Assembly (NCBI RefSeq): GCF_003018255.1
Contig: NZ_CP027440.1
Length of the DNA stretch: 64,000 bases
Direction: 5' to 3' (one strand)
DNA from: Escherichia coli
GTDB taxonomy: Bacteria > Pseudomonadota > Gammaproteobacteria > Enterobacterales > Enterobacteriaceae
The position numbers and the translations under genes were made by a program. Positions 1-64,000 of the stretch are shown here, in pieces. A model generated the notes under the pieces. That model saw only the letters and a program-made list of their open reading frames with translations. It had not been told where the DNA came from and made no database searches. How positions within the stretch are numbered: the first letter of the stretch is position 1; each line of letters starts with the position of its first letter.

Positions 1-921
1 AGCTTCCCGACCGATTTCGTAACGCGGCTGCGCGATGGTTGTCAGCGGCGGATCACAAAATTGCGTCAGGTCGATGTTATCAAAACCGATTATGGAAAGG
101 TCTTCCGGGACTTTCAGCCCCTGGCGTTTTGCCTGAGAAAGTGCGCCGAGCGCCATCACATCGCTATGGCAGAAGACAGCAGTAGGCGGTTGTGGAAGAT
201 CAAGCAACTGCTGCATCGCTTTGCTTCCGGCTTCGAAGGTGAAGTCGCCACGGGCGATGTATTGCGGATCAACCATAATGCCGCAGCGACGCAGCGCCTG
301 GACATAGCCTTGCAGGCGGTAGTGACACAGCGGCATCTCTTCGGGACCGGCTATACAGCCAATCCGATTATGCCCTTGCTCATATAAATAATTTACTGCA
401 TCAAATGCGGCGGTCAGATTGTCGATATGAACGGTAGGCAGCTCCAGTTCCGGTGCAAATTCGTTCGCCATCACCATCGGCGGCAGATTACGCTGTTCCT
501 CAATGCTGGCATCAAACGGCAGCCTTGAACCCAGCAGCAACATGCCATCAATTTGCTTGGTGATGATCAAATCGATAAAGGTTTTTTCCTGCTGATTTTG
601 ATGCGCACAGTCGCCAATCAGCACCAGATATCCGTGATTTGCCGCCGTAACTTCGATACCGCGAATAATTTCGCTAAAGAAGGGATCGCAGATATCCGGG
701 ACAATCACCAGAATAGTGCGGGATTCATTACGCTTGACGTTGCGCCCCATAGGCTGCGGTAAATAACCCACTTCCCGGGCCGCTTTTTCAACCCGATTAC
801 GGGTGGCCTGGGAGACTTTATCGGGATTCATTAATGCTCGGGAGACAGTCGCTGTAGAGACTTTTGCCTTGAGGGCAACGTCTTTCATGGTCGCGGCAGT
901 TTCCTGCTTCTTCGCTTTCAC
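1..921 (-). CDS. cytR: Transcriptional repressor CytR (LacI family); C-terminal ~34 codons lie beyond the window start
   Basis: Reverse-strand translation from GTG at 921 reads VKAKKQETAATMKDVALKAKVSTATVSRALMNP... (HTH of LacI family) in an open frame to position 1; not in the ORF track because the stop is outside the window. Confidence 0.85.
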   Translation of the reverse strand, partial: MKAKKQETAATMKDVALKAKVSTATVSRALMNPDKVSQATRNRVEKAAREVGYLPQPMGRNVKRNESRTILVIVPDICDPFFSEIIRGIEVTAANHGYLVLIGDCAHQNQQEKTFIDLIITKQIDGMLLLGSRLPFDASIEEQRNLPPMVMANEFAPELELPTVHIDNLTAAFDAVNYLYEQGHNRIGCIAGPEEMPLCHYRLQGYVQALRRCGIMVDPQYIARGDFTFEAGSKAMQQLLDLPQPPTAVFCHSDVMALGALSQAKRQGLKVPEDLSIIGFDNIDLTQFCDPPLTTIAQPRYEIGREA

Positions 922-1076
922 ACTCACTCCTCGCCTGGCACGTCAGGCGTACTACATCCATGTTTACTTCACATCGGCAACATTTTTAGCAGATAGCGCG
1001 TGAAAACGGTTACAGAATTTTCATGAAAAGTGTGATGAATATTGAATTTTTCGATCCGCCTCGCATCGTGAGCGCA

Positions 1077-3434
<2,358 letters not shown>

Positions 3435-3438
3435 TTAG

Positions 3439-3690
<252 letters not shown>

Positions 3691-3704
3691 GACCGGATTT
3701 CCGA

Positions 3705-3731
3705 AAAAAGCGCCGCACGGCGCTTTTTTTG
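3705..3731 (+). terminator. Rho-independent terminator downstream of rpmE
   Basis: GC hairpin aaagcgccgcacggcgcttt followed by a T-run. Confidence 0.6.
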
Positions 3732-3750
3732 TGCCTGAATTTTGGTCGTA

Positions 3751-4359
3751 TTACCAGGAAAACAGCGGCCATTCTTTGGCGACCGTGGTGAGTTGTGGCG
3801 CATCGAAAACGGCTTGTGGTGAAACTACCGTTTCCTCAAGCGGAATATTTTTGCCGTAGCGTTCTTTGAGCTTTGCCTGAACCAGCGGGTTACTAAGATC
3901 GAACTCTTTCAGCTTCTGCTGCTCGCCCACACGCATTCCCAGCGCATTCTGGTAGACCTTCCACACCACTTCCGAACAGTACTGGCGATCGTCGCTCCAC
4001 GAGAAGCTGGAGTCATACGGTTTACCGAGATAACGTTTTGCCGTTTGCGCCAGTTTTTGCTGTTGTTCAACACTCAGTCCGCCTTCAACGCGGCGAACAA
4101 CGTATTTGCCCTTTTCACCATGGGCGATCCACTGCTTGAGTGGGGTGTATTTTACCGGGCCGACCGCTTCAAAAACGTAGGGCTTTTTGTTGCGTATCAC
4201 CAGCATACCGGTGTGGCTGTAATCGGAATGGGTCGCCAGTTGGATCGCTTTACTTTGCGATGAGCGAGAGATCTGAAAGATGATGTCGCCGGTTTGTGGT
4301 TGCCAGGCAAATGCAGGCACAGAAACCAGCAGGCTGAGAATCAGTAGCCTGATTTTCAT
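3751..4359 (-). CDS. yiiX: YiiX-family putative hydrolase/peptidase (exported)
   Basis: 202-aa ORF with N-terminal signal peptide MKIRLLILSLLVSVPAFA; matches recalled YiiX length and position. Confidence 0.8.
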   Translation of the reverse strand: MKIRLLILSLLVSVPAFAWQPQTGDIIFQISRSSQSKAIQLATHSDYSHTGMLVIRNKKPYVFEAVGPVKYTPLKQWIAHGEKGKYVVRRVEGGLSVEQQQKLAQTAKRYLGKPYDSSFSWSDDRQYCSEVVWKVYQNALGMRVGEQQKLKEFDLSNPLVQAKLKERYGKNIPLEETVVSPQAVFDAPQLTTVAKEWPLFSW

Positions 4360-4418
4360 CGTTAAACGTCCATGTATGAAAAAAGCGGCTGGTTAACTCC
4401 GCGCCGCTCTTTTCCGCT

Positions 4419-4736
4419 TTAGTATTCCCACGTCTCCGGGTTAATCCCCATCTCACGCATGATCTCTTTTGCCGCCTCCGGAATTTCGTCGCTGCGCTCT
4501 TTACGCAGGTCGGCATCATCCGGCAAAGGTTGCCCGGTAAAGGCATGCAGAAACGCTTCGCACAGCAGCTCGCTGTTGGTCGCGTGACGCAGGTTGTTCA
4601 CCTGACGACGCGTGCGTTCATCGGTGAGGATTTTTAACACCTTAAGAGGAATGGAAACCGTAATTTTTTTGACTTGTTCACTCTTCTTGCCGTGCTCAGC
4701 GTATGGGCTGATATATTCGCCGCTCCATTCAGCCAT
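4419..4736 (-). CDS. metJ: Met repressor MetJ
   Basis: Track ORF 4419..4874 trimmed to [45 protein letters not shown]... (105 aa). Confidence 0.9.
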
Positions 4737-4922
4737 GAGATACTTAATCCTCTTCGTCAATAAATTGAGGCCAGACCACACAATTAATATGGGTACTGAC
4801 CGTAAACCCGCATAGTTTACCGTACAGGCGTTACCGTGACATCGTGTAATGCACCTGTCGGCGTGATAATGCATATAATTTTAACGGCTATTTGAGATTT
4901 GCTCAATCTATACGCAAAGAAG

Positions 4923-4956
4923 TTTAGATGTCCAGATGTATTGACGTCCATTAACA
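4923..4956. promoter_or_regulatory. Tandem met boxes (MetJ operator) in the metJ-metB divergent control region
   Basis: Tandem 8-bp repeats resembling AGACGTCT (tagatgtc cagatgta ttgacgtc) upstream of metB. Confidence 0.5.
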
Positions 4957-5012
4957 CAATGTTTACTCTGGTGCCTGACATTTCACCGACCAAGCCCAGG
5001 GAACTTCATCAC

Positions 5013-6173
5013 ATGACGCGTAAACAGGCCACCATCGCAGTGCGTAGCGGGTTAAATGACGACGAACAGTATGGTTGCGTTGTCCCTCCCATCCATCTTT
5101 CCAGTACCTATAACTTTACCGGATTTAATGAACCGCGCGCGCATGATTACTCGCGGCGCGGCAACCCAACGCGCGATGTGGTTCAGCGAGCGCTGGCAGA
5201 ACTGGAAGGCGGTGCTGGTGCAGTACTTACTAATACCGGCATGTCCGCGATTCACCTGGTAACGACCGTTTTTTTGAAACCTGGCGATCTGCTGGTTGCG
5301 CCGCACGACTGCTACGGCGGTAGCTATCGCCTGTTCGACAGCCTAGCGAAACGCGGTTGCTATCGCGTGTTGTTTGTTGATCAAAGCGATGAACAGGCAT
5401 TACGGGCAGCGCTGGCAGAAAAACCCAAACTGGTACTGGTAGAAAGCCCAAGTAATCCATTGTTACGCGTCGTGGATATTGCGAAAATCTGCCATCTGGC
5501 AAGGGAAGTCGGGGCGGTGAGCGTGGTGGATAACACCTTCTTAAGCCCGGCATTACAAAATCCGCTGGCATTAGGTGCCGATCTGGTGTTGCATTCATGT
5601 ACGAAATATCTGAACGGTCACTCAGACGTGGTGGCCGGCGTAGTGATTGCTAAAGACCCGGACGTTGTCACTGAACTTGCCTGGTGGGCAAACAATATTG
5701 GCGTGACGGGCGGCGCGTTTGACAGCTATCTGCTGCTGCGCGGGTTGCGAACGCTGGTGCCGCGTATGGAGCTGGCGCAGCGCAACGCGCAGGCGATTGT
5801 GAAATATCTGCAAACCCAGCCGTTGGTGAAAAAACTGTATCACCCGTCGCTGCCGGAAAATCAGGGGCATGAAATTGCCGCGCGCCAGCAAAAAGGCTTT
5901 GGCGCAATGTTGAGTTTTGAACTGGATGGCGATGAGCAGACGCTGCGTCGTTTCCTGGGCGGGTTGTCGTTGTTTACGCTGGCGGAATCATTAGGGGGAG
6001 TGGAAAGTTTAATCTCTCACGCCGCAACCATGACACATGCAGGCATGGCGCCAGAAGCGCGTGCTGCCGCCGGGATCTCCGAGACGCTGCTACGTATCTC
6101 CACCGGTATTGAAGATGGCGAAGATTTAATTGCCGACCTGGAAAATGGCTTCCGGGCTGCAAACAAGGGGTAA
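5013..6173 (+). CDS. metB: Cystathionine gamma-synthase
   Basis: Track ORF 4899..6173 trimmed to MTRKQATIAVRSGLNDDEQYG... (386 aa); PLP-enzyme family. Confidence 0.95.
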   Translation: MTRKQATIAVRSGLNDDEQYGCVVPPIHLSSTYNFTGFNEPRAHDYSRRGNPTRDVVQRALAELEGGAGAVLTNTGMSAIHLVTTVFLKPGDLLVAPHDCYGGSYRLFDSLAKRGCYRVLFVDQSDEQALRAALAEKPKLVLVESPSNPLLRVVDIAKICHLAREVGAVSVVDNTFLSPALQNPLALGADLVLHSCTKYLNGHSDVVAGVVIAKDPDVVTELAWWANNIGVTGGAFDSYLLLRGLRTLVPRMELAQRNAQAIVKYLQTQPLVKKLYHPSLPENQGHEIAARQQKGFGAMLSFELDGDEQTLRRFLGGLSLFTLAESLGGVESLISHAATMTHAGMAPEARAAAGISETLLRISTGIEDGEDLIADLENGFRAANKG

Positions 6174-6175
6174 AA

Positions 6176-8608
6176 ATGAGTGTGATTGCGCAGGCAGGGG
6201 CGAAAGGTCGTCAACTGCATAAATTTGGTGGCAGTAGTCTGGCTGATGTGAAGTGTTATTTGCGTGTCGCGGGCATTATGGCGGAGTACTCTCAGCCTGA
6301 CGATATGATGGTGGTTTCCGCCGCCGGTAGCACCACTAACCAGTTGATTAACTGGTTGAAACTAAGCCAGACCGATCGTCTCTCTGCGCATCAGGTTCAA
6401 CAAACGCTACGTCGTTATCAGTGCGATCTGATTAGCGGCCTGCTACCCGCCGAAGAAGCCGATAGCCTCATTAGCGCCTTTGTCAGCGATCTGGAACGCC
6501 TCGCGGCGCTGCTCGACAGCGGTATTAATGATGCGGTGTATGCGGAAGTGGTGGGCCACGGTGAAGTGTGGTCGGCGCGCCTGATGTCTGCGGTACTTAA
6601 TCAACAAGGGCTGCCAGCGGCCTGGCTTGATGCCCGCGAGTTTTTACGCGCTGAACGCGCCGCGCAGCCGCAGGTTGATGAAGGGCTTTCTTACCCGTTG
6701 CTGCAACAGCTACTGGTACAACATCCGGGCAAACGTCTGGTGGTGACCGGGTTTATCAGCCGTAACAACGCCGGTGAAACGGTGCTGCTGGGGCGTAACG
6801 GTTCCGACTATTCCGCGACACAAATCGGTGCGCTGGCGGGTGTTTCCCGCGTAACCATCTGGAGCGATGTCGCCGGGGTATATAGTGCCGACCCGCGTAA
6901 AGTGAAAGATGCCTGTCTGCTGCCATTGCTGCGTCTTGATGAAGCCAGCGAACTGGCGCGTCTGGCGGCCCCCGTTCTTCACGCCCGTACTTTACAGCCA
7001 GTATCCGGTAGTGAAATCGACCTGCAGCTGCGCTGTAGCTACACGCCGGATCAAGGTTCCACGCGCATTGAACGCGTGCTGGCCTCCGGTACTGGTGCGC
7101 GTATTGTCACCAGCCACGATGATGTCTGTTTGATTGAGTTTCAGGTGCCCGCCAGTCAGGATTTTAAACTGGCGCATAAAGAGATCGACCAAATCCTGAA
7201 ACGTGCTCAGGTGCGCCCACTGGCAGTTGGCGTGCATAACGATCGCCAGTTGCTGCAATTTTGCTACACCTCGGAAGTGGCCGACAGTGCGCTGAAAATC
7301 CTCGACGAAGCAGGATTACCCGGCGAACTGCGTCTGCGTCAGGGGCTGGCGCTGGTGGCGATGGTTGGGGCGGGCGTCACCCGTAACCCGCTGCATTGCC
7401 ACCGCTTCTGGCAGCAACTGAAAGGCCAGCCGGTCGAGTTTACCTGGCAGTCCGATGACGGCATCAGCCTGGTGGCAGTACTGCGCACCGGCCCGACCGA
7501 AAGCCTGATTCAGGGGCTGCATCAGTCCGTCTTCCGCGCAGAAAAACGCATCGGCCTGGTATTGTTCGGTAAGGGAAATATCGGTTCCCGCTGGCTGGAA
7601 CTGTTCGCCCGTGAGCAGAGCACGCTCTCGGCGCGCACCGGCTTTGAATTTGTGCTGGCAGGCGTGGTGGACAGCCGTCGCAGCCTGTTGAGCTATGACG
7701 GGCTGGACGCCAGCCGTGCGCTAGCCTTCTTTAATGATGAAGCCGTCGAACAGGATGAAGAGTCGCTATTCCTGTGGATGCGTGCCCATCCGTATGATGA
7801 TTTAGTTGTGCTGGACGTTACTGCCAGCCAGCAGCTTGCTGATCAGTATCTCGATTTCGCCAGCCACGGTTTCCACGTCATCAGTGCCAACAAACTGGCG
7901 GGAGCGAGCGACAGCAATAAATATCGCCAGATCCACGACGCGTTCGAAAAAACCGGGCGTCACTGGCTGTACAACGCCACCGTCGGCGCAGGTTTGCCGA
8001 TCAACCATACCGTGCGCGATCTGATCGACAGCGGCGACACTATTTTGTCGATCAGCGGGATCTTCTCCGGCACGCTCTCCTGGCTGTTCCTGCAATTCGA
8101 CGGTAGCGTGCCGTTTACTGAACTGGTGGATCAGGCGTGGCAGCAGGGCTTAACTGAACCTGACCCGCGTGATGACCTCTCCGGCAAAGATGTGATGCGC
8201 AAGCTGGTGATTCTGGCGCGTGAAGCGGGTTACAACATTGAACCGGACCAGGTGCGTGTTGAATCACTGGTGCCAACCCATTGCGAAGGTGGAAGCATCG
8301 ACCATTTCTTTGAAAATGGCGATGAACTTAATGAGCAGATGGTACAACGGTTGGAAGCGGCCCGTGAAATGGGGCTGGTGTTGCGCTACGTGGCGCGTTT
8401 CGATGCCAACGGCAAAGCGCGAGTAGGCGTGGAAGCGGTGCGAGAAGACCATCCGCTGGCATCACTACTACCGTGCGATAACGTCTTTGCCATCGAAAGC
8501 CGCTGGTATCGCGATAATCCGTTGGTGATCCGCGGGCCAGGTGCAGGGCGCGACGTCACCGCCGGGGCGATTCAGTCGGATATTAACCGTCTGGCGCAGT
8601 TGTTGTAG
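6176..8608 (+). CDS. metL: Bifunctional aspartokinase II / homoserine dehydrogenase II
   Basis: 810-aa ORF starting MSVIAQAGAKGRQLHKFGGSSLADV, 2 nt after the metB stop. Confidence 0.95.
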   Translation: MSVIAQAGAKGRQLHKFGGSSLADVKCYLRVAGIMAEYSQPDDMMVVSAAGSTTNQLINWLKLSQTDRLSAHQVQQTLRRYQCDLISGLLPAEEADSLISAFVSDLERLAALLDSGINDAVYAEVVGHGEVWSARLMSAVLNQQGLPAAWLDAREFLRAERAAQPQVDEGLSYPLLQQLLVQHPGKRLVVTGFISRNNAGETVLLGRNGSDYSATQIGALAGVSRVTIWSDVAGVYSADPRKVKDACLLPLLRLDEASELARLAAPVLHARTLQPVSGSEIDLQLRCSYTPDQGSTRIERVLASGTGARIVTSHDDVCLIEFQVPASQDFKLAHKEIDQILKRAQVRPLAVGVHNDRQLLQFCYTSEVADSALKILDEAGLPGELRLRQGLALVAMVGAGVTRNPLHCHRFWQQLKGQPVEFTWQSDDGISLVAVLRTGPTESLIQGLHQSVFRAEKRIGLVLFGKGNIGSRWLELFAREQSTLSARTGFEFVLAGVVDSRRSLLSYDGLDASRALAFFNDEAVEQDEESLFLWMRAHPYDDLVVLDVTASQQLADQYLDFASHGFHVISANKLAGASDSNKYRQIHDAFEKTGRHWLYNATVGAGLPINHTVRDLIDSGDTILSISGIFSGTLSWLFLQFDGSVPFTELVDQAWQQGLTEPDPRDDLSGKDVMRKLVILAREAGYNIEPDQVRVESLVPTHCEGGSIDHFFENGDELNEQMVQRLEAAREMGLVLRYVARFDANGKARVGVEAVREDHPLASLLPCDNVFAIESRWYRDNPLVIRGPGAGRDVTAGAIQSDINRLAQLL

Positions 8609-8621
8609 TGATTATTGAACA

Positions 8622-8648
8622 AAAGCTGGCAGTTGCCAGCTTTTGTTG
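8622..8648 (+). terminator. Rho-independent terminator after metL
   Basis: Hairpin aaaagctggcagttgccagctttt followed by a T-rich tail. Confidence 0.6.
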
Positions 8649-8824
8649 TCACCTCTAAACCACCTCCTGCGGAGGTGGTGATTGATTGTCATTTTGCCTT
8701 TGGTCAGTGCCCCGGTAATAAGGGGGCTTTTGTGTTGAGCGATGAATTCACAGTGTGAATGGTGAAGTTATTTATGACAATTACAAAATGGCATTAAGTA
8801 AAAATATCTAAAACATCACCTGAT

Positions 8825-9685
8825 TTAAAATTGATAACCAATAGTAGTATAGGTTCCCCATCCTGTGTTTTTTAATTCAAATGGACCATCTCCGAAGTTA
8901 ACTTTCTCCCCAGCATTCCATTGTCCACCGTTGTGAAAATAACGTAGTGTAAATGCAAATTTCCAGTGTTCATATAGCAGGGAAAGGATATGGCTTGAAG
9001 CAATAGCATTACTGGTTCGTTTATTATTGTGTGATTTGTCCGCAAGATCGGAGCCAAAATCAAAGTTAGTAAAACTATTGTATACCAATCGCCCTCCGAA
9101 TAAATGGGTAAGAGGAATGCTATATTTTATTTTGAATCGATATCCGTCCCATTCATTTTCATTAGCGGCACCATAGTTTTGCCACTGATACTTGGCGTAT
9201 ATATTGGCAGAAAGCTTAATTGGTAGACCCGTGTCGATATCTGTACCAAGCCCCATATACCATGTACTTTGCCGGGATGACTGGTTGTCACCCATATCAT
9301 AGACATAGTTGTTTGCAATGAACCATTCTTTAAAAGGGCCGAACGCAAGATTTAATCCGGTCAATTTGTCAATGGAAAACCGAGGTTCTATTTCCGTAAA
9401 TAGTGGTGAGCCCTCATCCCAGATCCCAACATCATAGTGACTGCCGACGCCAAAGAATTTTGGTAGATCAACATAACCATAAAAATCAAACCAGTCTTTT
9501 CTTCCTGCTACAGTATATTCAGGGTAGAGGTCGTTAGTCAGTCTTGGGCCAAAGCGAGAGTCTGTGCGACCAATGACATTCAAGCTTTGATGTAACCAGC
9601 TTTCATCAATTTTAATTTCCTGAGCGTTTCCAATGCAAGGTATTAATAGAATGGATAAAGCTATCCCGTGCTTTTTTATACACAT
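8825..9685 (-). CDS. Tsx-family nucleoside-specific outer-membrane channel paralog
   Basis: 286-aa ORF with signal peptide; long colinear blocks match recalled Tsx ([98 protein letters not shown]; C-terminal aromatic GYQF). Confidence 0.85.
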
Positions 9686-9724
9686 AAATATATCTCATTA
9701 TTTATTGTTGATTTAGAGAAAAAT

Positions 9725-9752
9725 AATGCCATTCAGTGAATGAATGGCATTA
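9725..9752 (-). terminator. Hairpin terminator between the first nucleotidase gene and the Tsx-like gene
   Basis: Inverted repeat aatgccattcagtgaatgaatggcatt with T-run on the minus strand; a TATAAT-like hexamer overlaps it. Confidence 0.45.
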
Positions 9753-9763
9753 TAATTTTTTTA

Positions 9764-11383
9764 TTATTTGCTAACGTCCACCCGCATTTCATTTACCTGT
9801 GCAGGCGTAATCTTGTGGCCTTTCTTCAAATAATCGATCACGACATCGGACATGTTATTTCCGGCGCGGACCTGAACATTTTTCCCTTCTTTGAATGCCA
9901 GAAAACCATCGCCCCCCAGTGCAAGGAAAGTCGTTGTTGCAACATGGTAAATATTCGTATCAACGATCTCTTCACCATTAATTTTAAAAGATACTATGCG
10001 CTGACCTACTGGTTTCTTCGGGGTATAGCGCATTTCTGCGCCTTTTGACATTTGCAGGATGCCATTGGTAAGCGATGCCCCGTGTTCCAGTAGGTTACGC
10101 AGATCCTTACCGCTGAGATCCATTTCAGTAAGTTCATTCTTGAAGGGGAATGTACTGGTAATGTCGCCAAAGGTAATCGTGCCTGCATTTATATCCGCAC
10201 GTAAGCTGCCGGAGTTTATCAATGCAATCTGTGCAGTCGGTGCAGCGACAAGCATTGCATCGGTAAACAGGTTGCCAAGTTGCGATGACTCACCGTAGGC
10301 ACGAGTTAATGCAATCGATGATTCACCGACTGGTTGGCGTACAAGATCCGCCAGTTTTTTATTCCAGCCATTGATAACTTTTTGTGTGGTTGGATCAGGT
10401 ATCCATTCATCGGCATAAACCGTTTTCAGCTCAAAGCTCTTCACTTTATGAGTACGAGCTGTAGGGTTGACATCAAGGATTAATTTACCAATATCGATAC
10501 CGCCACTGTCAGTCGAAAGGATTAAGGTGTTGCCGACTTTGATTGGTTCTGGCGTTCCGACGTGGGCATGCCCGGTAATCAGAATATCCAATCCTTTCAC
10601 CTTGCTTGCGGTTTGAATATCTTTATCAAGAGCGCGTCTAACATCTGTATTGCCAATGCTGGACTGACGCGCCGGTACGCCTTCATGAACCAGCGCCACG
10701 GTGAGGTCAACCTTATCACGTAACTCATCGATATAATGCTGCAAATACTTCACTTCATCACGTGCTTCAATCCCCTGATTCTTGAGGGTCGCGGAAGATT
10801 TATCAAATCGGTTATTATTGTCATTATCGAGTCCCTGGAGAGAGAGCTCCGAGACCGTGTCATTAAATGCAAATACGCCGTGTAGCCCAACAATACCAAT
10901 CTTGATGCCATCTTTTTCCAGGATGGTGTAGGGCTTGTTCCAGAAGGGTTTCTCACTCTCTTTATGATAAACATTGGCTAATAAAACAGGGAAATTCGCT
11001 TTGCTTAATTGTCGGAGGGCATTATCCCAGCCATGGTCAAACTCATGATTACCGATTGATACTGCGTCAAAAGGCATGGTATTCATAATATCAATTATTG
11101 CTTCGCCCTTTGTCAGGCTACTGATATATGGCCCGGTGAAATAGTCTCCAGCATCAAAATAAAAGGTGGCTTTATTTTTGGCTTTCTCTTGTTTTACTAA
11201 CGTGGATATATTGGCAAAGCCACCAATGTCGCGTTTTCCGTCTGCGACATACGGTACTTTATAGGAATCCACATGAGCGTGAAGATCATTGGTATAAATA
11301 ATCGTGACATCCTGCGCCATAACTGAGGTCGAAAAAATAGTCAGCAATGTTGCGGCAAATAAAGTACGCTGCGCTGTTTTCAT
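9764..11383 (-). CDS. Exported bifunctional metallophosphatase/5'-nucleotidase (UshA/CpdB family), paralog A
   Basis: Signal peptide MKTAQRTLFAATLLTIFSTSVMA; metallophosphatase motifs [30 protein letters not shown] plus C-terminal 5'-nucleotidase domain. Start set at second ATG (11383), 6 nt after AAGGA; track used 11389. Confidence 0.85.
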   Translation of the reverse strand: MKTAQRTLFAATLLTIFSTSVMAQDVTIIYTNDLHAHVDSYKVPYVADGKRDIGGFANISTLVKQEKAKNKATFYFDAGDYFTGPYISSLTKGEAIIDIMNTMPFDAVSIGNHEFDHGWDNALRQLSKANFPVLLANVYHKESEKPFWNKPYTILEKDGIKIGIVGLHGVFAFNDTVSELSLQGLDNDNNNRFDKSSATLKNQGIEARDEVKYLQHYIDELRDKVDLTVALVHEGVPARQSSIGNTDVRRALDKDIQTASKVKGLDILITGHAHVGTPEPIKVGNTLILSTDSGGIDIGKLILDVNPTARTHKVKSFELKTVYADEWIPDPTTQKVINGWNKKLADLVRQPVGESSIALTRAYGESSQLGNLFTDAMLVAAPTAQIALINSGSLRADINAGTITFGDITSTFPFKNELTEMDLSGKDLRNLLEHGASLTNGILQMSKGAEMRYTPKKPVGQRIVSFKINGEEIVDTNIYHVATTTFLALGGDGFLAFKEGKNVQVRAGNNMSDVVIDYLKKGHKITPAQVNEMRVDVSK

Positions 11384-11423
11384 TCGCATTCCTTGTTAAA
11401 TAAATTGACTGATAAATGAGATT

Positions 11424-12974
11424 TTATTTGGCGACGTCCATGACTCGTTTAGTTAAGTCTGGGGTGACAGGTTTATGATTTTTGAAATAATCGATGATAG
11501 ATTCCGCCGAGGTTGTTCCCGGTATCGTCTTCACATTTTTTCCATTCAAAAATGCTTCAAAACCGTCACCACCACTGGCACAAAAGGAGTGCGTGGCAAT
11601 ACGATATGTTTGATTATCTTCCACGGGTTTGCCGTTAATGGTGAAAGAGATTAACCGTTGGTTGAGGGGTTTTTTGCTGTCATAGACAACCGCAACACTT
11701 TTAGAAACTTGTAACACACCGTTAGTTAGATTGGTTGCATGCGTCATCAATGATTTGAGATCGCGGCCCGTCAAATCCATCTCGATGAGGTCATTATTAA
11801 AGGGGAATGTGCTAATAACATCTCCCAGTGTGATATCGCCTTTAGGAAAATCAGCTCGAATCCCACCGCTATTTTGAAATCCGGCAACGGCATCAGGTGT
11901 TTTTTCCATCATTGCATCAAGAATAAGGTTGCCGGTAGAAGAGGAACTACCATACTCACGTGTTAAAACTACGGGAGAATGGCCGACAACTTCCTGTGTT
12001 ATTTTGTTAAGCTTTGCACTCCATTTATCAATAGTATTTTGAACGATGGTGTCAGGTTTAAATTGATCTGCAAAGATGGTGATTAACTCACCATTATAAC
12101 TGTCAATTTTCTTCGTTTTCGGATTGTAATCAAGCACAAGTTTTCCGATGTTGGTGCCGTATGCATCGGTAGATACAATTAATGTGTTATTAACTTTTAT
12201 TGGTTGCGGTGTTCCGACATGTGCGTGACCGGTAATTAAGACATCAACACCATTCACTTTTTTAGCTGTCTCAATATCTGCCTGTAGTAGCCGCTCCACA
12301 TCTTTACTACCAAAGCTTGATTGACGCGCCGGGACACCTTCGTGAATTAGCAAAACGGTAATGTCGACTTTACCTTTTAATTCTGCAAGTGCTTTATTTA
12401 AATATTTAATTTCGTCTCTGGCTTCTACGCCTTCACGTGCTTTTGCCGCGACTGTATCATAGAAAGCGAATGCGCCATGCAATCCAATCACACCAATCTT
12501 TAAACCATCTTTTTCGATAATGGTCCACGGATGATCCCAAACTGGTTTATTCGTATCGGTGTAGTAGATATTTCCCAGCAGAATGGGGAATTTTGCTTTT
12601 GATAACTGAGACACCATATTGGGCACACCGTGATCGAACTCGTGATTACCAACAGACACCGCATCAAAGGGCATAGTGTTCATGATATCAATAATAGCCT
12701 CACCTTTGGTCAGGGTGCTGATATACGGCCCGGTAAAATAGTCGCCTGCATCAAAGAAAAACACATCTTTGCTTTTTTTCTTCGCTTCATTAACGATGCC
12801 TGAAATATTAGCCATACCACCTATAAGTCTGTTCTTATCAACAGCGATGATTTTTGCTGGATTGACATGTGCGTGAATGTCATTCGTATAATAAATAGTA
12901 ACGTCCTGAGCTAGAACACTGTGAGAAAATATCACGCCGAATATGACTGATAATGTTGTAAATACAGTTTTCAT
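11424..12974 (-). CDS. Exported bifunctional metallophosphatase/5'-nucleotidase (UshA/CpdB family), paralog B
   Basis: Signal peptide MKTVFTTLSVIFGVIFSHSVLA; motifs [30 protein letters not shown]; AGGAGG SD just upstream (alternative start 12977). Only 34 bp from paralog A, so probably co-transcribed. Confidence 0.85.
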   Translation of the reverse strand: MKTVFTTLSVIFGVIFSHSVLAQDVTIYYTNDIHAHVNPAKIIAVDKNRLIGGMANISGIVNEAKKKSKDVFFFDAGDYFTGPYISTLTKGEAIIDIMNTMPFDAVSVGNHEFDHGVPNMVSQLSKAKFPILLGNIYYTDTNKPVWDHPWTIIEKDGLKIGVIGLHGAFAFYDTVAAKAREGVEARDEIKYLNKALAELKGKVDITVLLIHEGVPARQSSFGSKDVERLLQADIETAKKVNGVDVLITGHAHVGTPQPIKVNNTLIVSTDAYGTNIGKLVLDYNPKTKKIDSYNGELITIFADQFKPDTIVQNTIDKWSAKLNKITQEVVGHSPVVLTREYGSSSSTGNLILDAMMEKTPDAVAGFQNSGGIRADFPKGDITLGDVISTFPFNNDLIEMDLTGRDLKSLMTHATNLTNGVLQVSKSVAVVYDSKKPLNQRLISFTINGKPVEDNQTYRIATHSFCASGGDGFEAFLNGKNVKTIPGTTSAESIIDYFKNHKPVTPDLTKRVMDVAK

Positions 12975-13017
12975 CATCCCTCCTGGATAGGGTGTGTTAC
13001 ATTTGTTGAATTATTTA

Positions 13018-13040
13018 AATAAAAGACACATCGTGTCTTA
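13018..13040 (-). terminator. Hairpin terminator downstream of the cysteine-rich protein gene
   Basis: aaagacacatcgtgtctt hairpin with T-tract on the minus strand, in an AT-rich spacer. Confidence 0.4.
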
Positions 13041-13206
13041 TTTTATGTAAGCATAGTTCAGAAAAGTATTGTGTGATCTTAGTAACAAATAATGTTATTA
13101 ATTAAACATTGACCATGATTATATTTCACGGTCATACATTTATATATTTAATTAAATGAAAGGTAGTGTTCTCTCTTAATTTATGGTCGTTTGTCGAGTG
13201 TATTGA

Positions 13207-14331
13207 CTAACAAGATGGAGTGAGCGATTCATTGTATTTTAACGCCAGTGAGGTCAGCATTTGTGTTACGCGACCTGCGGATAATAACGCGCTTTGGGTA
13301 AAGTCGTGTTGGTCTGTCAGCCATGTGATAAAACAACGACTGGTTGCCAGAGAAACATTTGCGCCCCTTTCTAAGCAGGCTCCCGTGAGTAGGCAGACCA
13401 TCTTGCAGTTATTCCCCTGCTCCCAGCGCTGCCACTGATTTTGCCACCAACCATGGTATGTCGTTCCCTTAAAATGCCAGGGCGTATCAGCGTTACTGTC
13501 ACTGATTTCTTCTTCTACGAACCAAAGTTCACCTTGTTGTTGGCGGAACTGATCTGCCCAGGCTGTAATAATTGCGCCTCTTAGAAAACATTCGTGTGAA
13601 ATAATATGCGTTTTGACATCTGGATAGCGGATTTTCAGTATTCTGAAATGCCCGTGTGCCGTGATAACCGGGCGTAGTATGGCTCCCTTACCGTTGCGCT
13701 TGAGTACAGCACTGCCATACTGAATTTCATCGAACTGGCTCCGGCGCAAGAATTGCGCTTCACGCATATCTACCTTCTGCACGATATCGCGATGGTGCAT
13801 AGTTGGTTCTGTGTTGCCCTTGTAACTGTACCGCAGACTGTCTCCTGTCTGATGTTGCGTATAATTCGTGGAGAGATGAAGAATGTTGCCACGAGTGGCG
13901 TCAAGACTGACTAAAACATACAGTTTTTGTACTGCGCTGGCCCCTTGAAAGGGTATGAACAGTTGAACGGTTTCAATGGCCTGGGGATGCGTAATTTCTT
14001 TCTGATACTGTTTAGGCGTCCAGACTTTTTTGCAGTTACGGCATTGAATGCGTTGCGAACCCTGTGGATTGTGACCATAACAAATCATGTCTGTGCCATA
14101 ACATACCGGGCAGAAATGACCCTTCTCCGAGGCCCACGTAGATAAGTGAACTGACAACCAGTCACGAAATTGTTGCTCGTCAAACAACGGCGGGTAACTG
14201 CCACATGCCCGACAGTGCAGTGCCGGATAACCCAGTTTATAGTCTGGCCAACTGTAATCTTCCGATGAGGCCAATCCCAAATTTCGGCAACCGAACGTTT
14301 TACAGGCATTAATCGTAAACAGAGTCGACAT
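13207..14331 (-). CDS. Hypothetical cysteine-rich protein with multiple zinc-ribbon-like CxxC pairs; no signal peptide
   Basis: 374-aa ORF with ATG start; N-terminal third has C10/C15, C40-x2-C43, C74-x2-C77, C84, C97-x2-C100 with GHNP between the last two pairs; C-terminal part His/Trp-rich. No family recognised by eye. Confidence 0.6.
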   Translation of the reverse strand: MSTLFTINACKTFGCRNLGLASSEDYSWPDYKLGYPALHCRACGSYPPLFDEQQFRDWLSVHLSTWASEKGHFCPVCYGTDMICYGHNPQGSQRIQCRNCKKVWTPKQYQKEITHPQAIETVQLFIPFQGASAVQKLYVLVSLDATRGNILHLSTNYTQHQTGDSLRYSYKGNTEPTMHHRDIVQKVDMREAQFLRRSQFDEIQYGSAVLKRNGKGAILRPVITAHGHFRILKIRYPDVKTHIISHECFLRGAIITAWADQFRQQQGELWFVEEEISDSNADTPWHFKGTTYHGWWQNQWQRWEQGNNCKMVCLLTGACLERGANVSLATSRCFITWLTDQHDFTQSALLSAGRVTQMLTSLALKYNESLTPSC

Positions 14332-14338
14332 ATATCAC

Positions 14339-14360
14339 CAACGATTTCACAAGGTCGTTG
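14339..14360. promoter_or_regulatory. Candidate operator palindrome in the divergent promoter region
   Basis: CAACGA-N10-TCGTTG inverted repeat immediately upstream of the Cys-rich ORF start and about 100 bp upstream of paralog C. Confidence 0.3.
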
Positions 14361-14463
14361 ATTTTGTCCGGCAACTATCCCCTGCAGATGTGATTACTCT
14401 CACATAAATAAGTCTTTCAGAACGTAATGTAGCAATCCTTTATCTCACTGAAAGGGATTGTTT

Positions 14464-16017
14464 ATGAAAATTAAAATACTTGCTGCGGGTATCGCATTAA
14501 CACTGCCGTTCTGGGCTTGCGCTAAAGATGTCACTATTATTTATACCAACGACCTCCATGCGCATGTAGAACCTTATAAAGTGCCGTGGATCGCTGACGG
14601 TAAACGGGATATTGGCGGCTGGGCAAATATCACTACGCTGGTTAAGCAAGAAAAAGCAAAAAATAAAGCGACATGGTTTTTTGATGCGGGCGACTATTTT
14701 ACCGGGCCATATATCAGCAGCCTGACCAAAGGTAAGGCTATTATCGATATTATGAATACTATGCCGTTTGATGCCGTCACGATAGGCAACCATGAATTTG
14801 ACCACGGCTGGGACAACACATTATTACAGTTGAGTCAGGCAAAATTCCCGATTGTGCAGGGCAATGTTTTTTATCAGAACAGCAGTAAATCATTCTGGGA
14901 TAAGCCCTATACCATCATCGAAAAAGACGGTGTGAAAATAGGCGTTATAGGTTTGCACGGTGTATTTGCCTTTAATGACACAGTATCTGCTGCCACGCGA
15001 GTGGGTATTGAGGCGCGTGATGAAATTAAATGGCTACAACGTTATATCGATGAACTTAAAGGCAAGGTTGATTTGACCGTCGCCCTGATCCATGAAGGTG
15101 TTCCGGCCCGCCAGTCCAGTATGGGAGGCACAGATGTGCGTCGCGCGCTGGATAAAGATATTCAGACGGCAAGTCAGGTGAAAGGGCTGGATATTTTGAT
15201 CACCGGACATGCACATGTGGGTACGCCGGAACCGATTAAAGTCGGCAATACGCTCATCCTCTCCACTGACAGCGGCGGGATTGATGTGGGCAAACTGGTT
15301 CTCGACTACAAAGAGAAGCCGCATAATTTTACGGTGAAAAACTTCGAGCTTAAAACCATTTACGCTGACGAGTGGAAGCCCGATCCACAAACGAAACAGG
15401 TGATCGACGGCTGGAATAAAAAGCTTGATGAAGTGGTGCAACAAACGGTGGCGCAATCGCCGGTTGAATTAAAACGTGCCTATGGTGAATCGGCTTCCCT
15501 CGGGAACCTGGCGGCTGACGCTTTACTGGTAGCGGCGGGTAAAAACACCCAATTGGCGTTAACCAACTCTGGCGGCATTCGCAATGAGATCCCCGCAGGG
15601 GCGATCACGATGGGCGGCGTCATCAGTACGTTCCCGTTCCCCAACGAACTGGTGACGATGGAACTCACGGGTAAACAATTACGCAGTCTGATGGAACACG
15701 GCGCAAGTTTAAGCAATGGCGTTTTACAGGTATCGAAAGGCCTGGAAATGAAGTACGACAGCAGCAAGCCGGTTGGTCAGCGGGTAATCACACTGACTCT
15801 GAATGGCAAACCCATTGAAGATGCGACGGTTTATCACATTGCTACTCAGAGTTTCCTTGCTGATGGTGGAGATGGTTTTACCGCCTTTACCGAAGGGAAA
15901 GCGCGTAACACAACGGGCGGTTATTACGTTTATCACGCGGTGGTTGATTACTTCAAAGCGGGCAACACCATTACGGATGAACAGCTCAACGGTATGCGCG
16001 TGAAGGATATCAAATAA
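14464..16017 (+). CDS. Exported (possibly lipoprotein) bifunctional metallophosphatase/5'-nucleotidase (UshA/CpdB family), paralog C
   Basis: Track start 14458 is TTG; ATG at 14464 follows AAGGGA. Signal peptide [22 protein letters not shown] (possible lipobox Cys); motifs [30 protein letters not shown]. Confidence 0.85.
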
Positions 16018-16327
16018 AAGTGCGCACTGAATTGACTCAACTGTTTGTTACCCGTTGATTGCGCAGATCCTGTATTCGGCCTACGCGAGGGCGCAGGCCG
16101 AATCAGATGCCTTAGCATCACCATCCGGTGGCAGGACGTTGTTTTTCGAATTAGCCCAGGTGTCGCTGTGTTGTCAGAATATGAGTCAAAACGTGCGAGG
16201 TGGATTGTGCTATAGAGAAATCTTTTATCGCCTCTAATTAAGATGAGTTTTTTTCATCTTCCCTGATTTTTCCTCACCATCATTGGTTATTTTTCGGTTG
16301 ACGCCCTTCGGCTTTTCCTTCATCTTT

Positions 16328-16359
16328 ACATCTGGACGTCTAAACGGATAGATGTGCAC
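16328..16359. promoter_or_regulatory. Met boxes (MetJ operator) of the metF promoter
   Basis: Tandem AGACGTCT-like repeats acatctgg acgtctaa acggatag atgtgcac about 40-70 bp upstream of metF. Confidence 0.5.
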
Positions 16360-16395
16360 AACACAACATATAACGATAAGCGATTGATGAGGTAA

Positions 16396-17289
<894 letters not shown>

Positions 17290-17563
17290 ATAGTGTGCCT
17301 TTTGTGAAAATTACACAGTGATCACAAATTTTAAACAGAGCACAAAATGCTGCCTCGAAATGAGGGCGGGAAAATAAGGTTATCAGCCTTGTTTTCTCCC
17401 TCATTACTTGAAGGATACAAATCTAAAACCCTTTTTTATAAAGCATTTGTCCTAAATCGGACATAATCAAAAAGTCTTAATTACGATCAATTTGATCTAC
17501 ATCTCTTTAACCAACAATATGTAAGATCTCAACTATCGCATCCGTGGATTAATTCAATTATAA

Positions 17564-19798
<2,235 letters not shown>

Positions 19799-19807
19799 TC
19801 TGACCTT

Positions 19808-19847
19808 CTTCAGCGACTGCCTTTCATGCAGTCGCTGAAGTTTCTTT
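19808..19847 (+). terminator. Rho-independent terminator after katG
   Basis: 13-bp inverted repeat cttcagcgactgc...gcagtcgctgaag followed by tttcttt; lies inside the spurious 5' extension of the yijE track ORF. Confidence 0.7.
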
Positions 19848-19891
19848 ACCGGCGTATAGTGTCCACAGGAAAACTACACACTGGATCTCTC

Positions 19892-20797
19892 ATGTCTGCC
19901 GCAGGAAAGAGCAACCCACTGGCAATCAGTGGCCTGGTTGTGCTCACACTTATCTGGAGTTATAGCTGGATTTTCATGAAGCAAGTCACCAGCTACATCG
20001 GTGCCTTCGACTTTACCGCCTTACGCTGCATTTTCGGCGCTCTCGTTTTATTCATCGTCCTTTTATTACGTGGTCGCGGAATGCGCCCGACACCGTTTAA
20101 ATACACCTTAGCCATTGCCCTGTTACAAACCTGCGGGATGGTCGGCCTGGCGCAGTGGGCGCTGGTCAGCGGAGGAGCGGGGAAGGTGGCAATCCTGAGC
20201 TATACCATGCCGTTCTGGGTGGTAATTTTCGCCGCGTTGTTTCTCGGTGAACGCCTGCGACGCGGACAATATTTCGCGATTCTGATTGCCGCTTTCGGCT
20301 TATTTTTGGTGTTGCAGCCGTGGCAACTCGATTTCTCTTCGATGAAAAGCGCCATGCTGGCAATCCTCTCCGGTGTGAGTTGGGGGGCGAGCGCGATTGT
20401 TGCTAAACGTCTGTATGCCCGCCATCCGCGCGTGGATTTATTGTCGCTAACATCCTGGCAGATGCTGTATGCGGCGCTGGTGATGAGCGTGGTCGCTTTA
20501 CTGGTGCCGCAACGTGAAATTGACTGGCAATCCACCGTGTTCTGGGCGCTGGCCTACAGTGCGATTCTGGCGACAGCGCTGGCGTGGAGCTTATGGTTGT
20601 TTGTATTGAAAAACTTGCCTGCCAGTATTGCCAGCTTAAGCACACTGGCCGTTCCCGTTTGCGGCGTACTCTTTTCCTGGTGGCTGCTCGGTGAGAATCC
20701 GGGGGCAGTTGAAGGTAGCGGTATTGTGCTGATTGTACTGGCACTGGCGCTGGTGAGCCGTAAGAAAAAAGAAGCCGTCAGTGTAAAAAGGATCTGA
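19892..20797 (+). CDS. yijE: EamA/DMT-family inner-membrane transporter (cystine exporter YijE)
   Basis: Track ORF 19826..20797 trimmed to [22 protein letters not shown]... (301 aa), multi-TM. Confidence 0.85.
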
Positions 20798-20823
20798 ATT
20801 TTTTCTTCATGTGGGGAGATCTC

Positions 20824-21441
20824 TTATTTAGCAAAATACCGATAGTGCCCCACCATCCGCCAGCTAAACAGTACATCTTCTTCCTGCGCGCCTGCGCCAA
20901 TGTTATGTATCACCAGCGGCGTACCGTCGCGGGCGAAGCCATCTGACACCACCCCAATATGTGCCAGCCCGTTATCTAATCGCCAGGAGACAATATCGCC
21001 CGCTTGATAGTCACTGGGGTTCTTGCTGGTGGGGCGTGTTTTATCGTGGCGGGTAAACCAGGTTTCCAGATTAGGCACCCGGCGGTGATCGATGTTGCTG
21101 TCCGGGCGCTTTAACTGCCATTTTTGCGGGTACGCAGCAAAATTCTTCGCCATATCTTCGTGCACCAGTTTCTGCAAATCGACCTTCTGGCTGCGCAATG
21201 CACGGATCACCACATCGGAACATACGCCGCGTTCTTGCGGGACATCACCGCCAGGATAGGTAAGCTGCACATACGCCGGATCGTAAAATAGCGTGCTGCC
21301 GATTTGCTGTCTGGCGCCGTCTGCGATGGCAAGATTGGTGTTGGCCTGGATTTGTACCACGGTTGGTGGAACGGCGGGAGATTTTAAGGAGTAACTGGTA
21401 AATACCGTCAGAAGACTGAATAACGCCAGTGAAGCTTTCAT
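20824..21441 (-). CDS. yijF: DUF1287-family exported protein YijF
   Basis: 205-aa ORF with signal peptide MKASLALFSLLTVFTSYS. Confidence 0.8.
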   Translation of the reverse strand: MKASLALFSLLTVFTSYSLKSPAVPPTVVQIQANTNLAIADGARQQIGSTLFYDPAYVQLTYPGGDVPQERGVCSDVVIRALRSQKVDLQKLVHEDMAKNFAAYPQKWQLKRPDSNIDHRRVPNLETWFTRHDKTRPTSKNPSDYQAGDIVSWRLDNGLAHIGVVSDGFARDGTPLVIHNIGAGAQEEDVLFSWRMVGHYRYFAK

Positions 21442-21573
21442 CTGTTTCGTCCGTGAAAATAAGAGTCACAGATTCGACCTTCCGGGCTAACGATTGTTCT
21501 GTGGAGAAAATGTCCAGAAGCGGATAAAAAAACACCCGAACAAGGTGGAAGTTTCAGATTACTGGCACAGCGT

Positions 21574-21671
21574 GCCGGATGCGGCGTGAACGCCTTATCC
21601 GGCCTACAAAAGTACGTAAATTTACTATATTGCAGAGATTGCGTAGGCCTGATAAGCGTAGCGCATCAGGC
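21574..21671. repeat. REP/BIME element pair
   Basis: gccggatgcggcgtgaacgccttatccggcctac and inverted partner gtaggcctgataagcgtagcgcatcaggc. Confidence 0.65.
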
Positions 21672-21716
21672 AATTTTGCGTTCAAACTCCCGGACAAGCC
21701 GGGAGTTTGGAGTAGG

Positions 21717-22820
21717 TTATTCCCACTCTTGCAGGAAACGCTGACCATACTGGTCGGCTACCAGCAGTGCGGCGTAAACCTGATCTGGCGTCGCGCCGCC
21801 AGGCATGTTGTGGATGGTTTCACCTTCTGCACATGCCGCTTCTGCCACAATTCGCATTTTCGCCGGGACATCTTCTTTAATATCCAGTTGAGCGAGAGTT
21901 ATTGGCAAACCTACCGCATGGCTAAGTGCAGCTACGGTTTCGATTTCCTCCACCGGCGCGTTTTCCAGAACCAGCTGCGTCAGCGTACCAAATGCCACTT
22001 TTTCACCGTGGTAATAGTGATGCGCGTCCGGGATAGCGGTCAGGCCGTTATGCACCGCGTGAGCCGCCGCCAGCCCGCCGCTTTCAAAACCAACGCCGCT
22101 CAAATAGGTGTTCGCTTCAATCACGCGCTCCAGCGCCGGGGTTACTACATGCTGCTCGGCGGCAAGCATCGCTTTTTCGCCTTCTTCCAGCAGGGTGTTG
22201 TAGCACAGTTCAGCCAGTGCCAGCGCCGCCTGGGTGCACTTGCCGCCCGCCATGGTGGTCGCGCCGCTACGAGAGCAAGCACGCGCTTCAAACCAGGTTG
22301 CCAGCGCATCGCCGATACCCGCCGCTAACAGACGTGCAGGTGCGCCAGCGACGATTTTGGTGTCGACAATGACCATATTCGGGTTATTTGGCAACATCAG
22401 ATAGCGGTCAAATTCACCATCATCGGTGTAGATAACAGACAATGCGCTGCACGGTGCGTCGGTAGAGGCGATAGTCGGTGCGATCGCTACCGGAACACCC
22501 ATGAAATGTGCCAGTGCTTTGGCAGTATCGAGAGTTTTTCCGCCACCGATACCGAGAATTGCGCCACACTGCGCAGTCTCCGCGATGCCACGCAGACGGT
22601 CGATCTCATTTTGCGAACATTCACCGCCAAACGGCGCAATTTCTACTACCAGTCCAGCATCTTTAAAGCTTTTCTCGACAGTGGATTGAGCAAAACCTAA
22701 AACAAATTTGTCACCCACCACTAACCAGCGTTCTGCCAGCGGCTTCAGGTATTCGCCCAGACGATTAATCACATCAGCGCCCTGGATGTATTTACCCGGT
22801 GATTGAATAATGCGGTCCAT
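21717..22820 (-). CDS. gldA: Glycerol dehydrogenase
   Basis: Track ORF 21717..22859 trimmed to [24 protein letters not shown]... (367 aa); iron-containing alcohol dehydrogenase family. Confidence 0.9.
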
Positions 22821-22830
22821 AATTGCTCCT

Positions 22831-23493
22831 TTAGAGATGAGTAGTGCCAAATGCGGCATTCCAGTCGTGTTCGAACTTCTCTATAGCTGACTCTACCGCA
22901 GGGGTGTTGAGCATTTGTTGCGCTACATCTAAGGGCAGGGTGATGGATTCACATCCTGCCAGTAAACAGTCCAGCGCCTGACGTGGTGTTTTAAAGCTGG
23001 CAGCCAGCACCATGCTTTCTGGCGCATGCATTTCCAACAGCGCTTGCAGCTCCTGTACAGTACGAATGCCGTCACCGCCCTGGGCATCTACGCGGTTAAC
23101 GTATGGAGCAACGTATTTGGCTCCAGCCAGCGCCGCCAGTAATCCTTGCGCTGCGCTGTACACTGCGGTTCCCAGCGTAGTAATGCCTTCTTTCTTCAGC
23201 ATTTTAATTGCTGCCAGACCTTCAGAGGTTACCGGAATTTTAACCACAATGCCCGGAATAGCGTCGCGCAGGCGTTTCGCTTCTTTCACCATACCCTGCG
23301 CGTCGCGGCTCATGGTCTGAGCAAACAGAATTCCCTCATCACCGATCGCTTTTTGAAGGCGCGGCAGCACTTCCCAGATGGACTCCTTGCTGGCAGCGAT
23401 AATGCTCGGGTTAGTTGTCACCCCGGCAATCGGGAATATGCGTGCCAGACGTTCGACTTCTGCGACGTTAGCGGTGTCCAGATACAGTTCCAT
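22831..23493 (-). CDS. fsaB: Fructose-6-phosphate aldolase 2 (transaldolase-like)
   Basis: 220-aa [38 protein letters not shown]... Confidence 0.9.
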
Positions 23494-23504
23494 GATGTTT
23501 CCTT

Positions 23505-26006
23505 TTACAGTTCCAGTTCATGTTGCAGCAGGCTGGCGATAGCGTCGGCAGAGGCGGCGTTAACCAGCGCGTTACGGAATTCTTCGTGCATGATGCGACG
23601 AGCGAGGCGCGAGAAAATGCGCATGTGCTGATCGCCCGCAGCATGTTTGTTCAGGGTTAACATAATGATGAATTGCGCTTCATCATCGCCCCAGCGCACC
23701 GGCGCTGCCAGACGCGCCACGCTGATGGTGGATTGCTCAATGTGTTCTGATTTGCTGTGGGGAATGGCAAAACTAAAGCCCAGACCGGTAGAGAAAACGG
23801 CCTCGCGCGCCCACAAGTCGGCTTCCAGTTTACGCGGATAGCGACAGCGGCCCGCCAGCAGCAGGTTATCGGTCATGCCTTTGAGCACTTCTTCTTTGCT
23901 GCGCCAGTCGCTTTCCAGTGTGATGCACTCGGCGGTGACCAGCGGTGCGTCTTGTTGGGTCATGCGGAATTGCGCCAGCAGGTGTTCCACTTCCAGCGAA
24001 GTACGGCAGGCCATTGCCTGGTTGAGCAACTTGCGGCACTCACGGCTATCAAGTTGCGCCATCCGCGCTTTCGCCGCCGGAATTGATGGTGCGCTCATGC
24101 TGAGTTCATCCAGCCCTAAACCGACCAGCAACGGCAGCACGGAACCTTTCGCTCCCAGTTCACCGCACAGACCAATCCATTTGCCCTGGCGATGCACCGC
24201 CTGTACGGCGTAATCGAGCGCCCGCAAGAATGCTGGATTCAGGCTGTTGTAGTGACGAGTCACCTTAGCGTTATCGCGATCCACTGCCAGTAGATATTGC
24301 GTCAGGTCATTACTACCAATACTAAAGAAATCAATCTCTTCGCAGCATTGATCGATGATGAACATCACCGACGGCACTTCCAGCATGATGCCGAGTGGAA
24401 TCTTCTCATCAAACGGAATGTGTTCGTTACGCAGTTGCTGTTTGGCTTCCGCCAGTTTTTCTTTCACCCATAAGATCTCTTCCATTGAGGAGATCATCGG
24501 GATCATGATTTTCAGGCTGCCGTGAGCAGAGGCGCGCAGGATCGACCGTAGTTGTGTGGTAAACAACGACGCGTATTCTTCATAAATACGCACCGCGCGA
24601 TAACCGAGGAACGGGTTTGCCTCTGCGGGAATATTCAGATAATCAACGGGTTTGTCACCGCCAATATCCATAGTGCGCACAATAATGCTGCGTCCGTTGG
24701 CGGACTCCAGCGCCTGACAAAAAATGTTGTACAGCTCGCTTTCGCCCGGTGCACTGGTGCGATCCATATAGAGCATTTCAGTGCGGAATAAACCAACGCC
24801 TTCCGCACCATTGCCGAATGCGGCCTGCGCTTCCACGGAGTGAGCGATGTTAGCGGCAATTTCAATGCGGATACCGTCAGCGGTACGGGCTTGTTGGGTC
24901 AGCCAGACACGCTGTTGCTCACGCAGGGCGTCCTGTACGCGGGCTTCTTGCTGATAATAACGGGCCACGGCTTCCCCTGGCTCAACCACAATCGCCCCTG
25001 CGTTGCCGTCGATATAAATCGTTTGATGCTGCCACGGAGTAAGGGCATCAATATCCACACCTACCAGCGTCGGAATGTTGAACGAACGGGCAAGGATCAC
25101 CGTATGTGAGGTGGTGCCGCCACTTTTCAGTAATAGACCTTTGAGGTGATTTTTATCCAGTTCGAGGAACTGGCTGGGGGTCAGTTCATCAGCCATACAA
25201 ATGGCGGGCTGCGTCAGTTTGCCCGGTGCCGGGAAGCGTTGCTCACCGTAGATTTGCTGGAGTAACTGGAAGCAGACGTCGCGTACGTCCAGGGCACGTT
25301 CTTGCAGGTAGCTGCTGCTGGAACGGGCGAACTCTTCGCAAAAGTGATTCGCACTGGCAACAATCGCTTCGGCGCAGCTTAATCCGGCGCTGACACCTGC
25401 CAGTAAATGTTCGCGCAGGGAAGTATCGCCAGCCAGGGATCGGTGAGCTTCCAGTATCGCGCTGGTAGCACCGTCGCTATCCAGCAGACGAAATTCAATG
25501 TTTTTCATCACCAGTGTCAGGCCGTTTTCCAGCGCGGATTGCTCGGCGTCAACGCCTTTGGCAGCAGGAAGATTACCCAGCGCATTGAGATCTAAAGAAG
25601 AGATCGGCGTCAGAATGCCGCCTGCACTACCACTGCACACGGTGCGAGCACGGATAATTTGCGGATTCAGATTGGTCAGTGAAACCGGCAGTGGTTCCAG
25701 TTCGTCAGATTTTACTTCCGCCAGCGGTGCGTCGCAGTGGGGGAATTCATCGCGCAGCCATTGGCTTAAACGCTGGTGCGCTTCCTGTTCGTCGGCCCCG
25801 GAAATCAGTAACTGGCAGTTATCGCCCACCAGCGTATCGGTGCCAATCAGCGCAAGGGCGCTTTTGGCGTTGCCCTTGCGGTCAGTGCGCAGGTTATGCC
25901 ACTCAATTTGTGATGAAAAAGTATTACACAGCGTTTCAACGTGGCTTGCCGGACGTGCATGTACGCCGTTAGGTAGCTCACAAATAAATTCCACAATCAG
26001 GGCCAT
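23505..26006 (-). CDS. ptsA: Multiphosphoryl transfer protein (Enzyme I-like / HPr-like / IIA-like fusion) of the fructose-like PTS
   Basis: 833-aa [29 protein letters not shown]... (HPr-like N-terminus), central PEP-utilising domain. Confidence 0.9.
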
Positions 26007-26314
26007 TGCCTCTCTCCCGGTACGGTTTTCTGTTTACAGGATAAGAGCGCACGGCAACGGCCTGCCATGTGACAAATCTGCCAAAAGCTGGACAAATGTA
26101 ATGTAACCGTCAATTTGCGACGCGTCTCACAAGACGCCGTTTTGCGGCATGCTTCCGGATCATCGCAAGTTATGAGGCGGATCGCATTTTTGTACTGATA
26201 TTACAAAAGTCCAGTAAATGGCCTTTTTATCCACTGTTTGCTCCGCCTGCGATTGCCTATTGTTTCCTCCATCAAAAATATGGACATGGGCTTTTGCAAG
26301 CCCGGGAGCAGCTT

Positions 26315-27394
26315 ATGAATGAGTTGGTGCAGATCCTGAAAAATACCCGTCAGCATTTAATGACGGGCGTTTCACACATGATTCCCTTCGTGGTATCGGG
26401 CGGTATTTTGCTGGCGGTTTCCGTCATGTTGTATGGCAAAGGCGCAGTGCCGGATGCCGTAGCCGATCCGAATCTGAAAAAACTGTTTGATATCGGCGTT
26501 GCGGGTTTGACGCTGATGGTGCCTTTCCTCGCCGCTTACATTGGTTACTCCATTGCAGAGCGTTCTGCGCTGGCTCCGTGCGCTATCGGTGCCTGGGTTG
26601 GTAACAGCTTTGGTGCGGGCTTCTTTGGTGCACTGATCGCCGGGATTATCGGCGGCATCGTGGTGCATTACCTGAAGAAAATTCCGGTGCATAAAGTTCT
26701 GCGCTCGGTGATGCCAATCTTCATCATTCCGATCGTCGGCACACTGATTACCGCAGGCATCATGATGTGGGGGCTGGGCGAGCCTGTGGGGGCATTGACC
26801 AACAGCCTGACTCAGTGGCTTCAGGGGATGCAGCAGGGCAGCATTGTTATGCTGGCGGTGATCATGGGCCTGATGCTGGCGTTCGATATGGGCGGTCCGG
26901 TTAACAAAGTGGCCTATGCCTTCATGCTGATTTGCGTTGCTCAGGGTGTTTATACCGTGGTGGCCATTGCTGCCGTGGGTATTTGTATTCCGCCGCTGGG
27001 GATGGGGCTGGCGACGCTGATTGGTCGTAAAAATTTCTCCGCAGAAGAGCGCGAAACCGGTAAAGCGGCGCTGGTGATGGGGTGCGTTGGGGTTACTGAA
27101 GGGGCGATTCCTTTCGCCGCTGCCGATCCGCTGCGTGTTATTCCTTCCATCATGGTCGGTTCAGTTTGTGGTGCAGTAACTGCGGCGCTGGTCGGTGCGC
27201 AGTGCTATGCAGGCTGGGGCGGTCTGATTGTGCTGCCGGTGGTTGAAGGCAAGCTGGGTTATATCGCAGCAGTAGCTGTCGGAGCAGTGGTGACGGCTGT
27301 TTGTGTGAACGTGCTGAAAAGTCTGGCGCGTAAAAATGGGTCTTCGACTGATGAAAAAGAAGACGACCTGGATTTGGATTTTGAAATTAATTAA
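26315..27394 (+). CDS. frwC: Fructose-like PTS permease IIC component
   Basis: Track ORF 26294..27394 trimmed to MNELVQILKNTRQHLMTGVSHMIPFVVSGG... (359 aa), polytopic membrane protein. Confidence 0.9.
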   Translation: MNELVQILKNTRQHLMTGVSHMIPFVVSGGILLAVSVMLYGKGAVPDAVADPNLKKLFDIGVAGLTLMVPFLAAYIGYSIAERSALAPCAIGAWVGNSFGAGFFGALIAGIIGGIVVHYLKKIPVHKVLRSVMPIFIIPIVGTLITAGIMMWGLGEPVGALTNSLTQWLQGMQQGSIVMLAVIMGLMLAFDMGGPVNKVAYAFMLICVAQGVYTVVAIAAVGICIPPLGMGLATLIGRKNFSAEERETGKAALVMGCVGVTEGAIPFAAADPLRVIPSIMVGSVCGAVTAALVGAQCYAGWGGLIVLPVVEGKLGYIAAVAVGAVVTAVCVNVLKSLARKNGSSTDEKEDDLDLDFEIN

Positions 27395-27408
27395 TTGAGG
27401 AACGAGCC

Positions 27409-27729
27409 ATGACGAAAATTATTGCAGTAACCGCGTGTCCATCTGGTGTTGCCCATACCTATATGGCGGCAGAGGCGCTGGAAAGTGCCGCGAAAGCGAA
27501 AGGCTGGGAAGTGAAAGTAGAAACCCAGGGCTCGATTGGTCTGGAAAACGAACTGACTGCGGAAGACGTGGCGAGCGCCGATATGGTGATCCTGACCAAA
27601 GATATCGGCATCAAGTTTGAAGAGCGTTTTGCTGGCAAGACCATCGTGCGCGTCAACATCAGCGACGCGGTAAAACGCGCTGATGCCATTATGAGCAAAA
27701 TTGAAGCTCACCTGGCACAAACCGCTTAA
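27409..27729 (+). CDS. frwB: Fructose-like PTS IIB component
   Basis: 106-aa ORF MTKIIAVTACPSGVAHTYMAAEALE... (IIB Cys motif). Confidence 0.9.
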   Translation: MTKIIAVTACPSGVAHTYMAAEALESAAKAKGWEVKVETQGSIGLENELTAEDVASADMVILTKDIGIKFEERFAGKTIVRVNISDAVKRADAIMSKIEAHLAQTA

Positions 27730-27779
27730 GTTCTTATCCCGCCCGTAAGGGCGGGTTCGCTTTCCCACAGGAGTTCCTC

Positions 27780-30077
27780 ATGACGAATCGTATCTCTCGC
27801 CTCAAAACTGCACTGTTTGCCAATACCCGTGAAATCTCGCTGGAGCGTGCGCTGCTTTATACCGCCAGCCATCGGCAAACCGAAGGCGAACCGGTGATAT
27901 TGCGCCGGGCGAAAGCAACAGCGTATATCCTTGAACATGTTGAAATTTCGATTCGTGATGAAGAACTGATTGCCGGTAACCGCACCGTAAAACCGCGCGC
28001 CGGGATTATGTCGCCGGAAATGGACCCTTACTGGCTGCTGAAAGAGCTGGATCAATTCCCGACGCGTCCGCAGGACCGCTTTGCTATCAGCGAAGAAGAT
28101 AAACGTATCTACCGTGAAGAGTTGTTCCCGTACTGGGAAAAACGTTCGATGAAAGATTTCATTAACGGGCAGATGACGGATGAAGTAAAAGCCGCGACCA
28201 GCACGCAGATTTTCAGCATCAACCAGACGGATAAAGGCCAGGGGCACATTATTATTGATTACCCGCGCCTGCTGAATCACGGGCTGGGTGAGCTGGTAGC
28301 GCAGATGCAGCAACATTGTCAGCAACAGCCGGAGAATCACTTTTATCAGGCAGCGCTGTTACTGCTCGAAGCCTCGCAGAAACACATTTTGCGTTACGCC
28401 GAACTGGCGGAAACGATGGCGGCAAGCTGCACTGATGCCCAGCGTCGCGAAGAACTGCTGACTATTGCGGAGATCTCCCGCCATAACGCCGAACATAAGC
28501 CGCAGACGTTCTGGCAGGCGTGCCAGTTATTCTGGTACATGAACATCATTCTGCAATACGAATCCAACGCCAGTTCACTATCGTTGGGGCGCTTCGACCA
28601 GTATATGTTGCCGTTCTATCAGGCATCATTAACCCAGGGCGAAGATCCGGCGTTCCTGAAAGAACTGCTCGAATCTTTATGGGTGAAATGCAACGACATC
28701 GTGCTGTTGCGCTCCACCAGTAGCGCGCGTTATTTCGCCGGTTTCCCGACCGGCTATACCGCACTGCTCGGCGGGTTAACCGAGAACGGACGTAGCGCGG
28801 TGAACGTGCTTTCGTTCCTTTGCCTTGACGCTTATCAAAGCGTGCAATTACCGCAACCGAACCTCGGCGTGCGCACTAACGCCTTGATCGACACGCCGTT
28901 CCTGATGAAAACCGCAGAAACCATTCGCCTCGGCACCGGTATTCCGCAAATCTTTAACGATGAAGTGGTGGTGCCAGCGTTCCTCAACCGTGGCGTTTCG
29001 CTGGAAGATGCACGCGACTATTCCGTAGTGGGCTGTGTGGAATTATCTATTCCCGGCAGAACCTACGGCTTGCATGACATCGCGATGTTTAATCTGCTGA
29101 AAGTGATGGAAATCTGCCTGCATGAAAATGAAGGCAATGCTGCGCTGACTTATGAAGGTTTACTGGAGCAGATCCGCGCCAAGATCAGCCACTACATCAC
29201 CCTGATGGTTGAGGGCAGCAATATTTGCGATATCGGTCACCGTGACTGGGCACCTGTACCGCTGCTCTCATCGTTTATCAGCGATTGTCTGGAAAAAGGC
29301 AGCGATATTACCGATGGCGGCGCGCGTTATAACTTCTCCGGCGTACAGGGGATCGGTATCGCCAACCTGAGCGATTCTCTCCATGCGTTGAAAGGGATGG
29401 TTTTTGAGCAACAGCGTTTAAGTTTTGACGAATTGCTGTCGGTATTAAAAGCCAACTTCGCAACGCCAGAAGGCGAAAAAGTCCGTGCTCGCTTAATTAA
29501 CCGCTTCGAGAAATACGGTAACGATATCGACGAGGTGGATAACATCAGCGCCGAACTGTTACGCCACTACTGCAAAGAAGTGGAAAAATACCAGAACCCG
29601 CGCAGCGGCTACTTCACGCCGGGATCGTATACCGTTTCTGCTCACGTCCCGTTGGGATCGGTGGTTGGCGCGACGCCAGACGGTCGTTTTGCCGGGGAAC
29701 AACTGGCAGACGGCGGCTTGTCACCCATGCTGGGCCAGGACGCACAAGGGCCAACGGCGGTACTGAAGTCAGTCAGTAAGCTCGATAATACGCTGCTGTC
29801 TAACGGTACGTTGCTGAACGTGAAATTCACTCCGGCGACTCTGGAAGGTGAAGCGGGATTACGCAAACTGGCCGACTTCTTACGGGCGTTTACCCAGCTT
29901 AAGTTGCAGCATATTCAGTTTAACGTGGTGAACGCCGACACGTTGCGGGAAGCGCAACAGCGCCCACAAGATTATGCCGGGCTGGTGGTGCGCGTTGCCG
30001 GATACAGCGCCTTCTTTGTCGAATTGTCGAAGGAGATCCAGGATGACATCATCCGCCGGACAGCGCATCAGCTGTAA
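27780..30077 (+). CDS. pflD: Glycyl-radical enzyme, PFL-like (formate acetyltransferase 2 homolog), substrate unknown
   Basis: 765-aa ORF; glycyl-radical motif VVRVAGYSAFF near the C-terminus. Confidence 0.9.
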   Translation: MTNRISRLKTALFANTREISLERALLYTASHRQTEGEPVILRRAKATAYILEHVEISIRDEELIAGNRTVKPRAGIMSPEMDPYWLLKELDQFPTRPQDRFAISEEDKRIYREELFPYWEKRSMKDFINGQMTDEVKAATSTQIFSINQTDKGQGHIIIDYPRLLNHGLGELVAQMQQHCQQQPENHFYQAALLLLEASQKHILRYAELAETMAASCTDAQRREELLTIAEISRHNAEHKPQTFWQACQLFWYMNIILQYESNASSLSLGRFDQYMLPFYQASLTQGEDPAFLKELLESLWVKCNDIVLLRSTSSARYFAGFPTGYTALLGGLTENGRSAVNVLSFLCLDAYQSVQLPQPNLGVRTNALIDTPFLMKTAETIRLGTGIPQIFNDEVVVPAFLNRGVSLEDARDYSVVGCVELSIPGRTYGLHDIAMFNLLKVMEICLHENEGNAALTYEGLLEQIRAKISHYITLMVEGSNICDIGHRDWAPVPLLSSFISDCLEKGSDITDGGARYNFSGVQGIGIANLSDSLHALKGMVFEQQRLSFDELLSVLKANFATPEGEKVRARLINRFEKYGNDIDEVDNISAELLRHYCKEVEKYQNPRSGYFTPGSYTVSAHVPLGSVVGATPDGRFAGEQLADGGLSPMLGQDAQGPTAVLKSVSKLDNTLLSNGTLLNVKFTPATLEGEAGLRKLADFLRAFTQLKLQHIQFNVVNADTLREAQQRPQDYAGLVVRVAGYSAFFVELSKEIQDDIIRRTAHQL

Positions 30078-30921
30078 CGTTGTGGAAACGCGCCGCAATG
30101 ATGTGGCGCGCATTTTCAACATTCAGCGTTATTCACTGAATGACGGCGAGGGCATTCGTACGGTGGTCTTTTTTAAAGGCTGTCCGCATCTTTGCCCATG
30201 GTGTGCTAATCCGGAGTCGATCTCCGGCAAAATCCAGACGGTACGCAGAGAGGCGAAATGTCTGCACTGTGCGAAATGTTTGCGTGATGCGGATGAATGC
30301 CCCTCCGGGGCGTTTGAACGGATTGGCCGCGATATCAGCCTTGACGCGCTGGAGCGGGAAGTGATGAAAGATGACATTTTCTTTCGCACGTCCGGCGGCG
30401 GCGTCACGCTTTCTGGCGGCGAAGTGTTAATGCAGGCGGAGTTTGCTACCCGTTTTTTACAGCGGCTGCGGTTGTGGGGCGTGTCATGCGCCATTGAAAC
30501 TGCCGGAGACGCGCCAGCCAGCAAGCTGTTACCGCTGGCGAAATTGTGCGATGAAGTGTTGTTCGATTTAAAAATTATGGACGCGACTCAGGCGCGGGAT
30601 GTGGTGAAGATGAATCTGCCACGCGTGCTGGAGAATCTGCGTTTGCTGGTGAGTGAGGGCGTCAACGTGATCCCGCGTTTACCGCTGATCCCTGGTTTCA
30701 CGCTCAGCCAGGAGAATATGCAGCAGGCTCTGGACGTGCTGATCCCGCTGAATATCAGGCAGATCCATCTGTTACCGTTTCATCAGTACGGCGAACCGAA
30801 ATACCGCCTGCTGGGGAAAACATGGTCGATGAAAGAGGTGCCTGCGCCGTCGTCAGCTGATGTGGCAACGATGCGCGAAATGGCAGAACGGGCCGGATTT
30901 CAGGTTACCGTGGGAGGTTAA
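30043..30921 (+). CDS. pflC: Glycyl-radical enzyme activating protein (radical SAM)
   Basis: Track ORF 29974..30921 trimmed to MTSSAGQRISCNVVETRRNDVARIF... (292 aa); CPHLCPWC radical-SAM cluster motif; start overlaps pflD 3' end by 35 nt. Confidence 0.9.
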   Translation: MTSSAGQRISCNVVETRRNDVARIFNIQRYSLNDGEGIRTVVFFKGCPHLCPWCANPESISGKIQTVRREAKCLHCAKCLRDADECPSGAFERIGRDISLDALEREVMKDDIFFRTSGGGVTLSGGEVLMQAEFATRFLQRLRLWGVSCAIETAGDAPASKLLPLAKLCDEVLFDLKIMDATQARDVVKMNLPRVLENLRLLVSEGVNVIPRLPLIPGFTLSQENMQQALDVLIPLNIRQIHLLPFHQYGEPKYRLLGKTWSMKEVPAPSSADVATMREMAERAGFQVTVGG

Positions 30922-30922
30922 A

Positions 30923-31264
30923 ATGGCATACCTGGTGGCAGTAACCGCCTGCGTCAGTGGCGTGGCGCATACTTATATGGCGGCGGAACGGCTGGAAAAG
31001 TTGTGCCTGTTAGAGAAGTGGGGCGTCAGCATTGAAACTCAGGGCGCGCTGGGAACGGAGAATCGTTTAGCGGACGAGGATATCCGCCGGGCGGATGTTG
31101 CGCTGTTAATTACGGATATCGAGCTTGCCGGTGCTGAGCGATTTGACCATTGCCGCTATGTGCAATGCAGCATCTACGCTTTCCTTCGTGAGCCGCAGCG
31201 GGTGATGAGCGCGGTACGCAAAGTGCTTTCTGCGCCGCAGCAAACCCATCTCATTCTGGAGTAG
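30923..31264 (+). CDS. frwD: Fructose-like PTS IIB component 2
   Basis: Track ORF 30860..31264 trimmed to MAYLVAVTACVSGVAHTYMAAERLEK... (113 aa). Confidence 0.9.
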   Translation: MAYLVAVTACVSGVAHTYMAAERLEKLCLLEKWGVSIETQGALGTENRLADEDIRRADVALLITDIELAGAERFDHCRYVQCSIYAFLREPQRVMSAVRKVLSAPQQTHLILE

Positions 31265-32102
31265 TCGGTTTTTCTGTCAGTTGGCTGTGGTACTGCCGAC
31301 GATATTCCGACGGTGAGCGTTCGGTATTTTTACGAAACAGACGGCAGAAGTAGTTGCTGTCGACAAAGCCGCAGGCGTGCGCCACTTCTTTTACCTTCAG
31401 GTCATAGCCTTTCAATAACGTCTTAGCGTGCTCCAGTCGCGTGTGATTCAGGTATTCGTTAAAACCAGTGGCCCCCGTTTTTTGAAACAGGTGCGAGAGG
31501 TAATTTGGCGAAATATAGAATGCCTGTGCGACAGATTCGCGGGTAAGCGCGGAGGCATAGCGTTCGTCGATATAATCACGAATAGCTTCGAACAGTGCCT
31601 GGCTGCGTGAGGCGGTCTGGATTTGGCTGCCAAGCAAATCGCGGCAGTGGCTAAGCAGGCTGGCGACGATAAGCCTTGCCGTTTGCTGCTCCTGCGACTG
31701 CATTTGCATTTCATTGAGCGTTTGTAGCAGAAAAGAACCTATGCGTGGGCCGCGTCGGGCGACGTGTTGCTTCGCCAGATTTTGATATTGTTTGCCATCC
31801 CATTGCACGACGCTGAAGCCGAGTTGCTGTTTGCCAAACAGCACGCTAAAGGTAGTGGCGGGGGCTTGCCATTGTGGAAAATTCCAGCCACCAGCGGGAA
31901 CGTACAGCACATCGCCGGGAACTAACGCTGCTCCAGCGCCGGTATCAATAAACTCACCTTCCAGCACAATTTCCAGCCGTGGAAAATCGACCTGATACGC
32001 AAGATCGGGCACCGGGCCGTTGCTGCTGGCAAAGTAAATCTGGCGCAGGGACAGCGGGCCGTTGATCAGGCGGGAGAGCAGATAGCTGACGTCGTGATAC
32101 AT
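31251..32102 (-). CDS. yijO: AraC/XylS-family transcriptional regulator
   Basis: 283-aa ORF; C-terminal AraC-type HTH region (...NYLSHLFQKTGATGFNEYLNHTRLEHAKTLL...); 3' end overlaps frwD convergently by 14 nt. Confidence 0.85.
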   Translation of the reverse strand: MYHDVSYLLSRLINGPLSLRQIYFASSNGPVPDLAYQVDFPRLEIVLEGEFIDTGAGAALVPGDVLYVPAGGWNFPQWQAPATTFSVLFGKQQLGFSVVQWDGKQYQNLAKQHVARRGPRIGSFLLQTLNEMQMQSQEQQTARLIVASLLSHCRDLLGSQIQTASRSQALFEAIRDYIDERYASALTRESVAQAFYISPNYLSHLFQKTGATGFNEYLNHTRLEHAKTLLKGYDLKVKEVAHACGFVDSNYFCRLFRKNTERSPSEYRRQYHSQLTEKPTTPE

Positions 32103-32147
32103 GTTATTCCCTTAGGTATGTAGACGGGAAAACAGTAACTGGCATTA

Positions 32148-32178
32148 TGAAAAAAGGCCACCTGAAAAGTGTGGCCTG
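32148..32178 (-). terminator. Rho-independent terminator downstream of eptC
   Basis: aggccacac/gtggcct hairpin followed by T-run on the minus strand. Confidence 0.5.
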
Positions 32179-32224
32179 ATGGGAGTGAGATGTAAACATT
32201 GCGGCAGTTTCAGTCGACTTGTAT

Positions 32225-32308
<84 letters not shown>

Positions 32309-32327
32309 AATAACATCTGGCTGATAA

Positions 32328-34061
32328 TTACTGATTACCCACCTGATCGCCATACGGCAGAGTGTCGTAATCGATCAGTGCGTTTTTCTTATACGGGTTA
32401 CCAATCCAGCGGGTAGTTTCTTTGAACTGCGGATTCACCACTGAACGGGTTGGATCGTAACCGTCGTAAGATAAGCCCGCCAAATCTGACCAGGTGTGGA
32501 TCAGTTCCGCCAGGCTGTATTTACGATCAACATCCTGTGAGAAATCACGCGGATGAGTCGCTTGCCATTTTTCTGACGTCCACAGCAGGAACGGAATGGT
32601 GTACATATGACGCGTCGGGTTGTCTTCATTACGCCCCTGAGTTTTGTGCGGCGGCGTGTCGTAAACCTCTTCACCGTGGTCAGAGAAATAAACCAGGAAA
32701 CCGTTCGGATCGGTCGCTTTAAAGTCTTTAATCAGGCTGGCAACCACGTGATCGTTGTACAGGTTAGCATTGTCATAATCATTATATGACTCCAGCTCTT
32801 CTGCGTTTAATCCCGGTGGAACATGCTCTGTATTACCGTCAAATTTGCCCTGATCTTCCGGATAACGGTACTTGTACTTGATATGCGTACCCAGCAGATG
32901 AACGATGATCAGTTTCTTCGGCGCAGGGTCCTTCAGCACTTCCTGGAACGGCTTCAGCACGTTGGTGTCGTATTCACGCGCACTCTGCGTACGTTGCTGG
33001 TTCATGTAGTACTGCTTATCGGTCTGGCGCGAAAATACCGTCAGCATGGTATTGCGGGCGGTCATCGTCTGCTGGTTGGTGATCCAGAAGGTTTTATAAC
33101 CCGCCTGTTTCATCATGTTCATCAGCGACGGCTGCGTCAGATACAGATCCGGGTTCTTTTCATTGGCAAAGGTCAGCGCCTGTTGCAGGATTTCAATGGT
33201 GTACGGACGAGACGTAACCACGTTATTAAACACGGTCAGATTCGGATCGGTTTTATGCAGCGCATCCAGCTCCGGCGTGGTTTCACGCGGATAACCGTAC
33301 AGACTCATGCGTCCACGCTGGGTCGATTCGCCAATTACCAGCACTAAGGTGCGCGGTTCGTTACCCGATTCATCTTTGAAATTCGCCAGCGGCGGCAAGG
33401 CATTATTTTCATTCAGTAGCTTTGTTAGCGAGTTTAGTTGCTGACGATACTGATAATAGCCGGTCAGGAATTGCCACGGTGCGGCAGGCTCCATACGCGA
33501 TGCCAGGTTATCCAACGTTTTCTCAAATGGCTTGTTTTTGATAAACGTATTCATGGCGATCGGATGCAGAATCAAGCCATAAAGTAGGGCAAAAGAGACA
33601 ACATAACGCCACGGCTTTGGAATATAGACCGGGCGCAGGCGCGTCCACAGCAAAACTGCCACCGCCGTATAGGCCAGCGCGATAAGCACAATCTTCAGGC
33701 TGAAATACTGGCTTAAATACTCGCTGGCTTCGTTGGTGTTGGTTTCAAACATCACAAACAGAACGCTCTGCGAGAACTCCTGACCGTAGATGACGTAGTA
33801 GCACAACGCTGCCAGAGAGGCCGCCCATAGCACCACGCCGATCACTGCGGCAATAATTTTAATCCGCTTCGGAAAGAGGAATACCGGGATCAACCACAGC
33901 GAACTGAATAACAGCGAGTCGCGAATGCCGTTAGTGCCACTATAACCACTGATGTAAATAATGGCCTGTAGCAGAGTAGAGAAAAACCAAAAGTAGAGCA
34001 GTGCCCAACCCAGGGCCTTCCAGCTAAAAAGGGGTTTAGCCTGGACTTCTGTGGAATGCAT
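32328..34061 (-). CDS. eptC: Phosphoethanolamine transferase (LPS core heptose modification)
   Basis: Track ORF 32328..34106 trimmed to MHSTEVQAKPLFSWKALGW... (577 aa); N-terminal TM helices plus sulfatase-like periplasmic domain. Confidence 0.9.
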   Translation of the reverse strand: MHSTEVQAKPLFSWKALGWALLYFWFFSTLLQAIIYISGYSGTNGIRDSLLFSSLWLIPVFLFPKRIKIIAAVIGVVLWAASLAALCYYVIYGQEFSQSVLFVMFETNTNEASEYLSQYFSLKIVLIALAYTAVAVLLWTRLRPVYIPKPWRYVVSFALLYGLILHPIAMNTFIKNKPFEKTLDNLASRMEPAAPWQFLTGYYQYRQQLNSLTKLLNENNALPPLANFKDESGNEPRTLVLVIGESTQRGRMSLYGYPRETTPELDALHKTDPNLTVFNNVVTSRPYTIEILQQALTFANEKNPDLYLTQPSLMNMMKQAGYKTFWITNQQTMTARNTMLTVFSRQTDKQYYMNQQRTQSAREYDTNVLKPFQEVLKDPAPKKLIIVHLLGTHIKYKYRYPEDQGKFDGNTEHVPPGLNAEELESYNDYDNANLYNDHVVASLIKDFKATDPNGFLVYFSDHGEEVYDTPPHKTQGRNEDNPTRHMYTIPFLLWTSEKWQATHPRDFSQDVDRKYSLAELIHTWSDLAGLSYDGYDPTRSVVNPQFKETTRWIGNPYKKNALIDYDTLPYGDQVGNQ

Positions 34062-34199
34062 AGTAAGAACCTGTCTTGAAAAAAATATCGCCGAATGTAA
34101 CGACAATTCCTTAAGGATATCTGAAGGGATATCCAGATTTTGAATAAAATGCAGACAGAAATATATTGAAAACGAGGGTGTTAGAACAGAAGTATTTCA

Positions 34200-34230
34200 G
34201 AAAACCCTCGCGCAAAAGCACGAGGGTTTG
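34200..34230 (-). terminator. Rho-independent terminator downstream of ppc
   Basis: aaaccctcg...cgagggttt hairpin followed by T-run on the minus strand. Confidence 0.6.
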
Positions 34231-34243
34231 CAGGAGAGGAAGA

Positions 34244-36895
34244 TTAGCCGGTATTACGCATACCTGCCGCAATCCCGGCAATAGTGACCATTAACGCCTG
34301 CTCGACGCGAGGATCCGGCTCATGGCCTTCTTTTTCTGCCTGGCGGGAGCGGTGCAGCAACTCGGCCTGCAATACGTTCAGCGGGTCGGTGTAAATATTC
34401 CGTAGCTGAATAGACTCTGCAATCCACGGCAGATCGGCCATCAGGTGAGAATCGTTGGCAATCGCCAGCACCACTTTGATGTCTTCTTCTTGCAGATTGC
34501 GTAACTCTTTACCTAACGGCCACAGTGCTTTGTCTACCAGGCGTTGGTCATAGTATTCCGCCAGCCACAGGTCTGCTTTGGCGAAGACCATCTCCAGCAT
34601 GCCGAGACGCGTCGAGAAGAATGGCCAATCGCGGCACATGGCTTCCAGCTCGCTCTGTTTGCCATCTTCGACCACTTTTTGCAGCGCCGTACCTGCACCC
34701 AGCCAGGCGGGGAGCATCAGGCGGTTTTGTGTCCAGGCAAAAATCCACGGAATAGCGCGCAGTGACTCAACGCCACCGGTCGGGCGACGTTTTGCCGGAC
34801 GTGAACCCAGCGGTAGTTTGCCGAGTTCCTGCTCCGGCGTGGCAGAGCGGAAGTAAGGCACAAAATCTTTGTTTTCACGCACGTAGCCGCGGTAGACATC
34901 GCATGAGATAACCGAAAGCTCATCCATAATGCGACGCCAGCTCTCTTTCGGCTCTGGCGGTGGCAGCAGGTTGGCTTCCAGAATCGCCCCGGTATACAGC
35001 GAAAGGCTGCTAACGGTGATTTCAGGCAGACCGTACTTGAAGCGGATCATCTCGCCCTGTTCGGTCACGCGCAGGCCGCCTTTCAGACTTCCTGGTGGTT
35101 GTGACAGCAGCGCCGCATGGGCAGGTGCGCCGCCGCGACCAATGGAACCGCCGCGACCGTGGAACAACGTTAGCTCAATACCCGCTTTTTCGCAGGTTTT
35201 GATTAATGCATCCTGTGCCTGATATTGCGCCCAGGAAGCTGCCATCACGCCCGCATCTTTTGCTGAGTCGGAATAGCCAATCATCACCATCTGTTTGCCC
35301 TGAATCAGGCCGCGATACCAGTCGATATTCAGCAGCTGGGTCATGACATCGTTGGCGTTGTTCAGGTCATCGAGGGTTTCAAACAGCGGAGCAACCGGCA
35401 TCGCAAACCCGATACCCGCTTCTTTCAGCAGCAGGTGGACAGCCAGCACGTCGGACGGCGTTTTCGCCATCGAGATCACGTAGGCGGCAATGGAGCCTTG
35501 CGGTGCTTCGGCAATCACCTGGCAGGTATCGAGCACTTCGCGCGTTTCGGCGCTTGGTTGCCAGTTGCGCGGTAGAAGCGGACGTTTGGAGTTCAGTTCG
35601 CGGATCAGGAACGCCTGTTTGTCGGCTTCTGACCAGCTCTCGTAGTCGCCGATACCGAGGTAGCGGGTCAGCTCGCCCAGCGCTTCGGTATGGCGGGTGC
35701 TCTCCTGACGGATATCAATACGGACCAGCGGTACGCCGAAACATTTCACGCGGCGCAGGGTGTCGAGCAGATCGCCGTTGGCGATAATACCCATGCCACA
35801 CGCCTGAAGTGACTGGTAGCAAGCGTAGAGCGGTTCCCACAGTTCTTCGTTTTGTGTCAGCAGGCCTTCTGGTTTTGGCAGTTCTTCGCCTTTCAGGCGC
35901 GCTTCCAGCCATGCCTGTGTCGCCATCAGGCGAGAACGCAGGTTTTTCATCAGATAGCGATACGGTTCTGCGGCACCTTCTTCGCCAACCAGCGCCAGCA
36001 GTTCAGGGGTCGCTTCAACCATCGACAGTTCAGAAACCAGCACCTGAATATCTTTCAGGAACAGATCGGTGGCTTTCCAGCGACTGAGCAGCAGGACGTG
36101 GCGGGTGATATCGGCAGTGACGTTCGGGTTGCCGTCGCGGTCACCGCCCATCCACGAGGTAAAACGGACCGGAACAAATTCGACGGGCAGTTTGTAGCCG
36201 AGATTCTCTTCCAGTTGTTCGTTCAGTTCGCGCAGGTAATTCGGTACGCCTTGCCACAGGCTGTTTTCTACTACGGCAAAGCCCCATTTGGCTTCATCTA
36301 CCGGGCTTGGACGCAGCTTACGGATTTCATCTGTATGCCATGACTGGGCGATCAACTGGCGCAGGCGGCGCATCAGCTGGTTATGTTCGTAGTCGGCGAT
36401 ATCTTTGTTATCGAGCTGTTTTAAGCAGGCGTTCACTTCCACCATTTTGTGGATCAGTGTACGACGGGTAATTTCGGTTGGGTGAGCCGTGAGGACCAGT
36501 TCCAGCGACAGCGATTCCACTGCTTTTTTGATGGTGTCTTCGCTCAGTTCCGGCTGGTTTTTCAGTTTACGCAGGGTGCGGGCGATCACTTCCGGGTTGC
36601 TGGCAGCTTCGCCTTTCGGCGAAATGCTGTGGTATTGCTCAGCGGTGTTGGCCAGGTTCAGGAACTGACTAAACGCACGCGCAACGGGCAGCAGCTCGTC
36701 GTTCGACAAATTTTGTAAGGTGGTGAGCAACTCCTGGCGGTTAGCATCATTGCCAGCGCGTGAAGATTTCGACAACTTACGGATAGTTTCTACGCGTTCA
36801 AGAATGTGTTCTCCCAACGCATCCTTGATGGTTTCTCCCAGCACTTTGCCGAGCATACTGACATTACTACGCAATGCGGAATATTGTTCGTTCAT
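34244..36895 (-). CDS. ppc: Phosphoenolpyruvate carboxylase
   Basis: 883-aa [33 protein letters not shown]... ending ...GMRNTG. Confidence 0.95.
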
Positions 36896-37144
36896 ATTAC
36901 CCCAGACACCCCATCTTATCGTTTGATAGCCCTGTATCCTTCACGTCGCATTGGCGCGAATATGCTCGGGCTTTGCTTTTCGTCGTCTTTTATAAAGCCA
37001 CGTAAAAGCGGTGACGTCAAATGCTGCGAAATCGCTTCAGCAAACGAATAAATAGCAGGAATTTACGCCATTAAATTCATGACGCTTTAAATAAGCGTAA
37101 CTTATGGGAATGTTAAAAAATCGCCTCGAGTAACACCAAAGGTG

Positions 37145-37194
37145 TAGGTCGGATAAGATGCGTAAGCATCGCATCCGACATTGTTTGGCCTACG
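37145..37194. repeat. REP element between ppc and argE
   Basis: gtaggtcggataagatgcgtaagcatcgcatccgacattgtttggcctac palindromic unit. Confidence 0.55.
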
Positions 37195-37196
37195 TT

Positions 37197-38348
37197 TTAA
37201 TGCCAGCAAAAATGGTGAATCACCTGGGTGATCAGTTCGCGGGTGGGCTTGATAAACCTCGTCTCCAGATATTCATCAGGCTGATGAGCCTGATTAATTG
37301 AGCCAGGCCCCAGAACCAGCGTCGGGCATAACGTTTGAATAAACGGCGCTTCGGTACAGTAATTCACCACTTCGGTCTTTGCTCCGAGCAATTTCTCAAC
37401 CACTTCAACCAGTTTATGATTCGGTGGGCATTCATAGCCAGGGATCGGCGGATGCAGCTCGTCGACCGTCAGACGACCCGGCCAGCGTTCGCTCACTGGA
37501 GCCAATGCATCGTTGAGCAAACCATTAAGTTCATTGAGTGTCATGCCTGGCAGCGGACGAATATCCATATGCAACTCACAGCAAGCACAAATACGGTTAG
37601 AAGCGTCGCCACCGTGGATATGCCCGAGGTTGAGCGTAGGGTATGGCACGGTAAACGCGTCGTAGTGATAACGTTCTTTCAGGTTATCGCGCAATTGCAA
37701 AATATGCCCGATGGCGTCGTGCATCAGTTCGATAGCGTTAACTCCGCGTGCTGGATCGCTGGAGTGGCCCGACTGGCCCTGAATACGGATGGCGTTAGAG
37801 ATATGACCTTTATGCGCGCGTACCGGTTGCAGCGACGTTGGCTCGCCAATGATGGCGCAATCCGGGCGCAGGGCGGTAGTTTCGGCAAAATAACGCGCTC
37901 CGGCCATACTGGTTTCTTCATCGGCAGTCGCCAGAATGTAGAGCGGTTTTGCAAGCTTCGTGACGTCGACATCGCGTAGCGCATCAAGGATAAACGCAAA
38001 AAAGCCTTTCATGTCGGCGGTGCCTAAGCCGTAAAGCTTGCCGTCATGCTCCGTCAACGTAAATGGATCGCGCGTCCAGCGTCCGTCATCAAATGGCACC
38101 GTATCGGTATGCCCCGCCAGCAACAAACCGCCAGCCCCCTGTCCGCAACTGGCCAGCATATTAAATTTGTTGCGAGTTCCTGGCACAGGCTGTACTTCCA
38201 CATTGAAGCCTAAATCCTTAAACCAGTCCGCCAGCAGAGTGATTAAATCTGCATTGCTTTGATCGAGTGCCTCTTCCGTGGCGCTTATTGAAGGTGTGGC
38301 AATCAGAGCACGGTAAATCTCGATAAATGGCGGTAATTTGTTTTTCAT
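37197..38348 (-). CDS. argE: Acetylornithine deacetylase
   Basis: Track ORF 37197..38387 trimmed to [23 protein letters not shown]... (383 aa); M20 peptidase family. Confidence 0.9.
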
Positions 38349-38377
38349 TGTTGACACACCTCTGGTCATGATAGTAT

Positions 38378-38414
38378 CAATATTCATGCAGTATTTATGA
38401 ATAAAAATACACTA
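38378..38414. promoter_or_regulatory. ARG boxes (ArgR operator) in the argE-argCBH divergent control region
   Basis: aatattcatgcagtatttatgaataaaaatacac matches tandem TNTGAATWWWWATTCANW-type boxes. Confidence 0.5.
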
Positions 38415-38501
38415 ACGTTGAGCGTAATAAAACCCACCAGCCGTAAGGTGAATGTTTTACGTTTAACCTGGCAACCAGACATAAGAAGGTGAATAGCCCC
38501 G

Positions 38502-39506
38502 ATGTTGAATACGCTGATTGTGGGTGCCAGCGGCTACGCTGGCGCAGAGCTAGTGACCTATGTAAATCGCCATCCGCATATGAACATAACCGCTTTGACT
38601 GTTTCAGCGCAAAGCAATGATGCGGGAAAGTTAATCTCCGATTTGCATCCGCAGCTAAAAGGCATCGTTGATCTGCCGTTGCAGCCGATGTCGGATATCA
38701 GCGAGTTTAGCCCAGGGGTGGACGTGGTGTTTCTCGCCACCGCCCATGAAGTCAGCCACGATTTAGCGCCGCAATTTCTTGAAGCAGGCTGTGTGGTGTT
38801 CGACCTTTCCGGCGCGTTTCGTGTTAACGATGTCGCCTTCTATGAAAAATATTACGGCTTTACCCATCAATACCCGGAACTGCTGGAACAGGCAGCCTAC
38901 GGTCTGGCGGAGTGGTGCGGTAATAAATTAAAAGAAGCGAACTTGATTGCCGTGCCAGGCTGTTATCCGACGGCAGCACAGCTGGCGCTGAAACCGTTGA
39001 TTGATGCCGATCTTCTTGACCTCAATCAGTGGCCGGTGATCAACGCCACCAGCGGCGTGAGCGGTGCAGGACGTAAGGCAGCGATTTCAAATAGTTTTTG
39101 TGAAGTTAGCCTGCAACCGTATGGCGTCTTTACCCATCGCCATCAACCAGAGATCGCCACACACCTCGGTGCTGACGTTATCTTCACCCCGCATCTGGGC
39201 AATTTCCCGCGCGGCATTCTCGAAACCATTACCTGCCGCCTGAAACCGGGTGTGAGCCAGGTGCAAGTGGCGCAAGCGTTACAGCAGGCGTATGCCCATA
39301 AACCACTGGTGCGGCTGTATGACAAAGGCGTTCCGGCGCTGAAAAATGTCGTTGGACTGCCATTCTGCGATATCGGTTTTGCCGTTCAGGGCGAGCATCT
39401 GATTATTGTGGCGACCGAAGACAACTTACTGAAAGGCGCGGCGGCACAAGCGGTGCAGTGCGCCAATATTCGTTTCGGCTATGCGGAAACGCAGTCTCTT
39501 ATTTAA
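38502..39506 (+). CDS. argC: N-acetyl-gamma-glutamyl-phosphate reductase
   Basis: 334-aa [36 protein letters not shown]... Confidence 0.95.
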
Positions 39507-39513
39507 GGGTGCA

Positions 39514-40290
39514 ATGATGAATCCATTAATTATCAAACTGGGCGGCGTACTGCTGGATAGTGAGGAGGCGCTGGAACGTCTGTTTAGTGCACTGGTGAAT
39601 TATCGTGAGTCACATCAGCGTCCGCTGGTGATTGTCCACGGTGGCGGCTGCGTAGTGGATGAGTTGATGAAAGGGCTGAATCTGCCGGTGAAAAAGAAAA
39701 ATGGCCTGCGGGTGACGCCTGCTGATCAGATTGACATTATCACCGGAGCACTGGCGGGAACGGCAAATAAAACCCTGCTGGCATGGGCGAAGAAACATCA
39801 GATTGCGGCCGTAGGTTTGTTTCTCGGTGACGGCGACAGCGTCAAAGTGACCCAGCTTGATGAAGAGTTAGGCCATGTTGGACTGGCGCAGCCAGGTTCG
39901 CCTAAGCTTATCAACTCATTGCTGGAGAACGGTTATCTGCCGGTGGTCAGCTCCATTGGCGTAACAGACGAAGGGCAACTGATGAACGTCAATGCCGATC
40001 AGGCGGCAACGGCGCTGGCGGCAACGCTGGGCGCGGATCTGATTTTGCTCTCCGACGTCAGTGGCATTCTCGACGGCAAAGGGCAACGTATTGCCGAAAT
40101 GACCGCCGCGAAAGCAGAACAACTGATTGAGCAGGGTATTATTACTGACGGCATGATAGTGAAAGTGAACGCGGCGCTGGATGCTGCGCGCACGTTGGGC
40201 CGTCCGGTAGATATCGCCTCCTGGCGTCATGCGGAACAGCTTCCGGCACTGTTTAACGGTATGCCGATGGGTACGCGGATTTTAGCTTAA
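39514..40290 (+). CDS. argB: Acetylglutamate kinase
   Basis: Track ORF 39481..40290 trimmed to [24 protein letters not shown]... (258 aa). Confidence 0.9.
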
Positions 40291-40350
40291 GTTTTGTTGG
40301 CCGGAGGCGCAGCTTTCCGGCATTGAATTTCAAAATAAGGAAACAGAGTT

Positions 40351-41724
40351 ATGGCACTTTGGGGCGGGCGTTTTACCCAGGCAGCAGATCAACGGTTCAA
40401 ACAATTCAACGACTCACTGCGCTTTGATTACCGTCTGGCGGAGCAGGATATTGTTGGCTCTGTGGCCTGGTCCAAAGCCCTGGTAACGGTCGGCGTGTTA
40501 ACCGCAGAAGAGCAGGCGCAACTGGAAGAGGCGCTGAACGTGCTGCTGGAAGATGTTCGCGCCAGGCCACAACAAATCCTTGAAAGCGACGCCGAAGATA
40601 TCCATAGCTGGGTGGAAAGCAAACTGATCGACAAAGTGGGTCAGTTAGGCAAAAAACTGCATACCGGGCGTAGCCGTAATGATCAGGTAGCAACTGACCT
40701 GAAACTGTGGTGCAAAGATACCGTTAGCGAGTTGCTGACGGCTAACCGGCAGTTACAATCCGCTCTGGTCGAGACCGCGCAGAACAATCAGGACGCGGTG
40801 ATGCCGGGTTACACTCACCTGCAACGCGCCCAGCCGGTGACGTTCGCTCACTGGTGCCTGGCCTACGTTGAGATGCTGGCGCGTGATGAAAGCCGTTTGC
40901 AGGACGCGCTTAAGCGTCTGGATGTCAGCCCGCTAGGCTGTGGCGCACTGGCAGGAACGGCCTATGAAATCGACCGTGAACAGTTAGCAGGCTGGCTGGG
41001 CTTTGCTTCGGCGACCCGTAACAGTCTCGACAGCGTTTCTGACCGTGACCATGTGCTGGAACTGCTTTCTGCTGCCGCTATCGGCATGGTGCATCTGTCG
41101 CGTTTTGCTGAAGATCTGATTTTCTTTAACACCGGCGAAGCGGGGTTTGTGGAGCTTTCTGACCGTGTGACTTCCGGTTCATCATTAATGCCGCAGAAGA
41201 AAAACCCGGATGCGCTGGAGCTGATTCGCGGTAAATGCGGTCGGGTGCAGGGGGCGTTAACCGGCATGATGATGACGCTGAAAGGTTTGCCGCTGGCTTA
41301 CAACAAAGATATGCAGGAAGACAAAGAAGGTCTGTTCGACGCGCTCGATACCTGGCTGGACTGCCTGCATATGGCGGCGCTGGTGCTGGACGGCATTCAG
41401 GTGAAACGTCCGCGTTGCCAGGAAGCGGCGCAGCAGGGTTACGCCAACGCTACTGAACTGGCGGATTATCTGGTGGCGAAAGGCGTACCGTTCCGCGAGG
41501 CGCACCATATTGTGGGTGAAGCTGTGGTGGAAGCCATTCGTCAGGGCAAAGCGTTGGAAGATCTGCCGCTCAGTGAGTTGCAGAAATTCAGCCAGGTGAT
41601 TGGCGAAGATGTCTATCCGATTCTGTCGCTGCAATCGTGCCTCGACAAGCGTGCTGCAAAAGGCGGCGTCTCACCGCAGCAGGTGGCGCAGGCGATTGCT
41701 TTTGCGCAAGCTCGGTTAGAGTAG
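40351..41724 (+). CDS. argH: Argininosuccinate lyase
   Basis: 457-aa [37 protein letters not shown]... Confidence 0.95.
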
Positions 41725-41764
41725 TTTGTTTATATTGCTCCCCTGAAAATGGGGAGCTTACCAC

Positions 41765-41818
41765 GCCTACAAAGTGCGACACTTCGTAGGCGGATAAGGC
41801 GTTTACGCCGCATCAGGC
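41765..41818. repeat. REP element downstream of argH
   Basis: gcctacaaagtgcgacacttcgtaggcggataaggcgtttacgccgcatcaggc; preceded by hairpin gctcccctgaaaatggggagc (41737-41757). Confidence 0.55.
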
Positions 41819-42221
41819 AGAAATTTGTCAGTATTCTGGTGACCTTAAATTTAACGCCCAACCAGAACCATTATTTGTCACATTCCTTTTTATTCTTGCG
41901 TCTTCTTTACCTTCACTCTCCCCATAAAAATTATATTTTCAATACATCAGCCAATACATACTTTAATTAATTGAATATAATTCATTTCTATTGCTGTGTT
42001 CATTTTTAATGATTAATGGAGTTTGTTATGTGATTATTTAACGTGTTGTTTTAACGATGATAGCTAATTATTCAGGTGGTTTTTGAGGGTGTTTTTTCTC
42101 CTCGGTAGAAATTTTTATTTTTAATGTGATCATGGTTGAATAATCGCTCTTTCTCTCTTGTATGGTAGTAGGCGCAAAATTAAGTTTGAAACGTCTATTT
42201 ACAACACAGGAGATTGCAATA

Positions 42222-43436
42222 ATGAAAATTATTGCTGCAGATGTTTTTGTTACTTGCCCAGGGCGTAATTTCGTTACGCTTAAAATAACCACTGCAAGCG
42301 GACTTTGTGGATTAGGAGATGCCACGTTAAATGGTCGCGAATTGTCGGTCGCTTCTTATCTGAAAGATCATCTTTGTCCACAACTAATTGGCCGCGATGC
42401 CAGCCGTATCGAAGATATCTGGCAATTCTTTTATAAAGGTGCTTACTGGCGACGTGGCCCCGTCACGATGTCAGCCATTTCTGCCATTGATATGGCGTTG
42501 TGGGATATCAAAGCAAAAGCGGCAAATATGCCATTGTATCAACTGCTTGGTGGTGCTTCTCGTGAAGGCGTTATGGTTTATTGCCACACCACCGGGCGTA
42601 CGATTGATGAAGTCCTTGAAGACTATGCAAAGCACCAGCAGATGGGCTTTAAGGCGATTCGTGTGCAGTGTGGTGTACCGGGTATGCAAACCACCTATGG
42701 TCTGGCGAAGGGCAAAGGACTGGCGTATGAACCAGCAACCAAAGGCCTGTGGCCAGAAGAGCAGTTGTGGTCTTCAGAAAAGTATCTCGATTTTACGCCG
42801 AAGTTATTTGAAGCGGTGCGTAATAAGTTCGGTTTTAACGAACATCTGTTGCATGACATGCACCATCGCCTGACCCCCATCGAAGCGGCGCGCTTTGGGA
42901 AGAGCATTGAAGATTACCGCCTGTTCTGGATGGAAGATCCGACGCCTGCCGAGAATCAGGAATGTTTTCGTCTGATTCGTCAGCATACCGTGACGCCGAT
43001 TGCGGTCGGTGAAGTGTTTAACAGTATCTGGGACTGCAAGCAGTTAATCGAAGAGCAGCTGATTGACTATATTCGCACGACGATTACCCATGCAGGCGGC
43101 ATTACCGGGATGCGACGGATTGCCGATTTTGCATCGCTTTATCAGGTACGTACCGGTTCGCATGGCCCTTCAGATTTATCGCCTGTTTGCCATGCGGCGG
43201 CGCTGCATTTTGACCTCTGGGTGCCAAACTTTGGCGTTCAGGAGTACATGGGCTATTCCGAACAAATGCTTGAAGTCTTCCCGCATAGCTGGCGCTTCGA
43301 TGAAGGTTATATGCACCCAGGCGATGAACCGGGGCTGGGTATTTCTTTCGATGAGAAACTGGCGGCGAAATATCCGTATGACCCGGCGTATCTCCCCGTC
43401 GCACGACTGGAAGATGGCACATTGTGGAACTGGTAA
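42222..43436 (+). CDS. Enolase-superfamily D-mannonate dehydratase-like protein (RspA/ManD paralog)
   Basis: Track ORF 42162..43436 trimmed to ATG 42222 after AGGAGA SD ([24 protein letters not shown]..., 404 aa); motifs [15 protein letters not shown] and FWMEDP; near-colinear with recalled K-12 RspA. Confidence 0.85.
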
Positions 43437-43502
43437 TAGCGGTTCGCTTAATTATTTTCTGAATATTCATCAAATCGATTAATTCCGCTCAAGGAGCTAA
43501 AA

Positions 43503-44786
43503 ATGGACGTTGATGTGTCAACCAGTGTTGCGGGTAATAAACCGCAACGGATTCGTCGTATTCAGACAGTGACCCTGGTTTTATTATTTATGGCGGGGAT
43601 CGTTAATTTTCTCGACCGTTCGTCATTGAGCGTGGCAGGTGAAGCAATTCGTGGCGAGTTAGGATTATCCGCTACCGAGTTTGGTGTTTTGCTTTCTGCA
43701 TTTTCTCTGTCTTATGGTTTTTCACAACTTCCTTCCGGTATTTTGCTAGACCGCTTTGGCCCACGAATAGTGTTAGGCGCAGGCTTAATATTCTGGTCAT
43801 TAATGCAGGCATTAACAGGAATGGTTAATTCTTTTAGCCACTTTATTTTAATGCGTATCGGTCTGGGTATTGGCGAAGCGCCATTTATGCCTGCGGGAGT
43901 AAAGTCGATCACCGACTGGTATGCGCAAAAAGAACGCGGCACGGCGCTGGGGATTTTTAACTCATCTACCGTTATCGGTCAGGCTATCGCGCCTCCTGCT
44001 CTTGTATTGATGCAACTGGCATGGGGCTGGCGGACGATGTTTGTCATCATCGGCGTAGCAGGGATTCTGGTTGGGATCTGTTGGTACGCGTGGTATCGCA
44101 ACCGGGCGCAGTTTGTCCTGACCGAGGAAGAACGGACATATCTCTCCGCGCCGGTTAAACCGCGTCCACAGTTACAATTTAGCGAGTGGCTGGCGCTGTT
44201 TAAGCATCGGACAACCTGGGGGATGATTTTAGGTTTCTCTGGCGTCAATTATACCGGTTGGCTCTACATCGCGTGGTTACCCGGTTATTTGCAGGCCGAA
44301 CAAGGTTTCAGTCTGGCGAAAACCGGTTGGGTGGCGGCAATTCCTTTCCTCGCGGCGGCGGTCGGGATGTGGGTTAACGGTATTGTTGTCGATCGGCTGG
44401 CGAAAAAAGGCTATGACCTGGCGAAGACGCGTAAAACGGCGATTGTCTGCGGTTTGATGATGTCGGCATTAGGCACGTTGCTGGTCGTGCAATCTTCCTC
44501 GCCAGCCCAGGCGGTAGCGTTTATCTCAATGGCGCTGTTCTGCGTGCATTTCGCGGGAACATCTGCATGGGGGCTGGTGCAGGTGATGGTGTCAGAAACA
44601 AAAGTGGCTTCCATCGCCGGGATTCAAAACTTTGGCAGTTTTGTTTTTGCTTCCTTTGCTCCGATCGTAACCGGTTGGGTCGTGGATACCACACACTCGT
44701 TTAATCTGGCGCTGGTTATCGCGGCCTGTGTGACGTTCACCGGGGCGCTGTGTTACTTCTTTATTGTCAAAGATCGGATTGAGTAA
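43503..44786 (+). CDS. MFS transporter, anion:cation symporter (ACS) type, probable hexuronate/aldonate permease
   Basis: 427-aa ORF after AAGGAG SD; 12-TM profile; resembles ExuT/GudP/DgoT-type acid-sugar permeases. Confidence 0.8.
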   Translation: MDVDVSTSVAGNKPQRIRRIQTVTLVLLFMAGIVNFLDRSSLSVAGEAIRGELGLSATEFGVLLSAFSLSYGFSQLPSGILLDRFGPRIVLGAGLIFWSLMQALTGMVNSFSHFILMRIGLGIGEAPFMPAGVKSITDWYAQKERGTALGIFNSSTVIGQAIAPPALVLMQLAWGWRTMFVIIGVAGILVGICWYAWYRNRAQFVLTEEERTYLSAPVKPRPQLQFSEWLALFKHRTTWGMILGFSGVNYTGWLYIAWLPGYLQAEQGFSLAKTGWVAAIPFLAAAVGMWVNGIVVDRLAKKGYDLAKTRKTAIVCGLMMSALGTLLVVQSSSPAQAVAFISMALFCVHFAGTSAWGLVQVMVSETKVASIAGIQNFGSFVFASFAPIVTGWVVDTTHSFNLALVIAACVTFTGALCYFFIVKDRIE

Positions 44787-44825
44787 CCGTTACTATCAGG
44801 CTCTCTTGCTGTGGGCCTGTAGAAT

Positions 44826-44942
44826 AAAAAAAAGCGGATCCTGGAGATCCGCAAAAGTTCACGTTGGCTTTAGTTATTCGAGTTGAGAAACTCTCGAAAC
44901 GGGCAGTGACTTCAAGGGTTAAAAGAGGTGCCGCTCCGTTTC
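44826..44942 (-). ncRNA. oxyS: OxyS small regulatory RNA
   Basis: Reverse complement reads GAAACGGAGCGGCACCTCTTTTAACCCTTGAAGTCA...GCGGATCTCCAGGATCCGCTTTTTTTT, matching recalled OxyS with its 3' terminator hairpin; divergent from oxyR. Confidence 0.85.
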
Positions 44943-45037
44943 TGTGAGCAATTATCAGTCAGAATGCTTGATAGGGATAATCGTTCGTTGCTATGCTACC
45001 TATCGCCGCGAACTATCGTGGCAATGGAGGATGGATA
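44943..45037. promoter_or_regulatory. oxyS/oxyR divergent promoter region with OxyR binding site
   Basis: Intergenic between oxyS 5' end and oxyR start; position inferred from the known architecture, motifs not individually verified. Confidence 0.5.
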
Positions 45038-45955
45038 ATGAATATTCGTGATCTTGAGTACCTGGTGGCATTGGCCGAACACCGCCATTTTCGGCGTGCG
45101 GCAGATTCCTGCCACGTTAGCCAGCCGACGCTTAGCGGGCAAATTCGTAAGCTGGAAGATGAGTTGGGTGTGATGTTGCTGGAGCGGACCAGCCGTAAAG
45201 TGTTATTCACCCAGGCGGGAATGCTGCTGGTGGATCAGGCGCGTACCGTGCTGCGTGAGGTGAAAGTCCTTAAAGAGATGGCAAGCCAGCAGGGCGAGAC
45301 GATGTCCGGACCGCTGCATATTGGTCTGATTCCCACGGTTGGACCGTACCTGCTACCGCATATTATCCCGATGCTGCACCAGACCTTTCCAAAGCTGGAA
45401 ATGTATCTGCATGAAGCACAGACCCACCAGTTACTGGCGCAACTGGACAGCGGCAAACTCGATTGCGTGATCCTCGCGCTGGTGAAAGAGAGCGAAGCAT
45501 TCATTGAAGTGCCGTTGTTTGATGAGCCAATGTTGCTGGCTATCTATGAAGACCATCCGTGGGCGAACCGCGAATGCGTACCGATGGCCGATCTGGCAGG
45601 GGAAAAACTGCTGATGCTGGAAGATGGTCACTGTTTGCGCGATCAGGCAATGGGTTTCTGTTTTGAAGCCGGGGCGGATGAAGATACACACTTCCGCGCG
45701 ACCAGCCTGGAAACTCTGCGCAACATGGTGGCGGCAGGTAGCGGGATCACTTTACTGCCTGCGCTGGCTGTGCCGCCGGAACGCAAACGTGATGGGGTTG
45801 TTTATCTGCCATGCATTAAGCCGGAACCACGCCGCACTATTGGCCTGGTTTATCGTCCTGGCTCACCACTGCGCAGCCGCTATGAGCAGCTGGCAGAGGC
45901 CATCCGCGCAAGAATGGATGGCCATTTCGATAAAGTGTTAAAACAGGCGGTTTAA
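45038..45955 (+). CDS. oxyR: LysR-family oxidative-stress regulator OxyR
   Basis: Track ORF 44993..45955 trimmed to [40 protein letters not shown]... (305 aa). Confidence 0.95.
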
Positions 45956-47338
45956 GCCATTTAGCGCAGCTACCCGATAGGCTTCCGCCATCGTCGGGTA
46001 GTTAAAGGTGGTGTTGACGAAGTACTCAATAGTGTTGCCGCCACCTTTCTGTTCCATAATCGCCTGACCGATATGAATAATTTCGGCAGCGCGCTCGCCA
46101 AAGCAGTGAATACCCAGAATCTCTTTTGTTTCCCGATGGAACAAAATTTTCAGCGTGCCCACGTTCATGCCGACGATTTGTGCACGTGCCAGATGTTTAA
46201 ACTGGGCGCGGCCCACTTCATATGGCACTTTCATCGCGGTCAGCTGCTGTTCGGTTTTGCCCACAGAGCTGATTTCCGGGATGGTGTAAATACCGGTAGG
46301 GATATCTTCAATCAGATGTGCGGTGGCTTCACCTTTCACCAGCGCCTGCGCGGCAATGCGCCCCTGGTCATAGGCCGCCGACGCCAGGCTCGGATAACCA
46401 ATCACGTCGCCCACCGCGTAAACGTGCGGCTGTGCGGTCTGATACATGCTGTTGACCTTCAGCTGTCCGCGGCTGTCAGTTTCCAGCCCAATGTTCTGTA
46501 ACGCCAGCGAATCGGTATTACCGGTGCGACCGTTGGCATAGAGCAGGCAGTCAGCTTTCAGTTTTTTACCCGACTTCAAATGCATGATCACACCGTCGTC
46601 ACAGCCTTCGATCTTCTCGTACTCTTCGTTGTGACGAATCACTACGCCACTGTTCCAGAAGTGATAGGAGAGAGAATCTGACATCTCTTGATCGAGAAAT
46701 GCCAGCAGGCGATCGCGGGTGTTGATCAGATCCACTTTTACATCCATACCGCGGAAGATCGACGCATATTCACAGCCGATCACTCCAGCACCATAGATAA
46801 GTACATGGCGCGGTTCGTGGTGCATGCTAAGAATTGAGTCGCTGTCGTAAATGCGTGGATGCGTGAAATCAACATCTGTTGGATGATATGGACGAGAGCC
46901 GCAAGCAATAACAAATTTTTCAGCGGTTAGTGTCTCGACGCTGCCGTCCGGGCAATCCAGCGCCAGCGTGTGCTCGTCAACAAAGCGAGCGTTCCCCTGC
47001 AATATTTCACAGTGATTACGTTCGTAAAATCCCTGACGCATGCGCGTTTGTTGATTAATCACGTTATCGGCATGGTTAAGGATATCGGCAAAAGAAGAGC
47101 GGAGCAGTCGCGAATGGTCGCTGTAAAGTGGGTTTTGATTAAATTCTATAATGCGGCTGACGGCGTGACGGAGAGCTTTCGACGGGATGGTGCCCCAGTG
47201 GGTGCAACCGCCGCCAACATTTTGATAACGCTCGATAACTGCGACGCGCGCACCTTGCTTAACCAGGCCCATTGCAGCGCCTTCGCCGCCGGGGCCGGAA
47301 CCTATTACTATGGCATCGTAATCGTAGGAATGTGGCAT
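45938..47338 (-). CDS. sthA: Soluble pyridine nucleotide transhydrogenase
   Basis: 466-aa [27 protein letters not shown]... (FAD/NAD Rossmann motifs); 3' end overlaps oxyR convergently by 18 nt. Confidence 0.95.
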
Positions 47339-47672
47339 GGTAGGGCTTACCTGTTCTTATACATAAAAGCAACAGAATGGTAACATTTTATCGCGGGTAA
47401 GCCAATTGATCCCCGTCATTTATCTGGCTATATCGTGAGCGGCCTTTGCTTTGTCTGTTTCTTACTTTTGACCTGAACGTTTTATTGGATTTTTATCGAC
47501 GATACTCTCCGTTTAAGCGGCAGGTTTCCGTTGTACGTAAAAGAACCGGCCAAAGAATTGCAGTAAATATGTTTTATTGCGTTACCGTTCATTCACAATA
47601 CTGGAGCAATCCAGTATGTTCATTCTCTGGTATAGTGCCAGCAGTACTTTTGGCAAGGATTCAGACATCGTG

Positions 47673-48320
47673 ATGGGCGTAAGAGCGCAACAAAAAGAAA
47701 AAACCCGCCGTTCGCTGGTGGAAGCCGCATTTAGCCAATTAAGTGCTGAACGCAGCTTCGCCAGCCTGAGTTTGCGTGAAGTGGCGCGTGAAGCGGGCAT
47801 TGCTCCCACCTCTTTTTATCGGCATTTCCGCGACGTAGACGAACTGGGTCTGACCATGGTTGATGAGAGCGGTTTAATGCTACGCCAACTCATGCGTCAG
47901 GCGCGTCAGCGTATCGCCAAAGGCGGGAGTGTGATCCGCACCTCGGTCTCCACATTTATGGAGTTCATCGGTAATAATCCTAACGCCTTCCGGTTATTAT
48001 TGCGGGAACGCTCCGGCACCTCCGCTGCGTTTCGTGCCGCCGTTGCGCGTGAAATTCAGCACTTCATTGCGGAACTTGCGGACTATCTGGAACTCGAAAA
48101 CCATATGCCGCGTGCGTTTACTGAAGCGCAAGCCGAAGCAATGGTGACGATTGTCTTCAGTGCGGGGGCCGAGGCGTTGGATGTCGGCGTCGAACAACGT
48201 CGGCAATTAGAAGAGCGACTGGTACTGCAACTGCGAATGATTTCTAAAGGGGCTTATTACTGGTATCGCCGTGAACAAGAGAAAACCGCAATTATTCCGG
48301 GAAATGTGAAGGACGAGTAA
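47673..48320 (+). CDS. fabR: TetR-family repressor of unsaturated fatty-acid synthesis
   Basis: Track ORF 47577..48320; start placed at [20 protein letters not shown] (215 aa); an upstream in-frame ATG at 47616 is an alternative. Confidence 0.8.
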
Positions 48321-48679
48321 TGAAACAAGCAAATCAAGATAGAGGTACGCTGCTGCTGGCGTTGGTTGCTGGCTTATCGATTAATGGTACTTTCGCAGCG
48401 CTGTTTAGCTCCATTGTGCCATTTTCTGTATTCCCGATTATTTCCCTGTTGCTGACGGTTTACTGCCTGCATCAACGTTATCTTAATCGCACCATGCCGG
48501 TAGGCTTGCCGGGTCTGGCAGCTGCCTGTTTTATTCTCGGCGTACTGCTGTACAGCACGGTAGTTCGTGCGGAATATCCGGATATCGGCTCTAACTTCTT
48601 CCCGGCAGTACTCTCCGTCATTATGGTGTTCTGGATTGGCGCGAAGATGCGTAACCGTAAGCAGGAAGTTGCTGAGTAA
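48320..48679 (+). CDS. yijD: Small inner-membrane protein YijD
   Basis: 119-aa hydrophobic ORF; start overlaps the fabR stop (TAATG). Confidence 0.8.
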
Positions 48680-48718
48680 TCGGTATCATGCCGGATGCTG
48701 GTGCATCCGGCATGGGTT

Positions 48719-49819
48719 TTACTTCGCGGTCAGTAATACGCCGCACTCCATATGGTGCGTGTAGGGGAACTGATCAAACAGAGCCAGACGTTCGACCTTG
48801 TGCGTCTGGCTTAATGTTTCCAGATTCTTGCATAACGTTTCCGGATTGCAGGAGATATACAGAATACGTGGATACGCCTGCACCATTTTCTCGGTTTCAC
48901 TGTCCAGACCGCTGCGCGGTGGGTCGACAAAAATGGTTTCGCACTGATAACTCTTTAAGTCGATTCCTTGCAGGCGGTTAAACTCGCGTACGCCATTCAT
49001 CGCCTGAGTAAATTCTTCTGCCGCCATACGAATAATTTGTACGTTATCAATATGGTTAGCGGCAATGTTGTATTGCGCGGCAGCGACCGACGGCTTAGCG
49101 ATTTCGGTGGCTAATACCCGATCAAAATTGCGCGCCAGTGCTAATGAAAAGTTACCGTTGCCGCAGTACAGCTCCAGCAAATCGCCTTTTGAGCCTTTGG
49201 TTACGTCCAGCGCCCATTCCAGCATCTGAATATTCATCGCCGCGTTCGGCTGGGTAAAGCTGTTTTCTACCTGACGGTAGATCATCTCTTTCCCTGCGAC
49301 CGGCAGACGTTCATCGATGTAATCCTGGTCCAGCTCGATTTTGGTTTTCGTTGCCCGACCAATCAGATGCACATTCAGATTCTGCGCTCGCAGTGCATCG
49401 CGCAGGGCTTCCGCTTCCTGACGCCACTCATCATCCAGCTTCTTATGGTACAGCAGGGAAACCACCGCCTGATTACTCAGCGTGGTGAGGTAATCAATCT
49501 GGAACAACTTGTGGCGCAGAACGGGATTATTACGCACACCCGCAATCATCGCCGTCATCAACTGGTTGATAAGTTCACTGGCGGCGGGGAAGCTATCCAC
49601 GCGGATGCGGCTTTTGGTTTGTTGATCGAAAATGATGTGATACAGGTCATCGCCATCGTGCCAGATGCGGAACTCCGCACGCATCCGGTAATGACTGACC
49701 GGCGAGCGAAACACTTCCGGAACCAGGTCAGAAAACGGTGCCATCATACTTTGCAAACGTACCACTTTTTCGGCTAACTGCGCTTCATACTGTTCTGTTG
49801 GAAGGTGTTCGGGGGTCAT
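48719..49819 (-). CDS. trmA: tRNA (uracil54-C5)-methyltransferase
   Basis: 366-aa [32 protein letters not shown]... Confidence 0.9.
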
Positions 49820-49949
49820 GATGTATCCTGAAAAATTAAAGTACGCGGCGATTGTAGGGATTGCTCATCAGATGTCCAGATCTTGATGAATTCCTATTTG
49901 TGAGCTACGTCTGGACAGTAACTTGTTACAACCTGTAGCATCCACTTGC

Positions 49950-50160
49950 CGGTCCTGTGAGTTAATAGGGAATCCAGTGCGAATCTGGAGCTGACGCGCA
50001 GCGGTAAGGAAAGGTGCGATGATTGCGTTATGCGGACACTGCCATCCGGTGGGAAGTCATCATCTCTTAGTATCTTAGATACCCCTCCAAGCCCGAAGAC
50101 CTGCCGGCTAACGTCGCATCTGGTTCTCATCATCGCGTAATATTGATGAAACCTGCGGCA
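49950..50160 (+). ncRNA. Cobalamin (AdoCbl) riboswitch in the btuB 5' leader
   Basis: Long untranslated leader containing a B12-box-like element (ccaagcccgaagacctgccgg, ~50088-50107); boundaries approximate. Confidence 0.7.
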
Positions 50161-50187
50161 TCCTTCTTCTATTGTGGATGCTTTACA

Positions 50188-52071
50188 ATGATTAAAAAAG
50201 CTTCGCTGCTGACGGCGTGTTCTGTCACAGCCTTTTCCGCTTGGGCACAGGATACCAGCCCGGATACTCTCGTTGTTACTGCTAACCGTTTTCAGCAGCC
50301 AGTAAATACTGTCCTTGCACCTACTGATATTGTTACCCGTGAGGATATTCAACGCTGGCAGTCGAAAGACCTCAACGATGTTATGAGTCATCTCCCCGGT
50401 GTAAATATCTCTCAAACTGGTGGAATGGGGACGAGTTCTTCTCTTTATGTTCGAGGCACTGAATCGCGCCATGTTTTAGTGTTGATTGACGGTGTGCCGA
50501 TGGCCCGTGCCGGTATCGACAATGCAATTGATATTAGCCAGTTCCCGGTATCACTTGTACAGCGTGTTGAATATATTCGTGGGCCGCGTTCTGCCGTTTA
50601 TGGTTCTGGTGCCATCGGAGGTGTGGTGAACATTATTACAATGAGTAATGATGAGAAAGCTCAGATCAACGCAGGAATGGGTACAAATGGTTATCAAGCC
50701 TATGATGGGGTAATAAATAAACGTTTTGGCGATACGATGGTAACAGCAGCAGGTGCTTACCAGACGACCAAAGGTTTTAACATTCAGCCTGGCTCACCAT
50801 ACAGTGGTGATAGCGATCGCGATGGATATCGCAACAAACTTTTCTGGGGGGGGCTGCAGCATAAGTTTAACGATAACTTCTCGGGGTTCTTCCGTGGTTA
50901 CAGCTACACAGCTAATAATGATTACGACCAGGGCTCGATGTATGGTTCTGCTACTGGCAACGAAGAAGCTCAGAATTACAACCAGTCCTGGGATACTGGC
51001 CTACGCTATAACTCCGGCATCTATTCGTCTCAGTTAATTGCTAACTATCAACGACTCAAGAATTATAACTACACAAATAATCTTGGTCGTTATGCGGGAG
51101 ATGCCACCCTGGATGACATGGAACAGCGTTATATTCAGTGGGGTAATAGCATTGAGGTAGGGCATGGTGCAATTAGCGGCGGGATCGATTGGAAACAGGA
51201 AAAACTGACGTCCAGCAGCATTACAAAATCAGATGATTACGAACGCGATACCACCGGGTTATACCTGACTGGACAGCAACAGATTTCCAATGTGACTTTG
51301 GAAGCTTCTGGCCGAGAAGATCATGATGAACAGTTTGGCTGGCATGGTACCTGGCAGACAGCTGCTGGCTGGGAGTTTATTGATGGCTACCAGGCAACAC
51401 TTTCTTACGGTACCAGTTTTCTTTCGCCTTCTCTTGGACAGCAATACGGGGCTGCTCGCTTTGCTTCAATTTATGGTCCTGGTATTGCAGCCAACCCAAA
51501 TTTGAAGCCAGAAGAATCTAAACAGTGGGAGATTGGAATTGAGGGGGTAACTGGGACTCTGGATTGGCGGCTCTCAGGATATCGTTATGAAATTCAGAAC
51601 CTGATTGATTATAAAAGCATAAATAATGTCAACCAGTACATTAATGTGAAATCAGCCACGATTAAAGGGCTGGAATGGACGGGAAATATTACAACCGGTC
51701 CTGTTGAACATCGCTTGACGTTACAATATGTTGACCCGCGCGATGATGAAACAGATAAAGTGCTGTACCGTCGGGCAAAACAGCAGGTTAAGTACGAGTT
51801 GACTGGACAAGCTTATGGTTTCGAATGGGACGTATCTTACCAATATATAGGTCAACGATACGACAACGCTTATGACGAGACCTCTGGCTCATCACATACA
51901 GTTAAATTAGGCGGTGTGAGCTTGTGGGATCTTGCGGTTGCGTATCCGGTCACCTCTCATCTAACAGTTCGTGGTAAAATAGCCAACCTGTTCGACAAAG
52001 ATTATGAGACAGTCTATGGCTACCAAACTGCAGGACGGGAATACACCTTGTCTGGCAGCTACACCTTCTGA
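50188..52071 (+). CDS. btuB: TonB-dependent outer-membrane cobalamin receptor, divergent/mosaic allele
   Basis: Track ORF 50143..52071 trimmed to MIKKASLLTACSVTAFSAWAQDTSPDTLVVTANRF... (627 aa); TonB box DTLVVTA, C-terminal ...GSYTF; central region differs strongly from recalled K-12 BtuB. Confidence 0.9.
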   Translation: MIKKASLLTACSVTAFSAWAQDTSPDTLVVTANRFQQPVNTVLAPTDIVTREDIQRWQSKDLNDVMSHLPGVNISQTGGMGTSSSLYVRGTESRHVLVLIDGVPMARAGIDNAIDISQFPVSLVQRVEYIRGPRSAVYGSGAIGGVVNIITMSNDEKAQINAGMGTNGYQAYDGVINKRFGDTMVTAAGAYQTTKGFNIQPGSPYSGDSDRDGYRNKLFWGGLQHKFNDNFSGFFRGYSYTANNDYDQGSMYGSATGNEEAQNYNQSWDTGLRYNSGIYSSQLIANYQRLKNYNYTNNLGRYAGDATLDDMEQRYIQWGNSIEVGHGAISGGIDWKQEKLTSSSITKSDDYERDTTGLYLTGQQQISNVTLEASGREDHDEQFGWHGTWQTAAGWEFIDGYQATLSYGTSFLSPSLGQQYGAARFASIYGPGIAANPNLKPEESKQWEIGIEGVTGTLDWRLSGYRYEIQNLIDYKSINNVNQYINVKSATIKGLEWTGNITTGPVEHRLTLQYVDPRDDETDKVLYRRAKQQVKYELTGQAYGFEWDVSYQYIGQRYDNAYDETSGSSHTVKLGGVSLWDLAVAYPVTSHLTVRGKIANLFDKDYETVYGYQTAGREYTLSGSYTF

Positions 52072-52873
52072 ACCACGTCCCACCGTGCTGGTGTTTGACT
52101 CCGGCGTCGGTGGGTTGTCGGTCTATGACGAGATCCGGCATCTCTTACCGGATCTCCATTACATTTATGCTTTCGATAACGTCGCTTTCCCGTATGGCGA
52201 AAAAAGCGAAGAGTTTATTGTTGAGCGAGTGGTGGCAATTGTCACCGCAGTGCAAGAACGTTATCCCCTTGCGCTGGCTGTGGTCGCTTGCAACACCGCC
52301 AGTACCGTTTCACTTCCTGCATTACGCGAAAAGTTCGACTTCCCGGTTGTTGGTGTCGTGCCGGCGATTAAACCTGCTGCACGTCTGACGGCAAATGGCA
52401 TTGTCGGATTACTGGCAACCCGCGGAACTGTTAAACGTTCTTATACTCATGAGCTGATCGCGCGTTTCGCTAATGAATGCCAGATAGAAATGCTGGGCTC
52501 GGCAGAGATGGTCGAGTTGGCTGAAGCGAAGCTGCATGGCGAAGATGTTTCTCTGGATGCGCTAAAACGTATCTTGCGTCCGTGGTTAAGAATGAAAGAG
52601 CCGCCAGATACCGTTGTACTGGGGTGTACCCATTTCCCTCTACTACAAGAAGAACTGTTACAGGTGCTGCCAGAGGGAACCCGGCTGGTGGATTCTGGCG
52701 CAGCGATTGCTCGCCGAACGGCCTGGCTGTTAGAACATGAAGCCCCGGATGCAAAATCTGCCGATGCGAATATTGCCTTTTGTATGGCAATGACGCCAGA
52801 AGCTGAACAATTATTGCCCGTTTTACAGCGTTACGGCTTCGAAACGCTCGAAAAACTGGCAGTTCTAGGCTGA
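52016..52873 (+). CDS. murI: Glutamate racemase
   Basis: Track ORF 52004..52873 trimmed to MATKLQDGNTPCLAATPSEPRPTVLVFDSGVGGLSVY... (285 aa); 5' end overlaps btuB 3' end by 56 nt. Confidence 0.9.
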   Translation: MATKLQDGNTPCLAATPSEPRPTVLVFDSGVGGLSVYDEIRHLLPDLHYIYAFDNVAFPYGEKSEEFIVERVVAIVTAVQERYPLALAVVACNTASTVSLPALREKFDFPVVGVVPAIKPAARLTANGIVGLLATRGTVKRSYTHELIARFANECQIEMLGSAEMVELAEAKLHGEDVSLDALKRILRPWLRMKEPPDTVVLGCTHFPLLQEELLQVLPEGTRLVDSGAAIARRTAWLLEHEAPDAKSADANIAFCMAMTPEAEQLLPVLQRYGFETLEKLAVLG

Positions 52874-52895
52874 TTTGGTTGAATGTTGCGCGGTC

Positions 52896-53064
52896 AGAAA
52901 ATTATTTTAAATTTCCTCTTGTCAGGCCGGAATAACTCCCTATAATGCGCCACCACTGACACGGAACAACGGCAAACACGCCGCCGGGTCAGCGGGGTTC
53001 TCCTGAGAATCTCAACAGAGAAAAGCAAAAAAATGCTTGACTCTGTAGCGGGAAAGCGTATTAT
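52896..53064 (+). promoter_or_regulatory. rRNA operon tandem promoters P1 (with UP element) and P2
   Basis: P1: A/T-rich UP element, -35 TTGTCA (52919-52924), -10 TATAAT (52941-52946). P2: -35 TTGACT (53036-53041), -10 TATTAT (53059-53064). boxA-like tgctctttaacaa at 53102-53114. Confidence 0.8.
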
Positions 53065-53245
53065 GCACACCCCGCGCCGCTGAGAAAAAGCGAAGCGGCA
53101 CTGCTCTTTAACAATTTATCAGACAATCTGTGTGGGCACTCGAAGATACGGATTCTTAACGTCGCAAGACGAAAAATGAATACCAAGTCTCAAGAGTGAA
53201 CACGTAATTCATTACGAAGTTTAATTCTTTGAGCATCAAACTTTT

Positions 53246-54787
<1,542 letters not shown>

Positions 54788-54872
54788 CCTTAAAGAAGCG
54801 TACTTTGCAGTGCTCACACAGATTGTCTGATAGAAAGTGAAAAGCAAGGCGTCTTGCGAAGCAGACTGATAC

Positions 54873-54948
54873 GTCCCCTTCGTCTAGAGGCCCAGGACAC
54901 CGCCCTTTCACGGCGGTAACAGGGGTTCGAATCCCCTAGGGGACGCCA
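54873..54948 (+). tRNA. gltT: tRNA-Glu (UUC) in the 16S-23S spacer
   Basis: GTCCCCTTCGTCTAGAGGCCCAGGACACCGCCCTTTCACGGCGGTAACAGGGGTTCGAATCCCCTAGGGGACGCCA. Confidence 0.95.
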
Positions 54949-55132
54949 CTTGCTGGTTTGTGAGTGAAAGTCACCTGCCTTAGTATCTCAAAACTCATCT
55001 TCGGGTGATGTTTGAGATATTTGCTCTTTAAAAATCTGGATCAAGCTGAAAATTGAAACACTGAACAACGAAAGTTGTTCGTGAGTCTCTCAAATTTTCG
55101 CAACTCTGAAGTGAAACATCTTCGGGTTGTGA

Positions 55133-58036
<2,904 letters not shown>

Positions 58037-58129
58037 ACAACGCCGAAGATGTTTTGGCGGATGAGAGAAGATTTTCAGCCTGATACAGATTAAATTAACC
58101 GGCGACAAGCGGGTTAATAAAACAGAATT

Positions 58130-58249
58130 TGCCTGGCGGCCGTAGCGCGGTGGCCCCACCTGACCCCATGCCGAACTCAGAAGTGAAACGCCGTAGCGCC
58201 GATGGTAGTGTGGGGTCTCCCCATGCGAGAGTAGGGAACTGCCAGGCAT
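58130..58249 (+). rRNA. rrfB: 5S ribosomal RNA
   Basis: TGCCTGGCGGCCGTAGCGCGGTGGCCCCACCTGACCCCATGCCGAACTCAG...GGGAACTGCCAGGCAT; 120 nt. Confidence 0.95.
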
Positions 58250-58261
58250 CAAATTAAGCAG

Positions 58262-58296
58262 AAGGCCCAGTCGGAAGACTGGGCCTTTTTGCGTTT
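58262..58296 (+). terminator. rRNA operon Rho-independent terminator (single copy)
   Basis: Hairpin ggcccagtc-ggaa-gactgggcc followed by ttttt, immediately after the 5S gene. Confidence 0.75.
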
Positions 58297-58383
58297 CTAC
58301 AAACTCTTCCTGTCATCATATCTACAAGCCATCCCCCCGCAGATACGGTAAACTAGCCTCGTTTTTGCATCAGGAAAGCAGCT

Positions 58384-59412
58384 ATGAACCACTCCTTAAA
58401 ACCCTGGAACACATTTGGCATTGATCATAATGCTCAGCACATTGTATGTGCCGAAGACGAACAACAACTACTCAATGCCTGGCAGCATGCAACCGCAAAA
58501 GGACAATCCGTTCTTATTCTGGGTGAAGGAAGTAATGTACTTTTTCTGGAAGACTATCGCGGTACGGTGATCATCAACCGGATCAAAGGTATCGAAATTC
58601 ATGATGAACCTGATGCGTGGTATTTACATGTAGGAGCCGGAGAAAACTGGCATCGCCTGGTAAAATACACTTTGCAGGAAGGTATGCCTGGTCTGGAAAA
58701 TCTGGCATTAATTCCTGGTTGTATCGGCTCATCACCTATCCAGAATATTGGTGCTTATGGCGTAGAATTACAGCGAGTTTGCGCTTATGTTGATTGTGTT
58801 GAACTGGCGACAGGCAAGCAAGTACGCTTAACTGCCAAAGAGTGCCGTTTTGGCTATCGAGACAGTATTTTTAAACATGAATACCAGGATCGCTTCGCCA
58901 TTGTAGCCGTAGGTCTGCGTCTGCCAAAAGAGTGGCAACCTGTACTGACGTATGGTGACTTAACTCGCCTGGATCCTTCAACGGTAACGCCACAGCAAGT
59001 ATTTGATGCGGTGTGTCATATGCGCACCACCAAACTCCCTGATCCAAAAGTGAACGGTAATGCGGGTAGTTTCTTCAAAAATCCTGTTGTTTCTGCCGAA
59101 ACTGCTAACGCGTTGTTGGCACAATTTCCAACAGCCCCACATTACCCCCAGGTGGATGGTTCAGTAAAACTGGCTGCAGGTTGGCTTATTGATCAGTGCC
59201 AGCTTAAAGGGACGCAAATTGGTGGGGCTGCGGTACACCGTCAACAGGCGCTGGTTCTCATAAATGAGCACGATGCAAAAAGCGAAGATGTTGTACAGCT
59301 GGCGCATCATGTAAGACAAAAAGTGGGTGAAAAATTTAATGTCTGGCTTGAGCCTGAAGTCCGCTTTATTGGTGCATCAGGTGAAGTGAGCGCAGTGGAG
59401 ACAATTTCATGA
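58384..59412 (+). CDS. murB: UDP-N-acetylenolpyruvoylglucosamine reductase
   Basis: 342-aa [36 protein letters not shown]... Confidence 0.95.
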
Positions 59413-60374
59413 AGGATAACACCGTGCCACTGAAATTGATCGCCCTGTTAGCGAATGGCGAATTTCACTCTGGCGAGCAGTTGGGTGAAACGCTGGGAAT
59501 GAGCCGGGCGGCTATTAATAAACACATTCAGACACTGCGTGACTGGGGCGTTGATGTATTTACTGTTCCGGGTAAAGGATACAGCTTGCCCGAGCCAATC
59601 CAGTTACTTAATGCCGAAAAGATATTGAGTCAGCTGGATGACGGCAGTGTAGCCGTGCTGCCAGTTATTGACTCCACGAATCAGTATCTCCTGGACCGCA
59701 TCGGAGAGCTTAAATCTGGCGATGCCTGTGTTGCAGAATACCAGCATGCTGGCCGTGGTCGTCGTGGTCGGAAATGGTTTTCGCCTTTTGGCGCGAACTT
59801 ATATTTGTCGATGTTCTGGCGTCTGGAACAGGGCCCGGCGGCGGCGATTGGTTTAAGTCTGGTTATCGGTATCGTGATGGCGGAAGTATTACGCAAGCTG
59901 GGTGCAGATAAAGTTCGTGTTAAATGGCCTAATGACCTCTATCTGCAGGATCGCAAGCTGGCAGGCATTCTTGTGGAGCTGACTGGCAAAACCGGCGATG
60001 CGGCGCAAATAGTCATTGGTGCAGGGATCAACATGGCAATGCGTCGTGTTGAAGAGAGTGTCGTTAATCAAGGGTGGATCACGCTGCAGGAAGCCGGGAT
60101 CAATCTCGATCGTAATACTCTTGCGGCCATGCTGATACGTGAATTACGCGCGGCGCTGGAACTCTTCGAGCAAGAAGGATTGACACCTTATCTTTCGCGC
60201 TGGGAAAAGTTGGATAATTTTATTAATCGCCCAGTGAAACTTATCATTGGTGATAAAGAAATATTTGGCATTTCACGCGGAATAGACAAACAGGGTGCTT
60301 TATTACTTGAGCAGGATGGAATAATAAAACCCTGGATGGGCGGTGAAATATCCCTGCGTAGTGCAGAAAAATAA
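59409..60374 (+). CDS. birA: Biotin-protein ligase / biotin operon repressor
   Basis: 321-aa [50 protein letters not shown]...; ATGA overlap with the murB stop. Confidence 0.95.
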
Positions 60375-60402
60375 GAAAGGGGAGCATTAACTCCCCTTTA
60401 AA

Positions 60403-61353
60403 TTATTTGCGTAGTCTGACCTCTTCTACTGCATGATTAGCACTTTTCGTCAGGATTAAACTGGCACGCTCGCGAGTAGGTAGAATATTTTGCTTTAAGT
60501 TCAGCCAGTTGATCTCTTTCCACAATGTCATGGCAGTCTTAATAGCTTCTTCTTTAGTTAATTTCGCGTAGTTATGAAAATAGGAATCCGGGTCTGTAAA
60601 AGCCCCTTCGCGGAATTTCAGAAAACGGTTGATATACCACGTCTGAAGTAAGTCTTCCGGTGCATCAACATATATCGAAAAATCGACAAAATCAGAAACA
60701 AATACATGATGTGGATCGTGTGGATAATCCATCCCGCTCTGTAAGACATTTAACCCTTCAAGAATTAAAATATCAGGCTGAACAACAGTTTTATCTCCAT
60801 CCGGGATCACATCATAAATAAGATGCGAGTAAACAGGGGCTGTAACGTTTGGCACGCCGGATTTGAGATCGGAAACAAACTTCACCAGGCGATGCATATC
60901 ATACGATTCCGGGAAGCCTTTCTTCTTCATCAGACCACGTTCTTTCAGAACCTGATTAGGGTGAAGGAAGCCATCTGTAGTGATCAGTTCAACACGACGA
61001 TGTTCCGGCCAACGGCTTAATAGCGCCTGCAATACACGGGCGGTTGTACTTTTCCCCACCGCGACACTACCAGCAATACTGATAATGTAAGGAATGCGTT
61101 GCCCGTTGGTACCAAGAAACTGTTCCAGAACTGCCTGACGGCGCAGATTCGAGCTTATATAGAAGTTCAGCAAACGTGACAGAGGTAAATAGATCTCGGC
61201 AACTTCTTCTAACGAGAGATCTTCATTAATACCTTTGAGACGGGCGATCTCATCTTCCGATAACGTCATAGGTACGGAATCACGCAGAGCTGCCCACTGG
61301 TTGCGGTCAAACTGTAGGTAAGGCGTCATTAACGTTTGCTCTTTTATACTCAT
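60403..61353 (-). CDS. coaA: Pantothenate kinase (type I)
   Basis: Track ORF 60403..61359 trimmed to [24 protein letters not shown]... (316 aa); P-loop GSVAVGKST. Confidence 0.9.
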
Positions 61354-61714
61354 AAGCATGTTTCAGGCGGTCATAGCTCTATCGGCAAAGCGATATTTGC
61401 CATGGCGCGTCACAGTTCTGTTGAATGGGTTAATGGGCAGGAGGGTAACACCAGATGGGGAGGAATAATAAGAAAAAATCTCTCCCAGGAAGCTATCGTT
61501 GAAAAGCAATGTGACAGATATTCCATCTGATAAAAAGAATTATGGTTTAGCAGGAGCACATTGTTGAGCACAATGATGTTGAAAAAGTGTGCTAATCTGC
61601 CCTCCGTTCGGCTGTTTCTTCATCGTGTCGCATAAAATGTGACCAATAAAACAAATTATGCAATTTTTTAGTTGCATGAACTCGCATGTCTCCATAGAAT
61701 GCGCGCTACTTGAT

Positions 61715-61790
<76 letters not shown>

Positions 61791-61798
61791 TCAAGTCC

Positions 61799-61883
<85 letters not shown>

Positions 61884-61999
61884 ATTTCGGCCACGCGATG
61901 GCGTAGCCCGAGACGATAAGTTCGCTTACCGGCTCGAATAAAGAGAGCTTCTCTCGATATTCAGTGCAGAATGAAAATCAGGTAGCCGAGTTCCAGGAT

Positions 62000-62074
<75 letters not shown>

Positions 62075-62080
62075 AGATGT

Positions 62081-62156
62081 GCTGATATAGCTCAGTTGGT
62101 AGAGCGCACCCTTGGTAAGGGTGAGGTCGGCAGTTCGAATCTGCCTATCAGCACCA
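62081..62156 (+). tRNA. thrT: tRNA-Thr (GGU)
   Basis: GCTGATATAGCTCAGTTGGTAGAGCGCACCCTTGGTAAGGGTGAGGTCGGCAGTTCGAATCTGCCTATCAGCACCA. Confidence 0.95.
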
Positions 62157-62234
62157 CTTCTTTTCTCCTCCCTGTTTTTTCCTTCTGTTTATTGCATTCA
62201 ACAAGTCGGGCATGTTGCCTGGTTGATGTGGTGA

Positions 62235-63455
<1,221 letters not shown>

Positions 63456-63485
63456 TTGCCGATAACATTTGACGCAATGCGCACT

Positions 63486-63513
63486 AAAAGGGCATCATTT
63501 GATGCCCTTTTTG
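63486..63513 (+). terminator. Rho-independent terminator after tufB
   Basis: Hairpin gggcatcatttgatgccc followed by ttttt. Confidence 0.7.
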
Positions 63514-63684
63514 CACGCTTTCGTACCAGAACCTGGCTCATCAGTGATTTTCTTTGTCATAATCATTGCTGAGACAGGCTCTGTTGAGGGCGTATAATCC
63601 GAAAAGCTAATACGCGTTTCGATTTGGTTTGCCTCGCGATCGCGGGGTGAAAATGTTTGTAGAATACTTCTGACAGGTTGGTTT

Positions 63685-64000
63685 ATGAGTGCGAATACCG
63701 AAGCTCAAGGAAGCGGGCGCGGCCTGGAAGCGATGAAGTGGGTCGTTGTGGTGGCATTGCTCCTGGTAGCGATTGTCGGCAACTACCTTTATCGCGACAT
63801 TATGCTGCCGCTGCGTGCGCTGGCCGTAGTAATTCTGATTGCTGCAGCGGGTGGTGTCGCGCTGTTAACGACAAAAGGTAAAGCAACCGTTGCTTTTGCC
63901 CGTGAAGCGCGTACCGAAGTCCGTAAGGTCATTTGGCCGACTCGCCAGGAAACATTGCACACCACGCTGATTGTGGCTGCGGTTACCGCAGTAATGTCAC
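63685..64000 (+). CDS. secE: Protein translocase subunit SecE (3' end beyond window)
   Basis: ATG at 63685 opens [49 protein letters not shown]... running to the window end; the track ORF 63678..63881 is in a different frame. Confidence 0.85.

Follow-up and report, generated by a model that had tools for sequence, protein, structure and literature searches.

The question raised by this locus is why an Escherichia coli chromosome keeps three intact genes for related nucleotidases in one region. We analysed it in a stretch of 64,000 nucleotides (GCF_003018255.1, NZ_CP027440.1), here called the window, for which a first-pass annotation had reported three paralogous, exported UshA-family nucleotidases lying side by side, and had proposed sub-functionalisation or dosage as the cause of their maintenance.

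An accessory island between metL and metF

The three genes belong to an accessory island (8609..16248) that stands in the metL-metF spacer in place of the approximately 200 bp found in K-12. The alignment to the K-12 spacer stops at window position 8607 and resumes at 16249, and this ~7.6-kb segment has a low GC content (0.42-0.48 versus 0.52-0.57 in the flanks). Paralog A (9764..11383, minus strand, 539 aa) and paralog B (11424..12974, minus strand, 516 aa) are in tandem with 40 nt between them, and paralog C (14464..16017, plus strand, 517 aa) is divergently oriented. All three ORFs are therefore present with the sizes and positions first reported, but they are not strictly side by side, since the gene of a 374-aa 'cytoplasmic protein', named here hyp (13207..14331, minus strand), separates B from C and is the divergent partner of C. 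The likely start codons of A, B and C are slightly internal to the ORFs originally drawn, in agreement with PGAP and with better RBS spacing.

The island also contains a paralog of the Tsx-family outer-membrane nucleoside channel (8825..9685, minus strand, 286 aa), which belongs to NCBIfam NF011686 (493 bits, cut-off 311). In CFT073 this gene is c4894 (PMC5956150). It is a pseudogene in two of nine sampled genomes with the full island, indicating that the channel is dispensable; the coding sequences of A, B and C are intact and of equal length in all nine. A terminator scan detected a hairpin with a 13-bp stem followed by a T-run (9723..9753, minus strand) between the A stop and the tsx start, which may be terminator- or attenuator-like. 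The channel, hyp and the CRP-type sites described below had been overlooked in the first-pass annotation.

Among 5426 complete E. coli genomes, the full form of the island was found in 658 and the form with hyp and C in 1838, the remaining genomes having the empty site; C occurs without A and B in 1180 genomes. In an altered order, Tsx and nucleotidases of the A, B and C types recur in Enterobacter, Citrobacter, E. albertii and another E. coli, and at least eight genera carry the hyp-C pair at the metL-metF site.

The island is a probable nutrient-scavenging module whose genes were already annotated and which is already in the literature. A recent article (PLoS One 2026, PMC12928451) describes it in the APEC strain BEN2908 as 'GR 31', with a Tsx and three UshA-domain ORFs, gives 67% identity between the channel and Tsx, and independently proposes the scavenging hypothesis. 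In the passages of it consulted here, hyp, the age of the paralogs, the orthogroups, the CRP sites and the lipoprotein question do not appear. The earlier annotation had been made unaware of this description and of the solved structure of C.

Catalytic and substrate-binding residues

RefSeq gives A, B and C the same product name, 'bifunctional metallophosphatase/5'-nucleotidase', and Pfam detects Metallophos (PF00149) and 5_nucleotid_C (PF02872) in each of these predicted exported dimetal phosphoesterases of the 5'-nucleotidase superfamily. Pairwise identity is 54% for A-B, 64% for A-C and 58% for B-C, B being the most divergent copy and C the most conserved.

In an alignment to E. coli UshA, the metal ligands D41, H43, D84, N116, H217 and H252 and the catalytic H117-D120 pair (UshA numbering) are all kept in A, B and C, which upholds the claim of a full catalytic motif set; loss of metal ligands, the mark of a pseudo-enzyme, was looked for and seen in none of the three. 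Equivalents of the substrate-pocket residues are also kept, namely the Arg of GGxR (R410), the two stacking Phe (F429 and F498) and the ribose-binding Asn and Asp (N431 and D504). From these residues, A, B and C would be expected to act as phosphohydrolases on nucleotides. The position of UshA Q254 is occupied by His in the three paralogs, and the phosphate-binding Arg (R379 in UshA, R354 in CD73) is replaced by Tyr with an Arg two residues upstream, so that phosphate binding may differ from that of textbook 5'-nucleotidases. Paralog A has an extra Asn/Asp-rich insert of 20 aa following FNDTVSEL, which is also present in both A orthologues with sequence recovered (E. coli SCPM-O-B-8794 and E. 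albertii).

Paralog C corresponds to PDB 3IVD/3IVE (1121 bits, five mismatches across residues 21-519), a structural-genomics entry entitled 'Nucleotidase' for the E. coli CFT073 protein c4898, in complex with a pyrimidine nucleoside; A and B are without a structure. Our literature search found no biochemical paper accompanying 3IVD/3IVE and no published enzyme assay, localisation or expression results for A or B.

Relationship to known nucleotidases

The assignment to the UshA family is correct at the superfamily level only. The paralogs share with UshA the two-domain architecture, the dimetal site, the His-Asp dyad, the GGIR Arg, the Phe-Phe base clamp and Sec export, but they are about 24% identical to it, differ at Q254 and at R375/R379 (Leu/Tyr with an Arg between), and score 160, 169 and 152 bits against a cut-off of 600 in the UshA model (NF007109). 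Moreover, UshA is a core gene elsewhere on the chromosome, whereas A, B and C are accessory. Apart from the self match, the best matches over the full length are the Thermus thermophilus 5'-nucleotidase 2Z1A (4e-46), vertebrate CD73 (about 1e-32) and the 5'-nucleotidase half of Bacillus subtilis YfkN (NF006934, 185-196 bits); identity to these proteins is only about 25-30%, and further differences are the GPI anchor of CD73 and the wall-anchored fusion architecture of YfkN. A, B and C are not orthologues of UshA, CpdB, NadN or SoxB, and they belong to a 5'-nucleotidase subfamily separate from UshA and CpdB.

It is unlikely, in our assessment, that at least one copy performs another chemistry, as a CpdB-like 2',3'-cyclic phosphodiesterase/3'-nucleotidase, a NadN-like enzyme, or a UDP-sugar or dinucleotide hydrolase. 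UshA is itself bifunctional (5'-nucleotidase/UDP-sugar hydrolase), the canonical Arg position is Tyr, and the CpdB, NadN and UshA-type models all give significant matches, but these are below threshold: 77-103 bits for CpdB (TIGR01390 and NF006938, cut-offs 883 and 486) and 123-134 bits for NadN (TIGR01530, cut-off 436). CpdB has the superfamily and the compartment in common with the paralogs, but its models align only with the N-terminal metallophosphatase domain (residues ~20-280), and in their C-terminal domain the paralogs match proteins of the 5'-nucleotidase/UshA/CD73 type. The Pfam domain NadN_nucleosid_C is found in one copy only, at best with 3.6e-3. SoxB (TIGR04486, 147-157 bits, cut-off 550) is implausible, as sox genes are absent nearby.

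Export of the three proteins

The signal peptides attributed to every paralog are supported by manual rules. The N-termini of A, B and C are tripartite, with small-x-small sites (A-x-A or V-x-A) at an equivalent position of the alignment. Each shows the features expected of a Sec/signal peptidase I substrate: a positive n-region, a hydrophobic stretch of 12-16 residues free of charges, and small side chains at -3/-1. Cleavage is predicted at SVMA/QDVT in A, SVLA/QDVT in B and WACA/KDVT in C. These rules, homology and the crystallised C protein, whose match begins at residue 21, close to the expected cleavage point, suggest export, and a periplasmic location is predicted for the three enzymes.

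The PFWAC motif of C, from which it had been proposed that C may be a lipoprotein and A and B soluble, is indeed present. Its Cys19 lies close to the end of the hydrophobic core and is preceded by Ala, which speaks for anchoring; nevertheless the Cys is at -2 of an A-x-A/K motif, a Trp occupies the -2 position of the supposed lipobox and breaks the pattern, and neither [LVI][ASTVI][GAS]C nor PROSITE PS51257-type patterns match C. The Cys is also replaced by Ser in Citrobacter and in one Phytobacter orthologue (WASA/KD), with A-x-A/KDVT invariant, and in the alignment the cleavage sites of A, B and C fall at precisely one position. With the crystallised protein aligning only from the cleavage point onward, a lipid-anchored C is hardly credible.

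Age and retention of the three copies

Synonymous sites between A, B and C are saturated. In the phylogenetic tree the paralogs form three orthogroups, each in its own clade with orthologues in other genera, and each copy is under purifying selection (dN/dS 0.02-0.05 for C, about 0.10 for A and 0.10-0.2 for B). The copies are ancient and are not recent tandem duplicates. Of the two explanations first offered for their maintenance, these data favour sub-functionalisation and argue against dosage. That three copies with an equal job are retained for greater enzyme output is very unlikely: the three enzymes do not differ in their catalytic or core pocket residues, and A and B are in tandem, 40 nt apart, but identity is only 54-64% with saturation of synonymous sites, other genera have separate orthologues of each copy, C stands alone in the 1180 genomes mentioned above, and it has its own predicted divergent promoter.

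Residues fixed in one orthogroup or another flank the pocket motifs NSGGIR, FPF-x-N and F-x-x-x-GGDGF. The identity of the pocket core counts against a partition of substrates among A, B and C, and only the differences in the second shell suggest one. If substrates are distinct, the island would explain how some E. coli lineages, commensal as well as extraintestinal, harvest a wider range of nucleotides in the gut, in urine or in tissue, and a function would be assigned to a subfamily without a characterised member that extends from Enterobacteriaceae to SAR86 and Bacteroidota.

Candidate CRP control, a probable scavenging role and a less likely role in host interaction

A perfect CRP core, TGTGA-N6-TCACA, is located at 14389..14404 (plus strand), 60 nt ahead of the start codon of C. 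Of 20 orthologous upstream regions compared from other genomes, 15 keep its half-sites around a spacer that varies, and similar perfect CRP sites were found in two distant related loci. A second CRP-like candidate with one mismatch, TGTGATCTTAGTAACA, lies at 13072..13087 (plus strand), about 105 nt ahead of the start codon of B. Judging from these motif matches, transcription of the island genes is probably cAMP-CRP dependent, in which case they would be induced under shortage of preferred carbon.

We consider it probable that the locus is a variable nucleotide-scavenging island, CRP-linked, with three soluble periplasmic nucleotidases and a Tsx channel, in which the ancient paralogs partition substrates. 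In this mechanism, A, B and C would be exported by Sec and would remove phosphate from nucleotides in the periplasm, and the released nucleosides and phosphate would then be imported. The Tsx-family channel would help nucleosides, and perhaps the substrates too, to cross the outer membrane. The three copies would have been kept because their substrate preferences differ.

A role in host interaction, in which the enzymes would turn host ATP/AMP into immunosuppressive adenosine or destroy cyclic dinucleotide signals and so favour extraintestinal or gut colonisation, as likened to Staphylococcus aureus AdsA and streptococcal Nt5e/CdnP, seems to us quite improbable. The full island is carried by Nissle 1917, NU14 and APEC strains, periplasmic nucleotidase activity released from E. 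coli can make adenosine (PMC4570785), and c4894 responds to the UPEC regulator TosR (PMC5956150). On the other hand, both the hyp-C pair and the multi-nucleotidase cluster are widespread among Enterobacteriaceae of environmental or plant origin, for example Kosakonia, Phytobacter, Rahnella and Kluyvera, and more distant homologues occur in SAR86, Bacteroidota and Acidobacteriota. The enzymes are predicted to be periplasmic and not surface-anchored, with scores far below the cut-offs of the Nt5e and LPXTG models, and the CRP site and Tsx linkage suggest nutrition.

The partner gene hyp

Taken by itself, the nucleotidase trio is an unremarkable accessory metabolic module that had been annotated before, and hyp is the more original lead. 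It belongs to a small, unnamed family of Enterobacterales and Vibrionales, is under purifying selection, and combines two zinc ribbons with an RNase H-like (DDE-transposase-like) fold. The N-terminal InsA-like zinc ribbon and the RNase H-like catalytic-core fold are shared with IS1/IS1595 transposases. In contrast to these, hyp is single copy, in one place per genome in 1844 genomes, and has a fixed syntenic position across genera. A mobile IS1/IS1595 transposase was rejected, as neither multiple copies nor variable sites were seen and the metL-metF position is held in at least eight genera. No Pfam DDE domain was found in hyp, and by our reading of the alignments there is no conserved Asp on the predicted beta-1 or just after beta-4, where the first two DDE residues usually lie; the acidic residues D144, D201 and E247 are conserved at other positions.

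A palindrome, CAACGA-N10-TCGTTG (14339..14360, plus strand), lies 8 nt from the hyp start codon and is conserved across Enterobacteriaceae genera, with no second copy within the island. The zinc-ribbon, transposase-fold protein probably acts as a dedicated regulator. We propose more tentatively, as a possibility that we do not favour outright, that the hyp family derives from IS1/IS1595 and was domesticated as a regulator or obligate partner of scavenging operons, with A, B and C splitting the periplasmic nucleotide pool; in that reading the split could, for example, separate purines from pyrimidines, ribonucleotides from deoxyribonucleotides, or mononucleotides from oligo- or cyclic nucleotides. 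If true, the family would be a clean bacterial example of a transposase domesticated into a metabolic regulator.

Distant relatives of hyp adjoin nucleoside/nucleotide scavenging genes in 10 of 11 genomes, their neighbours being 5'-nucleotidase, Tsx, NupC/NupG, PNP/Udp, DeoB, adenosine deaminase or AphA-like genes. The longer relatives have an extra helix-rich segment of about 45 residues after the ribbons, a putative HTH.

The nucleotidase island between metL and metF

According to a comparison with K-12, the island spans about 8609-16248 and takes the place of around 200 bp of spacer between metL (6176-8608) and metF (16399-17289). Its genes encode a Tsx-family channel (8825-9685, minus strand), nucleotidases A (9764-11383, minus) and B (11424-12974, minus), a 374-aa 'hypothetical/cytoplasmic protein', here called hyp (13207-14331, minus), and nucleotidase C (14464-16017, plus). 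The first-pass annotation had described three nucleotidase copies side by side; the copies are real, but an unrelated gene lies inside their span, and the island extends beyond that span. The GC content of the block is 0.42-0.48, against 0.52-0.57 in the surroundings. Region 8600-16420 is 100% identical in strain JNE23-011, and its ends are matched by every complete E. coli genome. No defence-system model in PADLOC matched the five island proteins, and an Rfam scan of 8500-16500 (E<=1) detected neither a riboswitch nor any other RNA family.

The full island is present in 658 of 5426 complete E. coli genomes, including Nissle 1917, NU14 and APEC strains, and hyp together with C in 1838 of them, so that about 1180 genomes carry this pair without tsx, A and B (e.g. 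ST131 EC958 and CE10). The site is empty in the remaining complete genomes, including K-12 and O157. The coding sequences of A, B and C are intact and each keeps its length in all nine full-form genomes sampled. Two of these nine have the tsx paralog annotated as a pseudogene lacking the C-terminus (L082 441-1286; L084 4141-4986).

The CFT073 equivalents of the five genes should be c4894-c4898; C is presumably c4898, a label that goes back to the title of its PDB entry, and the labels other than c4894 and c4898 follow gene order. The tsx paralog of CFT073, c4894, was among the top genes induced by the overexpressed UPEC regulator TosR (log2 fold change 3.3 in an RNA-seq table, PMC5956150). This table was the exception in a literature search on c4898, c4894-c4897 and 3IVD/3IVE, which otherwise returned nearly only unrelated items, and the search found no biochemical study of the island nucleotidases. 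The same Tsx and three UshA-domain ORFs appear under the name 'GR 31' in a 2026 study of APEC BEN2908, whose authors propose coordinated nucleoside processing and transport (PMC12928451). The locus is annotated, one of its proteins has been crystallised and the island has already been described.

Conservation of catalytic residues and export signals

Pairwise identity among A, B and C is 54-64%, and their paralogy can still be seen in the DNA, with 70-75% complementarity between the A and C arms. Each protein contains the Pfam domain pair Metallophos and 5_nucleotid_C. Alignment with UshA of E. coli K-12 showed that no copy has lost metal-ligand residues: all of these are kept. The catalytic His-Asp pair, the GGIR Arg, the two Phe that stack on the base, and the Asn and Asp that bind ribose are retained as well; the residue roles are those of the UshA and CD73 structures. 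By alignment, where UshA (R379) and CD73 (R354) have their second phosphate-binding Arg, all three proteins have an invariant Tyr, and an invariant Arg stands two residues before it (R338/Y340 in C, at about 15475-15483). A different chemistry in one of the copies is a rival to nucleotidase activity in all three. Between metallophosphatase motifs III and IV, A carries a 20-residue Asn/Asp-rich insert (residues ~178-200, LSLQGLDNDNNNRFDKSSATLKNQ) that is missing from B and C and is found in both A orthologues with recovered sequence, from E. coli SCPM-O-B-8794 and E. albertii.

All three proteins are predicted to be exported, since their N-termini show a positively charged n-region, an uncharged hydrophobic core of 12-16 residues and small-x-small sites at the same aligned position (A SVMA|QDVT, B SVLA|QDVT, C WACA|KDVT). 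The domain, residue and signal-peptide checks thus confirm the first-pass observation of three intact, exported paralogs. A lipid anchor on C had also been suggested from the motif PFWAC, which does occur in the protein; however, Trp at -2 satisfies neither the strict lipobox nor the PROSITE-type pattern, and the Cys is replaced by Ser in Citrobacter and in one Phytobacter orthologue (WASA|KD), while A-x-A|KD is invariant. The alignment of the crystallised C protein begins only at the predicted cleavage site. Judging from these features, C, like A and B, is most likely a soluble protein.

Relationship to known 5'-nucleotidases

None of the three proteins reaches an NCBIfam equivalog cut-off: they score 152-169 bits with the UshA model (cut-off 600), 77-103 with the CpdB models (486-883), 123-134 with NadN (436) and 147-157 with SoxB (550). 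Identity with UshA is only about 24% and the CpdB models cover only the N-terminal domain, whereas the full-length matches are with YfkN-type enzymes (their 5'-nucleotidase half), the T. thermophilus 5'-nucleotidase and CD73. C is the protein of PDB 3IVD/3IVE, which are structural-genomics entries with uridine or cytidine as the presumed ligand. A, B and C form a new, uncharacterised branch within a familiar enzyme family, and the island that carries them is an ordinary accessory metabolic one. A SoxB identity was rejected, given the sub-threshold score and a context devoid of sulfur oxidation.

Divergence of the three paralogs

Synonymous divergence among A, B and C is saturated, and a neighbour-joining tree separates them into three orthogroups, all distant from UshA. 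The dN/dS values within E. coli are lowest for C (0.02-0.05), with about 0.10 for A and 0.10-0.2 for B. Fixed residues specific to the orthogroups adjoin the pocket motifs: pocket-flanking position 367 is I, Q or T, the substitution G371S gives NSGS in A against NSGG in B and C, and FPF-K/FPF-N/FPF-P and, after F464, F-LAL/F-CAT/F-LAD also differ by orthogroup. Their age, selection, intactness and pocket flanks fit a long-standing functional divergence, favouring the sub-functionalisation proposed in the first-pass annotation, and exclude recent amplification under its other suggestion, selection for dosage. That annotation described real features and, except on lipidation and dosage, read them mostly correctly. 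Redundancy of the three enzymes is the rival to divergence; it would agree with their shared catalytic residues, while the orthogroup-specific pocket flanks favour divergence. Saturated dS and the separation of the orthogroups led us to reject a recent tandem duplication.

A homologue scan with one genome per species revealed C-type genes in many Enterobacteriaceae, with proteins 87-98% identical; most of these genes are paired with hyp and located between metL and metF wherever the flanks are present. The cluster also occurs in another layout, hyp(-) C B [B'] tsx A, with every gene on one strand; it was found in Enterobacter asburiae (L008), Citrobacter (L023), E. albertii (L028) and E. coli SCPM-O-B-8794 (L024 2612-11459), and two of these genomes hold four nucleotidase paralogs. 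The signal peptide encoded by the A-type genes of this cluster is of the C type (MKIK..LPFWACA|KD), suggesting gene conversion at the 5' end. Comparison of the full and short forms (window 13207-14463 vs L002 5808-7070) uncovered a sharp recombination boundary: C shows a dS of 0.09 and 99% protein identity, whereas hyp shows a dS of 1.10 and 78% identity, its last ~70 codons having no DNA-level match.

A transposase-like partner gene

The hyp family, which the first-pass annotation did not mention, is the most interesting lead of the locus. The protein combines two zinc ribbons with an RNase H fold like that of DDE transposases; weak InsA/IS1 zinc-ribbon matches were all that Pfam returned, and PHROGs likewise gave weak zinc-ribbon matches and nothing else. 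In our own reading, made without superposition, the strands usual for the first two DDE residues hold no conserved Asp in the family. Mobile-element behaviour is absent: hyp is single-copy, syntenic across genera and under purifying selection (dN/dS 0.15-0.26). The family is small, a search of 1.84 billion proteins at E<=1e-30 yielding 62 representatives, and its longer members have an extra segment of ~45 residues after the ribbons, missing from the Escherichia branch, that looks like a putative helix-turn-helix.

We sampled the neighbourhoods of 11 distant relatives with 18-29% identity (loci L085-L093, L099-L102). For ten of them, genes for nucleoside or nucleotide scavenging are no more than two genes away, namely a 5'-nucleotidase (four cases), Tsx and a nucleotidase, NupC and PNP, NupC with adenosine deaminase and PNP, DeoB-PNP-NupG, PNP, and a porin with an AphA-like phosphatase and a class II cNMP phosphodiesterase; a contig end truncates the neighbourhood of the eleventh. 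Such associations argue strongly that hyp is a dedicated partner, most plausibly a putative regulator, and it looks like a domesticated transposase linked to nucleoside and nucleotide scavenging. A literature search on transposase-derived nucleoside regulators found nothing relevant.

Proposed regulation and function

We infer the operon layout and regulation of the island from its gene spacing and motifs. B and A are separated by 40 nt, and a perfect palindrome with a 13-bp stem and T-runs on both strands (9723-9753), between the A stop and the tsx start, may be a terminator or attenuator of B-A transcripts or part of the tsx leader. The 64-kb window holds only three matches to TGTGA-N6-TCACA with at most one mismatch, a count not above chance, and two of them lie in island promoter regions: a perfect candidate CRP site upstream of C (14389-14404) and one with one mismatch upstream of B (13072-13087). 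The former is kept in 15 of 20 orthologous regions of other genomes while its spacer sequence varies, a pattern typical of a genuine CRP site, and two distant related loci also hold perfect sites. Another palindrome, CAACGA-N10-TCGTTG (14339-14360), abuts the hyp start and is kept across genera; no second copy that would make it a shared operator occurs within the island, and no palindrome common to the distant hyp loci was seen. A generic sigma-70 scan gave no convincing promoter for C, promoter-like sites being fewer than in shuffles.

We consider it probable that the island as a whole is a scavenging module. A, B and C would dephosphorylate nucleotides arriving in the periplasm, with partly different preferences; the extra Tsx channel would speed outer-membrane passage, and the nucleosides would be taken in via inner-membrane Nup transporters. 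cAMP-CRP would turn on expression, with the transposase-derived hyp protein probably tuning it. Whether substrates are truly partitioned among the three enzymes could go either way. Manipulation of host signals by the nucleotidases is the rival to scavenging.

In genomes of Citrobacter and of Salmonella arizonae-like strains, a B-like nucleotidase (59% identity) and a Tsx channel also stand together with a hyp-family gene (24-27% identity) and a gene of the sulfatase/phosphodiesterase family, at a separate locus (L093 364-6260; L033 2460-9527; L069).

What the first reader, a model, noticed from the sequence alone, without database searches (positions are those of the whole stretch)
9764..16017. 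Diverged inverted duplication: nucleotidase paralogs A and C flank paralog B and the Cys-rich gene
Paralogs A (minus strand) and C (plus strand) are clearly more similar to each other than either is to B; by eye roughly four-fifths of the first ~150 mature residues are identical between A and C. They form a ~1.6-kb inverted repeat around a ~3-kb core. This records an in-situ inverted duplication and is a potential substrate for homologous inversion or gene conversion.
Basis: seen in the sequence. Interest (0 to 1): 0.4.

Follow-up and report, generated by a model that had tools for sequence, protein, structure and literature searches.

The report
Ancient inverted nucleotidase paralogs, known island
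Two of three periplasmic nucleotidase genes in a known E. coli accessory island do face each other as diverged copies, but they are ancient paralogs brought together by island assembly, not a local duplication, and they almost never recombine.

Summary
A (9764-11383, -) and C (14464-16017, +) are 68% identical in protein and 67% in DNA. Each is 56-57% identical to B. The first 150 mature residues of A and C are 80% identical. About 1 kb is detectable as a 70-75% inverted repeat around a 3.1-kb core.

The interpretation mostly fails. The region is the published ExPEC island "GR 31" between metL and metF of E. coli, and C is about 99% identical to PDB 3IVD. Synonymous sites between A and C are saturated. 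A, B and C each have orthologs in other genera. A's nearest relatives are a fourth, single-copy type in Cronobacter and Atlantibacter, not C. Elsewhere A and C lie in direct orientation in one operon.

The transposase-like Cys-rich gene paired with C is a module found between metL and metF in nine genera. The Tsx-A-B block is an add-on.

All 658 complete E. coli genomes with A keep the same orientation, with no A/C hybrid tracts. The arrangement is also conserved in Citrobacter enshiensis.

Two draft E. coli genomes do carry C alleles with 394- and 445-nt patches copied exactly from A. Rare gene conversion therefore seems real. Overall the finding is ordinary.

The parts
8609..8824 (.). Left junction of the island: sequence after the metL stop that is absent from K-12. 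It holds hairpins at 8618-8647 and 8659-8679.
   Evidence: K-12 homology ends at 8607.
8825..9685 (-). Tsx-family nucleoside-specific outer-membrane channel, last gene of the B-A-Tsx block.
   Evidence: Pfam Channel_Tsx E=4e-70. NCBIfam PRK15106 scores 493 bits against a cutoff of 311. RefSeq annotation.
9723..9753 (.). Perfect 13-bp-stem hairpin between A and Tsx.
9764..11383 (-). Nucleotidase paralog A (539 aa). It has a signal peptide, Metallophos and 5_nucleotid_C domains, and an A-clade-specific insertion of about 20 aa.
   Evidence: Catalytic motifs DLHAH, AGDYF, GNHEFD, HEGV and GHAH are intact. Present in 658 of 5426 complete E. coli genomes, one copy each.
11424..12974 (-). Nucleotidase paralog B (516 aa), the most divergent of the three.
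   Evidence: The B super-clade has bootstrap 100.
12975..13206 (.). AT-rich spacer between the Cys-rich gene's 3' end and B. It is the inferred promoter region of the B-A-Tsx block.
   Evidence: Short A-B (40 nt) and Tsx-A (78 nt) gaps. Promoter-like site at 13039-13010. The promoter role is an inference.
13207..14331 (-). Cys-rich cytoplasmic protein (374 aa): two 4-Cys zinc ribbons, the second IS1 InsA-like, followed by an RNase H / DDE transposase-integrase-like fold.
14332..14463 (.). 132-nt divergent intergenic region between the Cys-rich gene and C. A spacer of similar length separates the two genes in most related loci.
14464..16017 (+). Nucleotidase paralog C (517 aa), about 99% identical to PDB 3IVD/3IVE.
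   Evidence: Present in 1843 of 5426 complete genomes, one copy each.
10242..11311 (-). Arm of the detectable DNA-level inverted repeat inside A (two segments, 70-75% complementary to C).
14527..15536 (+). Matching arm inside C.
10577..11072 (-). Part of A corresponding to the donor tracts copied into C in two draft genomes (X1: 10679-11072; X2: 10577-11021).
14766..15201 (+). Part of C that is replaced in those mosaic alleles (X1: 14766-15099; X2: 14817-15201). It is unconverted in this window.
   Evidence: No reduced synonymous divergence here in the window.
16018..16248 (.). Right junction: island-specific sequence downstream of C. K-12 homology (metF promoter region) resumes at 16249.

Best explanation
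The region is the known accessory island between metL and metF of E. coli (ExPEC 'GR 31'). It is a composite of two modules. Module 1 is a transposase-derived Cys-rich gene transcribed divergently from periplasmic nucleotidase C. This pair is found between metL and metF in nine genera of Enterobacteriaceae and is probably ancestral there. Module 2 is the B-A-Tsx block, which lies between metL and the 3' end of the Cys-rich gene in a minority of E. coli and in Citrobacter enshiensis. A and C are ancient paralogs. Their split is at least as old as the split from the single-copy D type of Cronobacter and Atlantibacter, and far older than the divergence of these genera. The head-to-head orientation therefore reflects how the modules were juxtaposed, not a local inverted duplication. 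The high identity of the N-terminal halves reflects purifying selection on the shared metallophosphatase catalytic domain. Functionally (inferred), the three secreted nucleotidases have intact active sites and divergent C-terminal substrate domains. They would dephosphorylate different periplasmic nucleotides, and the Tsx-like channel would move nucleosides across the outer membrane. As a recombination substrate the repeat is practically inert: no inversion and no concerted evolution. Very rare non-reciprocal A-to-C patch transfers of about 400 nt with 2-17-nt junction identities do occur. These fit template switching or homeologous conversion better than RecA-type crossover.
For: Identity of the locus: 100% match to E. 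coli JNE23-011 with metL, Tsx, three nucleotidases, a hypothetical gene and metF. GR 31 metL..metF is described with three UshA-like ORFs and Tsx in PMC12928451. C is about 99% identical to PDB 3IVD. Age: pS for A-C is 0.77, and 0.67-1.09 in every 60-codon window. Orthologs of A (85-88%), B (91%) and C (88-93%) occur in other genera. NJ tree: A+D bootstrap 99, (A+D)+C 100, B super-clade 100. A-C, A-D and C-D identities are equal in the N-terminal domain (0.72 and 0.86). In the C-terminal domain A-D is 0.70, C-D 0.62 and A-C 0.57. Modules: the short form (Cys-rich + C only) is in about 1185 complete E. coli genomes and in nine genera at metL-metF. The long form has an extra 8609-13243. Cys-rich dS between long and short forms is 1.10, against 0.088 for C, with a breakpoint near 14040. 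A and C are co-directional in E. albertii, Enterobacter asburiae and Citrobacter wls619 arrays. Stability: the 7.8-kb query, the core and gene A each hit 658 genomes, one collinear place each. The same order occurs in C. enshiensis, where dS of A (1.05) and B (0.96) matches metL (1.00) and metF (1.09). A-C identity is 0.687 within a locus and 0.684 between genomes. Rare conversion: X1 (L047) and X2 (L050) are perfect C/A/C mosaics in two different haplotypes with different endpoints. The X1 contig ends 314 nt into A, where the duplicated tract begins.
Against: The tree is neighbour-joining only. The A+D grouping rests mainly on the C-terminal domain, and a faster-evolving C could inflate it. 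The direction of the long/short change (insertion versus deletion or replacement) is inferred from distribution and is not proven. The source of the B-A-Tsx block is unknown: its B and Tsx are only 71% and 57% identical to those of the co-directional arrays. The two mosaic alleles come from draft short-read assemblies with adjacent accession series. They were not found in any of 5426 complete genomes or in JGI metagenomes. No enzymology or expression data exist for A, B or the Cys-rich protein, so the physiological role is inferred from family membership.
Confidence: 0.75

Rival explanations
1. One reading: C (or A) was duplicated in inverted orientation in place at the metL-metF locus. The copies then diverged, and B arose by a further, older or faster-diverging duplication.
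For: A-C identity exceeds A-B and B-C identity. The two genes flank a compact core. A, C and D form one clade with bootstrap 100 relative to B, so A and C do share a duplication ancestor at some depth.
Against: D-type genes of other genera are at least as close to A as C is, and they group with A (bootstrap 99). Synonymous sites are saturated. The similarity stops at the coding-region borders. A and C are co-directional in other arrays. The Cys-rich + C pair without A is the common state of the locus.
Confidence: 0.1
2. A and C are kept similar, especially in the N-terminal 150 residues, by ongoing gene conversion between the inverted copies (concerted evolution).
For: N-terminal windows reach 84-98% amino-acid identity. 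Two A-to-C patch alleles show that transfer is mechanistically possible.
Against: Synonymous divergence is saturated in those same windows (pS 0.72-0.87, pN 0.03-0.08). A-C identity is the same within a locus (0.687) and between genomes (0.684). D is equally similar to both A and C in the N-terminal domain. The longest identical run equals the shuffled expectation. No A-like or C-like extra tracts exist in 5426 complete genomes.
Confidence: 0.03
3. The mosaic C/A/C alleles and the B-A fusion are assembly artefacts, so the paralogs never exchange sequence at all.
For: Both mosaics are from fragmented short-read drafts with adjacent accession series (LQVM, LQUG). The B-A fusion is a single metagenome scaffold. 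None is seen in complete genomes or JGI metagenomes.
Against: Junction identities are only 17 and 8 nt (X1), 2 and 5 nt (X2) and 11 nt (fusion). These are shorter than the k-mers I would expect a de Bruijn assembler to use (inference from general knowledge; the assembly parameters are unknown). The two mosaics are in haplotypes differing at 116 sites, each tract matches the A of its own haplotype at every informative site, and the endpoints differ. All three reading frames stay open. The X1 contig breaks exactly at the start of the duplicated tract in A, as expected for a real 394-nt repeat.
Confidence: 0.2

Closest known systems
Genomic region GR 31 (metL..metF) of ExPEC/APEC strains (BEN2908, UTI89, RS218, LF82, NRG857c), PMC12928451
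   Same: Same chromosomal site and same gene content: a Tsx-like channel plus three UshA-like nucleotidase ORFs. UTI89, UM146, Nissle 1917 and ATCC 25922 carry A at 98% identity or hold the island core.
   Different: The passages of that paper that I read list the genes and suggest nucleoside processing. Those passages do not discuss the paralog relationships, the short form, the origin of the arrangement or the Cys-rich protein.
PDB 3IVD / 3IVE 'Nucleotidase'. From memory, not checked here: putative 5'-nucleotidase c4898 of E. coli CFT073, crystallised with uridine or cytidine.
   Same: C is about 99% identical over residues 19-517. The crystallised chain starts where the predicted signal peptide ends.
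   Different: A is a much weaker match to this chain than C (762 bits against 1122 bits), and B was not tested. No published biochemistry was found.
UshA / 5'-nucleotidase (calcineurin-like metallophosphatase + 5_nucleotid_C) family
   Same: Both Pfam domains score above gathering thresholds and all metal-binding motifs are present in A, B and C.
   Different: All NCBIfam equivalog models (UshA, NadN, CpdB, SoxB, YfkN-type) score far below their cutoffs. Substrate specificity is therefore unknown.
IS1 transposase (InsA zinc ribbon / InsAB') and DDE transposase-integrase superfamily
   Different: No sequence match to any DDE domain model. No terminal inverted repeats. Usually one copy per genome, at a fixed locus across genera. 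It looks domesticated, not mobile.
Inversions between inverted repeats (rrn operons, IS copies) by RecA-dependent recombination
   Same: Two homologous segments in inverted orientation around a 3-kb core.
   Different: Identity is 67% with runs of at most 17 nt, below the roughly 23-27-nt minimum processing segment known for E. coli (established knowledge). No inversion is seen in 658 genomes.

Membership tests
5'-nucleotidase / UshA-like periplasmic metallophosphatases (A, B, C) | Calcineurin-like Metallophos domain plus 5_nucleotid_C domain above Pfam gathering scores | tested here: met
   Metallophos scores 44-48 bits (cutoff 21.5). 5_nucleotid_C scores 128-136 bits (cutoff 23.6).
5'-nucleotidase / UshA-like periplasmic metallophosphatases (A, B, C) | Conserved metal-binding and catalytic motifs (DxH, GD, GNHE, H, GHxH) | tested here: met
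   D[LI]HAH, AGDYF, GNHEFD, HEGV and GHAH are present in all three.
5'-nucleotidase / UshA-like periplasmic metallophosphatases (A, B, C) | Membership of a named equivalog (UshA, NadN, CpdB, SoxB) | tested here: not met
   All NCBIfam equivalog scores are far below their cutoffs, for example UshA 152-169 bits against 600.
5'-nucleotidase / UshA-like periplasmic metallophosphatases (A, B, C) | Nucleotide-hydrolysing activity and periplasmic location | not testable with these tools
   N-terminal hydrophobic leaders ending in A-x-A are read from the sequence. The PDB construct starts at residue 19.
Recent in-situ (segmental) inverted duplication | The two copies are each other's closest relatives | tested here: not met
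   A groups with D-type genes of other genera (bootstrap 99). Identities are A-D 0.74, C-D 0.71 and A-C 0.68.
Recent in-situ (segmental) inverted duplication | Unsaturated synonymous divergence, and similarity extending into flanking non-coding DNA | tested here: not met
   pS is 0.77, which is saturated. The repeat arms lie wholly inside the coding regions.
Recombinogenic inverted repeat (inversion switch or inversion polymorphism) | Identical stretches at or above the minimal processing length for RecA recombination | tested here: not met
   The longest identical A-C run is 17 nt, equal to the shuffled expectation.
Recombinogenic inverted repeat (inversion switch or inversion polymorphism) | Both orientations of the core occur in the population | tested here: not met
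   658 of 658 complete genomes are collinear over at least 80% of the 7.8-kb query. C. enshiensis has the same order.
Paralogs undergoing gene conversion | Mosaic alleles whose tract is identical to the paralog | tested here: inconclusive
   Absent in this window and in complete genomes. Present as two clean mosaics in draft assemblies, which could not be checked at read level.
Tsx nucleoside channel | Score above the family cutoff | tested here: met
   NCBIfam PRK15106 scores 493 bits against 311. Pfam Channel_Tsx E=4e-70.
IS1-family / DDE transposase (Cys-rich protein) | InsA-type N-terminal zinc ribbon | tested here: met
   hhalign gives 94% probability, E=1e-7, to IS1 InsA residues 6-44. 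32 of 39 homologs hit Zn_ribbon_InsA, best E=4e-8. The window protein alone is sub-threshold.
IS1-family / DDE transposase (Cys-rich protein) | RNase H-like catalytic fold | tested here: met
IS1-family / DDE transposase (Cys-rich protein) | Recognisable DDE triad and sequence match to a transposase catalytic domain | tested here: inconclusive
   No DDE model hit. D144, D201, H226, H228 and E247 are invariant, but their assignment to the active site is unproven.
IS1-family / DDE transposase (Cys-rich protein) | Terminal inverted repeats and multiple mobile copies | tested here: not met
   No terminal repeats around the Cys-rich/C unit. One copy per genome in most genomes, at a fixed site across genera.

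The most novel reading that the evidence does not exclude
The Cys-rich protein may be a still-active DDE-type recombinase derived from an IS1-like transposase. In this reading it assembles and shuffles nucleotidase and Tsx cassettes next to itself. That would explain the variable arrays that always begin at this gene: C alone; C plus a B-like gene; C plus Tsx; C, one or two B-like genes, Tsx, A and a radical-SAM gene; or B-A-Tsx on its other side. It might also explain the microhomology-bounded A-to-C patch transfers. A milder version is that it is a domesticated transposase acting as the dedicated regulator of the divergent nucleotidase gene.
Probability: 0.07. Interest if true: 0.6.

Novelty: already known. 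Interest (0 to 1): 0.2.

Why it matters
As stated, the finding matters little. It is a paralogous gene cluster in a published ExPEC accessory island. The inverted copies are too old and too diverged to drive rearrangement.

The follow-up does add some modest points:
- The metL-metF site has three states in E. coli: empty, short and long.
- The long form is as old as the Escherichia-Citrobacter split.
- The three nucleotidases are old, separately conserved lineages, which suggests distinct substrates worth testing in extraintestinal pathogens.
- An uncharacterised transposase-derived zinc-ribbon protein is faithfully paired with this nucleotidase family across Enterobacteriaceae.
- Two natural patch-conversion alleles are a small example of sequence transfer between paralogs that are about 33% divergent.

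Tried and rejected
- Literature searches for locus tags and the PDB code (c4896-c4898, 3IVD) and for the WGS accessions of the two mosaic-bearing assemblies returned nothing relevant.
- A junction-spanning pattern (C-specific anchor, gap, A-specific insertion) matched both mosaic loci locally but nothing in JGI metagenome contigs.
- The search for terminal inverted repeats around the Cys-rich/C unit found only chance-level pairs, so an active IS-like element was rejected.
- The search for shared cassette-boundary motifs across arrays found only genus-specific hairpins that look like terminators or REP-like elements, and no attC-like site.
- The AlphaFold-database fold library was unavailable.
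- No maximum-likelihood tree software was installed, so a hand-written NJ with 300 bootstraps was used (one search failed on name parsing, and one search printed all key nodes before a formatting error).
- An ungapped comparison of the first 150 residues for A-B and B-C is an alignment-offset artefact and was ignored.
- The promoter scan found fewer sites than in shuffles and is uninformative.

Full report
**What is there.** The window is E. coli chromosome. Positions 8600-16400 match strain JNE23-011 at 100%. RefSeq annotates the following:
- metL, 6176-8608 (+)
- a Tsx-family channel, 8825-9685 (-)
- three 'bifunctional metallophosphatase/5'-nucleotidase' genes: A 9764-11383 (-), B 11424-12974 (-), C 14464-16017 (+)
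- a hypothetical Cys-rich gene, 13207-14331 (-)
- metF, 16399-17289 (+)

GC content in 2-kb windows across 8001-16000 is 41-48%, against about 52-57% in the neighbouring chromosome. K-12 has none of these genes. Its homology ends at 8607 and resumes at 16249. The island is published as 'GR 31, metL..metF' of APEC and ExPEC strains, described as three UshA-like ORFs plus a Tsx-like channel (PMC12928451). C is about 99% identical to PDB 3IVD/3IVE.

**Checking the observation.**
- Protein identity is A-C 68%, A-B 56-57% and B-C 57%.
- Codon-aligned DNA identity is 67%, 59% and 58%.
- A repeat finder reports inverted arms 10242-10775/15003-15536 (70%) and 10851-11311/14527-14987 (75%), 3215 nt apart.

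So the geometry and the ranking are right. As DNA, however, the 'repeat' is weak:
- The longest identical run is 17 nt, exactly what codon-shuffled alignments give (mean 16.9, P=0.53).
- The proportion of synonymous differences is 0.77, which is saturated, overall. It is 0.67-1.09 in every 60-codon window.
- Non-synonymous divergence falls to 0.03-0.08 in the catalytic core.

The N-terminal similarity therefore reflects protein-level constraint, not recent shared DNA ancestry.

**Is it an in-situ inverted duplication?** Five lines of evidence say no.

1. A, B and C each have orthologs elsewhere. A is 85-88% identical in Citrobacter, Enterobacter and E. albertii. B is 91% identical in Citrobacter enshiensis. 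C is 88-93% identical in many genera.

2. A fourth, single-copy 'D' type (Cronobacter, Atlantibacter, Citrobacter amalonaticus group) is about 70% identical to both A and C.
   - In an NJ tree with 300 bootstraps, A+D has 99% support, (A+D)+C has 100%, and the B super-clade has 100%.
   - By domain, A-C, A-D and C-D identities are equal in the N-terminal domain. In the C-terminal domain A-D (0.70) exceeds C-D (0.62), which exceeds A-C (0.57).

3. The Cys-rich gene and C form a conserved divergent pair.
   - A genome-wide scan found this pair between metL and metF in Escherichia, Pseudocitrobacter, Citrobacter, Klebsiella, Kosakonia, Phytobacter, Superficieibacter, Kluyvera and Salmonella arizonae, without A or B.
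   - In E. coli this 'short form' is in about 1185 complete genomes. The 'long form' with Tsx-A-B is in 658, and the rest are empty.
   - The long form has an extra 8609-13243 relative to the short form.
   - The Cys-rich gene is deeply diverged between the two forms (dS 1.10), while C is not (dS 0.088). The breakpoint lies near 14040.

4. At other chromosomal sites all nucleotidase genes run in the same direction away from the Cys-rich gene. The fullest arrays read C, one or two B-like genes, Tsx, A, then a radical-SAM gene. These sites are kdsA-chaA in E. albertii and cryptic Escherichia, and next to an arylsulfotransferase gene in Enterobacter asburiae (and probably Citrobacter sp. wls619, where that flank was not recovered). 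There, A and C are direct, not inverted.

5. Citrobacter enshiensis has exactly the E. coli long-form order at metL-metF. Its dS values for A (1.05) and B (0.96) equal those of metL (1.00) and metF (1.09). The inverted arrangement is therefore about as old as the split of the two genera.

The most economical reading is a composite island: an old Cys-rich/C module plus an added B-A-Tsx block.

**Is it a recombination substrate?**
- Inversion: the 7.8-kb query, the core alone and gene A alone each hit exactly 658 complete genomes, one collinear place each. An inverted core could not give 80% or more collinear coverage. No inversion exists in this sample.
- Concerted evolution: A-C identity is 0.687 within a locus and 0.684 between genomes.
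- Extra tracts: no additional A-like or C-like tract exists in any of 5426 complete genomes.

The protein search did turn up hybrids.
- **X1.** P0015 (E. coli GCA_001520995.1, locus L047) is C with a 394-nt internal tract that matches A of the same haplotype at all 165 informative sites. The tract includes A's 60-nt insertion. The junctions lie in 17- and 8-nt identical stretches. The contig ends 314 nt into A, exactly where the duplicated tract begins.
- **X2.** P0121 (GCA_001520215.1, locus L050) is a second mosaic in a different haplotype, with 116 differences from the first. Its 445-nt tract matches ATCC 25922-type A at all 177 informative sites. Its endpoints are different, with 2- and 5-nt junctions.
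- **B-A fusion.** A metagenome scaffold carries a B5'-A3' fusion with an 11-nt junction, as expected for a deletion between the tandem genes.

The junction identities are shorter than the k-mers I would expect a de Bruijn assembler to use (an inference; the assembly parameters are unknown). I therefore think the mosaics are real but very rare. They look more like template switching or homeologous patch repair than classical crossover. They remain unverified at read level. They were not found in JGI metagenomes.

**The Cys-rich gene.**
- It has eight invariant cysteines in two zinc ribbons.
- The second ribbon is IS1 InsA-like: hhalign 94%, and Pfam Zn_ribbon_InsA matches 32 of 39 homologs.
- D144, D201, H226, H228 and E247 are invariant.
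- There are no terminal repeats around the unit. In most genomes it is single-copy. dN/dS is 0.12-0.26. It looks like a domesticated transposase-derived protein, perhaps a regulator of the divergent nucleotidase gene.
- Even the D-type nucleotidases have a 37-40% identical homolog in the same divergent position.

**Function (inferred).** A, B and C have signal-peptide-like leaders, both family domains and all metal-binding motifs. None reaches any named equivalog cutoff. Their C-terminal substrate-binding domains are the diverged part. With the Tsx-like channel, this fits a periplasmic nucleotide-to-nucleoside scavenging set with three specificities. Nothing here tests that.

**Verdict.** The island is already known. 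Interest is low.

Noticed in passing
window 13207-14331 (-): The 'Cys-rich gene' encodes two 4-Cys zinc ribbons, the second IS1 InsA-like, plus an RNase H / DDE transposase-integrase-like fold. It has no Pfam family, no terminal repeats, and in most genomes is single-copy. It is always divergently paired with a C- or D-type nucleotidase across Enterobacteriaceae, so it is probably a domesticated transposase.
   Followed up: yes
L047:3398-5011 and L050:1749-3362 (window equivalents C 14766-15201, A 10577-11072): Two draft E. coli genomes carry C alleles in which a 394- or 445-nt segment is replaced by the exactly matching segment of A. The two alleles are in different haplotypes and have different endpoints and 2-17-nt junction identities.
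   Followed up: yes
L048:377-1855: A metagenome scaffold has a B5'-A3' fusion gene followed by Tsx and metL. The junction is an 11-nt identity in the [10 protein letters not shown]-coding region, as expected from a deletion between the tandem paralogs.
   Followed up: partly
window 8609-16248; L002, L003, L049: The metL-metF site is tri-allelic in E. coli: empty (K-12-like, about 66% of complete genomes), short (Cys-rich + C, about 22%, with the Cys-rich ORF overlapping the metL 3' end) and long (12%).
   Followed up: yes
window ~14040 (inside the Cys-rich gene): There is a recombination breakpoint between haplotypes. To the left the window is 64-83% identical to the short-form allele (dS 1.10 for the gene). 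To the right it is mostly 93-100% identical.
   Followed up: partly
L006, L019, L039 (kdsA-chaA); L018, L041: Other loci hold larger co-directional arrays next to the Cys-rich gene: up to four nucleotidase genes and a Tsx gene, ending in a radical-SAM gene resembling anaerobic sulfatase maturases. Some genomes (E. coli SCPM-O-B-8794, Escherichia sp. MOD1-EC7003, Citrobacter sp. wls619) carry both this array and the metL-metF pair.
   Followed up: partly
L008, L015, L017, L018, L020, L037, L038: In Cronobacter, Pluralibacter, Silvania and Enterobacter the Cys-rich/nucleotidase pair sits next to a periplasmic arylsulfotransferase gene.
   Followed up: no
L018, L020, L037; window 8659-8679; L006, L039: Recurring hairpins occur at module edges. 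AAGGGTTCATG..CATGAACCCTT lies on both sides of the Cys-rich/C pair in L018 and L037, and downstream of the Cys-rich gene in L020 (all Enterobacter). ACCACCTCC..GGAGGTGGT lies downstream of metL in the window and downstream of C in the kdsA-chaA arrays. They are probably terminators or REP-like elements.
   Followed up: partly
window ~10781-10846 (A residues ~180-201): An A-clade-specific insertion of about 20 residues, rich in Asn and Asp (LSLQGLDNDNNNRFDKSSATLK), is absent from B, C and D. It is carried into C by both conversion tracts.
   Followed up: no
L052:5949-6646 and hits H8-H10, H30: Several strains have IS1 or ISVsa5 inserted in the island. Examples are IS1A between the Cys-rich gene and C in strain CT30, and an IS1 beside a truncated nucleotidase gene under the B/Cys-rich query in EC17CM2.
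   Followed up: no
summary: Two of the 1843 C-gene matches in complete E. coli genomes are on plasmids.
   Followed up: no
L005:13037-14020: The Citrobacter enshiensis long-form island has an extra 327-aa multi-pass membrane protein with no Pfam hit between Tsx and metL.
   Followed up: no

What the first reader, a model, noticed from the sequence alone, without database searches (positions are those of the whole stretch)
13207..14331. Orphan cysteine-rich cytoplasmic protein embedded among exported enzymes
This 374-aa ORF has its own terminator and sits divergently to paralog C. Its N-terminal ~100 residues carry at least three CxxC pairs (C40-x2-C43, C74-x2-C77, C97-x2-C100) with a GHNP between the last two, a layout compatible with zinc ribbons or a treble-clef/HNH-like His-Me finger. 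The C-terminal ~250 residues are His/Trp-rich with no motif I can assign. It has no signal peptide, unlike its neighbours. Candidate roles are a DNA-binding regulator of the island, a nuclease, or a degenerate zinc-ribbon transposase (IS1595/IS91-like N-terminus). I cannot discriminate these by eye, which makes it the least-explained gene in the window.
Basis: inference. Interest (0 to 1): 0.65.

Follow-up and report, generated by a model that had tools for sequence, protein, structure and literature searches.

The report
Dead transposase tied to nucleotide-scavenging genes
This E. coli "hypothetical protein" is a conserved, catalytically disabled descendant of an IS1-like transposase that always sits next to nucleotide or nucleoside scavenging genes, and it most likely acts as their transcription factor.

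Summary
It is not an orphan. It belongs to a family of several hundred protein clusters in Enterobacterales and Vibrionales.

- **Inactive:** two of the three catalytic positions are valines (V122, V222). Only four distant 570-613 aa relatives keep all three acidic residues. The one whose locus I examined sits in an IS-like element with 35-nt terminal repeats.
- **Domesticated:** the gene is single-copy, has no terminal repeats and is under purifying selection (dN/dS 0.09-0.26).
- **Linked to scavenging genes:** in 36 of 36 informative loci it lies beside a periplasmic 5'-nucleotidase, a NupC-type transporter or a nucleoside phosphorylase.
- **Candidate operator:** a conserved ACCAAC box lies 52 nt (51 nt in two loci) upstream of a CRP-type site in 31 of 33 loci checked. 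It travels with the gene whichever target gene is adjacent.

Best reading: a domesticated transposase working as a CRP-partnered regulator. The domestication is well supported. The regulatory role is inferred.

The parts
13207..14331 (-). Gene for the 374-aa dead-transposase-like protein (WP_001562401.1)
   Evidence: ORF; RefSeq CDS; dN/dS 0.09-0.26 against orthologues
14203..14304 (-). Zinc module 1 (residues 10-43: C10, C15, C40, C43; family motif N-x-C-K-x3-C-x-N-x-G)
   Evidence: Cysteines invariant in A1 and present in 54-55 of 58 sequences in A2
14017..14112 (-). Zinc ribbon 2, InsA type (residues 74-105: C74, C77, C97, C100)
   Evidence: NCBIfam IS1/IS1595 Zn domain E 7e-5, below cutoff; Pfam Zn_ribbon_InsA; hhalign to IS1 InsA, probability 96.9%
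13222..13980 (-). RNase H-like (DDE transposase/integrase) core: residues 118-263, a beta subdomain at 268-314 and C-terminal helices at 320-370. The catalytic positions read V122, V222, E247
14337..14360 (+). ACCAAC box with palindrome CAACGA-N10-TCGTTG, 5 nt upstream of the ORF start codon; candidate operator
   Evidence: ACCAACGATTT is invariant in six enterobacterial sequences; the right arm TCGTTG has one substitution in Enterobacter; the spacer varies. Unique in the window and present only at this site in related loci. ACCAAC is shared with Vibrionales loci
14389..14404 (+). Perfect CRP-type site TGTGATTACTCTCACA, 52 nt from the ACCAAC box
   Evidence: The composite occurs once in the window and in none of 100 shuffles
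14464..16017 (+). Divergent periplasmic 5'-nucleotidase gene, the conserved partner and presumed target
   Evidence: Annotation; sequence search hit of 1121.7 bits over residues 19-517 to PDB 3IVD/3IVE 'Nucleotidase'; conserved adjacency
13110..13134 (-). Terminator-like hairpin downstream of the ORF
8825..12977 (-). Accessory part of the island: a Tsx-type nucleoside channel gene and two further 5'-nucleotidase paralogues. These are absent from the more common two-gene form of the island

Best explanation
The gene encodes a domesticated, catalytically inactive descendant of an IS1-like transposase. It keeps two zinc modules, the second homologous to the DNA-binding zinc ribbon of IS1 InsA. 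It also keeps a complete RNase H-like transposase core in which the first two catalytic carboxylates are valines.

I infer that it acts as a sequence-specific DNA-binding transcription factor. It would bind the conserved ACCAAC box next to its own start codon, on the same helix face as a CRP site about five helical turns away. From there it would control the CRP-dependent promoter of the divergent periplasmic 5'-nucleotidase, and probably its own expression as well. The dead transposase core would serve for oligomerisation and possibly for sensing a nucleoside or nucleotide ligand.

Shown: homology, fold, loss of catalytic residues, single copy, purifying selection, synteny, and the conserved composite cis element. 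Inferred: DNA binding, the direction of regulation, and the ligand.
For: **Transposase origin**
- A family profile aligns with IS1 InsA residues 5-88 (zinc ribbon plus HTH) at probability 96.9%, E 1.6e-10.
- NCBIfam and Pfam give InsA or IS1-Zn hits across the family.

**Inactivation**
- Only four distant 570-613 aa relatives have acidic residues at all three triad positions. The one whose locus I examined lies in a roughly 2.2-kb element with 35-nt terminal inverted repeats.
- The other 54 of 58 sequences have lost the triad: 53 lack an acidic residue at the second position, and the 54th lacks the first.
- The E. coli protein reads V122/V222/E247. No acidic residue in strand beta1 is conserved among the close homologs, and there is no acidic residue at all in residues 214-237.

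**Domestication**
- One copy per genome, at the same metL-metF locus, in 1841 E. coli genomes.
- No terminal repeats flank the gene.
- dN/dS is 0.09-0.26.

**Functional link**
- A 5'-nucleotidase is adjacent in five different enterobacterial chromosomal contexts.
- It is also adjacent in 22 of 27 Vibrionales-type loci, and a divergent nupC is present in three more.
- Other subfamilies sit next to nupC plus PNP, PNP alone, or a 5'-nucleotidase.

**Cis element**
- ACCAACGATTT and the CRP site are conserved in the intergenic region although synonymous sites are saturated between these genera.
- A position weight matrix built from 14 Vibrio sites recovers held-out sites upstream of 5'-nucleotidase genes and upstream of nupC in Aliagarivorans and Gynuella.
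- The box-to-CRP offset is 52 nt in 29 loci and 51 nt in two more, out of 33 checked.
- The composite occurs once in the 64-kb window and never in 100 shuffles.
Against: - There is no experimental evidence of DNA binding or regulation.
- The enterobacterial clade has lost the ~80-column segment (about 45-85 residues in the relatives) that carries the InsA-type helix-turn-helix in all more distant relatives. DNA recognition would have to rest on the zinc modules alone.
- Only the ACCAAC hexamer is shared between the enterobacterial and Vibrionales boxes. The box could be bound by some other factor of a nucleoside regulon.
- In most Vibrionales loci the gene lies downstream of the 5'-nucleotidase gene on the same strand, which is less typical for a regulator.
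- Several Vibrio promoters also carry PurR-box-like sequences, so known regulators may already account for control there.
- One subfamily locus (L047) and one PNP-linked locus (L010) show no obvious composite element.
- The triad assignment rests on a sequence alignment plus predicted secondary structure, not on a residue-level structural superposition.
Confidence: 0.55

Rival explanations
1. It is a domesticated dead transposase, but not a transcription factor. It would be a cytoplasmic sensor, enzyme or nucleic-acid-binding protein of nucleotide metabolism, using a rewired site in the RNase H-like core (conserved D201, H228, H246, E247, R251).
For: A family-wide conserved polar cluster lies outside the classical triad. 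The HTH is lost in the E. coli clade. The gene is placed as a downstream operon partner in Vibrionales.
Against: This does not explain why a fixed-phase ACCAAC box travels with the gene across different target genes. The InsA-type zinc ribbon is retained in all members. No enzyme family was matched in Pfam, NCBIfam, PDB sequences or PADLOC.
Confidence: 0.2
2. It is a cytoplasmic inhibitor or chaperone of the neighbouring periplasmic 5'-nucleotidase. It would protect cytoplasmic nucleotide pools before the enzyme is exported, like the classical but genetically unassigned protein inhibitor of E. coli UshA.
For: It is a cytoplasmic protein with very tight adjacency to a 5'-nucleotidase gene, co-directional with short gaps in 22 loci. 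A cytoplasmic UshA inhibitor is documented (Glaser 1967 and Innes 2001, as cited in PMC8475336).
Against: Family members also occur next to nupC or PNP with no 5'-nucleotidase within the fetched flank. The architecture is a DNA-binding zinc ribbon plus transposase core. About two thirds of complete E. coli genomes lack the gene (3585 of 5426), so it is not a universal E. coli function.
Confidence: 0.1
3. It is still a working recombinase or nuclease, for example a site-specific enzyme acting on the ACCAAC palindrome, using non-canonical catalytic residues.
For: The complete transposase fold is retained. The third catalytic position, E247, is acidic in 58 of 58 sequences, with the neighbouring H246 conserved in 49. 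A palindromic site lies beside the gene.
Against: There is no acidic residue at or near the first two catalytic positions. There are no flanking inverted repeats or target duplications. The gene is single-copy, and the locus is stable across strains and genera.
Confidence: 0.07
4. It is a decaying relic of an insertion sequence with no present function.
For: The catalytic residues are lost. An IS1A insertion disrupts the gene in one strain. The gene is absent from about two thirds of E. coli genomes.
Against: dN/dS is 0.09-0.26 while dS is saturated. Full-length intact orthologues exist across many genera with about 60% identity. Partner genes and the cis element are conserved across two bacterial orders.
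Confidence: 0.03

Closest known systems
IS1 InsA / InsAB' transposase
   Same: The zinc ribbon is the same type, and in distant family members so is the following helix-turn-helix. A family profile aligns to InsA residues 5-88 at probability 96.9%. InsA is itself a repressor that binds the IS1 ends (my own knowledge). The IS1 ends read in L045 contain CCAAC, as does the box here, but this is a 5-mer resemblance only.
   Different: There is no detectable sequence similarity to the InsB catalytic part. The protein is 374 aa against 232 aa and has an extra N-terminal zinc module. Two of three catalytic residues are lost. There are no terminal repeats, the gene is single-copy at a fixed locus, and the score is far below the NCBIfam IS1 cutoff (22 against 100 bits).
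DDE transposases and retroviral integrases (TnsB, ISCth4 of the Mutator/IS256 type, Mos1, Tn5, HIV/PFV integrase)
   Different: Sequence identity is 7-14%. The triad reads V/V/E rather than D/D/E. No Pfam or NCBIfam transposase model recognises the core.
Transposase-derived transcription factors: plant FHY3/FAR1 from Mutator-like elements, and bacterial TldR from TnpB
   Same: The logic is the same: an N-terminal zinc-finger DNA-binding part plus an inactivated transposase or nuclease core, kept by the host as a regulator of specific genes. FHY3/FAR1 rests on my own knowledge. TldR is described in PMC10705468, listed.
   Different: The ancestry differs (IS1-like DDE rather than MULE or TnpB). 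No guide RNA is involved. The host is bacterial and the target is a nucleoside-scavenging promoter. Function here is not experimentally shown.
CytR/CRP control of nucleoside catabolism and transport promoters in E. coli
   Same: The same class of target genes is involved (tsx, nupC, nucleoside-catabolic genes). A second factor is positioned at a fixed phase relative to a CRP site. The ~52-53 bp spacing recalls the tandem CRP sites of CytR-regulated promoters (my own knowledge).
   Different: The box is neither a CRP site nor a CytR octamer. The protein is unrelated to LacI-family CytR, whose gene lies elsewhere in the same window region.

Membership tests
IS1 family transposase | InsA-type N-terminal zinc ribbon | tested here: met
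   For the query alone the hits are below threshold: NCBIfam IS1/IS1595 Zn domain E 7e-5, 23.2 bits against a cutoff of 28, and Pfam Zn_ribbon_InsA E 0.007. For the family profile, hhalign to InsA gives probability 96.9%.
IS1 family transposase | Helix-turn-helix following the zinc ribbon | tested here: not met
   This protein and its enterobacterial clade lack an ~80-column segment (about 45-85 residues in the relatives) that is present in all more distant relatives.
IS1 family transposase | Intact D-D-E catalytic triad | tested here: not met
   The aligned positions are V122, V222 and E247. No conserved acidic residue lies in beta1, and none at all in residues 214-237. This rests on alignment plus predicted secondary structure, not on residue-level superposition.
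IS1 family transposase | Terminal inverted repeats and multiple or mobile copies | tested here: not met
   No inverted repeats flank the ORF. There is one copy per genome at the metL-metF locus in 1841 genomes.
IS1 family transposase | Score above the curated NCBIfam equivalog cutoff | tested here: not met
   22.4 bits against a cutoff of 100.
RNase H-like DDE transposase/integrase fold | Three-layer alpha/beta/alpha core with the characteristic strand order | tested here: met
Domesticated (exapted) transposase | Transposase ancestry, immobility, loss of catalysis, orthologous synteny and purifying selection | tested here: met
   ancestry; immobility; catalysis; synteny; dN/dS 0.09-0.26. Relatives with all three triad positions acidic exist, and one sits in an element with terminal repeats.
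Domesticated (exapted) transposase | Demonstrated host function | not testable with these tools
   Needs genetics or biochemistry. No paper was found.
Sequence-specific transcription factor | A cognate conserved cis element that co-occurs with the gene | tested here: met
   The ACCAAC box lies 52 nt from a CRP-type site in 29 loci and 51 nt in two more, out of 33. It is found upstream of 5'-nucleotidase or nupC genes, depending on which is adjacent.
Sequence-specific transcription factor | Direct DNA binding and a regulatory effect | not testable with these tools
   Needs EMSA or footprinting, reporter fusions, and ChIP.
HNH / His-Me finger nuclease | Invariant catalytic His in a beta-beta-alpha metal finger | tested here: not met
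   H87 is Y or R in close homologs. N88 is T in most of the family. Pfam GH-E E 0.035. The region is modelled as part of a zinc ribbon.
IS1595 / IS91-type transposase | Family-specific zinc-binding domain and catalytic domain | tested here: not met
   Pfam Zn_ribbon_IS1595 matches only 3 of 58 members, at E<=0.1. There is no DDE_Tnp_IS1595 or Y2 transposase hit. The one true IS1595-like hit (P0261) matches only over the zinc ribbon.
Cytoplasmic 5'-nucleotidase inhibitor | Strict co-occurrence with a 5'-nucleotidase | tested here: not met
   Some members are adjacent to nupC and/or PNP, with no 5'-nucleotidase within the 5-6 kb flanks fetched.
Anti-phage defence system component | Match to a known defence protein model | tested here: not met
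   PADLOC gave no hits.

The most novel reading that the evidence does not exclude
This would be the first recognised family of bacterial transcription factors derived from a DDE transposase. An IS1-like transposase lost catalysis and was fixed next to nucleotide and nucleoside scavenging genes in Vibrionales and Enterobacterales. It now binds a descendant of its ancestral end sequence (the ACCAAC box) in fixed phase with CRP, with the dead RNase H-like core acting as a ligand-sensing or oligomerisation module.
Probability: 0.45. Interest if true: 0.85.

Novelty: new variant of a known kind. Interest (0 to 1): 0.72.

Why it matters
Domestication of DDE transposases into regulators is well known in eukaryotes. 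I found no description of it in bacteria in the searchable literature, where 'transposase' annotations are usually taken at face value.

This family is annotated inconsistently as 'cytoplasmic protein', 'hypothetical protein', 'IS1 family transposase' and even 'lactate dehydrogenase'. No Pfam or NCBIfam model covers its core domain.

If the inference holds, three things follow:
- It adds a regulator to the CRP-dependent nucleoside and nucleotide scavenging network of enteric and marine bacteria.
- It explains a variable metL-metF island carried by a third of E. coli genomes, including the gene for the solved nucleotidase 3IVD.
- It gives a tractable bacterial model, with a defined 132-bp control region, for how a transposase becomes a transcription factor.

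Tried and rejected
- **Direct family searches on the query.** Pfam, NCBIfam, PHROGs, PADLOC and PDB sequences gave only sub-threshold zinc-ribbon hits.
- **First AlphaFold run.** Using only close homologs (alignment A1), it failed with pLDDT 41. Adding distant homologs from the exhaustive profile search fixed this.
- **Second word-index homolog search.** Run with the broad alignment, it listed only close relatives and added nothing.
- **The search for related loci with the 58-sequence alignment.** A Vibrionales-type sub-alignment worked.
- **Terminal inverted repeats around the ORF.** None were found. The large inverted repeats in the region are simply the paralogous nucleotidase genes.
- **HNH nuclease idea.** Rejected.
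- **Is the ACCAAC box a distal CRP site?** The sequence does not fit TGTGA-N6-TCACA.
- **Profile comparison with IS1 InsAB'.** It detected only the InsA part, so a specific IS1 origin for the catalytic core is not shown.
- **Literature searches.** Searches by accession, PDB code, CFT073 locus tag and keywords found nothing on this family.
- **Model coordinates.** These were not available to me, so I could not measure distances between conserved residues or superpose the active site.
Full report
**1. Observation**

The window is E. coli chromosome. The region matches strain DETEC-S792 at 100% identity and lies between metL and metF.

The ORF at 13207-14331 (minus strand, 374 aa) is real and is annotated as hypothetical protein WP_001562401.1. 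These are invariant and, with C40/C43, are best read as a first four-cysteine site, while C74/C77/C97/C100 form a second.

The protein has no signal peptide or membrane segment. A terminator-like hairpin lies downstream at 13134-13110. The gene is divergent from the 5'-nucleotidase gene at 14464-16017.

**2. Not an orphan**

One search returned 248 homologous clusters. All named ones come from Enterobacteriaceae, where they are usually called 'cytoplasmic protein', and they share 60-80% identity across genera.

An exhaustive profile search of 1.84 billion representatives found 141 hits. About 50 are full-length proteins of 400-613 aa at 18-28% identity. The named clusters I looked up come from Vibrionaceae (Photobacterium, Vibrio, Enterovibrio). 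They are variously named 'IS1 family transposase', 'transposase-like zinc-binding protein' and 'lactate dehydrogenase'. Foldseek against AFDB50 also finds members in Salmonella, Klebsiella, Serratia, Proteus and Atlantibacter.

**3. What the protein is**

No Pfam or NCBIfam model covers the C-terminal 250 residues in any of 58 family members. Only the InsA zinc ribbon is recognised.

A family profile aligns with IS1 InsA residues 5-88, the zinc ribbon plus helix-turn-helix, at probability 96.9% and E 1.6e-10. The IS1A sequence was read from strain CT30, where IS1A happens to be inserted in this very gene.

The secondary-structure order is beta1 118-127, beta2 136-144, beta3 150-155, helix 183-196, beta4 217-219, helix 221-235, beta5 241-245, helix 248-257. 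This is the canonical order for the fold.

**4. Catalytically dead**

In the family alignment, four distant relatives (P0235, P0247, P0249, P0254; 570-613 aa) carry three acidic residues in the expected places:
- T/V-D in beta1.
- E or D just after beta4.
- E or D before the helix that follows beta5.

The other 54 sequences have lost the triad: 53 have no acidic residue at the second position, and the remaining one (P0195) lacks the first. Most also lack the first. The third position is E or D in all 58.

The E. coli protein reads V122, V222, E247. Independently of alignment register, no acidic residue in beta1 is conserved among close homologs, and residues 214-237 contain no acidic residue at all.

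One of the four relatives with all three acidic residues, P0254, sits in a roughly 2.2-kb element. The element is bounded by 35-nt inverted repeats that are 91% complementary, and short assembly contigs break at its ends. This is the signature of a real insertion sequence.

The enterobacterial clade has additionally lost the ~80-column segment (about 45-85 residues in the relatives) that carries the InsA-type helix-turn-helix.

**5. Domesticated, not decaying**

- The gene is present once per genome in 1841 of 5426 complete E. coli genomes.
- In the three E. coli genomes whose annotation I inspected, it lies at the metL-metF locus.
- No inverted repeats flank it.
- Pairwise dN/dS among E. coli alleles and Citrobacter, Klebsiella and Enterobacter orthologues is 0.09-0.26, with dS at or near saturation.

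E. coli carries two forms of the island. The commoner is a two-gene core of this gene plus the divergent nucleotidase, seen in about 1160 genomes with an allele 77% identical at the protein level. The window holds the five-gene form, which adds tsx and two more nucleotidases.

**6. Conserved genomic association**

In Enterobacterales, the divergent 5'-nucleotidase partner is kept in five different chromosomal neighbourhoods:
- metL-metF in E. coli and Citrobacter.
- Near dcm/vsr in a Klebsiella species.
- Near the aerobactin genes in Enterobacter hormaechei.
- In a metagenomic contig whose protein, P0123, retains the HTH.

The intergenic distance is always about 130 nt.

A scan of one genome per species with a Vibrionales-type sub-alignment gave 27 loci in Vibrio, Photobacterium, Enterovibrio, Aliivibrio, Thaumasiovibrio, Psychromonas, Aliagarivorans and Gynuella. 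Of these, 22 have a 5'-nucleotidase gene immediately upstream on the same strand. Three have a divergent nupC-type transporter gene, two of them with tsx downstream. The remaining two are uninformative.

Other subfamilies sit next to a divergent 5'-nucleotidase (V. taketomensis and a Photobacterium), nupC plus a nucleoside phosphorylase, or a nucleoside phosphorylase alone. The P0160 subfamily (locus L047) has tsx and a 5'-nucleotidase 2-3 kb away.

The E. coli partner enzyme has a very strong hit (1121.7 bits over residues 19-517) to the solved structure 3IVD/3IVE, 'Nucleotidase'.

**7. A cis element travels with the gene**

The 132-nt intergenic region is far better conserved than synonymous sites. 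Three blocks are largely invariant across six sequences from four genera:
- ACCAACGATTT-(variable)-TCGTTGATTTTG at window 14337-14366; the right arm has one substitution in Enterobacter.
- A CRP-type site at 14389-14404. It is a perfect TGTGA-N6-TCACA in the E. coli and Citrobacter sequences and a partial match in Klebsiella and Enterobacter.
- TTTCAGAACGTAA downstream of the CRP site.

These are shown. The palindrome CAACGA-N10-TCGTTG occurs only at this site in the window and in the related loci.

Upstream of the Vibrionales nucleotidase genes, an otherwise unalignable region contains a conserved box, ACCAACWCAWWWNGWAACT, followed by a CRP-type site. A weight matrix built from 14 of these boxes recovers held-out boxes upstream of nucleotidase genes in other loci. 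It also recovers boxes upstream of nupC in Aliagarivorans and Gynuella.

The distance from the A of ACCAAC to the (T)GTGA of the CRP-type site is 52 nt in 29 loci and 51 nt in two more, out of 33 checked. These include every enterobacterial locus, the HTH-retaining P0123 locus, V. taketomensis, a Photobacterium with a 356-nt intergenic region, and the nupC-linked P0136 locus. The composite occurs once in the 64-kb window and in none of 100 shuffles.

The box therefore follows the family gene rather than a particular target gene. It sits roughly five helical turns, so on about the same helix face, from CRP.

**8. Most likely mechanism**

The protein binds the ACCAAC box through its zinc modules. 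In relatives that retain the HTH, the HTH probably reads the second half of the box. In the HTH-less enterobacterial clade the box has become an inverted repeat of the retained half-site, which would suit a dimer.

Together with CRP, the protein would control the nucleotidase promoter. In the divergent arrangement it would also control its own expression, because the box lies 5 nt from its start codon. The dead core would provide oligomerisation and perhaps ligand sensing; conserved D201, H228, H246, E247 and R251 are candidates for a ligand site.

All of this is inference. I put it at 0.55, and the underlying 'domesticated dead transposase' claim at about 0.9.

**9. Rivals**

- **Non-regulatory role of a domesticated transposase (0.2).** This does not explain the box.
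- **Cytoplasmic inhibitor of the nucleotidase (0.1).** There is a precedent in the UshA inhibitor reviewed in PMC8475336. Against it are the family members that sit beside nupC or PNP with no nucleotidase nearby.
- **Still-active recombinase with a rewired site (0.07).** Against it are the missing carboxylates, the single copy and the stable locus.
- **Decaying relic (0.03).** Against it are the dN/dS values and conservation across two orders.

**10. Comparison and novelty**

The nearest known entities are IS1 InsA (N-terminal homology), DDE transposases and integrases (fold), transposase-derived transcription factors such as plant FHY3/FAR1 and bacterial TnpB-derived TldR (logic), and the CytR/CRP nucleoside regulon (targets and phasing).

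The protein fails the defining tests for an IS1 transposase: the triad, the terminal repeats, mobility and the curated score. It should not be annotated as one.

I found no publication on the family. The library is incomplete, so this is not proof of absence. I rate it a new variant of a known kind: transposase domestication, here a DDE-fold example in bacteria with a specific metabolic target.

Noticed in passing
window 8825-16017; L016 6808-9624; L017 620-7814: E. coli has two forms of the metL-metF island: a two-gene core (this ORF plus one nucleotidase) and a five-gene form that adds tsx and two more nucleotidases. The two ORF alleles differ by dS of about 1.1. From my own knowledge this is far above typical within-species divergence, and it suggests independent acquisition or an ancient polymorphism.
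   Followed up: partly
L045 2795-3562 (strain CT30, NZ_CP032078.1): An IS1A element is inserted near the 5' end of this very gene in one avian strain, so the gene is dispensable in that strain. Both IS1 ends (GGTGATGCTGCCAACTTACTGAT and GGTAATGACTCCAACTTATTGAT) contain CCAAC, the core of the candidate operator. A 5-mer match is weak evidence.
   Followed up: partly
L008 4311-4326; L009 5903-5924; also L019, L020, L026, L031, L037 in the alignment: PurR-box-like palindromes (for example ACGTAAACGTTTGCGT and GCAAACGTTTGC) lie between the ACCAAC box and the CRP-type site in several Vibrionales nucleotidase promoters. This hints at purine-repressor control layered on the same promoter. The PurR consensus is from my own knowledge.
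   Followed up: no
window 13072-13087: A second CRP-type site with one mismatch (TGTGATCTTAGTAACA) lies about 100 nt upstream of the nucleotidase gene at 11424-12977 (minus strand). It may be the promoter element for the accessory nucleotidase-nucleotidase-tsx gene string.
   Followed up: no
window 14464-16017: The divergent nucleotidase has a 1121.7-bit match over residues 19-517 to PDB 3IVD/3IVE, deposited simply as 'Nucleotidase'. I found no paper in the library that describes it.
   Followed up: partly
L014 24-2267; L013 503-2744: The distant relative P0254, which keeps all three acidic triad residues, lies in a roughly 2.2-kb element with 35-nt terminal inverted repeats and a conserved 68-aa ORF just downstream of the transposase gene. 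No NCBIfam transposase model matched its catalytic domain, so it may be an undescribed insertion-sequence type.
   Followed up: partly
Protein clusters P0296-P0306 (Photobacterium): Several family members are annotated as 'lactate dehydrogenase' in public databases. Nothing found here supports that name.
   Followed up: no
window 14337-14360 versus L046 1295-1320: The closest HTH-retaining relative (P0123) has ACCAAC at the same position but no TCGTTG inverted arm. The HTH-less clade has the inverted repeat. Loss of the HTH and the change in operator symmetry may be linked.
   Followed up: partly

What the first reader, a model, noticed from the sequence alone, without database searches (positions are those of the whole stretch)
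14332..14463. Palindromic candidate operator in the divergent promoter between the Cys-rich gene and nucleotidase C
The 132-bp spacer contains a perfect 6-bp inverted repeat CAACGA-N10-TCGTTG (14339-14360) directly upstream of the Cys-rich ORF start. Its position is what would be expected for autoregulation or co-regulation of the two divergent genes.
Basis: seen in the sequence. Interest (0 to 1): 0.35.

Follow-up and report, generated by a model that had tools for sequence, protein, structure and literature searches.

The report
Chance dyad inside a CRP-controlled divergent promoter
The 6-bp palindrome is really there, but it is no more than chance would give and its symmetry is not conserved.

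Summary
CAACGA-N10-TCGTTG is present at 14339-14360, 7 nt from the start codon of the Cys-rich gene. By itself it is unremarkable: 44% of shuffles of the 132-bp spacer contain such a repeat.

In 28 distinct homologous spacers from about ten enterobacterial genera, the left arm lies in an 11-nt invariant block, ACCAACGATTT. None of 146 four-fold sites in the neighbouring nucleotidase gene is invariant. The right arm differs in 15 of the 28 and is never compensated. In more distant relatives the symmetry is mostly absent.

The real architecture is a perfect CRP core, TGTGA-N6-TCACA (14389-14404). It is placed about -41.5 from -10-like hexamers on both sides: CAAAAT for the Cys-rich gene and TAATGT for nucleotidase C. 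On this model the right arm is the discriminator and start-site region. The left arm belongs to a box (sense strand AAATCGTTGGT) at about +9 to +19.

That box core, GTTGG or a close variant, lies 46 nt (45 in one lineage) after a CRP-like site in all ten lineages examined that have this divergent promoter.

The Cys-rich protein derives from an IS1-like transposase and has no conserved DDE triad. Its relatives usually sit divergent to nucleotide or nucleoside scavenging genes. Autoregulation through the box is possible but untested.

The parts
14332..14463 (.). 132-bp divergent control region between the Cys-rich gene and nucleotidase C
   Evidence: ORFs and RefSeq annotation. The length is essentially fixed, with only isolated 1-nt gaps across the 29-sequence alignment.
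14339..14344 (.). Left arm of the reported dyad (CAACGA). On the gene's sense strand it is TCGTTG, at about +12 to +17 of the predicted Cys-rich transcript.
   Evidence: Invariant in 28 of 28 distinct sequences. It is part of the 11-nt invariant box.
14355..14360 (.). Right arm of the reported dyad (TCGTTG). On the sense strand it is CAACGA, at about -6 to +1 of the predicted Cys-rich promoter (discriminator and start site).
   Evidence: There are 8 sequence variants and only 13 of 28 sequences are TCGTTG. No change is compensated.
14337..14347 (-). Invariant box, AAATCGTTGGT on the sense strand. Its core GTTGG (14338-14342) is at a fixed distance from the CRP site.
   Evidence: It is an 11-nt invariant run. 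The longest invariant run in the nucC coding alignment is 8 nt, and 0 of 146 four-fold sites are invariant. GTTGG or a close variant (GTTGA, GTTGC, GTGGG) lies 46 nt after a CRP-like site in ten lineages, 45 nt in L043.
14334..14339 (-). Probable Shine-Dalgarno sequence GGTGAT of the Cys-rich gene, 2 nt before the ATG
   Evidence: Read directly from the sequence. It is complementary to the 16S rRNA 3' end (established knowledge). Only the GGT part is conserved across genera.
14361..14366 (-). Predicted -10 hexamer CAAAAT of the Cys-rich gene
   Evidence: Positions 2 and 6 of the hexamer are invariant and position 5 is conserved in 27 of 28 sequences, while positions 1, 3 and 4 vary (CAAAAT, CAGAAT, TAACAT). 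Its first base is 30.5 bp from the CRP centre. Equivalent -10-like hexamers occur in the distant lineages.
14354..14355 (-). Predicted transcription start of the Cys-rich gene
   Evidence: Inferred from the -10 position. A start at 14355 puts the CRP centre at -41.5. Not measured.
14389..14404 (.). CRP binding site core TGTGATTACTCTCACA (centre 14396.5)
   Evidence: It is the only perfect TGTGA-N6-TCACA in the 64-kb window, where 0.10 is expected by chance. TGTGA is invariant, TCACA is nearly invariant, and the spacer is variable across 29 sequences.
14415..14427 (+). Conserved block TTTCAGAACGTAA between the CRP site and the nucleotidase -10. Function unknown.
   Evidence: Column identities are 0.86-1.00.
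14425..14430 (+). Predicted -10 hexamer TAATGT of nucleotidase C
   Evidence: T1, A2, A3 and T6 are invariant and positions 4 and 5 vary. Its first base is 28.5 bp from the CRP centre.
14452..14457 (+). Probable Shine-Dalgarno sequence AAGGGA of nucleotidase C
   Evidence: AAGG is invariant.
13207..14331 (-). Cys-rich gene: an IS1-like transposase-derived protein (two zinc ribbons plus an RNase H-like core, with no conserved DDE triad)
14464..16017 (+). Nucleotidase C (metallophosphatase / 5'-nucleotidase)
   Evidence: It is 88-100% identical at the amino-acid level across genera and lies divergent to the Cys-rich gene in every locus that covers that side.

Best explanation
The spacer is a compact back-to-back promoter pair driven by one cAMP-CRP dimer bound at 14389-14404. 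That site lies about 41.5 bp upstream of both predicted start sites (class II geometry). The -10 hexamers are CAAAAT (14366-14361) for the Cys-rich gene and TAATGT (14425-14430) for nucleotidase C.

The reported palindrome is not a unit of its own. Its right arm is the discriminator and start-site segment of the Cys-rich promoter (about -6 to +1). Its left arm is part of a separately constrained 11-nt box (sense strand AAATCGTTGGT, about +9 to +19) that also overlaps the ribosome-binding site. The complementarity of the two arms is incidental.

The box is a genuine cis element tied to the promoter. I consider it most likely a single-site operator or a 5'-proximal leader signal acting on the Cys-rich gene.

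Shown here: the sequence features, their conservation, the spacing, and the lack of conserved symmetry. Inferred: the start sites, CRP dependence, and the role of the box.
For: CRP site and promoter geometry:
- The perfect CRP core is unique in the window, where 0.10 is expected by chance.
- It shows the classic footprint: both half-sites conserved, 6-nt spacer free.
- Both -10 candidates keep the positions that matter and vary elsewhere.
- The spacer has almost no indels across about ten genera.
- In ten lineages down to about 25-30% protein identity, a CRP-like site is followed after 46 nt (45 in L043) by GTTGG or a close variant. A -10-like hexamer sits at about nt 20-28 in most of them. 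The distance from the box to the start codon ranges from 6 to 142 nt.
- A single CRP molecule is known to serve divergent promoters, and nucleoside genes (tsx, nupC, nupG, deoC, udp, cdd, cpdB) are classic CRP targets (PMC3105977).

Constraint on the box:
- It is an 11-nt invariant run. None of 146 four-fold sites in nucC is invariant, and the longest invariant run in nucC is 8 nt.

Lack of dyad symmetry:
- The right arm has 8 variants and no compensation. The Watson-Crick dyad is perfect in 13 of 28 sequences.
- A dyad involving the box is absent in 7 of 9 distant lineages.
- 44% of shuffles of the spacer contain a comparable repeat.
Against: - No start site or expression data were available, so the -41.5 geometry rests on predicted -10 hexamers.
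- An alternative reading cannot be excluded from sequence alone. In it, CRP sits at -61.5 (class I), the -10 lies in the dyad loop (TGAAAT or TAAAAT), and the start is just after GTTGG. In E. coli that hexamer lacks the key A at position 2.
- The consensus promoter scan did not call either promoter. This is expected for activator-dependent promoters without a -35.
- Two distant lineages (L040 CAACT/AGTTG, L042 ACTGA/TCAGT) do have a dyad ending in the box. A looser symmetry requirement is therefore not fully excluded.
- The function of the box is not established.
Confidence: 0.6

Rival explanations
1. The dyad CAACGA-N10-TCGTTG is a two-fold symmetric operator bound by a dimeric repressor, possibly the Cys-rich protein. 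It would repress the Cys-rich gene and perhaps co-regulate nucleotidase C.
For: - It spans about -6 to +17 of the predicted Cys-rich promoter, a typical repressor position.
- The left arm is invariant and the right arm is more conserved than neutral sites (0.68-1.00 against 0.60).
- The Cys-rich protein carries an IS1 InsA-type zinc ribbon, and InsA represses its own promoter (PMC12428005).
- Two distant lineages have a dyad at the same place.
Against: - The right arm is changed in 15 of 28 sequences and never compensated.
- A dyad involving the box is absent in 7 of 9 distant lineages that keep the CRP-to-box spacing.
- The 16-bp centre-to-centre spacing puts the half-sites on opposite helix faces, and the spacing is not constant where a dyad exists (loops of 10, 9 and 5 nt).
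- No copy lies at the nucleotidase promoter or upstream of the other island operon.
- The E. coli protein lacks the HTH segment.
- A repeat like this is expected by chance in 44% of shuffles.
Confidence: 0.15
2. The two arms pair in the 5' leader of the Cys-rich mRNA. They would form an 8-bp hairpin, AUCAACGA/UCGUUGGU, that occludes part of the Shine-Dalgarno sequence and controls translation.
For: - On the sense strand the stem extends to 8 pairs and includes the GGU of the SD. The MFE is -9.8 kcal/mol.
- 97% of cells are pairable when G-U pairs are allowed.
Against: - There are no compensatory changes (0 pairs changed on both sides), and shuffling the 3' letters changes nothing because that arm is invariant.
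- Five of the six possible transitions in the variable arm give a wobble pair anyway. The one that breaks pairing (G to A) occurs in four sequences.
- The RNAalifold consensus is only -3 kcal/mol with a covariation term of -0.27.
- Stability is not unusual: z = -1.76, and 10 of 200 shuffles fold at least as well.
- The predicted start site lies at or after the 5' arm, so that arm would not be transcribed.
- The invariance extends to unpaired flanking bases.
- There is no Rfam match.
Confidence: 0.07
3. On the plus strand, the hairpin followed by ATTTTG acts as an intrinsic terminator, or an insulator, for transcription running antisense through the Cys-rich gene towards nucleotidase C.
For: The terminator-like scan flags 14339-14360 plus the following T-run.
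Against: - The stem is weak: 3 G-C pairs among 9 pairs that include G-T, and only 4 consecutive T follow it.
- No plus-strand gene ends upstream of it.
- On the plus strand the common T-to-C changes in the right arm create A-C mismatches, so only 15 of 28 sequences pair fully.
- One such hit against 0.4 expected in 400 bp is not significant.
Confidence: 0.03
4. Promoter variant. CRP acts from -61.5 (class I). The -10 is the A/T-rich hexamer in the dyad loop, immediately 5' of the box, and transcription starts just after GTTGG. The left arm would then be the discriminator and the mRNA would be nearly leaderless.
For: - The distance from the CRP centre to the hexamer just 5' of the box fits about -61.5.
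- Several lineages have good hexamers there (TAAAAT, AAATAT, GAATAT).
- TTGCCG / TTGCAG lies 17-18 bp upstream as a weak -35.
Against: - In E. coli and many relatives the hexamer is TGAAAT or CGAAAT, lacking the critical A at position 2.
- Several distant lineages have no usable hexamer there (TTTTGA, TTTTGT), whereas the class II -10 position is filled in about 7 of 10 lineages.
- It would leave the GGTGAT ribosome-binding site untranscribed.
Confidence: 0.12

Closest known systems
Divergent promoter pairs activated by a single cAMP-CRP dimer (the El-Robh and Busby model system; natural cases listed in Shimada et al. 2011, PMC3105977)
   Same: One consensus CRP site lies in a short intergenic spacer, at activating distance from -10 elements on both sides. 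The regulated genes are for carbon and nucleoside scavenging.
   Different: Nothing here has been measured. Both sides appear to be class II, with the predicted starts about 83 bp apart. The locus is absent from E. coli K-12, so it is not in the curated CRP regulon.
IS1 InsA autorepression at the left inverted repeat (PMC12428005 and references in it)
   Same: The adjacent gene encodes a protein with an InsA-type zinc ribbon (13 of 32 residues identical). A highly conserved box lies at its own promoter, so self-repression is a natural model.
   Different: InsA needs both the zinc finger and an HTH, and the E. coli protein lacks the HTH segment. The box lies downstream of the -10, not at a transposon end. 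There is no second inverted copy, no mobility, and no sequence match to the IS1 inverted repeat beyond short words.
The CytR/CRP nucleoside regulon of E. coli (deo, udp, cdd, tsx, nupC, nupG); description from established knowledge
   Same: CRP-dependent promoters of nucleoside and nucleotide scavenging genes, modulated by an additional local factor.
   Different: CytR promoters usually carry two CRP sites flanking the CytR operator (octamers GTTGCATT, recalled from memory). Here there is one CRP site and no such octamer by inspection.
malI-malX divergent regulator and target pair (recalled from memory; listed in PMC3105977 as using different CRP molecules)
   Same: A candidate regulator gene lies divergent to its presumed target, with CRP in the spacer and an operator near the regulator's start site.
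   Different: MalI is a LacI-type repressor with proven operators. Here no protein has been shown to bind.

Membership tests
Class II CRP-dependent promoter | DNA site matching the CRP consensus TGTGA-N6-TCACA | tested here: met
   Perfect core at 14389-14404, the only one in 64 kb where 0.10 is expected. The half-sites are conserved and the spacer is variable in 29 sequences.
Class II CRP-dependent promoter | Site centred near -41.5 relative to the transcription start | tested here: inconclusive
   Both predicted -10 hexamers begin 28.5 and 30.5 bp from the centre, which fits -41.5 within 1 bp. The start sites are predicted, not measured.
Class II CRP-dependent promoter | Transcription depends on cAMP-CRP | not testable with these tools
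   Needs a crp mutant or in vitro transcription.
Two-fold symmetric repressor operator | Both half-sites conserved, or co-varying, in orthologous promoters | tested here: not met
   The left arm is invariant in 28 of 28 sequences. The right arm has 8 variants and nothing is compensated. The dyad is perfect in 13 of 28.
Two-fold symmetric repressor operator | Symmetry retained in more distant homologous promoters | tested here: not met
   A dyad involving the box is present in 2 of 9 distant lineages, with different loop lengths, and absent in 7.
Two-fold symmetric repressor operator | Further copies at co-regulated promoters | tested here: not met
   The dyad occurs once in the window. The only other copy of the box is inside a long ORF at 63001. 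There is none upstream of nucleotidase B.
Two-fold symmetric repressor operator | Specific protein binding | not testable with these tools
   Needs EMSA, footprinting or ChIP.
Regulatory RNA hairpin (translational operator) | Base pairs supported by compensatory changes | tested here: not met
   0 pairs changed on both sides.
Regulatory RNA hairpin (translational operator) | Stability beyond that of shuffled sequence | tested here: inconclusive
   z = -1.76; 10 of 200 shuffles fold at least as well.
Regulatory RNA hairpin (translational operator) | Both arms lie within the transcript | tested here: inconclusive
   The predicted start (14354-14355) falls at the end of the 5' arm. It has not been measured.
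Known RNA families (Rfam 15) | Match to a covariance model | tested here: not met
   Only two sub-threshold chance hits, both outside the spacer.
Intrinsic terminator (plus strand) | G+C-rich stem followed by a U-run at the end of a transcription unit | tested here: not met
   The scan flags it, but with only 3 G-C pairs and 4 T, and no plus-strand gene ends there.
IS1-family transposase (the Cys-rich protein) | InsA-type N-terminal zinc finger | tested here: met
   NF050000 at E 7e-5 and PF03811 at E 0.007 in the query, both below the curated cut-offs. PF03811 reaches E 4e-8 in 16 of 50 family members. BLASTP against K-12 InsA gives 13 of 32 identities, E 8e-6.
IS1-family transposase (the Cys-rich protein) | HTH following the zinc finger | tested here: not met
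   The 374-aa enterobacterial group lacks the roughly 55-residue helical insert present in distant members. In the P0140 model that insert forms helices 114-126, 133-140 and 144-169.
IS1-family transposase (the Cys-rich protein) | RNase H-fold core with a conserved DDE triad | tested here: not met
IS1-family transposase (the Cys-rich protein) | Terminal inverted repeats and multiple or mobile copies | tested here: not met
   There is one place per genome in 1841 E. coli genomes. In 14 of the 30 related loci, metF lies within the fetched flank. No inverted second copy of the box was found.

The most novel reading that the evidence does not exclude
The invariant box, not the dyad, is the operator of a previously unrecognised family of domesticated IS1-like transposase proteins that have become local regulators of nucleotide and nucleoside scavenging operons in Gammaproteobacteria. 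These operons include 5'-nucleotidases, nupC with deo genes, and a porin with an AphA-like phosphatase and a phosphodiesterase. Each family gene would sit behind its own class II CRP promoter and repress itself, and perhaps its divergent partner, through the GTTGG box about 14 nt into the transcribed region. That would echo InsA autorepression in the ancestral insertion sequence.
Probability: 0.25. Interest if true: 0.65.

Novelty: new member of a known kind. Interest (0 to 1): 0.3.

Why it matters
For the dyad itself, little: it should not be carried forward as an operator.

The surrounding result is more useful. It gives a concrete, testable regulatory model for an uncharacterised locus between metL and metF, matched in 1841 of 5426 complete E. 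coli genomes (genomic region GR31 of ExPEC strain BEN2908). In that model one CRP dimer drives both genes, and an 11-nt box more conserved than any stretch of the adjacent enzyme gene acts on the Cys-rich gene.

It also flags a small family of transposase-derived proteins that are consistently linked to nucleotide salvage genes. If confirmed as regulators, they would be a rare bacterial example of transposase domestication into a metabolic control circuit.

Tried and rejected
- **Rfam search of 13900-14900:** nothing relevant.
- **Single-sequence folding of both strands:** z-scores of about -1.1 to -2.0, unremarkable.
- **RNAalifold and pair counting on both strands of the 29-sequence alignment:** no compensatory pair anywhere, including the CRP 'hairpin' and the nucleotidase leader.
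- **Other copies of the dyad or box in the window:** none in a regulatory position.
- **Promoter consensus scan:** called neither promoter. It flagged only a hit inside the nucleotidase start region and the weak terminator-like hairpin.
- **Known operator consensus sequences recalled from memory** (CytR GTTGCATT, PurR, Cra, DeoR, GlpR, GalR, MetJ, and the GntR-type GGT/ACC pattern): no convincing match by inspection. This was not a formal test.
- **Upstream in-frame extension of the Cys-rich ORF over the box** (as in 391-aa Citrobacter annotations): rejected, because in E. coli a TGA closes that frame 6 nt before the ATG.
- **Box as a relic of an IS1 terminal inverted repeat:** only the short words CCAAC and GATTT are shared with the IS1A end, and there is no second inverted copy. 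Left as speculation.
- **hhalign of the family profile against K-12 InsB:** uninformative.
- **One BLAST hit (H20/L003):** lies in a stretch annotated almost entirely as gene fragments from unrelated loci, and was ignored.
- **Literature searches:** found no characterisation of the protein family or of this promoter.

Full report
**Observation.** The window is E. coli chromosome. The region is an island between metL and metF. It holds a tsx-like channel gene, two 5'-nucleotidase genes, a 374-codon Cys-rich ORF (13207-14331, minus strand) and a third nucleotidase gene (14464-16017, plus strand). The 132-bp spacer (14332-14463) does contain CAACGA (14339-14344), 10 nt, then TCGTTG (14355-14360). 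The dyad begins 7 nt beyond the ATG of the Cys-rich ORF.

As a single-sequence observation it carries no weight. It is one of 13 inverted repeats of 6 nt or more in 301 bp. In addition, 44% of dinucleotide-preserving shuffles of the spacer contain at least one perfect 6-bp inverted repeat with a loop of 0-20 nt. The exact dyad occurs nowhere else in the window. The only other copy of its conserved left part lies inside a long ORF 49 kb away. Nothing similar lies upstream of the other island operon.

**Conservation.** The locus is matched in 1841 of 5426 complete E. coli genomes, in a long form (as here) and a short form that has only the Cys-rich gene and nucleotidase C. A scan of one genome per species returned 30 loci, mostly from Escherichia, Citrobacter, Klebsiella, Enterobacter, Pluralibacter, Pseudocitrobacter, Silvania, Superficieibacter and Kluyvera. 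In every locus that covers that side, a nucleotidase C orthologue lies divergent to the Cys-rich gene. In 14 of the 30 loci metF lies within the fetched flank, so this is a conserved chromosomal gene pair.

- Nucleotidase C is 88-100% identical at the protein level among the 28 close loci. The Cys-rich protein is only 48-89% identical.
- The spacers align almost without gaps.
- As a neutral baseline, none of 146 four-fold degenerate sites in invariant codons of nucleotidase C is invariant across 26 loci. Their mean majority frequency is 0.60, and the longest invariant nucleotide run in that gene is 8 nt.
- Against this baseline the spacer holds an 11-nt invariant run, ACCAACGATTT (14337-14347). 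This is the left arm plus two 5' and three 3' bases.
- The 5-nt centre of the dyad loop is at neutral level (0.46-0.71).
- The right arm is intermediate (0.68-1.00) and has eight sequence variants.

**Is the symmetry selected?** No evidence says so.
- The left arm never changes, so nothing is ever compensated. The Watson-Crick dyad is perfect in 13 of 28 distinct sequences, 5 of 6 in 11, and 4 of 6 in 4.
- On the sense strand of the Cys-rich gene the arms could form an 8-bp RNA stem that includes the GGU of the ribosome-binding site, and 97% of cells are pairable with G-U allowed.
- That pairability is expected anyway. Five of the six possible transitions in the variable arm give a wobble pair, and the one that does not (G to A) occurs in four sequences.
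- The formal count shows zero double-sided changes, and shuffling has no effect.
- RNAalifold gives -3 kcal/mol with a negligible covariation term.
- Single-sequence stability is ordinary (z = -1.76), and Rfam finds nothing.
- The plus-strand 'terminator' flagged by the scan is weak, has no gene to terminate, and is broken by the common right-arm changes.

**What the spacer actually is.** It is the only perfect match in 64 kb, where 0.10 is expected. Across the 29 sequences TGTGA is invariant, TCACA is nearly invariant, and the six central bases vary freely. That is the expected footprint of a CRP site.

On each side, about 29.5 bp from its centre (14396.5), lies a -10-like hexamer whose variation pattern fits a real -10.
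- On the minus strand it is CAAAAT (14366-14361; variants CAGAAT and TAACAT). Positions 2 and 6 are invariant and position 5 is conserved in 27 of 28 sequences.
- On the plus strand it is TAATGT (14425-14430; variants TAAAGT, TAACGT, TAACTT, TAAAAT). T1, A2, A3 and T6 are invariant.

This is the geometry of class II CRP activation (centre near -41.5; established knowledge) applied in both directions from one site. The predicted starts are at about 14354-14355 and about 14437-14438. A single CRP molecule serving divergent promoters is documented, and nucleoside scavenging genes are typical CRP targets (PMC3105977).

On this model the right arm of the dyad is the discriminator and start-site segment (about -6 to +1) of the Cys-rich promoter. 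The left arm lies at about +12 to +17 in the leader, and the box as a whole at about +9 to +19. The box overlaps the GGTGAT ribosome-binding site by three bases.

**Evidence from distant relatives.** The Cys-rich protein belongs to a small family: 123 representatives at 50% clustering. Members occur in Enterobacteriaceae, Proteus, Salmonella serovar Give, Atlantibacter, Vibrio, Photobacterium and Agarivorans. They are annotated variously as cytoplasmic protein, hypothetical protein, or IS1 family transposase.

I fetched ten further lineages at about 25-40% identity.
- Nine lie divergent to another gene or operon. For eight of these the partner is for nucleotide or nucleoside scavenging:
  - 5'-nucleotidases (L035, L043, L047, L049);
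  - nupC with a nucleoside phosphorylase (L040);
  - nupC-deoC-deoA (L044);
  - a deoB-like metalloenzyme gene, a phosphorylase gene and a nucleoside symporter gene (L050);
  - a porin, a class B acid phosphatase and a class II phosphodiesterase (L037).
- The ninth (L042) lies divergent to a truncated gene with no domain hit on record.
- The tenth (L048) follows a tsx-sulfatase operon in the same orientation and shows neither the CRP-like site nor the box.
- In the main family and all nine divergent lineages, a CRP-like 16-mer (6-10 of 10 consensus positions) is followed by the box core. The gap is 46 nt in nine cases and 45 nt in L043. The core is GTTGG, GTTGA, GTTGC or GTGGG.
- A -10-like hexamer (CAATAT, TACTAT, TAGAAT, AAGAAT, CAAAAT) lies at about nt 20-28 of that interval in most of them.
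- The distance from the box to the start codon ranges from 6 to 142 nt, and the rest of the sequence is not alignable.

So the box core is anchored to the promoter, not to the start codon, and it belongs to the family gene whatever the partner operon. By contrast, a dyad involving the box is seen only in L040 (CAACT/AGTTG, loop 9) and L042 (ACTGA/TCAGT, loop 5), and not in the other seven. This is the strongest argument that the palindrome is incidental while its left half is functional.

- The family has no conserved DDE triad. The beta-1 position is Thr121, and the acidic columns D144 and D201 are replaced by Cys, Leu, Phe or Tyr in some members. The strictly conserved residues are Cys97, Cys100, Arg197 and His228.
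- The gene is single-copy, syntenic, and has no terminal repeats.
- It is therefore a domesticated, probably non-catalytic transposase derivative.
- Distant members carry a roughly 55-residue helical insert after the zinc ribbon that looks like the InsA HTH. In the P0140 model it forms helices 114-126, 133-140 and 144-169 (pLDDT 91.9). The 374-residue enterobacterial proteins, including the one in the window, lack it.
- InsA needs both the zinc finger and the HTH to bind the IS1 ends and repress its own promoter (PMC12428005).

Self-repression through the box is thus an attractive analogy for the family as a whole. It is less secure for the E. coli protein.

**Verdict.**
It is wrong about the unit (a symmetric operator), and it is incomplete because CRP was missed.
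- The best-supported mechanism is a bidirectional class II CRP promoter with a promoter-anchored box in the Cys-rich leader.
- What binds the box is unknown. My ranking for the box, separate from the explanation confidences above, is: a single-site operator, possibly for the gene's own product (about 0.35); another factor (about 0.25); a 5'-proximal RNA signal (about 0.25); and core-promoter or leader constraints only (about 0.15).
- The island itself is mentioned in the literature only as uncharacterised region GR31 of strain BEN2908 (PMC12928451).

Noticed in passing
window 14389-14404: A perfect CRP consensus core, TGTGATTACTCTCACA, lies in the middle of the spacer. It is the only perfect match in the 64-kb window. 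Its half-sites are conserved and its spacer is variable across about ten genera, and it is equidistant (about 29.5 bp) from -10-like hexamers on both strands.
   Followed up: yes
window 13207-14331 (minus strand); loci L035, L037, L040, L042-L045, L047-L050: The Cys-rich protein belongs to a family derived from an IS1-like transposase (InsA-type zinc ribbon plus an RNase H-fold core without a conserved DDE triad). In eight of the ten more distant lineages sampled, and in all the enterobacterial loci, it lies divergent to nucleotide or nucleoside scavenging genes: 5'-nucleotidases, nupC with deo genes, and a porin with an AphA-like phosphatase and a phosphodiesterase. I found no publication on this family.
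   Followed up: partly
window 14338-14342 (GTTGG on the minus strand) relative to 14389-14404; same feature in L035, L037, L040, L042, L043, L044, L047, L049, L050: There is a fixed 46-nt interval (45 nt in L043) between the end of a CRP-like 16-mer and a GTTGG, GTTGA, GTTGC or GTGGG box in ten lineages whose upstream regions are otherwise not alignable. The distance from the box to the start codon varies from 6 to 142 nt.
   Followed up: partly
window 14415-14427: The nearly invariant block TTTCAGAACGTAA lies between the CRP site and the nucleotidase C -10, a stretch that class II promoters do not normally constrain. A similar TTTCTGAAC follows the CRP-like site upstream of nucleotidase B (13056-13064, minus strand). 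It may be a second factor's site. It is unexplained.
   Followed up: partly
window 13072-13087: A CRP-like site with one mismatch (TGTGATCTTAGTAACA) lies in the 229-bp spacer upstream of the nucleotidase B - nucleotidase A - tsx-like operon. Its distance to candidate -10 hexamers does not fit -41.5 cleanly.
   Followed up: partly
window 14414-14420 / 14448-14454 and 14433-14441 / 14452-14460: Two further inverted repeats involve the nucleotidase C ribosome-binding region: CTTTCAG/CTGAAAG, and CAATCCTTT/AAGGGATTG. The second would sequester the Shine-Dalgarno sequence in the leader. The arms are conserved, but no compensatory change was seen.
   Followed up: partly
window 13207-14331 versus 14332-16017; L002, L008: Within E. 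coli, the two allelic forms of the locus differ sharply by segment. The Cys-rich protein is about 78% identical between them, whereas the spacer is about 97% identical at the nucleotide level and nucleotidase C about 98% at the protein level. The Cys-rich gene therefore evolves much faster than its neighbours. In the short form its 3' end overlaps the 3' end of metL.
   Followed up: no
A3 alignment, query residues 105-118; P0140 model residues 114-169: The enterobacterial 374-aa proteins have lost a roughly 55-residue three-helix (HTH-like) segment that distant family members keep between the zinc ribbon and the RNase H-like core. Even so, the promoter box is most strictly conserved in exactly this group.
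   Followed up: partly
L003 (NZ_CP168949.1, 5047205-5060192): One E. coli 'complete genome' hit lies in a stretch annotated almost entirely as partial genes from unrelated loci. It looks like a mis-assembly and was excluded.
   Followed up: no

Follow-up and report, generated by a model that had tools for sequence, protein, structure and literature searches.

The frw-pflDC locus of Escherichia coli as a probable anhydroglycolysis cluster for the anaerobic breakdown of 1,5-anhydro-D-mannitol

We analyzed a stretch of 64,000 nucleotides from Escherichia coli (RefSeq assembly GCF_003018255.1, contig NZ_CP027440.1), hereafter the window. Positions 21717 to 31264 hold eight intact genes, with gldA, fsaB and ptsA on the minus strand and frwC, frwB, pflD, pflC and frwD on the plus strand, and the flanks, from katG to ppc, are unchanged in synteny relative to strain K-12. 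The genes and the features between and beside them are as follows.

21717..22820, minus strand: gldA, 367 aa, NAD-dependent 1,2-propanediol/glycerol dehydrogenase
22831..23493, minus strand: fsaB, 220 aa, fructose-6-phosphate aldolase 2
23505..26006, minus strand: ptsA, 833 aa, fused HPr - Enzyme I - EIIA (Fru/Mtl type) multiphosphoryl transfer protein
26007..26314, no strand assigned: predicted ptsA/frwC divergent control region, containing long blocks of cross-genus conservation
26315..27394, plus strand: frwC, 359 aa, fructose-family PTS EIIC permease
27409..27729, plus strand: frwB, 106 aa, PTS EIIB
27738..27755, plus strand: frwB-pflD intercistronic hairpin, GC-rich, CCCGCCCGTAAGGGCGGG
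27780..30077, plus strand: pflD, 765 aa, predicted glycyl-radical 1,5-anhydromannitol-6-phosphate ring-opening lyase/dehydratase
30043..30921, plus strand: pflC, 292 aa, radical-SAM activase of PflD, with a 35-nt overlap with pflD
30923..31264, plus strand: frwD, 113 aa, second PTS EIIB paralogue
31251..32102, minus strand: yijO, AraC-family, convergent with frwD with a 14-nt overlap and beyond the stretch covered by an earlier, sequence-only reading of this DNA

All eight cluster genes begin with ATG, contain no internal stop and have exactly the lengths found in K-12 MG1655. The 9548-nt stretch is colinear with that of K-12 with zero indels, gene order and orientation are identical, and the encoded proteins differ from their K-12 counterparts at 0 to 8 residues each. 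In addition, each of the eight proteins exceeded the curated cut-off of an NCBIfam equivalog or subfamily model. Of 5426 complete E. coli genomes, 5425 had a match to the cluster, with coverage of 80% or more in 5393. Pseudogenization was rejected on the absence of stops and indels together with low dN/dS values, which ranged from 0 to 0.07 across the eight genes when the window was compared with K-12. The sequence-only reading had described the cluster as complete and intact, and retranslation, which found no frameshift or stop in the eight genes, bears this out. Its term "cryptic" is, however, inapt, given the strong purifying selection on these genes.

At the center of the cluster lies PflD, which is identical at 757 of 765 residues (99%; 8 amino acid differences) to K-12 PflD as represented by PDB 8YJO. 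The motif RVAGYSA, which the sequence-only reading had pointed out, is present at residues 738-744, within the Pfam Gly_radical match (645-747), and contains the glycyl radical site, Gly741. The Cys-x-Glu loop reads GCVE at residues 418-421 (Cys419, Glu421) and has a single Cys, a pattern also found in the Firmicute orthologues, while at the aligned position PflB carries IACCVS against VGCVEL in PflD. Among 134 diverse representatives of the glycyl-radical enzymes (GREs), the Gly741, Cys419 and Glu421 columns were conserved in 126, 133 and 112, respectively. PflD scored 1343 bits against a cut-off of 678 on TIGR01774 (PFL2/glycerol dehydratase family), but its 121.9 bits on TIGR01255, the equivalog model for true pyruvate formate-lyase, fell below the cut-off of 994.2. 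Thus, PflD combines the glycyl motif, Cys-x-Glu loop, TIGR01774 score and adjacent activase of an eliminase/dehydratase GRE, and it lacks both the Cys-Cys pair and the TIGR01255 score of a pyruvate formate-lyase. The one caveat to calling the cluster intact concerns two substitutions in PflD, R508S and G609S, both at family-conserved positions: position 508 is Lys/Arg in 84 of the 134 representatives and position 609 is Gly in 110. In the chain numbering of 8YJO the two residues are 524 and 625. The 61-mers bearing these substitutions matched exactly in only one other of the 5426 complete E. coli genomes.

The neighboring PflC retains the radical-SAM motif CPHLCPWC, also picked out by the sequence-only reading, at residues 47-54 (CX3CX2C at C47/C51/C54). 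Further cysteines at positions 73, 76, 79 and 86 are read as putative ligands of an auxiliary Fe-S cluster. PflC scored 630 bits on NCBIfam NF007483 and was likewise above the cut-off of TIGR02494, with a dN/dS of 0.07.

The PTS genes of the cluster together encode a full fructose-family set (EI/HPr/EIIA-2/EIIB/EIIC) in which all phospho-accepting His and Cys residues are kept. PtsA (dN/dS 0.033) comprises a PTS-HPr domain (7-84), PEP-utilisers N, mobile and C domains (123-653) and a PTS_EIIA_2 domain (690-829), with the phospho-accepting histidines in the motifs GVHARPA (H16, HPr), GGTTSHTVI (H301, EI) and IPH (H750, EIIA_2). FrwC, which is the same protein as in K-12, scored 720 bits against a cut-off of 426 on NCBIfam NF007787 and also matched TIGR01427. 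The two EIIB proteins are 43% identical to one another, each with a cysteine at position 10. FrwB (Cys10 in TACPSGVAHT) is identical to K-12 FrwB and matched NCBIfam NF007783 and Pfam PTS_IIB, and FrwD (Cys10 in TACVSGVAHT) differs from K-12 at 1 amino acid and scored 223 bits against a cut-off of 153 on NCBIfam NF007747. The K-12 record still labels the Frw proteins "putative."

The two genes closing the cluster on the minus strand encode an aldolase and a dehydrogenase. FsaB scored 351 bits against a cut-off of 246 on TIGR00875 and was above the cut-off of NF009296 as well; its Schiff-base lysine, read from the translation, is Lys85 within a VVKIP motif. Compared with K-12, fsaB has a dN/dS of 0.018 but a dS of 0.335, with a divergence hotspot at 22917-23216. 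GldA matched the 1,2-propanediol/glycerol dehydrogenase equivalog NF047954 (752 bits against a cut-off of 700) and Pfam Fe-ADH, with 2 amino acid differences from K-12 and a dN/dS of 0.027. A 380-aa gldA open reading frame starting at 22859 represents an older, longer start call. It has been reported that FSA accepts hydroxyacetone as a donor and that chromosomal expression of fsaA and fsaB is very low (PMC7767278), and that gldA and fsaB also contribute to dihydroxyacetone/glycerol metabolism (PMC6643234).

The sequence-only reading held that the substrates of this PTS and of PflD were unassigned. That statement is outdated, and by a published substrate, the very result which that reading had named as refuting it: the function of the cluster is already known, having been published in 2024 with crystal structures. 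According to the summary of this work (Ma et al., JACS 2024;146:26187, PMID 39283600) in a review (PMC12441222), a PTS phosphorylates 1,5-anhydroglucitol and 1,5-anhydromannitol to their 6-phosphates. PflD is there said to convert 1,5-anhydromannitol-6-phosphate, and YbiW 1,5-anhydroglucitol-6-phosphate, to 1-deoxyfructose-6-phosphate by a glycyl radical, and the pathway to enable growth of E. coli on 1,5-anhydroglucitol. A full-text literature search for the pathway found this review and no other substantive account. Solved structures in the PDB include 8YJO (PflD), 8YJN and 8ID7 (YbiW) and 8ID0 (an orthologue from Streptococcus dysgalactiae). We therefore read the region, with a probability of about 0.88, as the "anhydroglycolysis" cluster with which E. 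coli breaks down 1,5-anhydro-D-mannitol (AM) anaerobically, and the guess of an anaerobic sugar or polyol pathway made from the sequence was right in the light of the published reaction of AM-6-phosphate (AM6P).

In the proposed pathway, PtsA would be phosphorylated from PEP and would pass the phosphoryl group to the Cys of EIIB (FrwB and/or FrwD), while AM would enter through FrwC and arrive as AM6P. The assignment of the Frw components in particular as the AM transporter is inferred from co-location and conserved linkage. PflC would then use radical-SAM chemistry to install the radical on Gly741 of PflD, from where it would move to Cys419, which would take a hydrogen from C2 of AM6P. Glu421 would serve as the base while the adjacent C1-O5 ether bond is eliminated and the ring opens, and return of the hydrogen would give 1-deoxy-D-fructose-6-phosphate. 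These atom-level steps are proposed by analogy with the diol and glycerol dehydratase GREs, and turnover of AM6P to this product by the R508S/G609S allele in the window is predicted from its near-identity to 8YJO. FsaB would cleave the product by a retro-aldol reaction through Lys85 into glyceraldehyde-3-phosphate, which would feed glycolysis, and hydroxyacetone. Finally, GldA would reduce hydroxyacetone to 1,2-propanediol with NADH, leaving the pathway redox balanced. The original work reportedly covers the FsaB and GldA steps, and the gene linkage seen here agrees with this.

We also compared the neighborhoods of PflD orthologues. In an exhaustive search among representatives, the entire PflD family formed one 50%-identity cluster, and the next representatives, P0122 (47%; on a short contig) and P0123 (55%; a truncated gene), were uninformative on neighborhood. 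Firmicute orthologues were found by searching with the 8ID0 sequence rebuilt from the PDB alignment. Those of Streptococcus, Bacillus and Clostridium share about 61-64% identity with PflD, and an activase and an FSA aldolase adjoin in all three; a fructose-type PTS lies beside the gene in two of these three loci and an Fe-ADH in one. The S. dysgalactiae operon runs EIIA-EIIB-EIIC-GRE-activase-FSA-Fe-ADH, the Bacillus sp. HMF5848 row comprises EIIC, an epimerase-family gene, EIIA, EIIB, GRE, activase, FSA, HPr and EI, and the Clostridium locus is GRE-activase-FSA-oxidoreductase. Lactiplantibacillus has the GRE and activase alone. There is one EIIB in the Firmicute clusters (Streptococcus, Bacillus) where E. 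coli has two. Edwardsiella tarda carries the module in a different chromosomal context, with the PTS genes, ptsA and yijO included and gldA absent. The missing gldA and the GRE/activase-only locus of Lactiplantibacillus show that the accessory steps are not obligatorily linked. The Streptococcus, Bacillus and Clostridium neighborhoods, like the paralogous K-12 pair ybiW-ybiY beside fsaA, lend independent support to the predicted pathway.

The annotation in circulation implies something different, namely that PflD is a second pyruvate formate-lyase with PflC as its activase, and that Frw is a PTS for anaerobic fructose catabolism. PflD is labeled "formate C-acetyltransferase" in RefSeq, in NCBIfam NF007437 and in nearly all source names, the Frw components do fall in the fructose family, and older literature assigns PtsA to a putative PTS that would serve the anaerobic breakdown of fructose (PMC6643234). 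We nonetheless regard this explanation as all but refuted. PflD is just 24% identical to PflB, it is named "probable dehydratase" in PDB and UniProt, and the review cited above (PMC12441222) gives another reaction for it. A true pyruvate formate-lyase was rejected on the TIGR01255 score, on the active-site loop, with its single Cys-x-Glu in place of the Cys-Cys of PflB, and on the finding that PflD, unlike formate-producing GREs, does not bind the formate channel FocA (PMC5600444).

Two other explanations start from the strain and from the transporter. The cluster could be silent or decaying in this strain, its frames open but PflD crippled by R508S and G609S; the rarity of these alleles, the conservation of the two positions among GREs and the very low fsaA/fsaB expression would fit. 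Yet both substitutions lie outside the catalytic Gly, Cys and Glu positions, the catalytic and phospho-relay residues are all intact, the identical pflD allele is kept in an independently sequenced isolate, and the eight genes are free of stops and frameshifts, with a dN/dS of 0.068 in pflD and no more than 0.07 in any other. Such decay is thus quite improbable. Somewhat less so, though still unlikely, is that PflD, PflC, FsaB and GldA act as published while AM6P is supplied by another PTS of the mannose or fructose type, leaving Frw/PtsA to another substrate or to a regulatory phosphorelay. This would suit the presence of two EIIB paralogues, and neither the Clostridium nor the Lactiplantibacillus orthologue has an adjacent fructose-type PTS. 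Conversely, frw and pflDC genes alternate within a single transcription unit, the module moved into Edwardsiella along with its PTS genes and ptsA, and in Streptococcus and Bacillus the orthologues, at about 61-62% identity, have EIIA, EIIB and EIIC genes of the same PTS family on their flanks, joined in Bacillus by a dedicated HPr and EI. Moreover, PTS phosphorylation is the start of the pathway as the review presents it (PMC12441222).

The putative control region of the cluster is the ptsA/frwC intergenic region. Alignment of E. coli, Salmonella, Leclercia and Edwardsiella revealed near-invariant blocks at about 26064-26108, which contains a CRP-like TGTGA half-site, 26190-26240 and 26251-26266. 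A consensus scan gave no sigma-70-like match within this intergenic region, and sigma-70-like sites in that scan were fewer than in shuffled controls; a repeat search of the region returned only short, uninterpretable repeats. We therefore propose no operator sequence. A terminator-like scan picked up the frwB-pflD hairpin, CCCGCCCGTAAGGGCGGG, which folds as RNA at -18.5 kcal/mol (z = -2.7). This hairpin is kept in K-12 and Leclercia, whereas in Salmonella and Edwardsiella the intergenic sequence at that point is longer and unrelated.

YijO, given as a protein of unknown function in 2022 (PMC9308461), matched Pfam HTH_18 and HTH_AraC. Its gene lies beside frwD in Salmonella, Leclercia and Edwardsiella tarda, where the protein is 83% identical, and DeoR-type regulators take its place in the Firmicute clusters. 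This conserved adjacency points to YijO as a candidate regulator of the cluster, since yijO stays with the module even at the new chromosomal site in Edwardsiella. A bolder, joint proposal is that YijO may be a dedicated AM-responsive regulator that controls the divergent ptsA/frwC promoters by way of the conserved blocks at 26064-26266, and that R508S and G609S may alter the activity or specificity of PflD; we hold it tentatively, at a little less than even odds. Neither a regulatory role of YijO nor an effect of the R508S/G609S allele was found described in the literature searched.

With a core E. coli cluster whose biochemistry was solved in 2024, the region is of little value as a discovery lead. 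Its practical value lies in correcting the name of PflD, for which the label "formate C-acetyltransferase" should not be used. The stale annotation of PflD and Frw leads readers who rely on annotation or older knowledge to keep flagging the cluster as unassigned. Since anhydro-polyols originate in food and in the host, the pathway bears on gut ecology; it also matters for 1,2-propanediol production and for the biology of 1,5-anhydroglucitol in human disease.

Among known systems, the closest is the AM branch of K-12 (b3945-b3953), with which the window agrees in gene order, lengths, orientation and all catalytic and phospho-relay residues, the differences being allelic only (the rare PflD R508S/G609S and the divergent fsaB patch). 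The 1,5-anhydroglucitol-6-phosphate branch, formed by YbiW/YbiY with FsaA, resembles PflD in enzyme class, in the motif RVAGYSAFF, in a Cys-x-Glu loop (GCIE in YbiW) and in product, and K-12 ybiW-ybiY adjoins fsaA, so that an FSA gene is nearby as for pflD. YbiW differs in being only 38% identical, in acting on the C2-epimer substrate and in having no adjacent PTS genes or gldA, and its locus lies outside the window. PflB and TdcE share with PflD the superfamily, the C-terminal glycyl-radical domain and radical-SAM activation, but they differ in their Cys-Cys pair in place of Cys-x-Glu, in identity (24%) and in the FocA interaction, which is absent for PflD. The B12-independent glycerol dehydratase (PDB 1R8W), propanediol dehydratase, CutC and HypD are like PflD in the TIGR01774 fold family and the Cys-x-Glu loop, and the GRE eliminases as a class are like PflD/PflC in the glycyl/thiyl-radical relay and in an activase with auxiliary Fe-S cysteines. 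Where these enzymes release water, trimethylamine or the like, PflD, acting on a phosphorylated cyclic ether polyol, has the ring oxygen as its leaving group and so opens a ring. Its likely mechanism is of the GRE eliminase type, a radical-assisted elimination of a group beta to a hydroxyl-bearing carbon.

The eight genes were placed from the open reading frame list, together with the annotation of E. coli DETEC-S792, which at 99.6% identity is the closest complete genome:

21717-22820, minus strand, gldA
22831-23493, minus strand, fsaB
23505-26006, minus strand, ptsA
26315-27394, plus strand, frwC
27409-27729, plus strand, frwB
27780-30077, plus strand, pflD
30043-30921, plus strand, pflC
30923-31264, plus strand, frwD

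When compared gene by gene with K-12 MG1655, all eight began with ATG, matched the K-12 length and were free of internal stops, and the 9548 nt were colinear with K-12, with no indels. dN/dS ranged from 0 to 0.07, and all eight proteins exceeded the curated cut-offs of NCBIfam equivalog or subfamily models. The cluster at 21717-31264, described as intact by the sequence-only reading, was thus confirmed on re-translation, with open frames throughout, as were the motifs quoted there (RVAGYSA, PflD 738-744; CPHLCPWC, PflC 47-54). It was matched in 5425 of 5426 complete E. coli genomes, with at least 80% coverage in 5393, and belongs to the core E. coli chromosome, between katG/yijEF and yijO/eptC/ppc. 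The nearby yijF (DUF1287; 20824-21441, minus strand) has the K-12 length of 618 nt and is intact here, but the DETEC-S792 annotation gives it a frameshift. An Rfam scan returned the landmarks expected for this E. coli chromosomal region:

3419-3471, L31 leader
44833-44942, OxyS sRNA
49933-50122, cobalamin riboswitch
53246-58247, complete rRNA operon (16S, tRNA, StyR-44, 23S, 5S)
61715-62153, four-tRNA cluster

The same reading had proposed an anaerobic sugar or polyol pathway, which was right in type, but had held the substrates of the PTS and PflD to be unassigned. This was the state of knowledge until about 2020, when the roles of fsaA and fsaB were termed "enigmatic" (PMC7767278), that of the ptsA-fsaB-gldA operon having been "not completely clear" in 2019 (PMC6643234), and it is now superseded. 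In the part of a review devoted to this chemistry (PMC12441222), 1,5-anhydroglucitol (AG) and 1,5-anhydromannitol (AM) are phosphorylated by a PTS, the 6-phosphate of AG is cleaved by YbiW and that of AM by PflD to yield 1-deoxyfructose-6-phosphate, cleavage requires the glycyl radical, and AG supports growth of E. coli and many gut bacteria. With the PflD substrate published, the claim of an unassigned substrate is refuted by the standard that the sequence-only reading had itself set, and the function of the cluster is already known.

We read the cluster as a pathway for AM catabolism by the PTS, PflD/PflC, FsaB and GldA, and give this whole five-step reading a probability of about 0.88. PEP would phosphorylate PtsA, the phosphoryl group would pass through its EI, HPr and EIIA domains to the EIIB cysteine of FrwB and/or FrwD, and AM would be taken up through FrwC as its 6-phosphate. 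PflC would then generate the Gly741 radical in PflD, the Cys419 thiyl radical would abstract the C2 hydrogen, and the adjacent C1-O5 ether bond would be eliminated with the assistance of Glu421, opening the ring, before return of the hydrogen gave 1-deoxyfructose-6-phosphate; we infer these atom-level steps by analogy with the glycerol and diol dehydratase glycyl-radical enzymes (GREs). FsaB (Lys85) would cleave this product into glyceraldehyde-3-phosphate and hydroxyacetone, which GldA would reduce to 1,2-propanediol, regenerating NAD+. In the primary paper by Ma et al., the cleavage is reportedly carried out by FsaA/FsaB, and GldA is said to convert hydroxyacetone to 1,2-propanediol. Hydroxyacetone is also accepted by fructose-6-phosphate aldolase (FSA) as a donor (PMC7767278). 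Since C2 would become a carbonyl, the glucitol and mannitol epimers would converge on one product, which on this reading is why E. coli has two GREs, YbiW and PflD.

PtsA comprises HPr (7-84), Enzyme I (123-653) and type 2 EIIA (690-829) Pfam domains, every phospho-accepting residue of the relay is present (PtsA His16, His301 and His750; FrwB Cys10; FrwD Cys10), and GldA matches the 1,2-propanediol/glycerol dehydrogenase equivalog. FrwB and FrwD are EIIB paralogues, 43% identical, both with the active-site cysteine, whereas the Streptococcus and Bacillus clusters have a single EIIB gene; between E. coli and Edwardsiella, FrwD is less conserved (76% identity) than FrwB (92%). The 50-nt frwB-pflD gap holds a GC-rich hairpin (27738-27755; seven G-C pairs, then a weakly T-rich tail), which may act as an attenuator within the operon or stabilise the mRNA. 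K-12 and Leclercia share it; in Salmonella and Edwardsiella the intergenic sequence at this place is longer and unrelated.

By its score on TIGR01774 (1343 bits), PflD is a member of the PFL2/glycerol-dehydratase family. We aligned its active site with those of PflB, the true pyruvate formate-lyase (PFL), YbiW and orthologues. PflB has a Cys-Cys pair (IACCVS), whereas in PflD, YbiW and the Firmicute orthologues one cysteine stands alone, with glutamate two residues on (GCVE; PflD Cys419 and Glu421). Cys-x-Glu is a hallmark of eliminase-type GREs. Among 134 diverse full-length family representatives, Cys419 was conserved in 133, Glu421 in 112 and Gly741 in 126. In PflC the radical-SAM CX3CX2C motif is joined by further cysteines at 73, 76, 79 and 86, which we read as putative ligands of an auxiliary Fe-S cluster. 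Structures are available for PflD (8YJO, "Probable dehydratase PflD", identical to the window protein at 757 of 765 residues), for YbiW (8YJN and 8ID7) and, as 8ID0, for what we identified as the Streptococcus dysgalactiae orthologue of PflD.

The database reading, in which PflD is a second PFL accompanied by a fructose PTS, is contradicted on several counts. PflD scored 122 bits on the true PFL model TIGR01255, below the cut-off of 994, and GCVE replaces the Cys-Cys pair, so that it fails as a true PFL; it is without FocA binding, and the review's account gives it a different reaction (PMC12441222). Public annotation mislabels PflD: "formate C-acetyltransferase" is still its label in RefSeq, in NCBIfam NF007437 (release of June 2026) and in almost all of the source names encountered, and flagging this is the most useful by-product of the analysis. 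The view of the cluster as a silent relic is likewise contradicted, since all eight frames are open and under strong purifying selection, although for PflD in this strain it draws some support from two rare substitutions at conserved positions, R508S (CGC to AGC at 29301) and G609S (GGC to AGC at 29604). That the Frw PTS serves a substrate other than AM we consider unlikely; operon structure and conserved linkage lead us to infer that Frw is specifically the AM transporter.

DETEC-S792 and the window encode the same PflD protein, eight residues of which differ from K-12. Of the 5426 genomes, DETEC-S792 is the only other one with exact matches to the 61-mers that carry R508S and G609S. Position 508 is Lys/Arg in 84 and position 609 Gly in 110 of the 134 GRE representatives, and both are also conserved in YbiW and glycerol dehydratase. 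Separately, a divergence hotspot in fsaB (22917-23216; 32 differences in 300 nt from K-12, against 0-15 in other 300-nt bins) suggests a recombination patch, probably from a more distant Escherichia lineage. dS from K-12 was 0.335 for fsaB and 0.236 for frwB, against 0.06-0.11 for most neighbours, with amino-acid sequences almost unchanged in both.

The AraC-family gene yijO (31251-32102, minus strand) overlaps the 3' end of frwD, and its product was listed as of unknown function in 2022 (PMC9308461). The four Enterobacterales loci examined all have it beside the module, Salmonella, Leclercia and the relocated Edwardsiella copy among them; the Edwardsiella YijO is 83% identical to the window's (counterparts in comparison loci: L004 13529-14389; L005 13484-14335; L006 13485-14333). 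In E. coli, Salmonella, Leclercia and Edwardsiella alike, the ptsA/frwC intergenic region (26007-26314) holds long near-invariant blocks:

about 26064-26108, with a CRP-like TGTGA half-site
about 26190-26240
about 26251-26266

Because yijO travels with the module and these blocks are near-invariant, YijO is a reasonable candidate regulator of the pathway. Within 26007-26314, a sigma-70 consensus scan returned no site, and no repeat was clear enough to define an operator. The Firmicute clusters instead carry DeoR-type regulators.

Within the Enterobacteriaceae, PflD orthologues were at least 89% identical, with synteny in the loci examined from Salmonella and Leclercia. In Edwardsiella tarda, ptsA-fsaB, frwC-frwB-pflD-pflC-frwD and the AraC regulator (proteins 73-92% identical to the window's; gldA absent) have unrelated surroundings, with uvrC/pgsA on one side and ato genes on the other, which suggests a module that can be transferred as a unit. 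Orthologues in Firmicutes share 61-64% identity with the window PflD and have these gene neighbourhoods:

S. dysgalactiae, one operon: EIIA-EIIB-EIIC-GRE-activase-FSA aldolase-Fe-ADH
Bacillus sp. HMF5848: DeoR, EIIC, epimerase-family gene, EIIA, EIIB, GRE, activase, FSA, HPr, EI
Clostridium metagenome contig, first part: DeoR, GRE-activase-FSA-oxidoreductase
Clostridium metagenome contig, second part: second GRE with its own activase, first genes of a mannose-type PTS
Lactiplantibacillus: DeoR, GRE and activase only

The GRE and activase were linked to an FSA aldolase in three of the four Firmicute loci, with a fructose-type PTS added in two and an Fe-ADH in one, and in K-12 the paralogous ybiW-ybiY adjoins fsaA. 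Judged by gene order, GRE-activase-FSA linkage recurs across phyla, as the published pathway predicts. On the Clostridium contig (9001-18243) two GRE cassettes are adjacent, one with the PflD orthologue, activase, FSA and a GFO/IDH-type oxidoreductase, the other with an 801-aa GRE, its own activase and DeoR regulator and then the mannose-type PTS genes; they may represent the AM and AG branches. The last genes of the Bacillus operon (12915-14902 of that locus) encode a separate HPr and Enzyme I of its own, paralleling the dedicated E. coli HPr-EI-EIIA fusion PtsA, so the AM pathway may repeatedly come with a PTS energy-coupling branch to itself.
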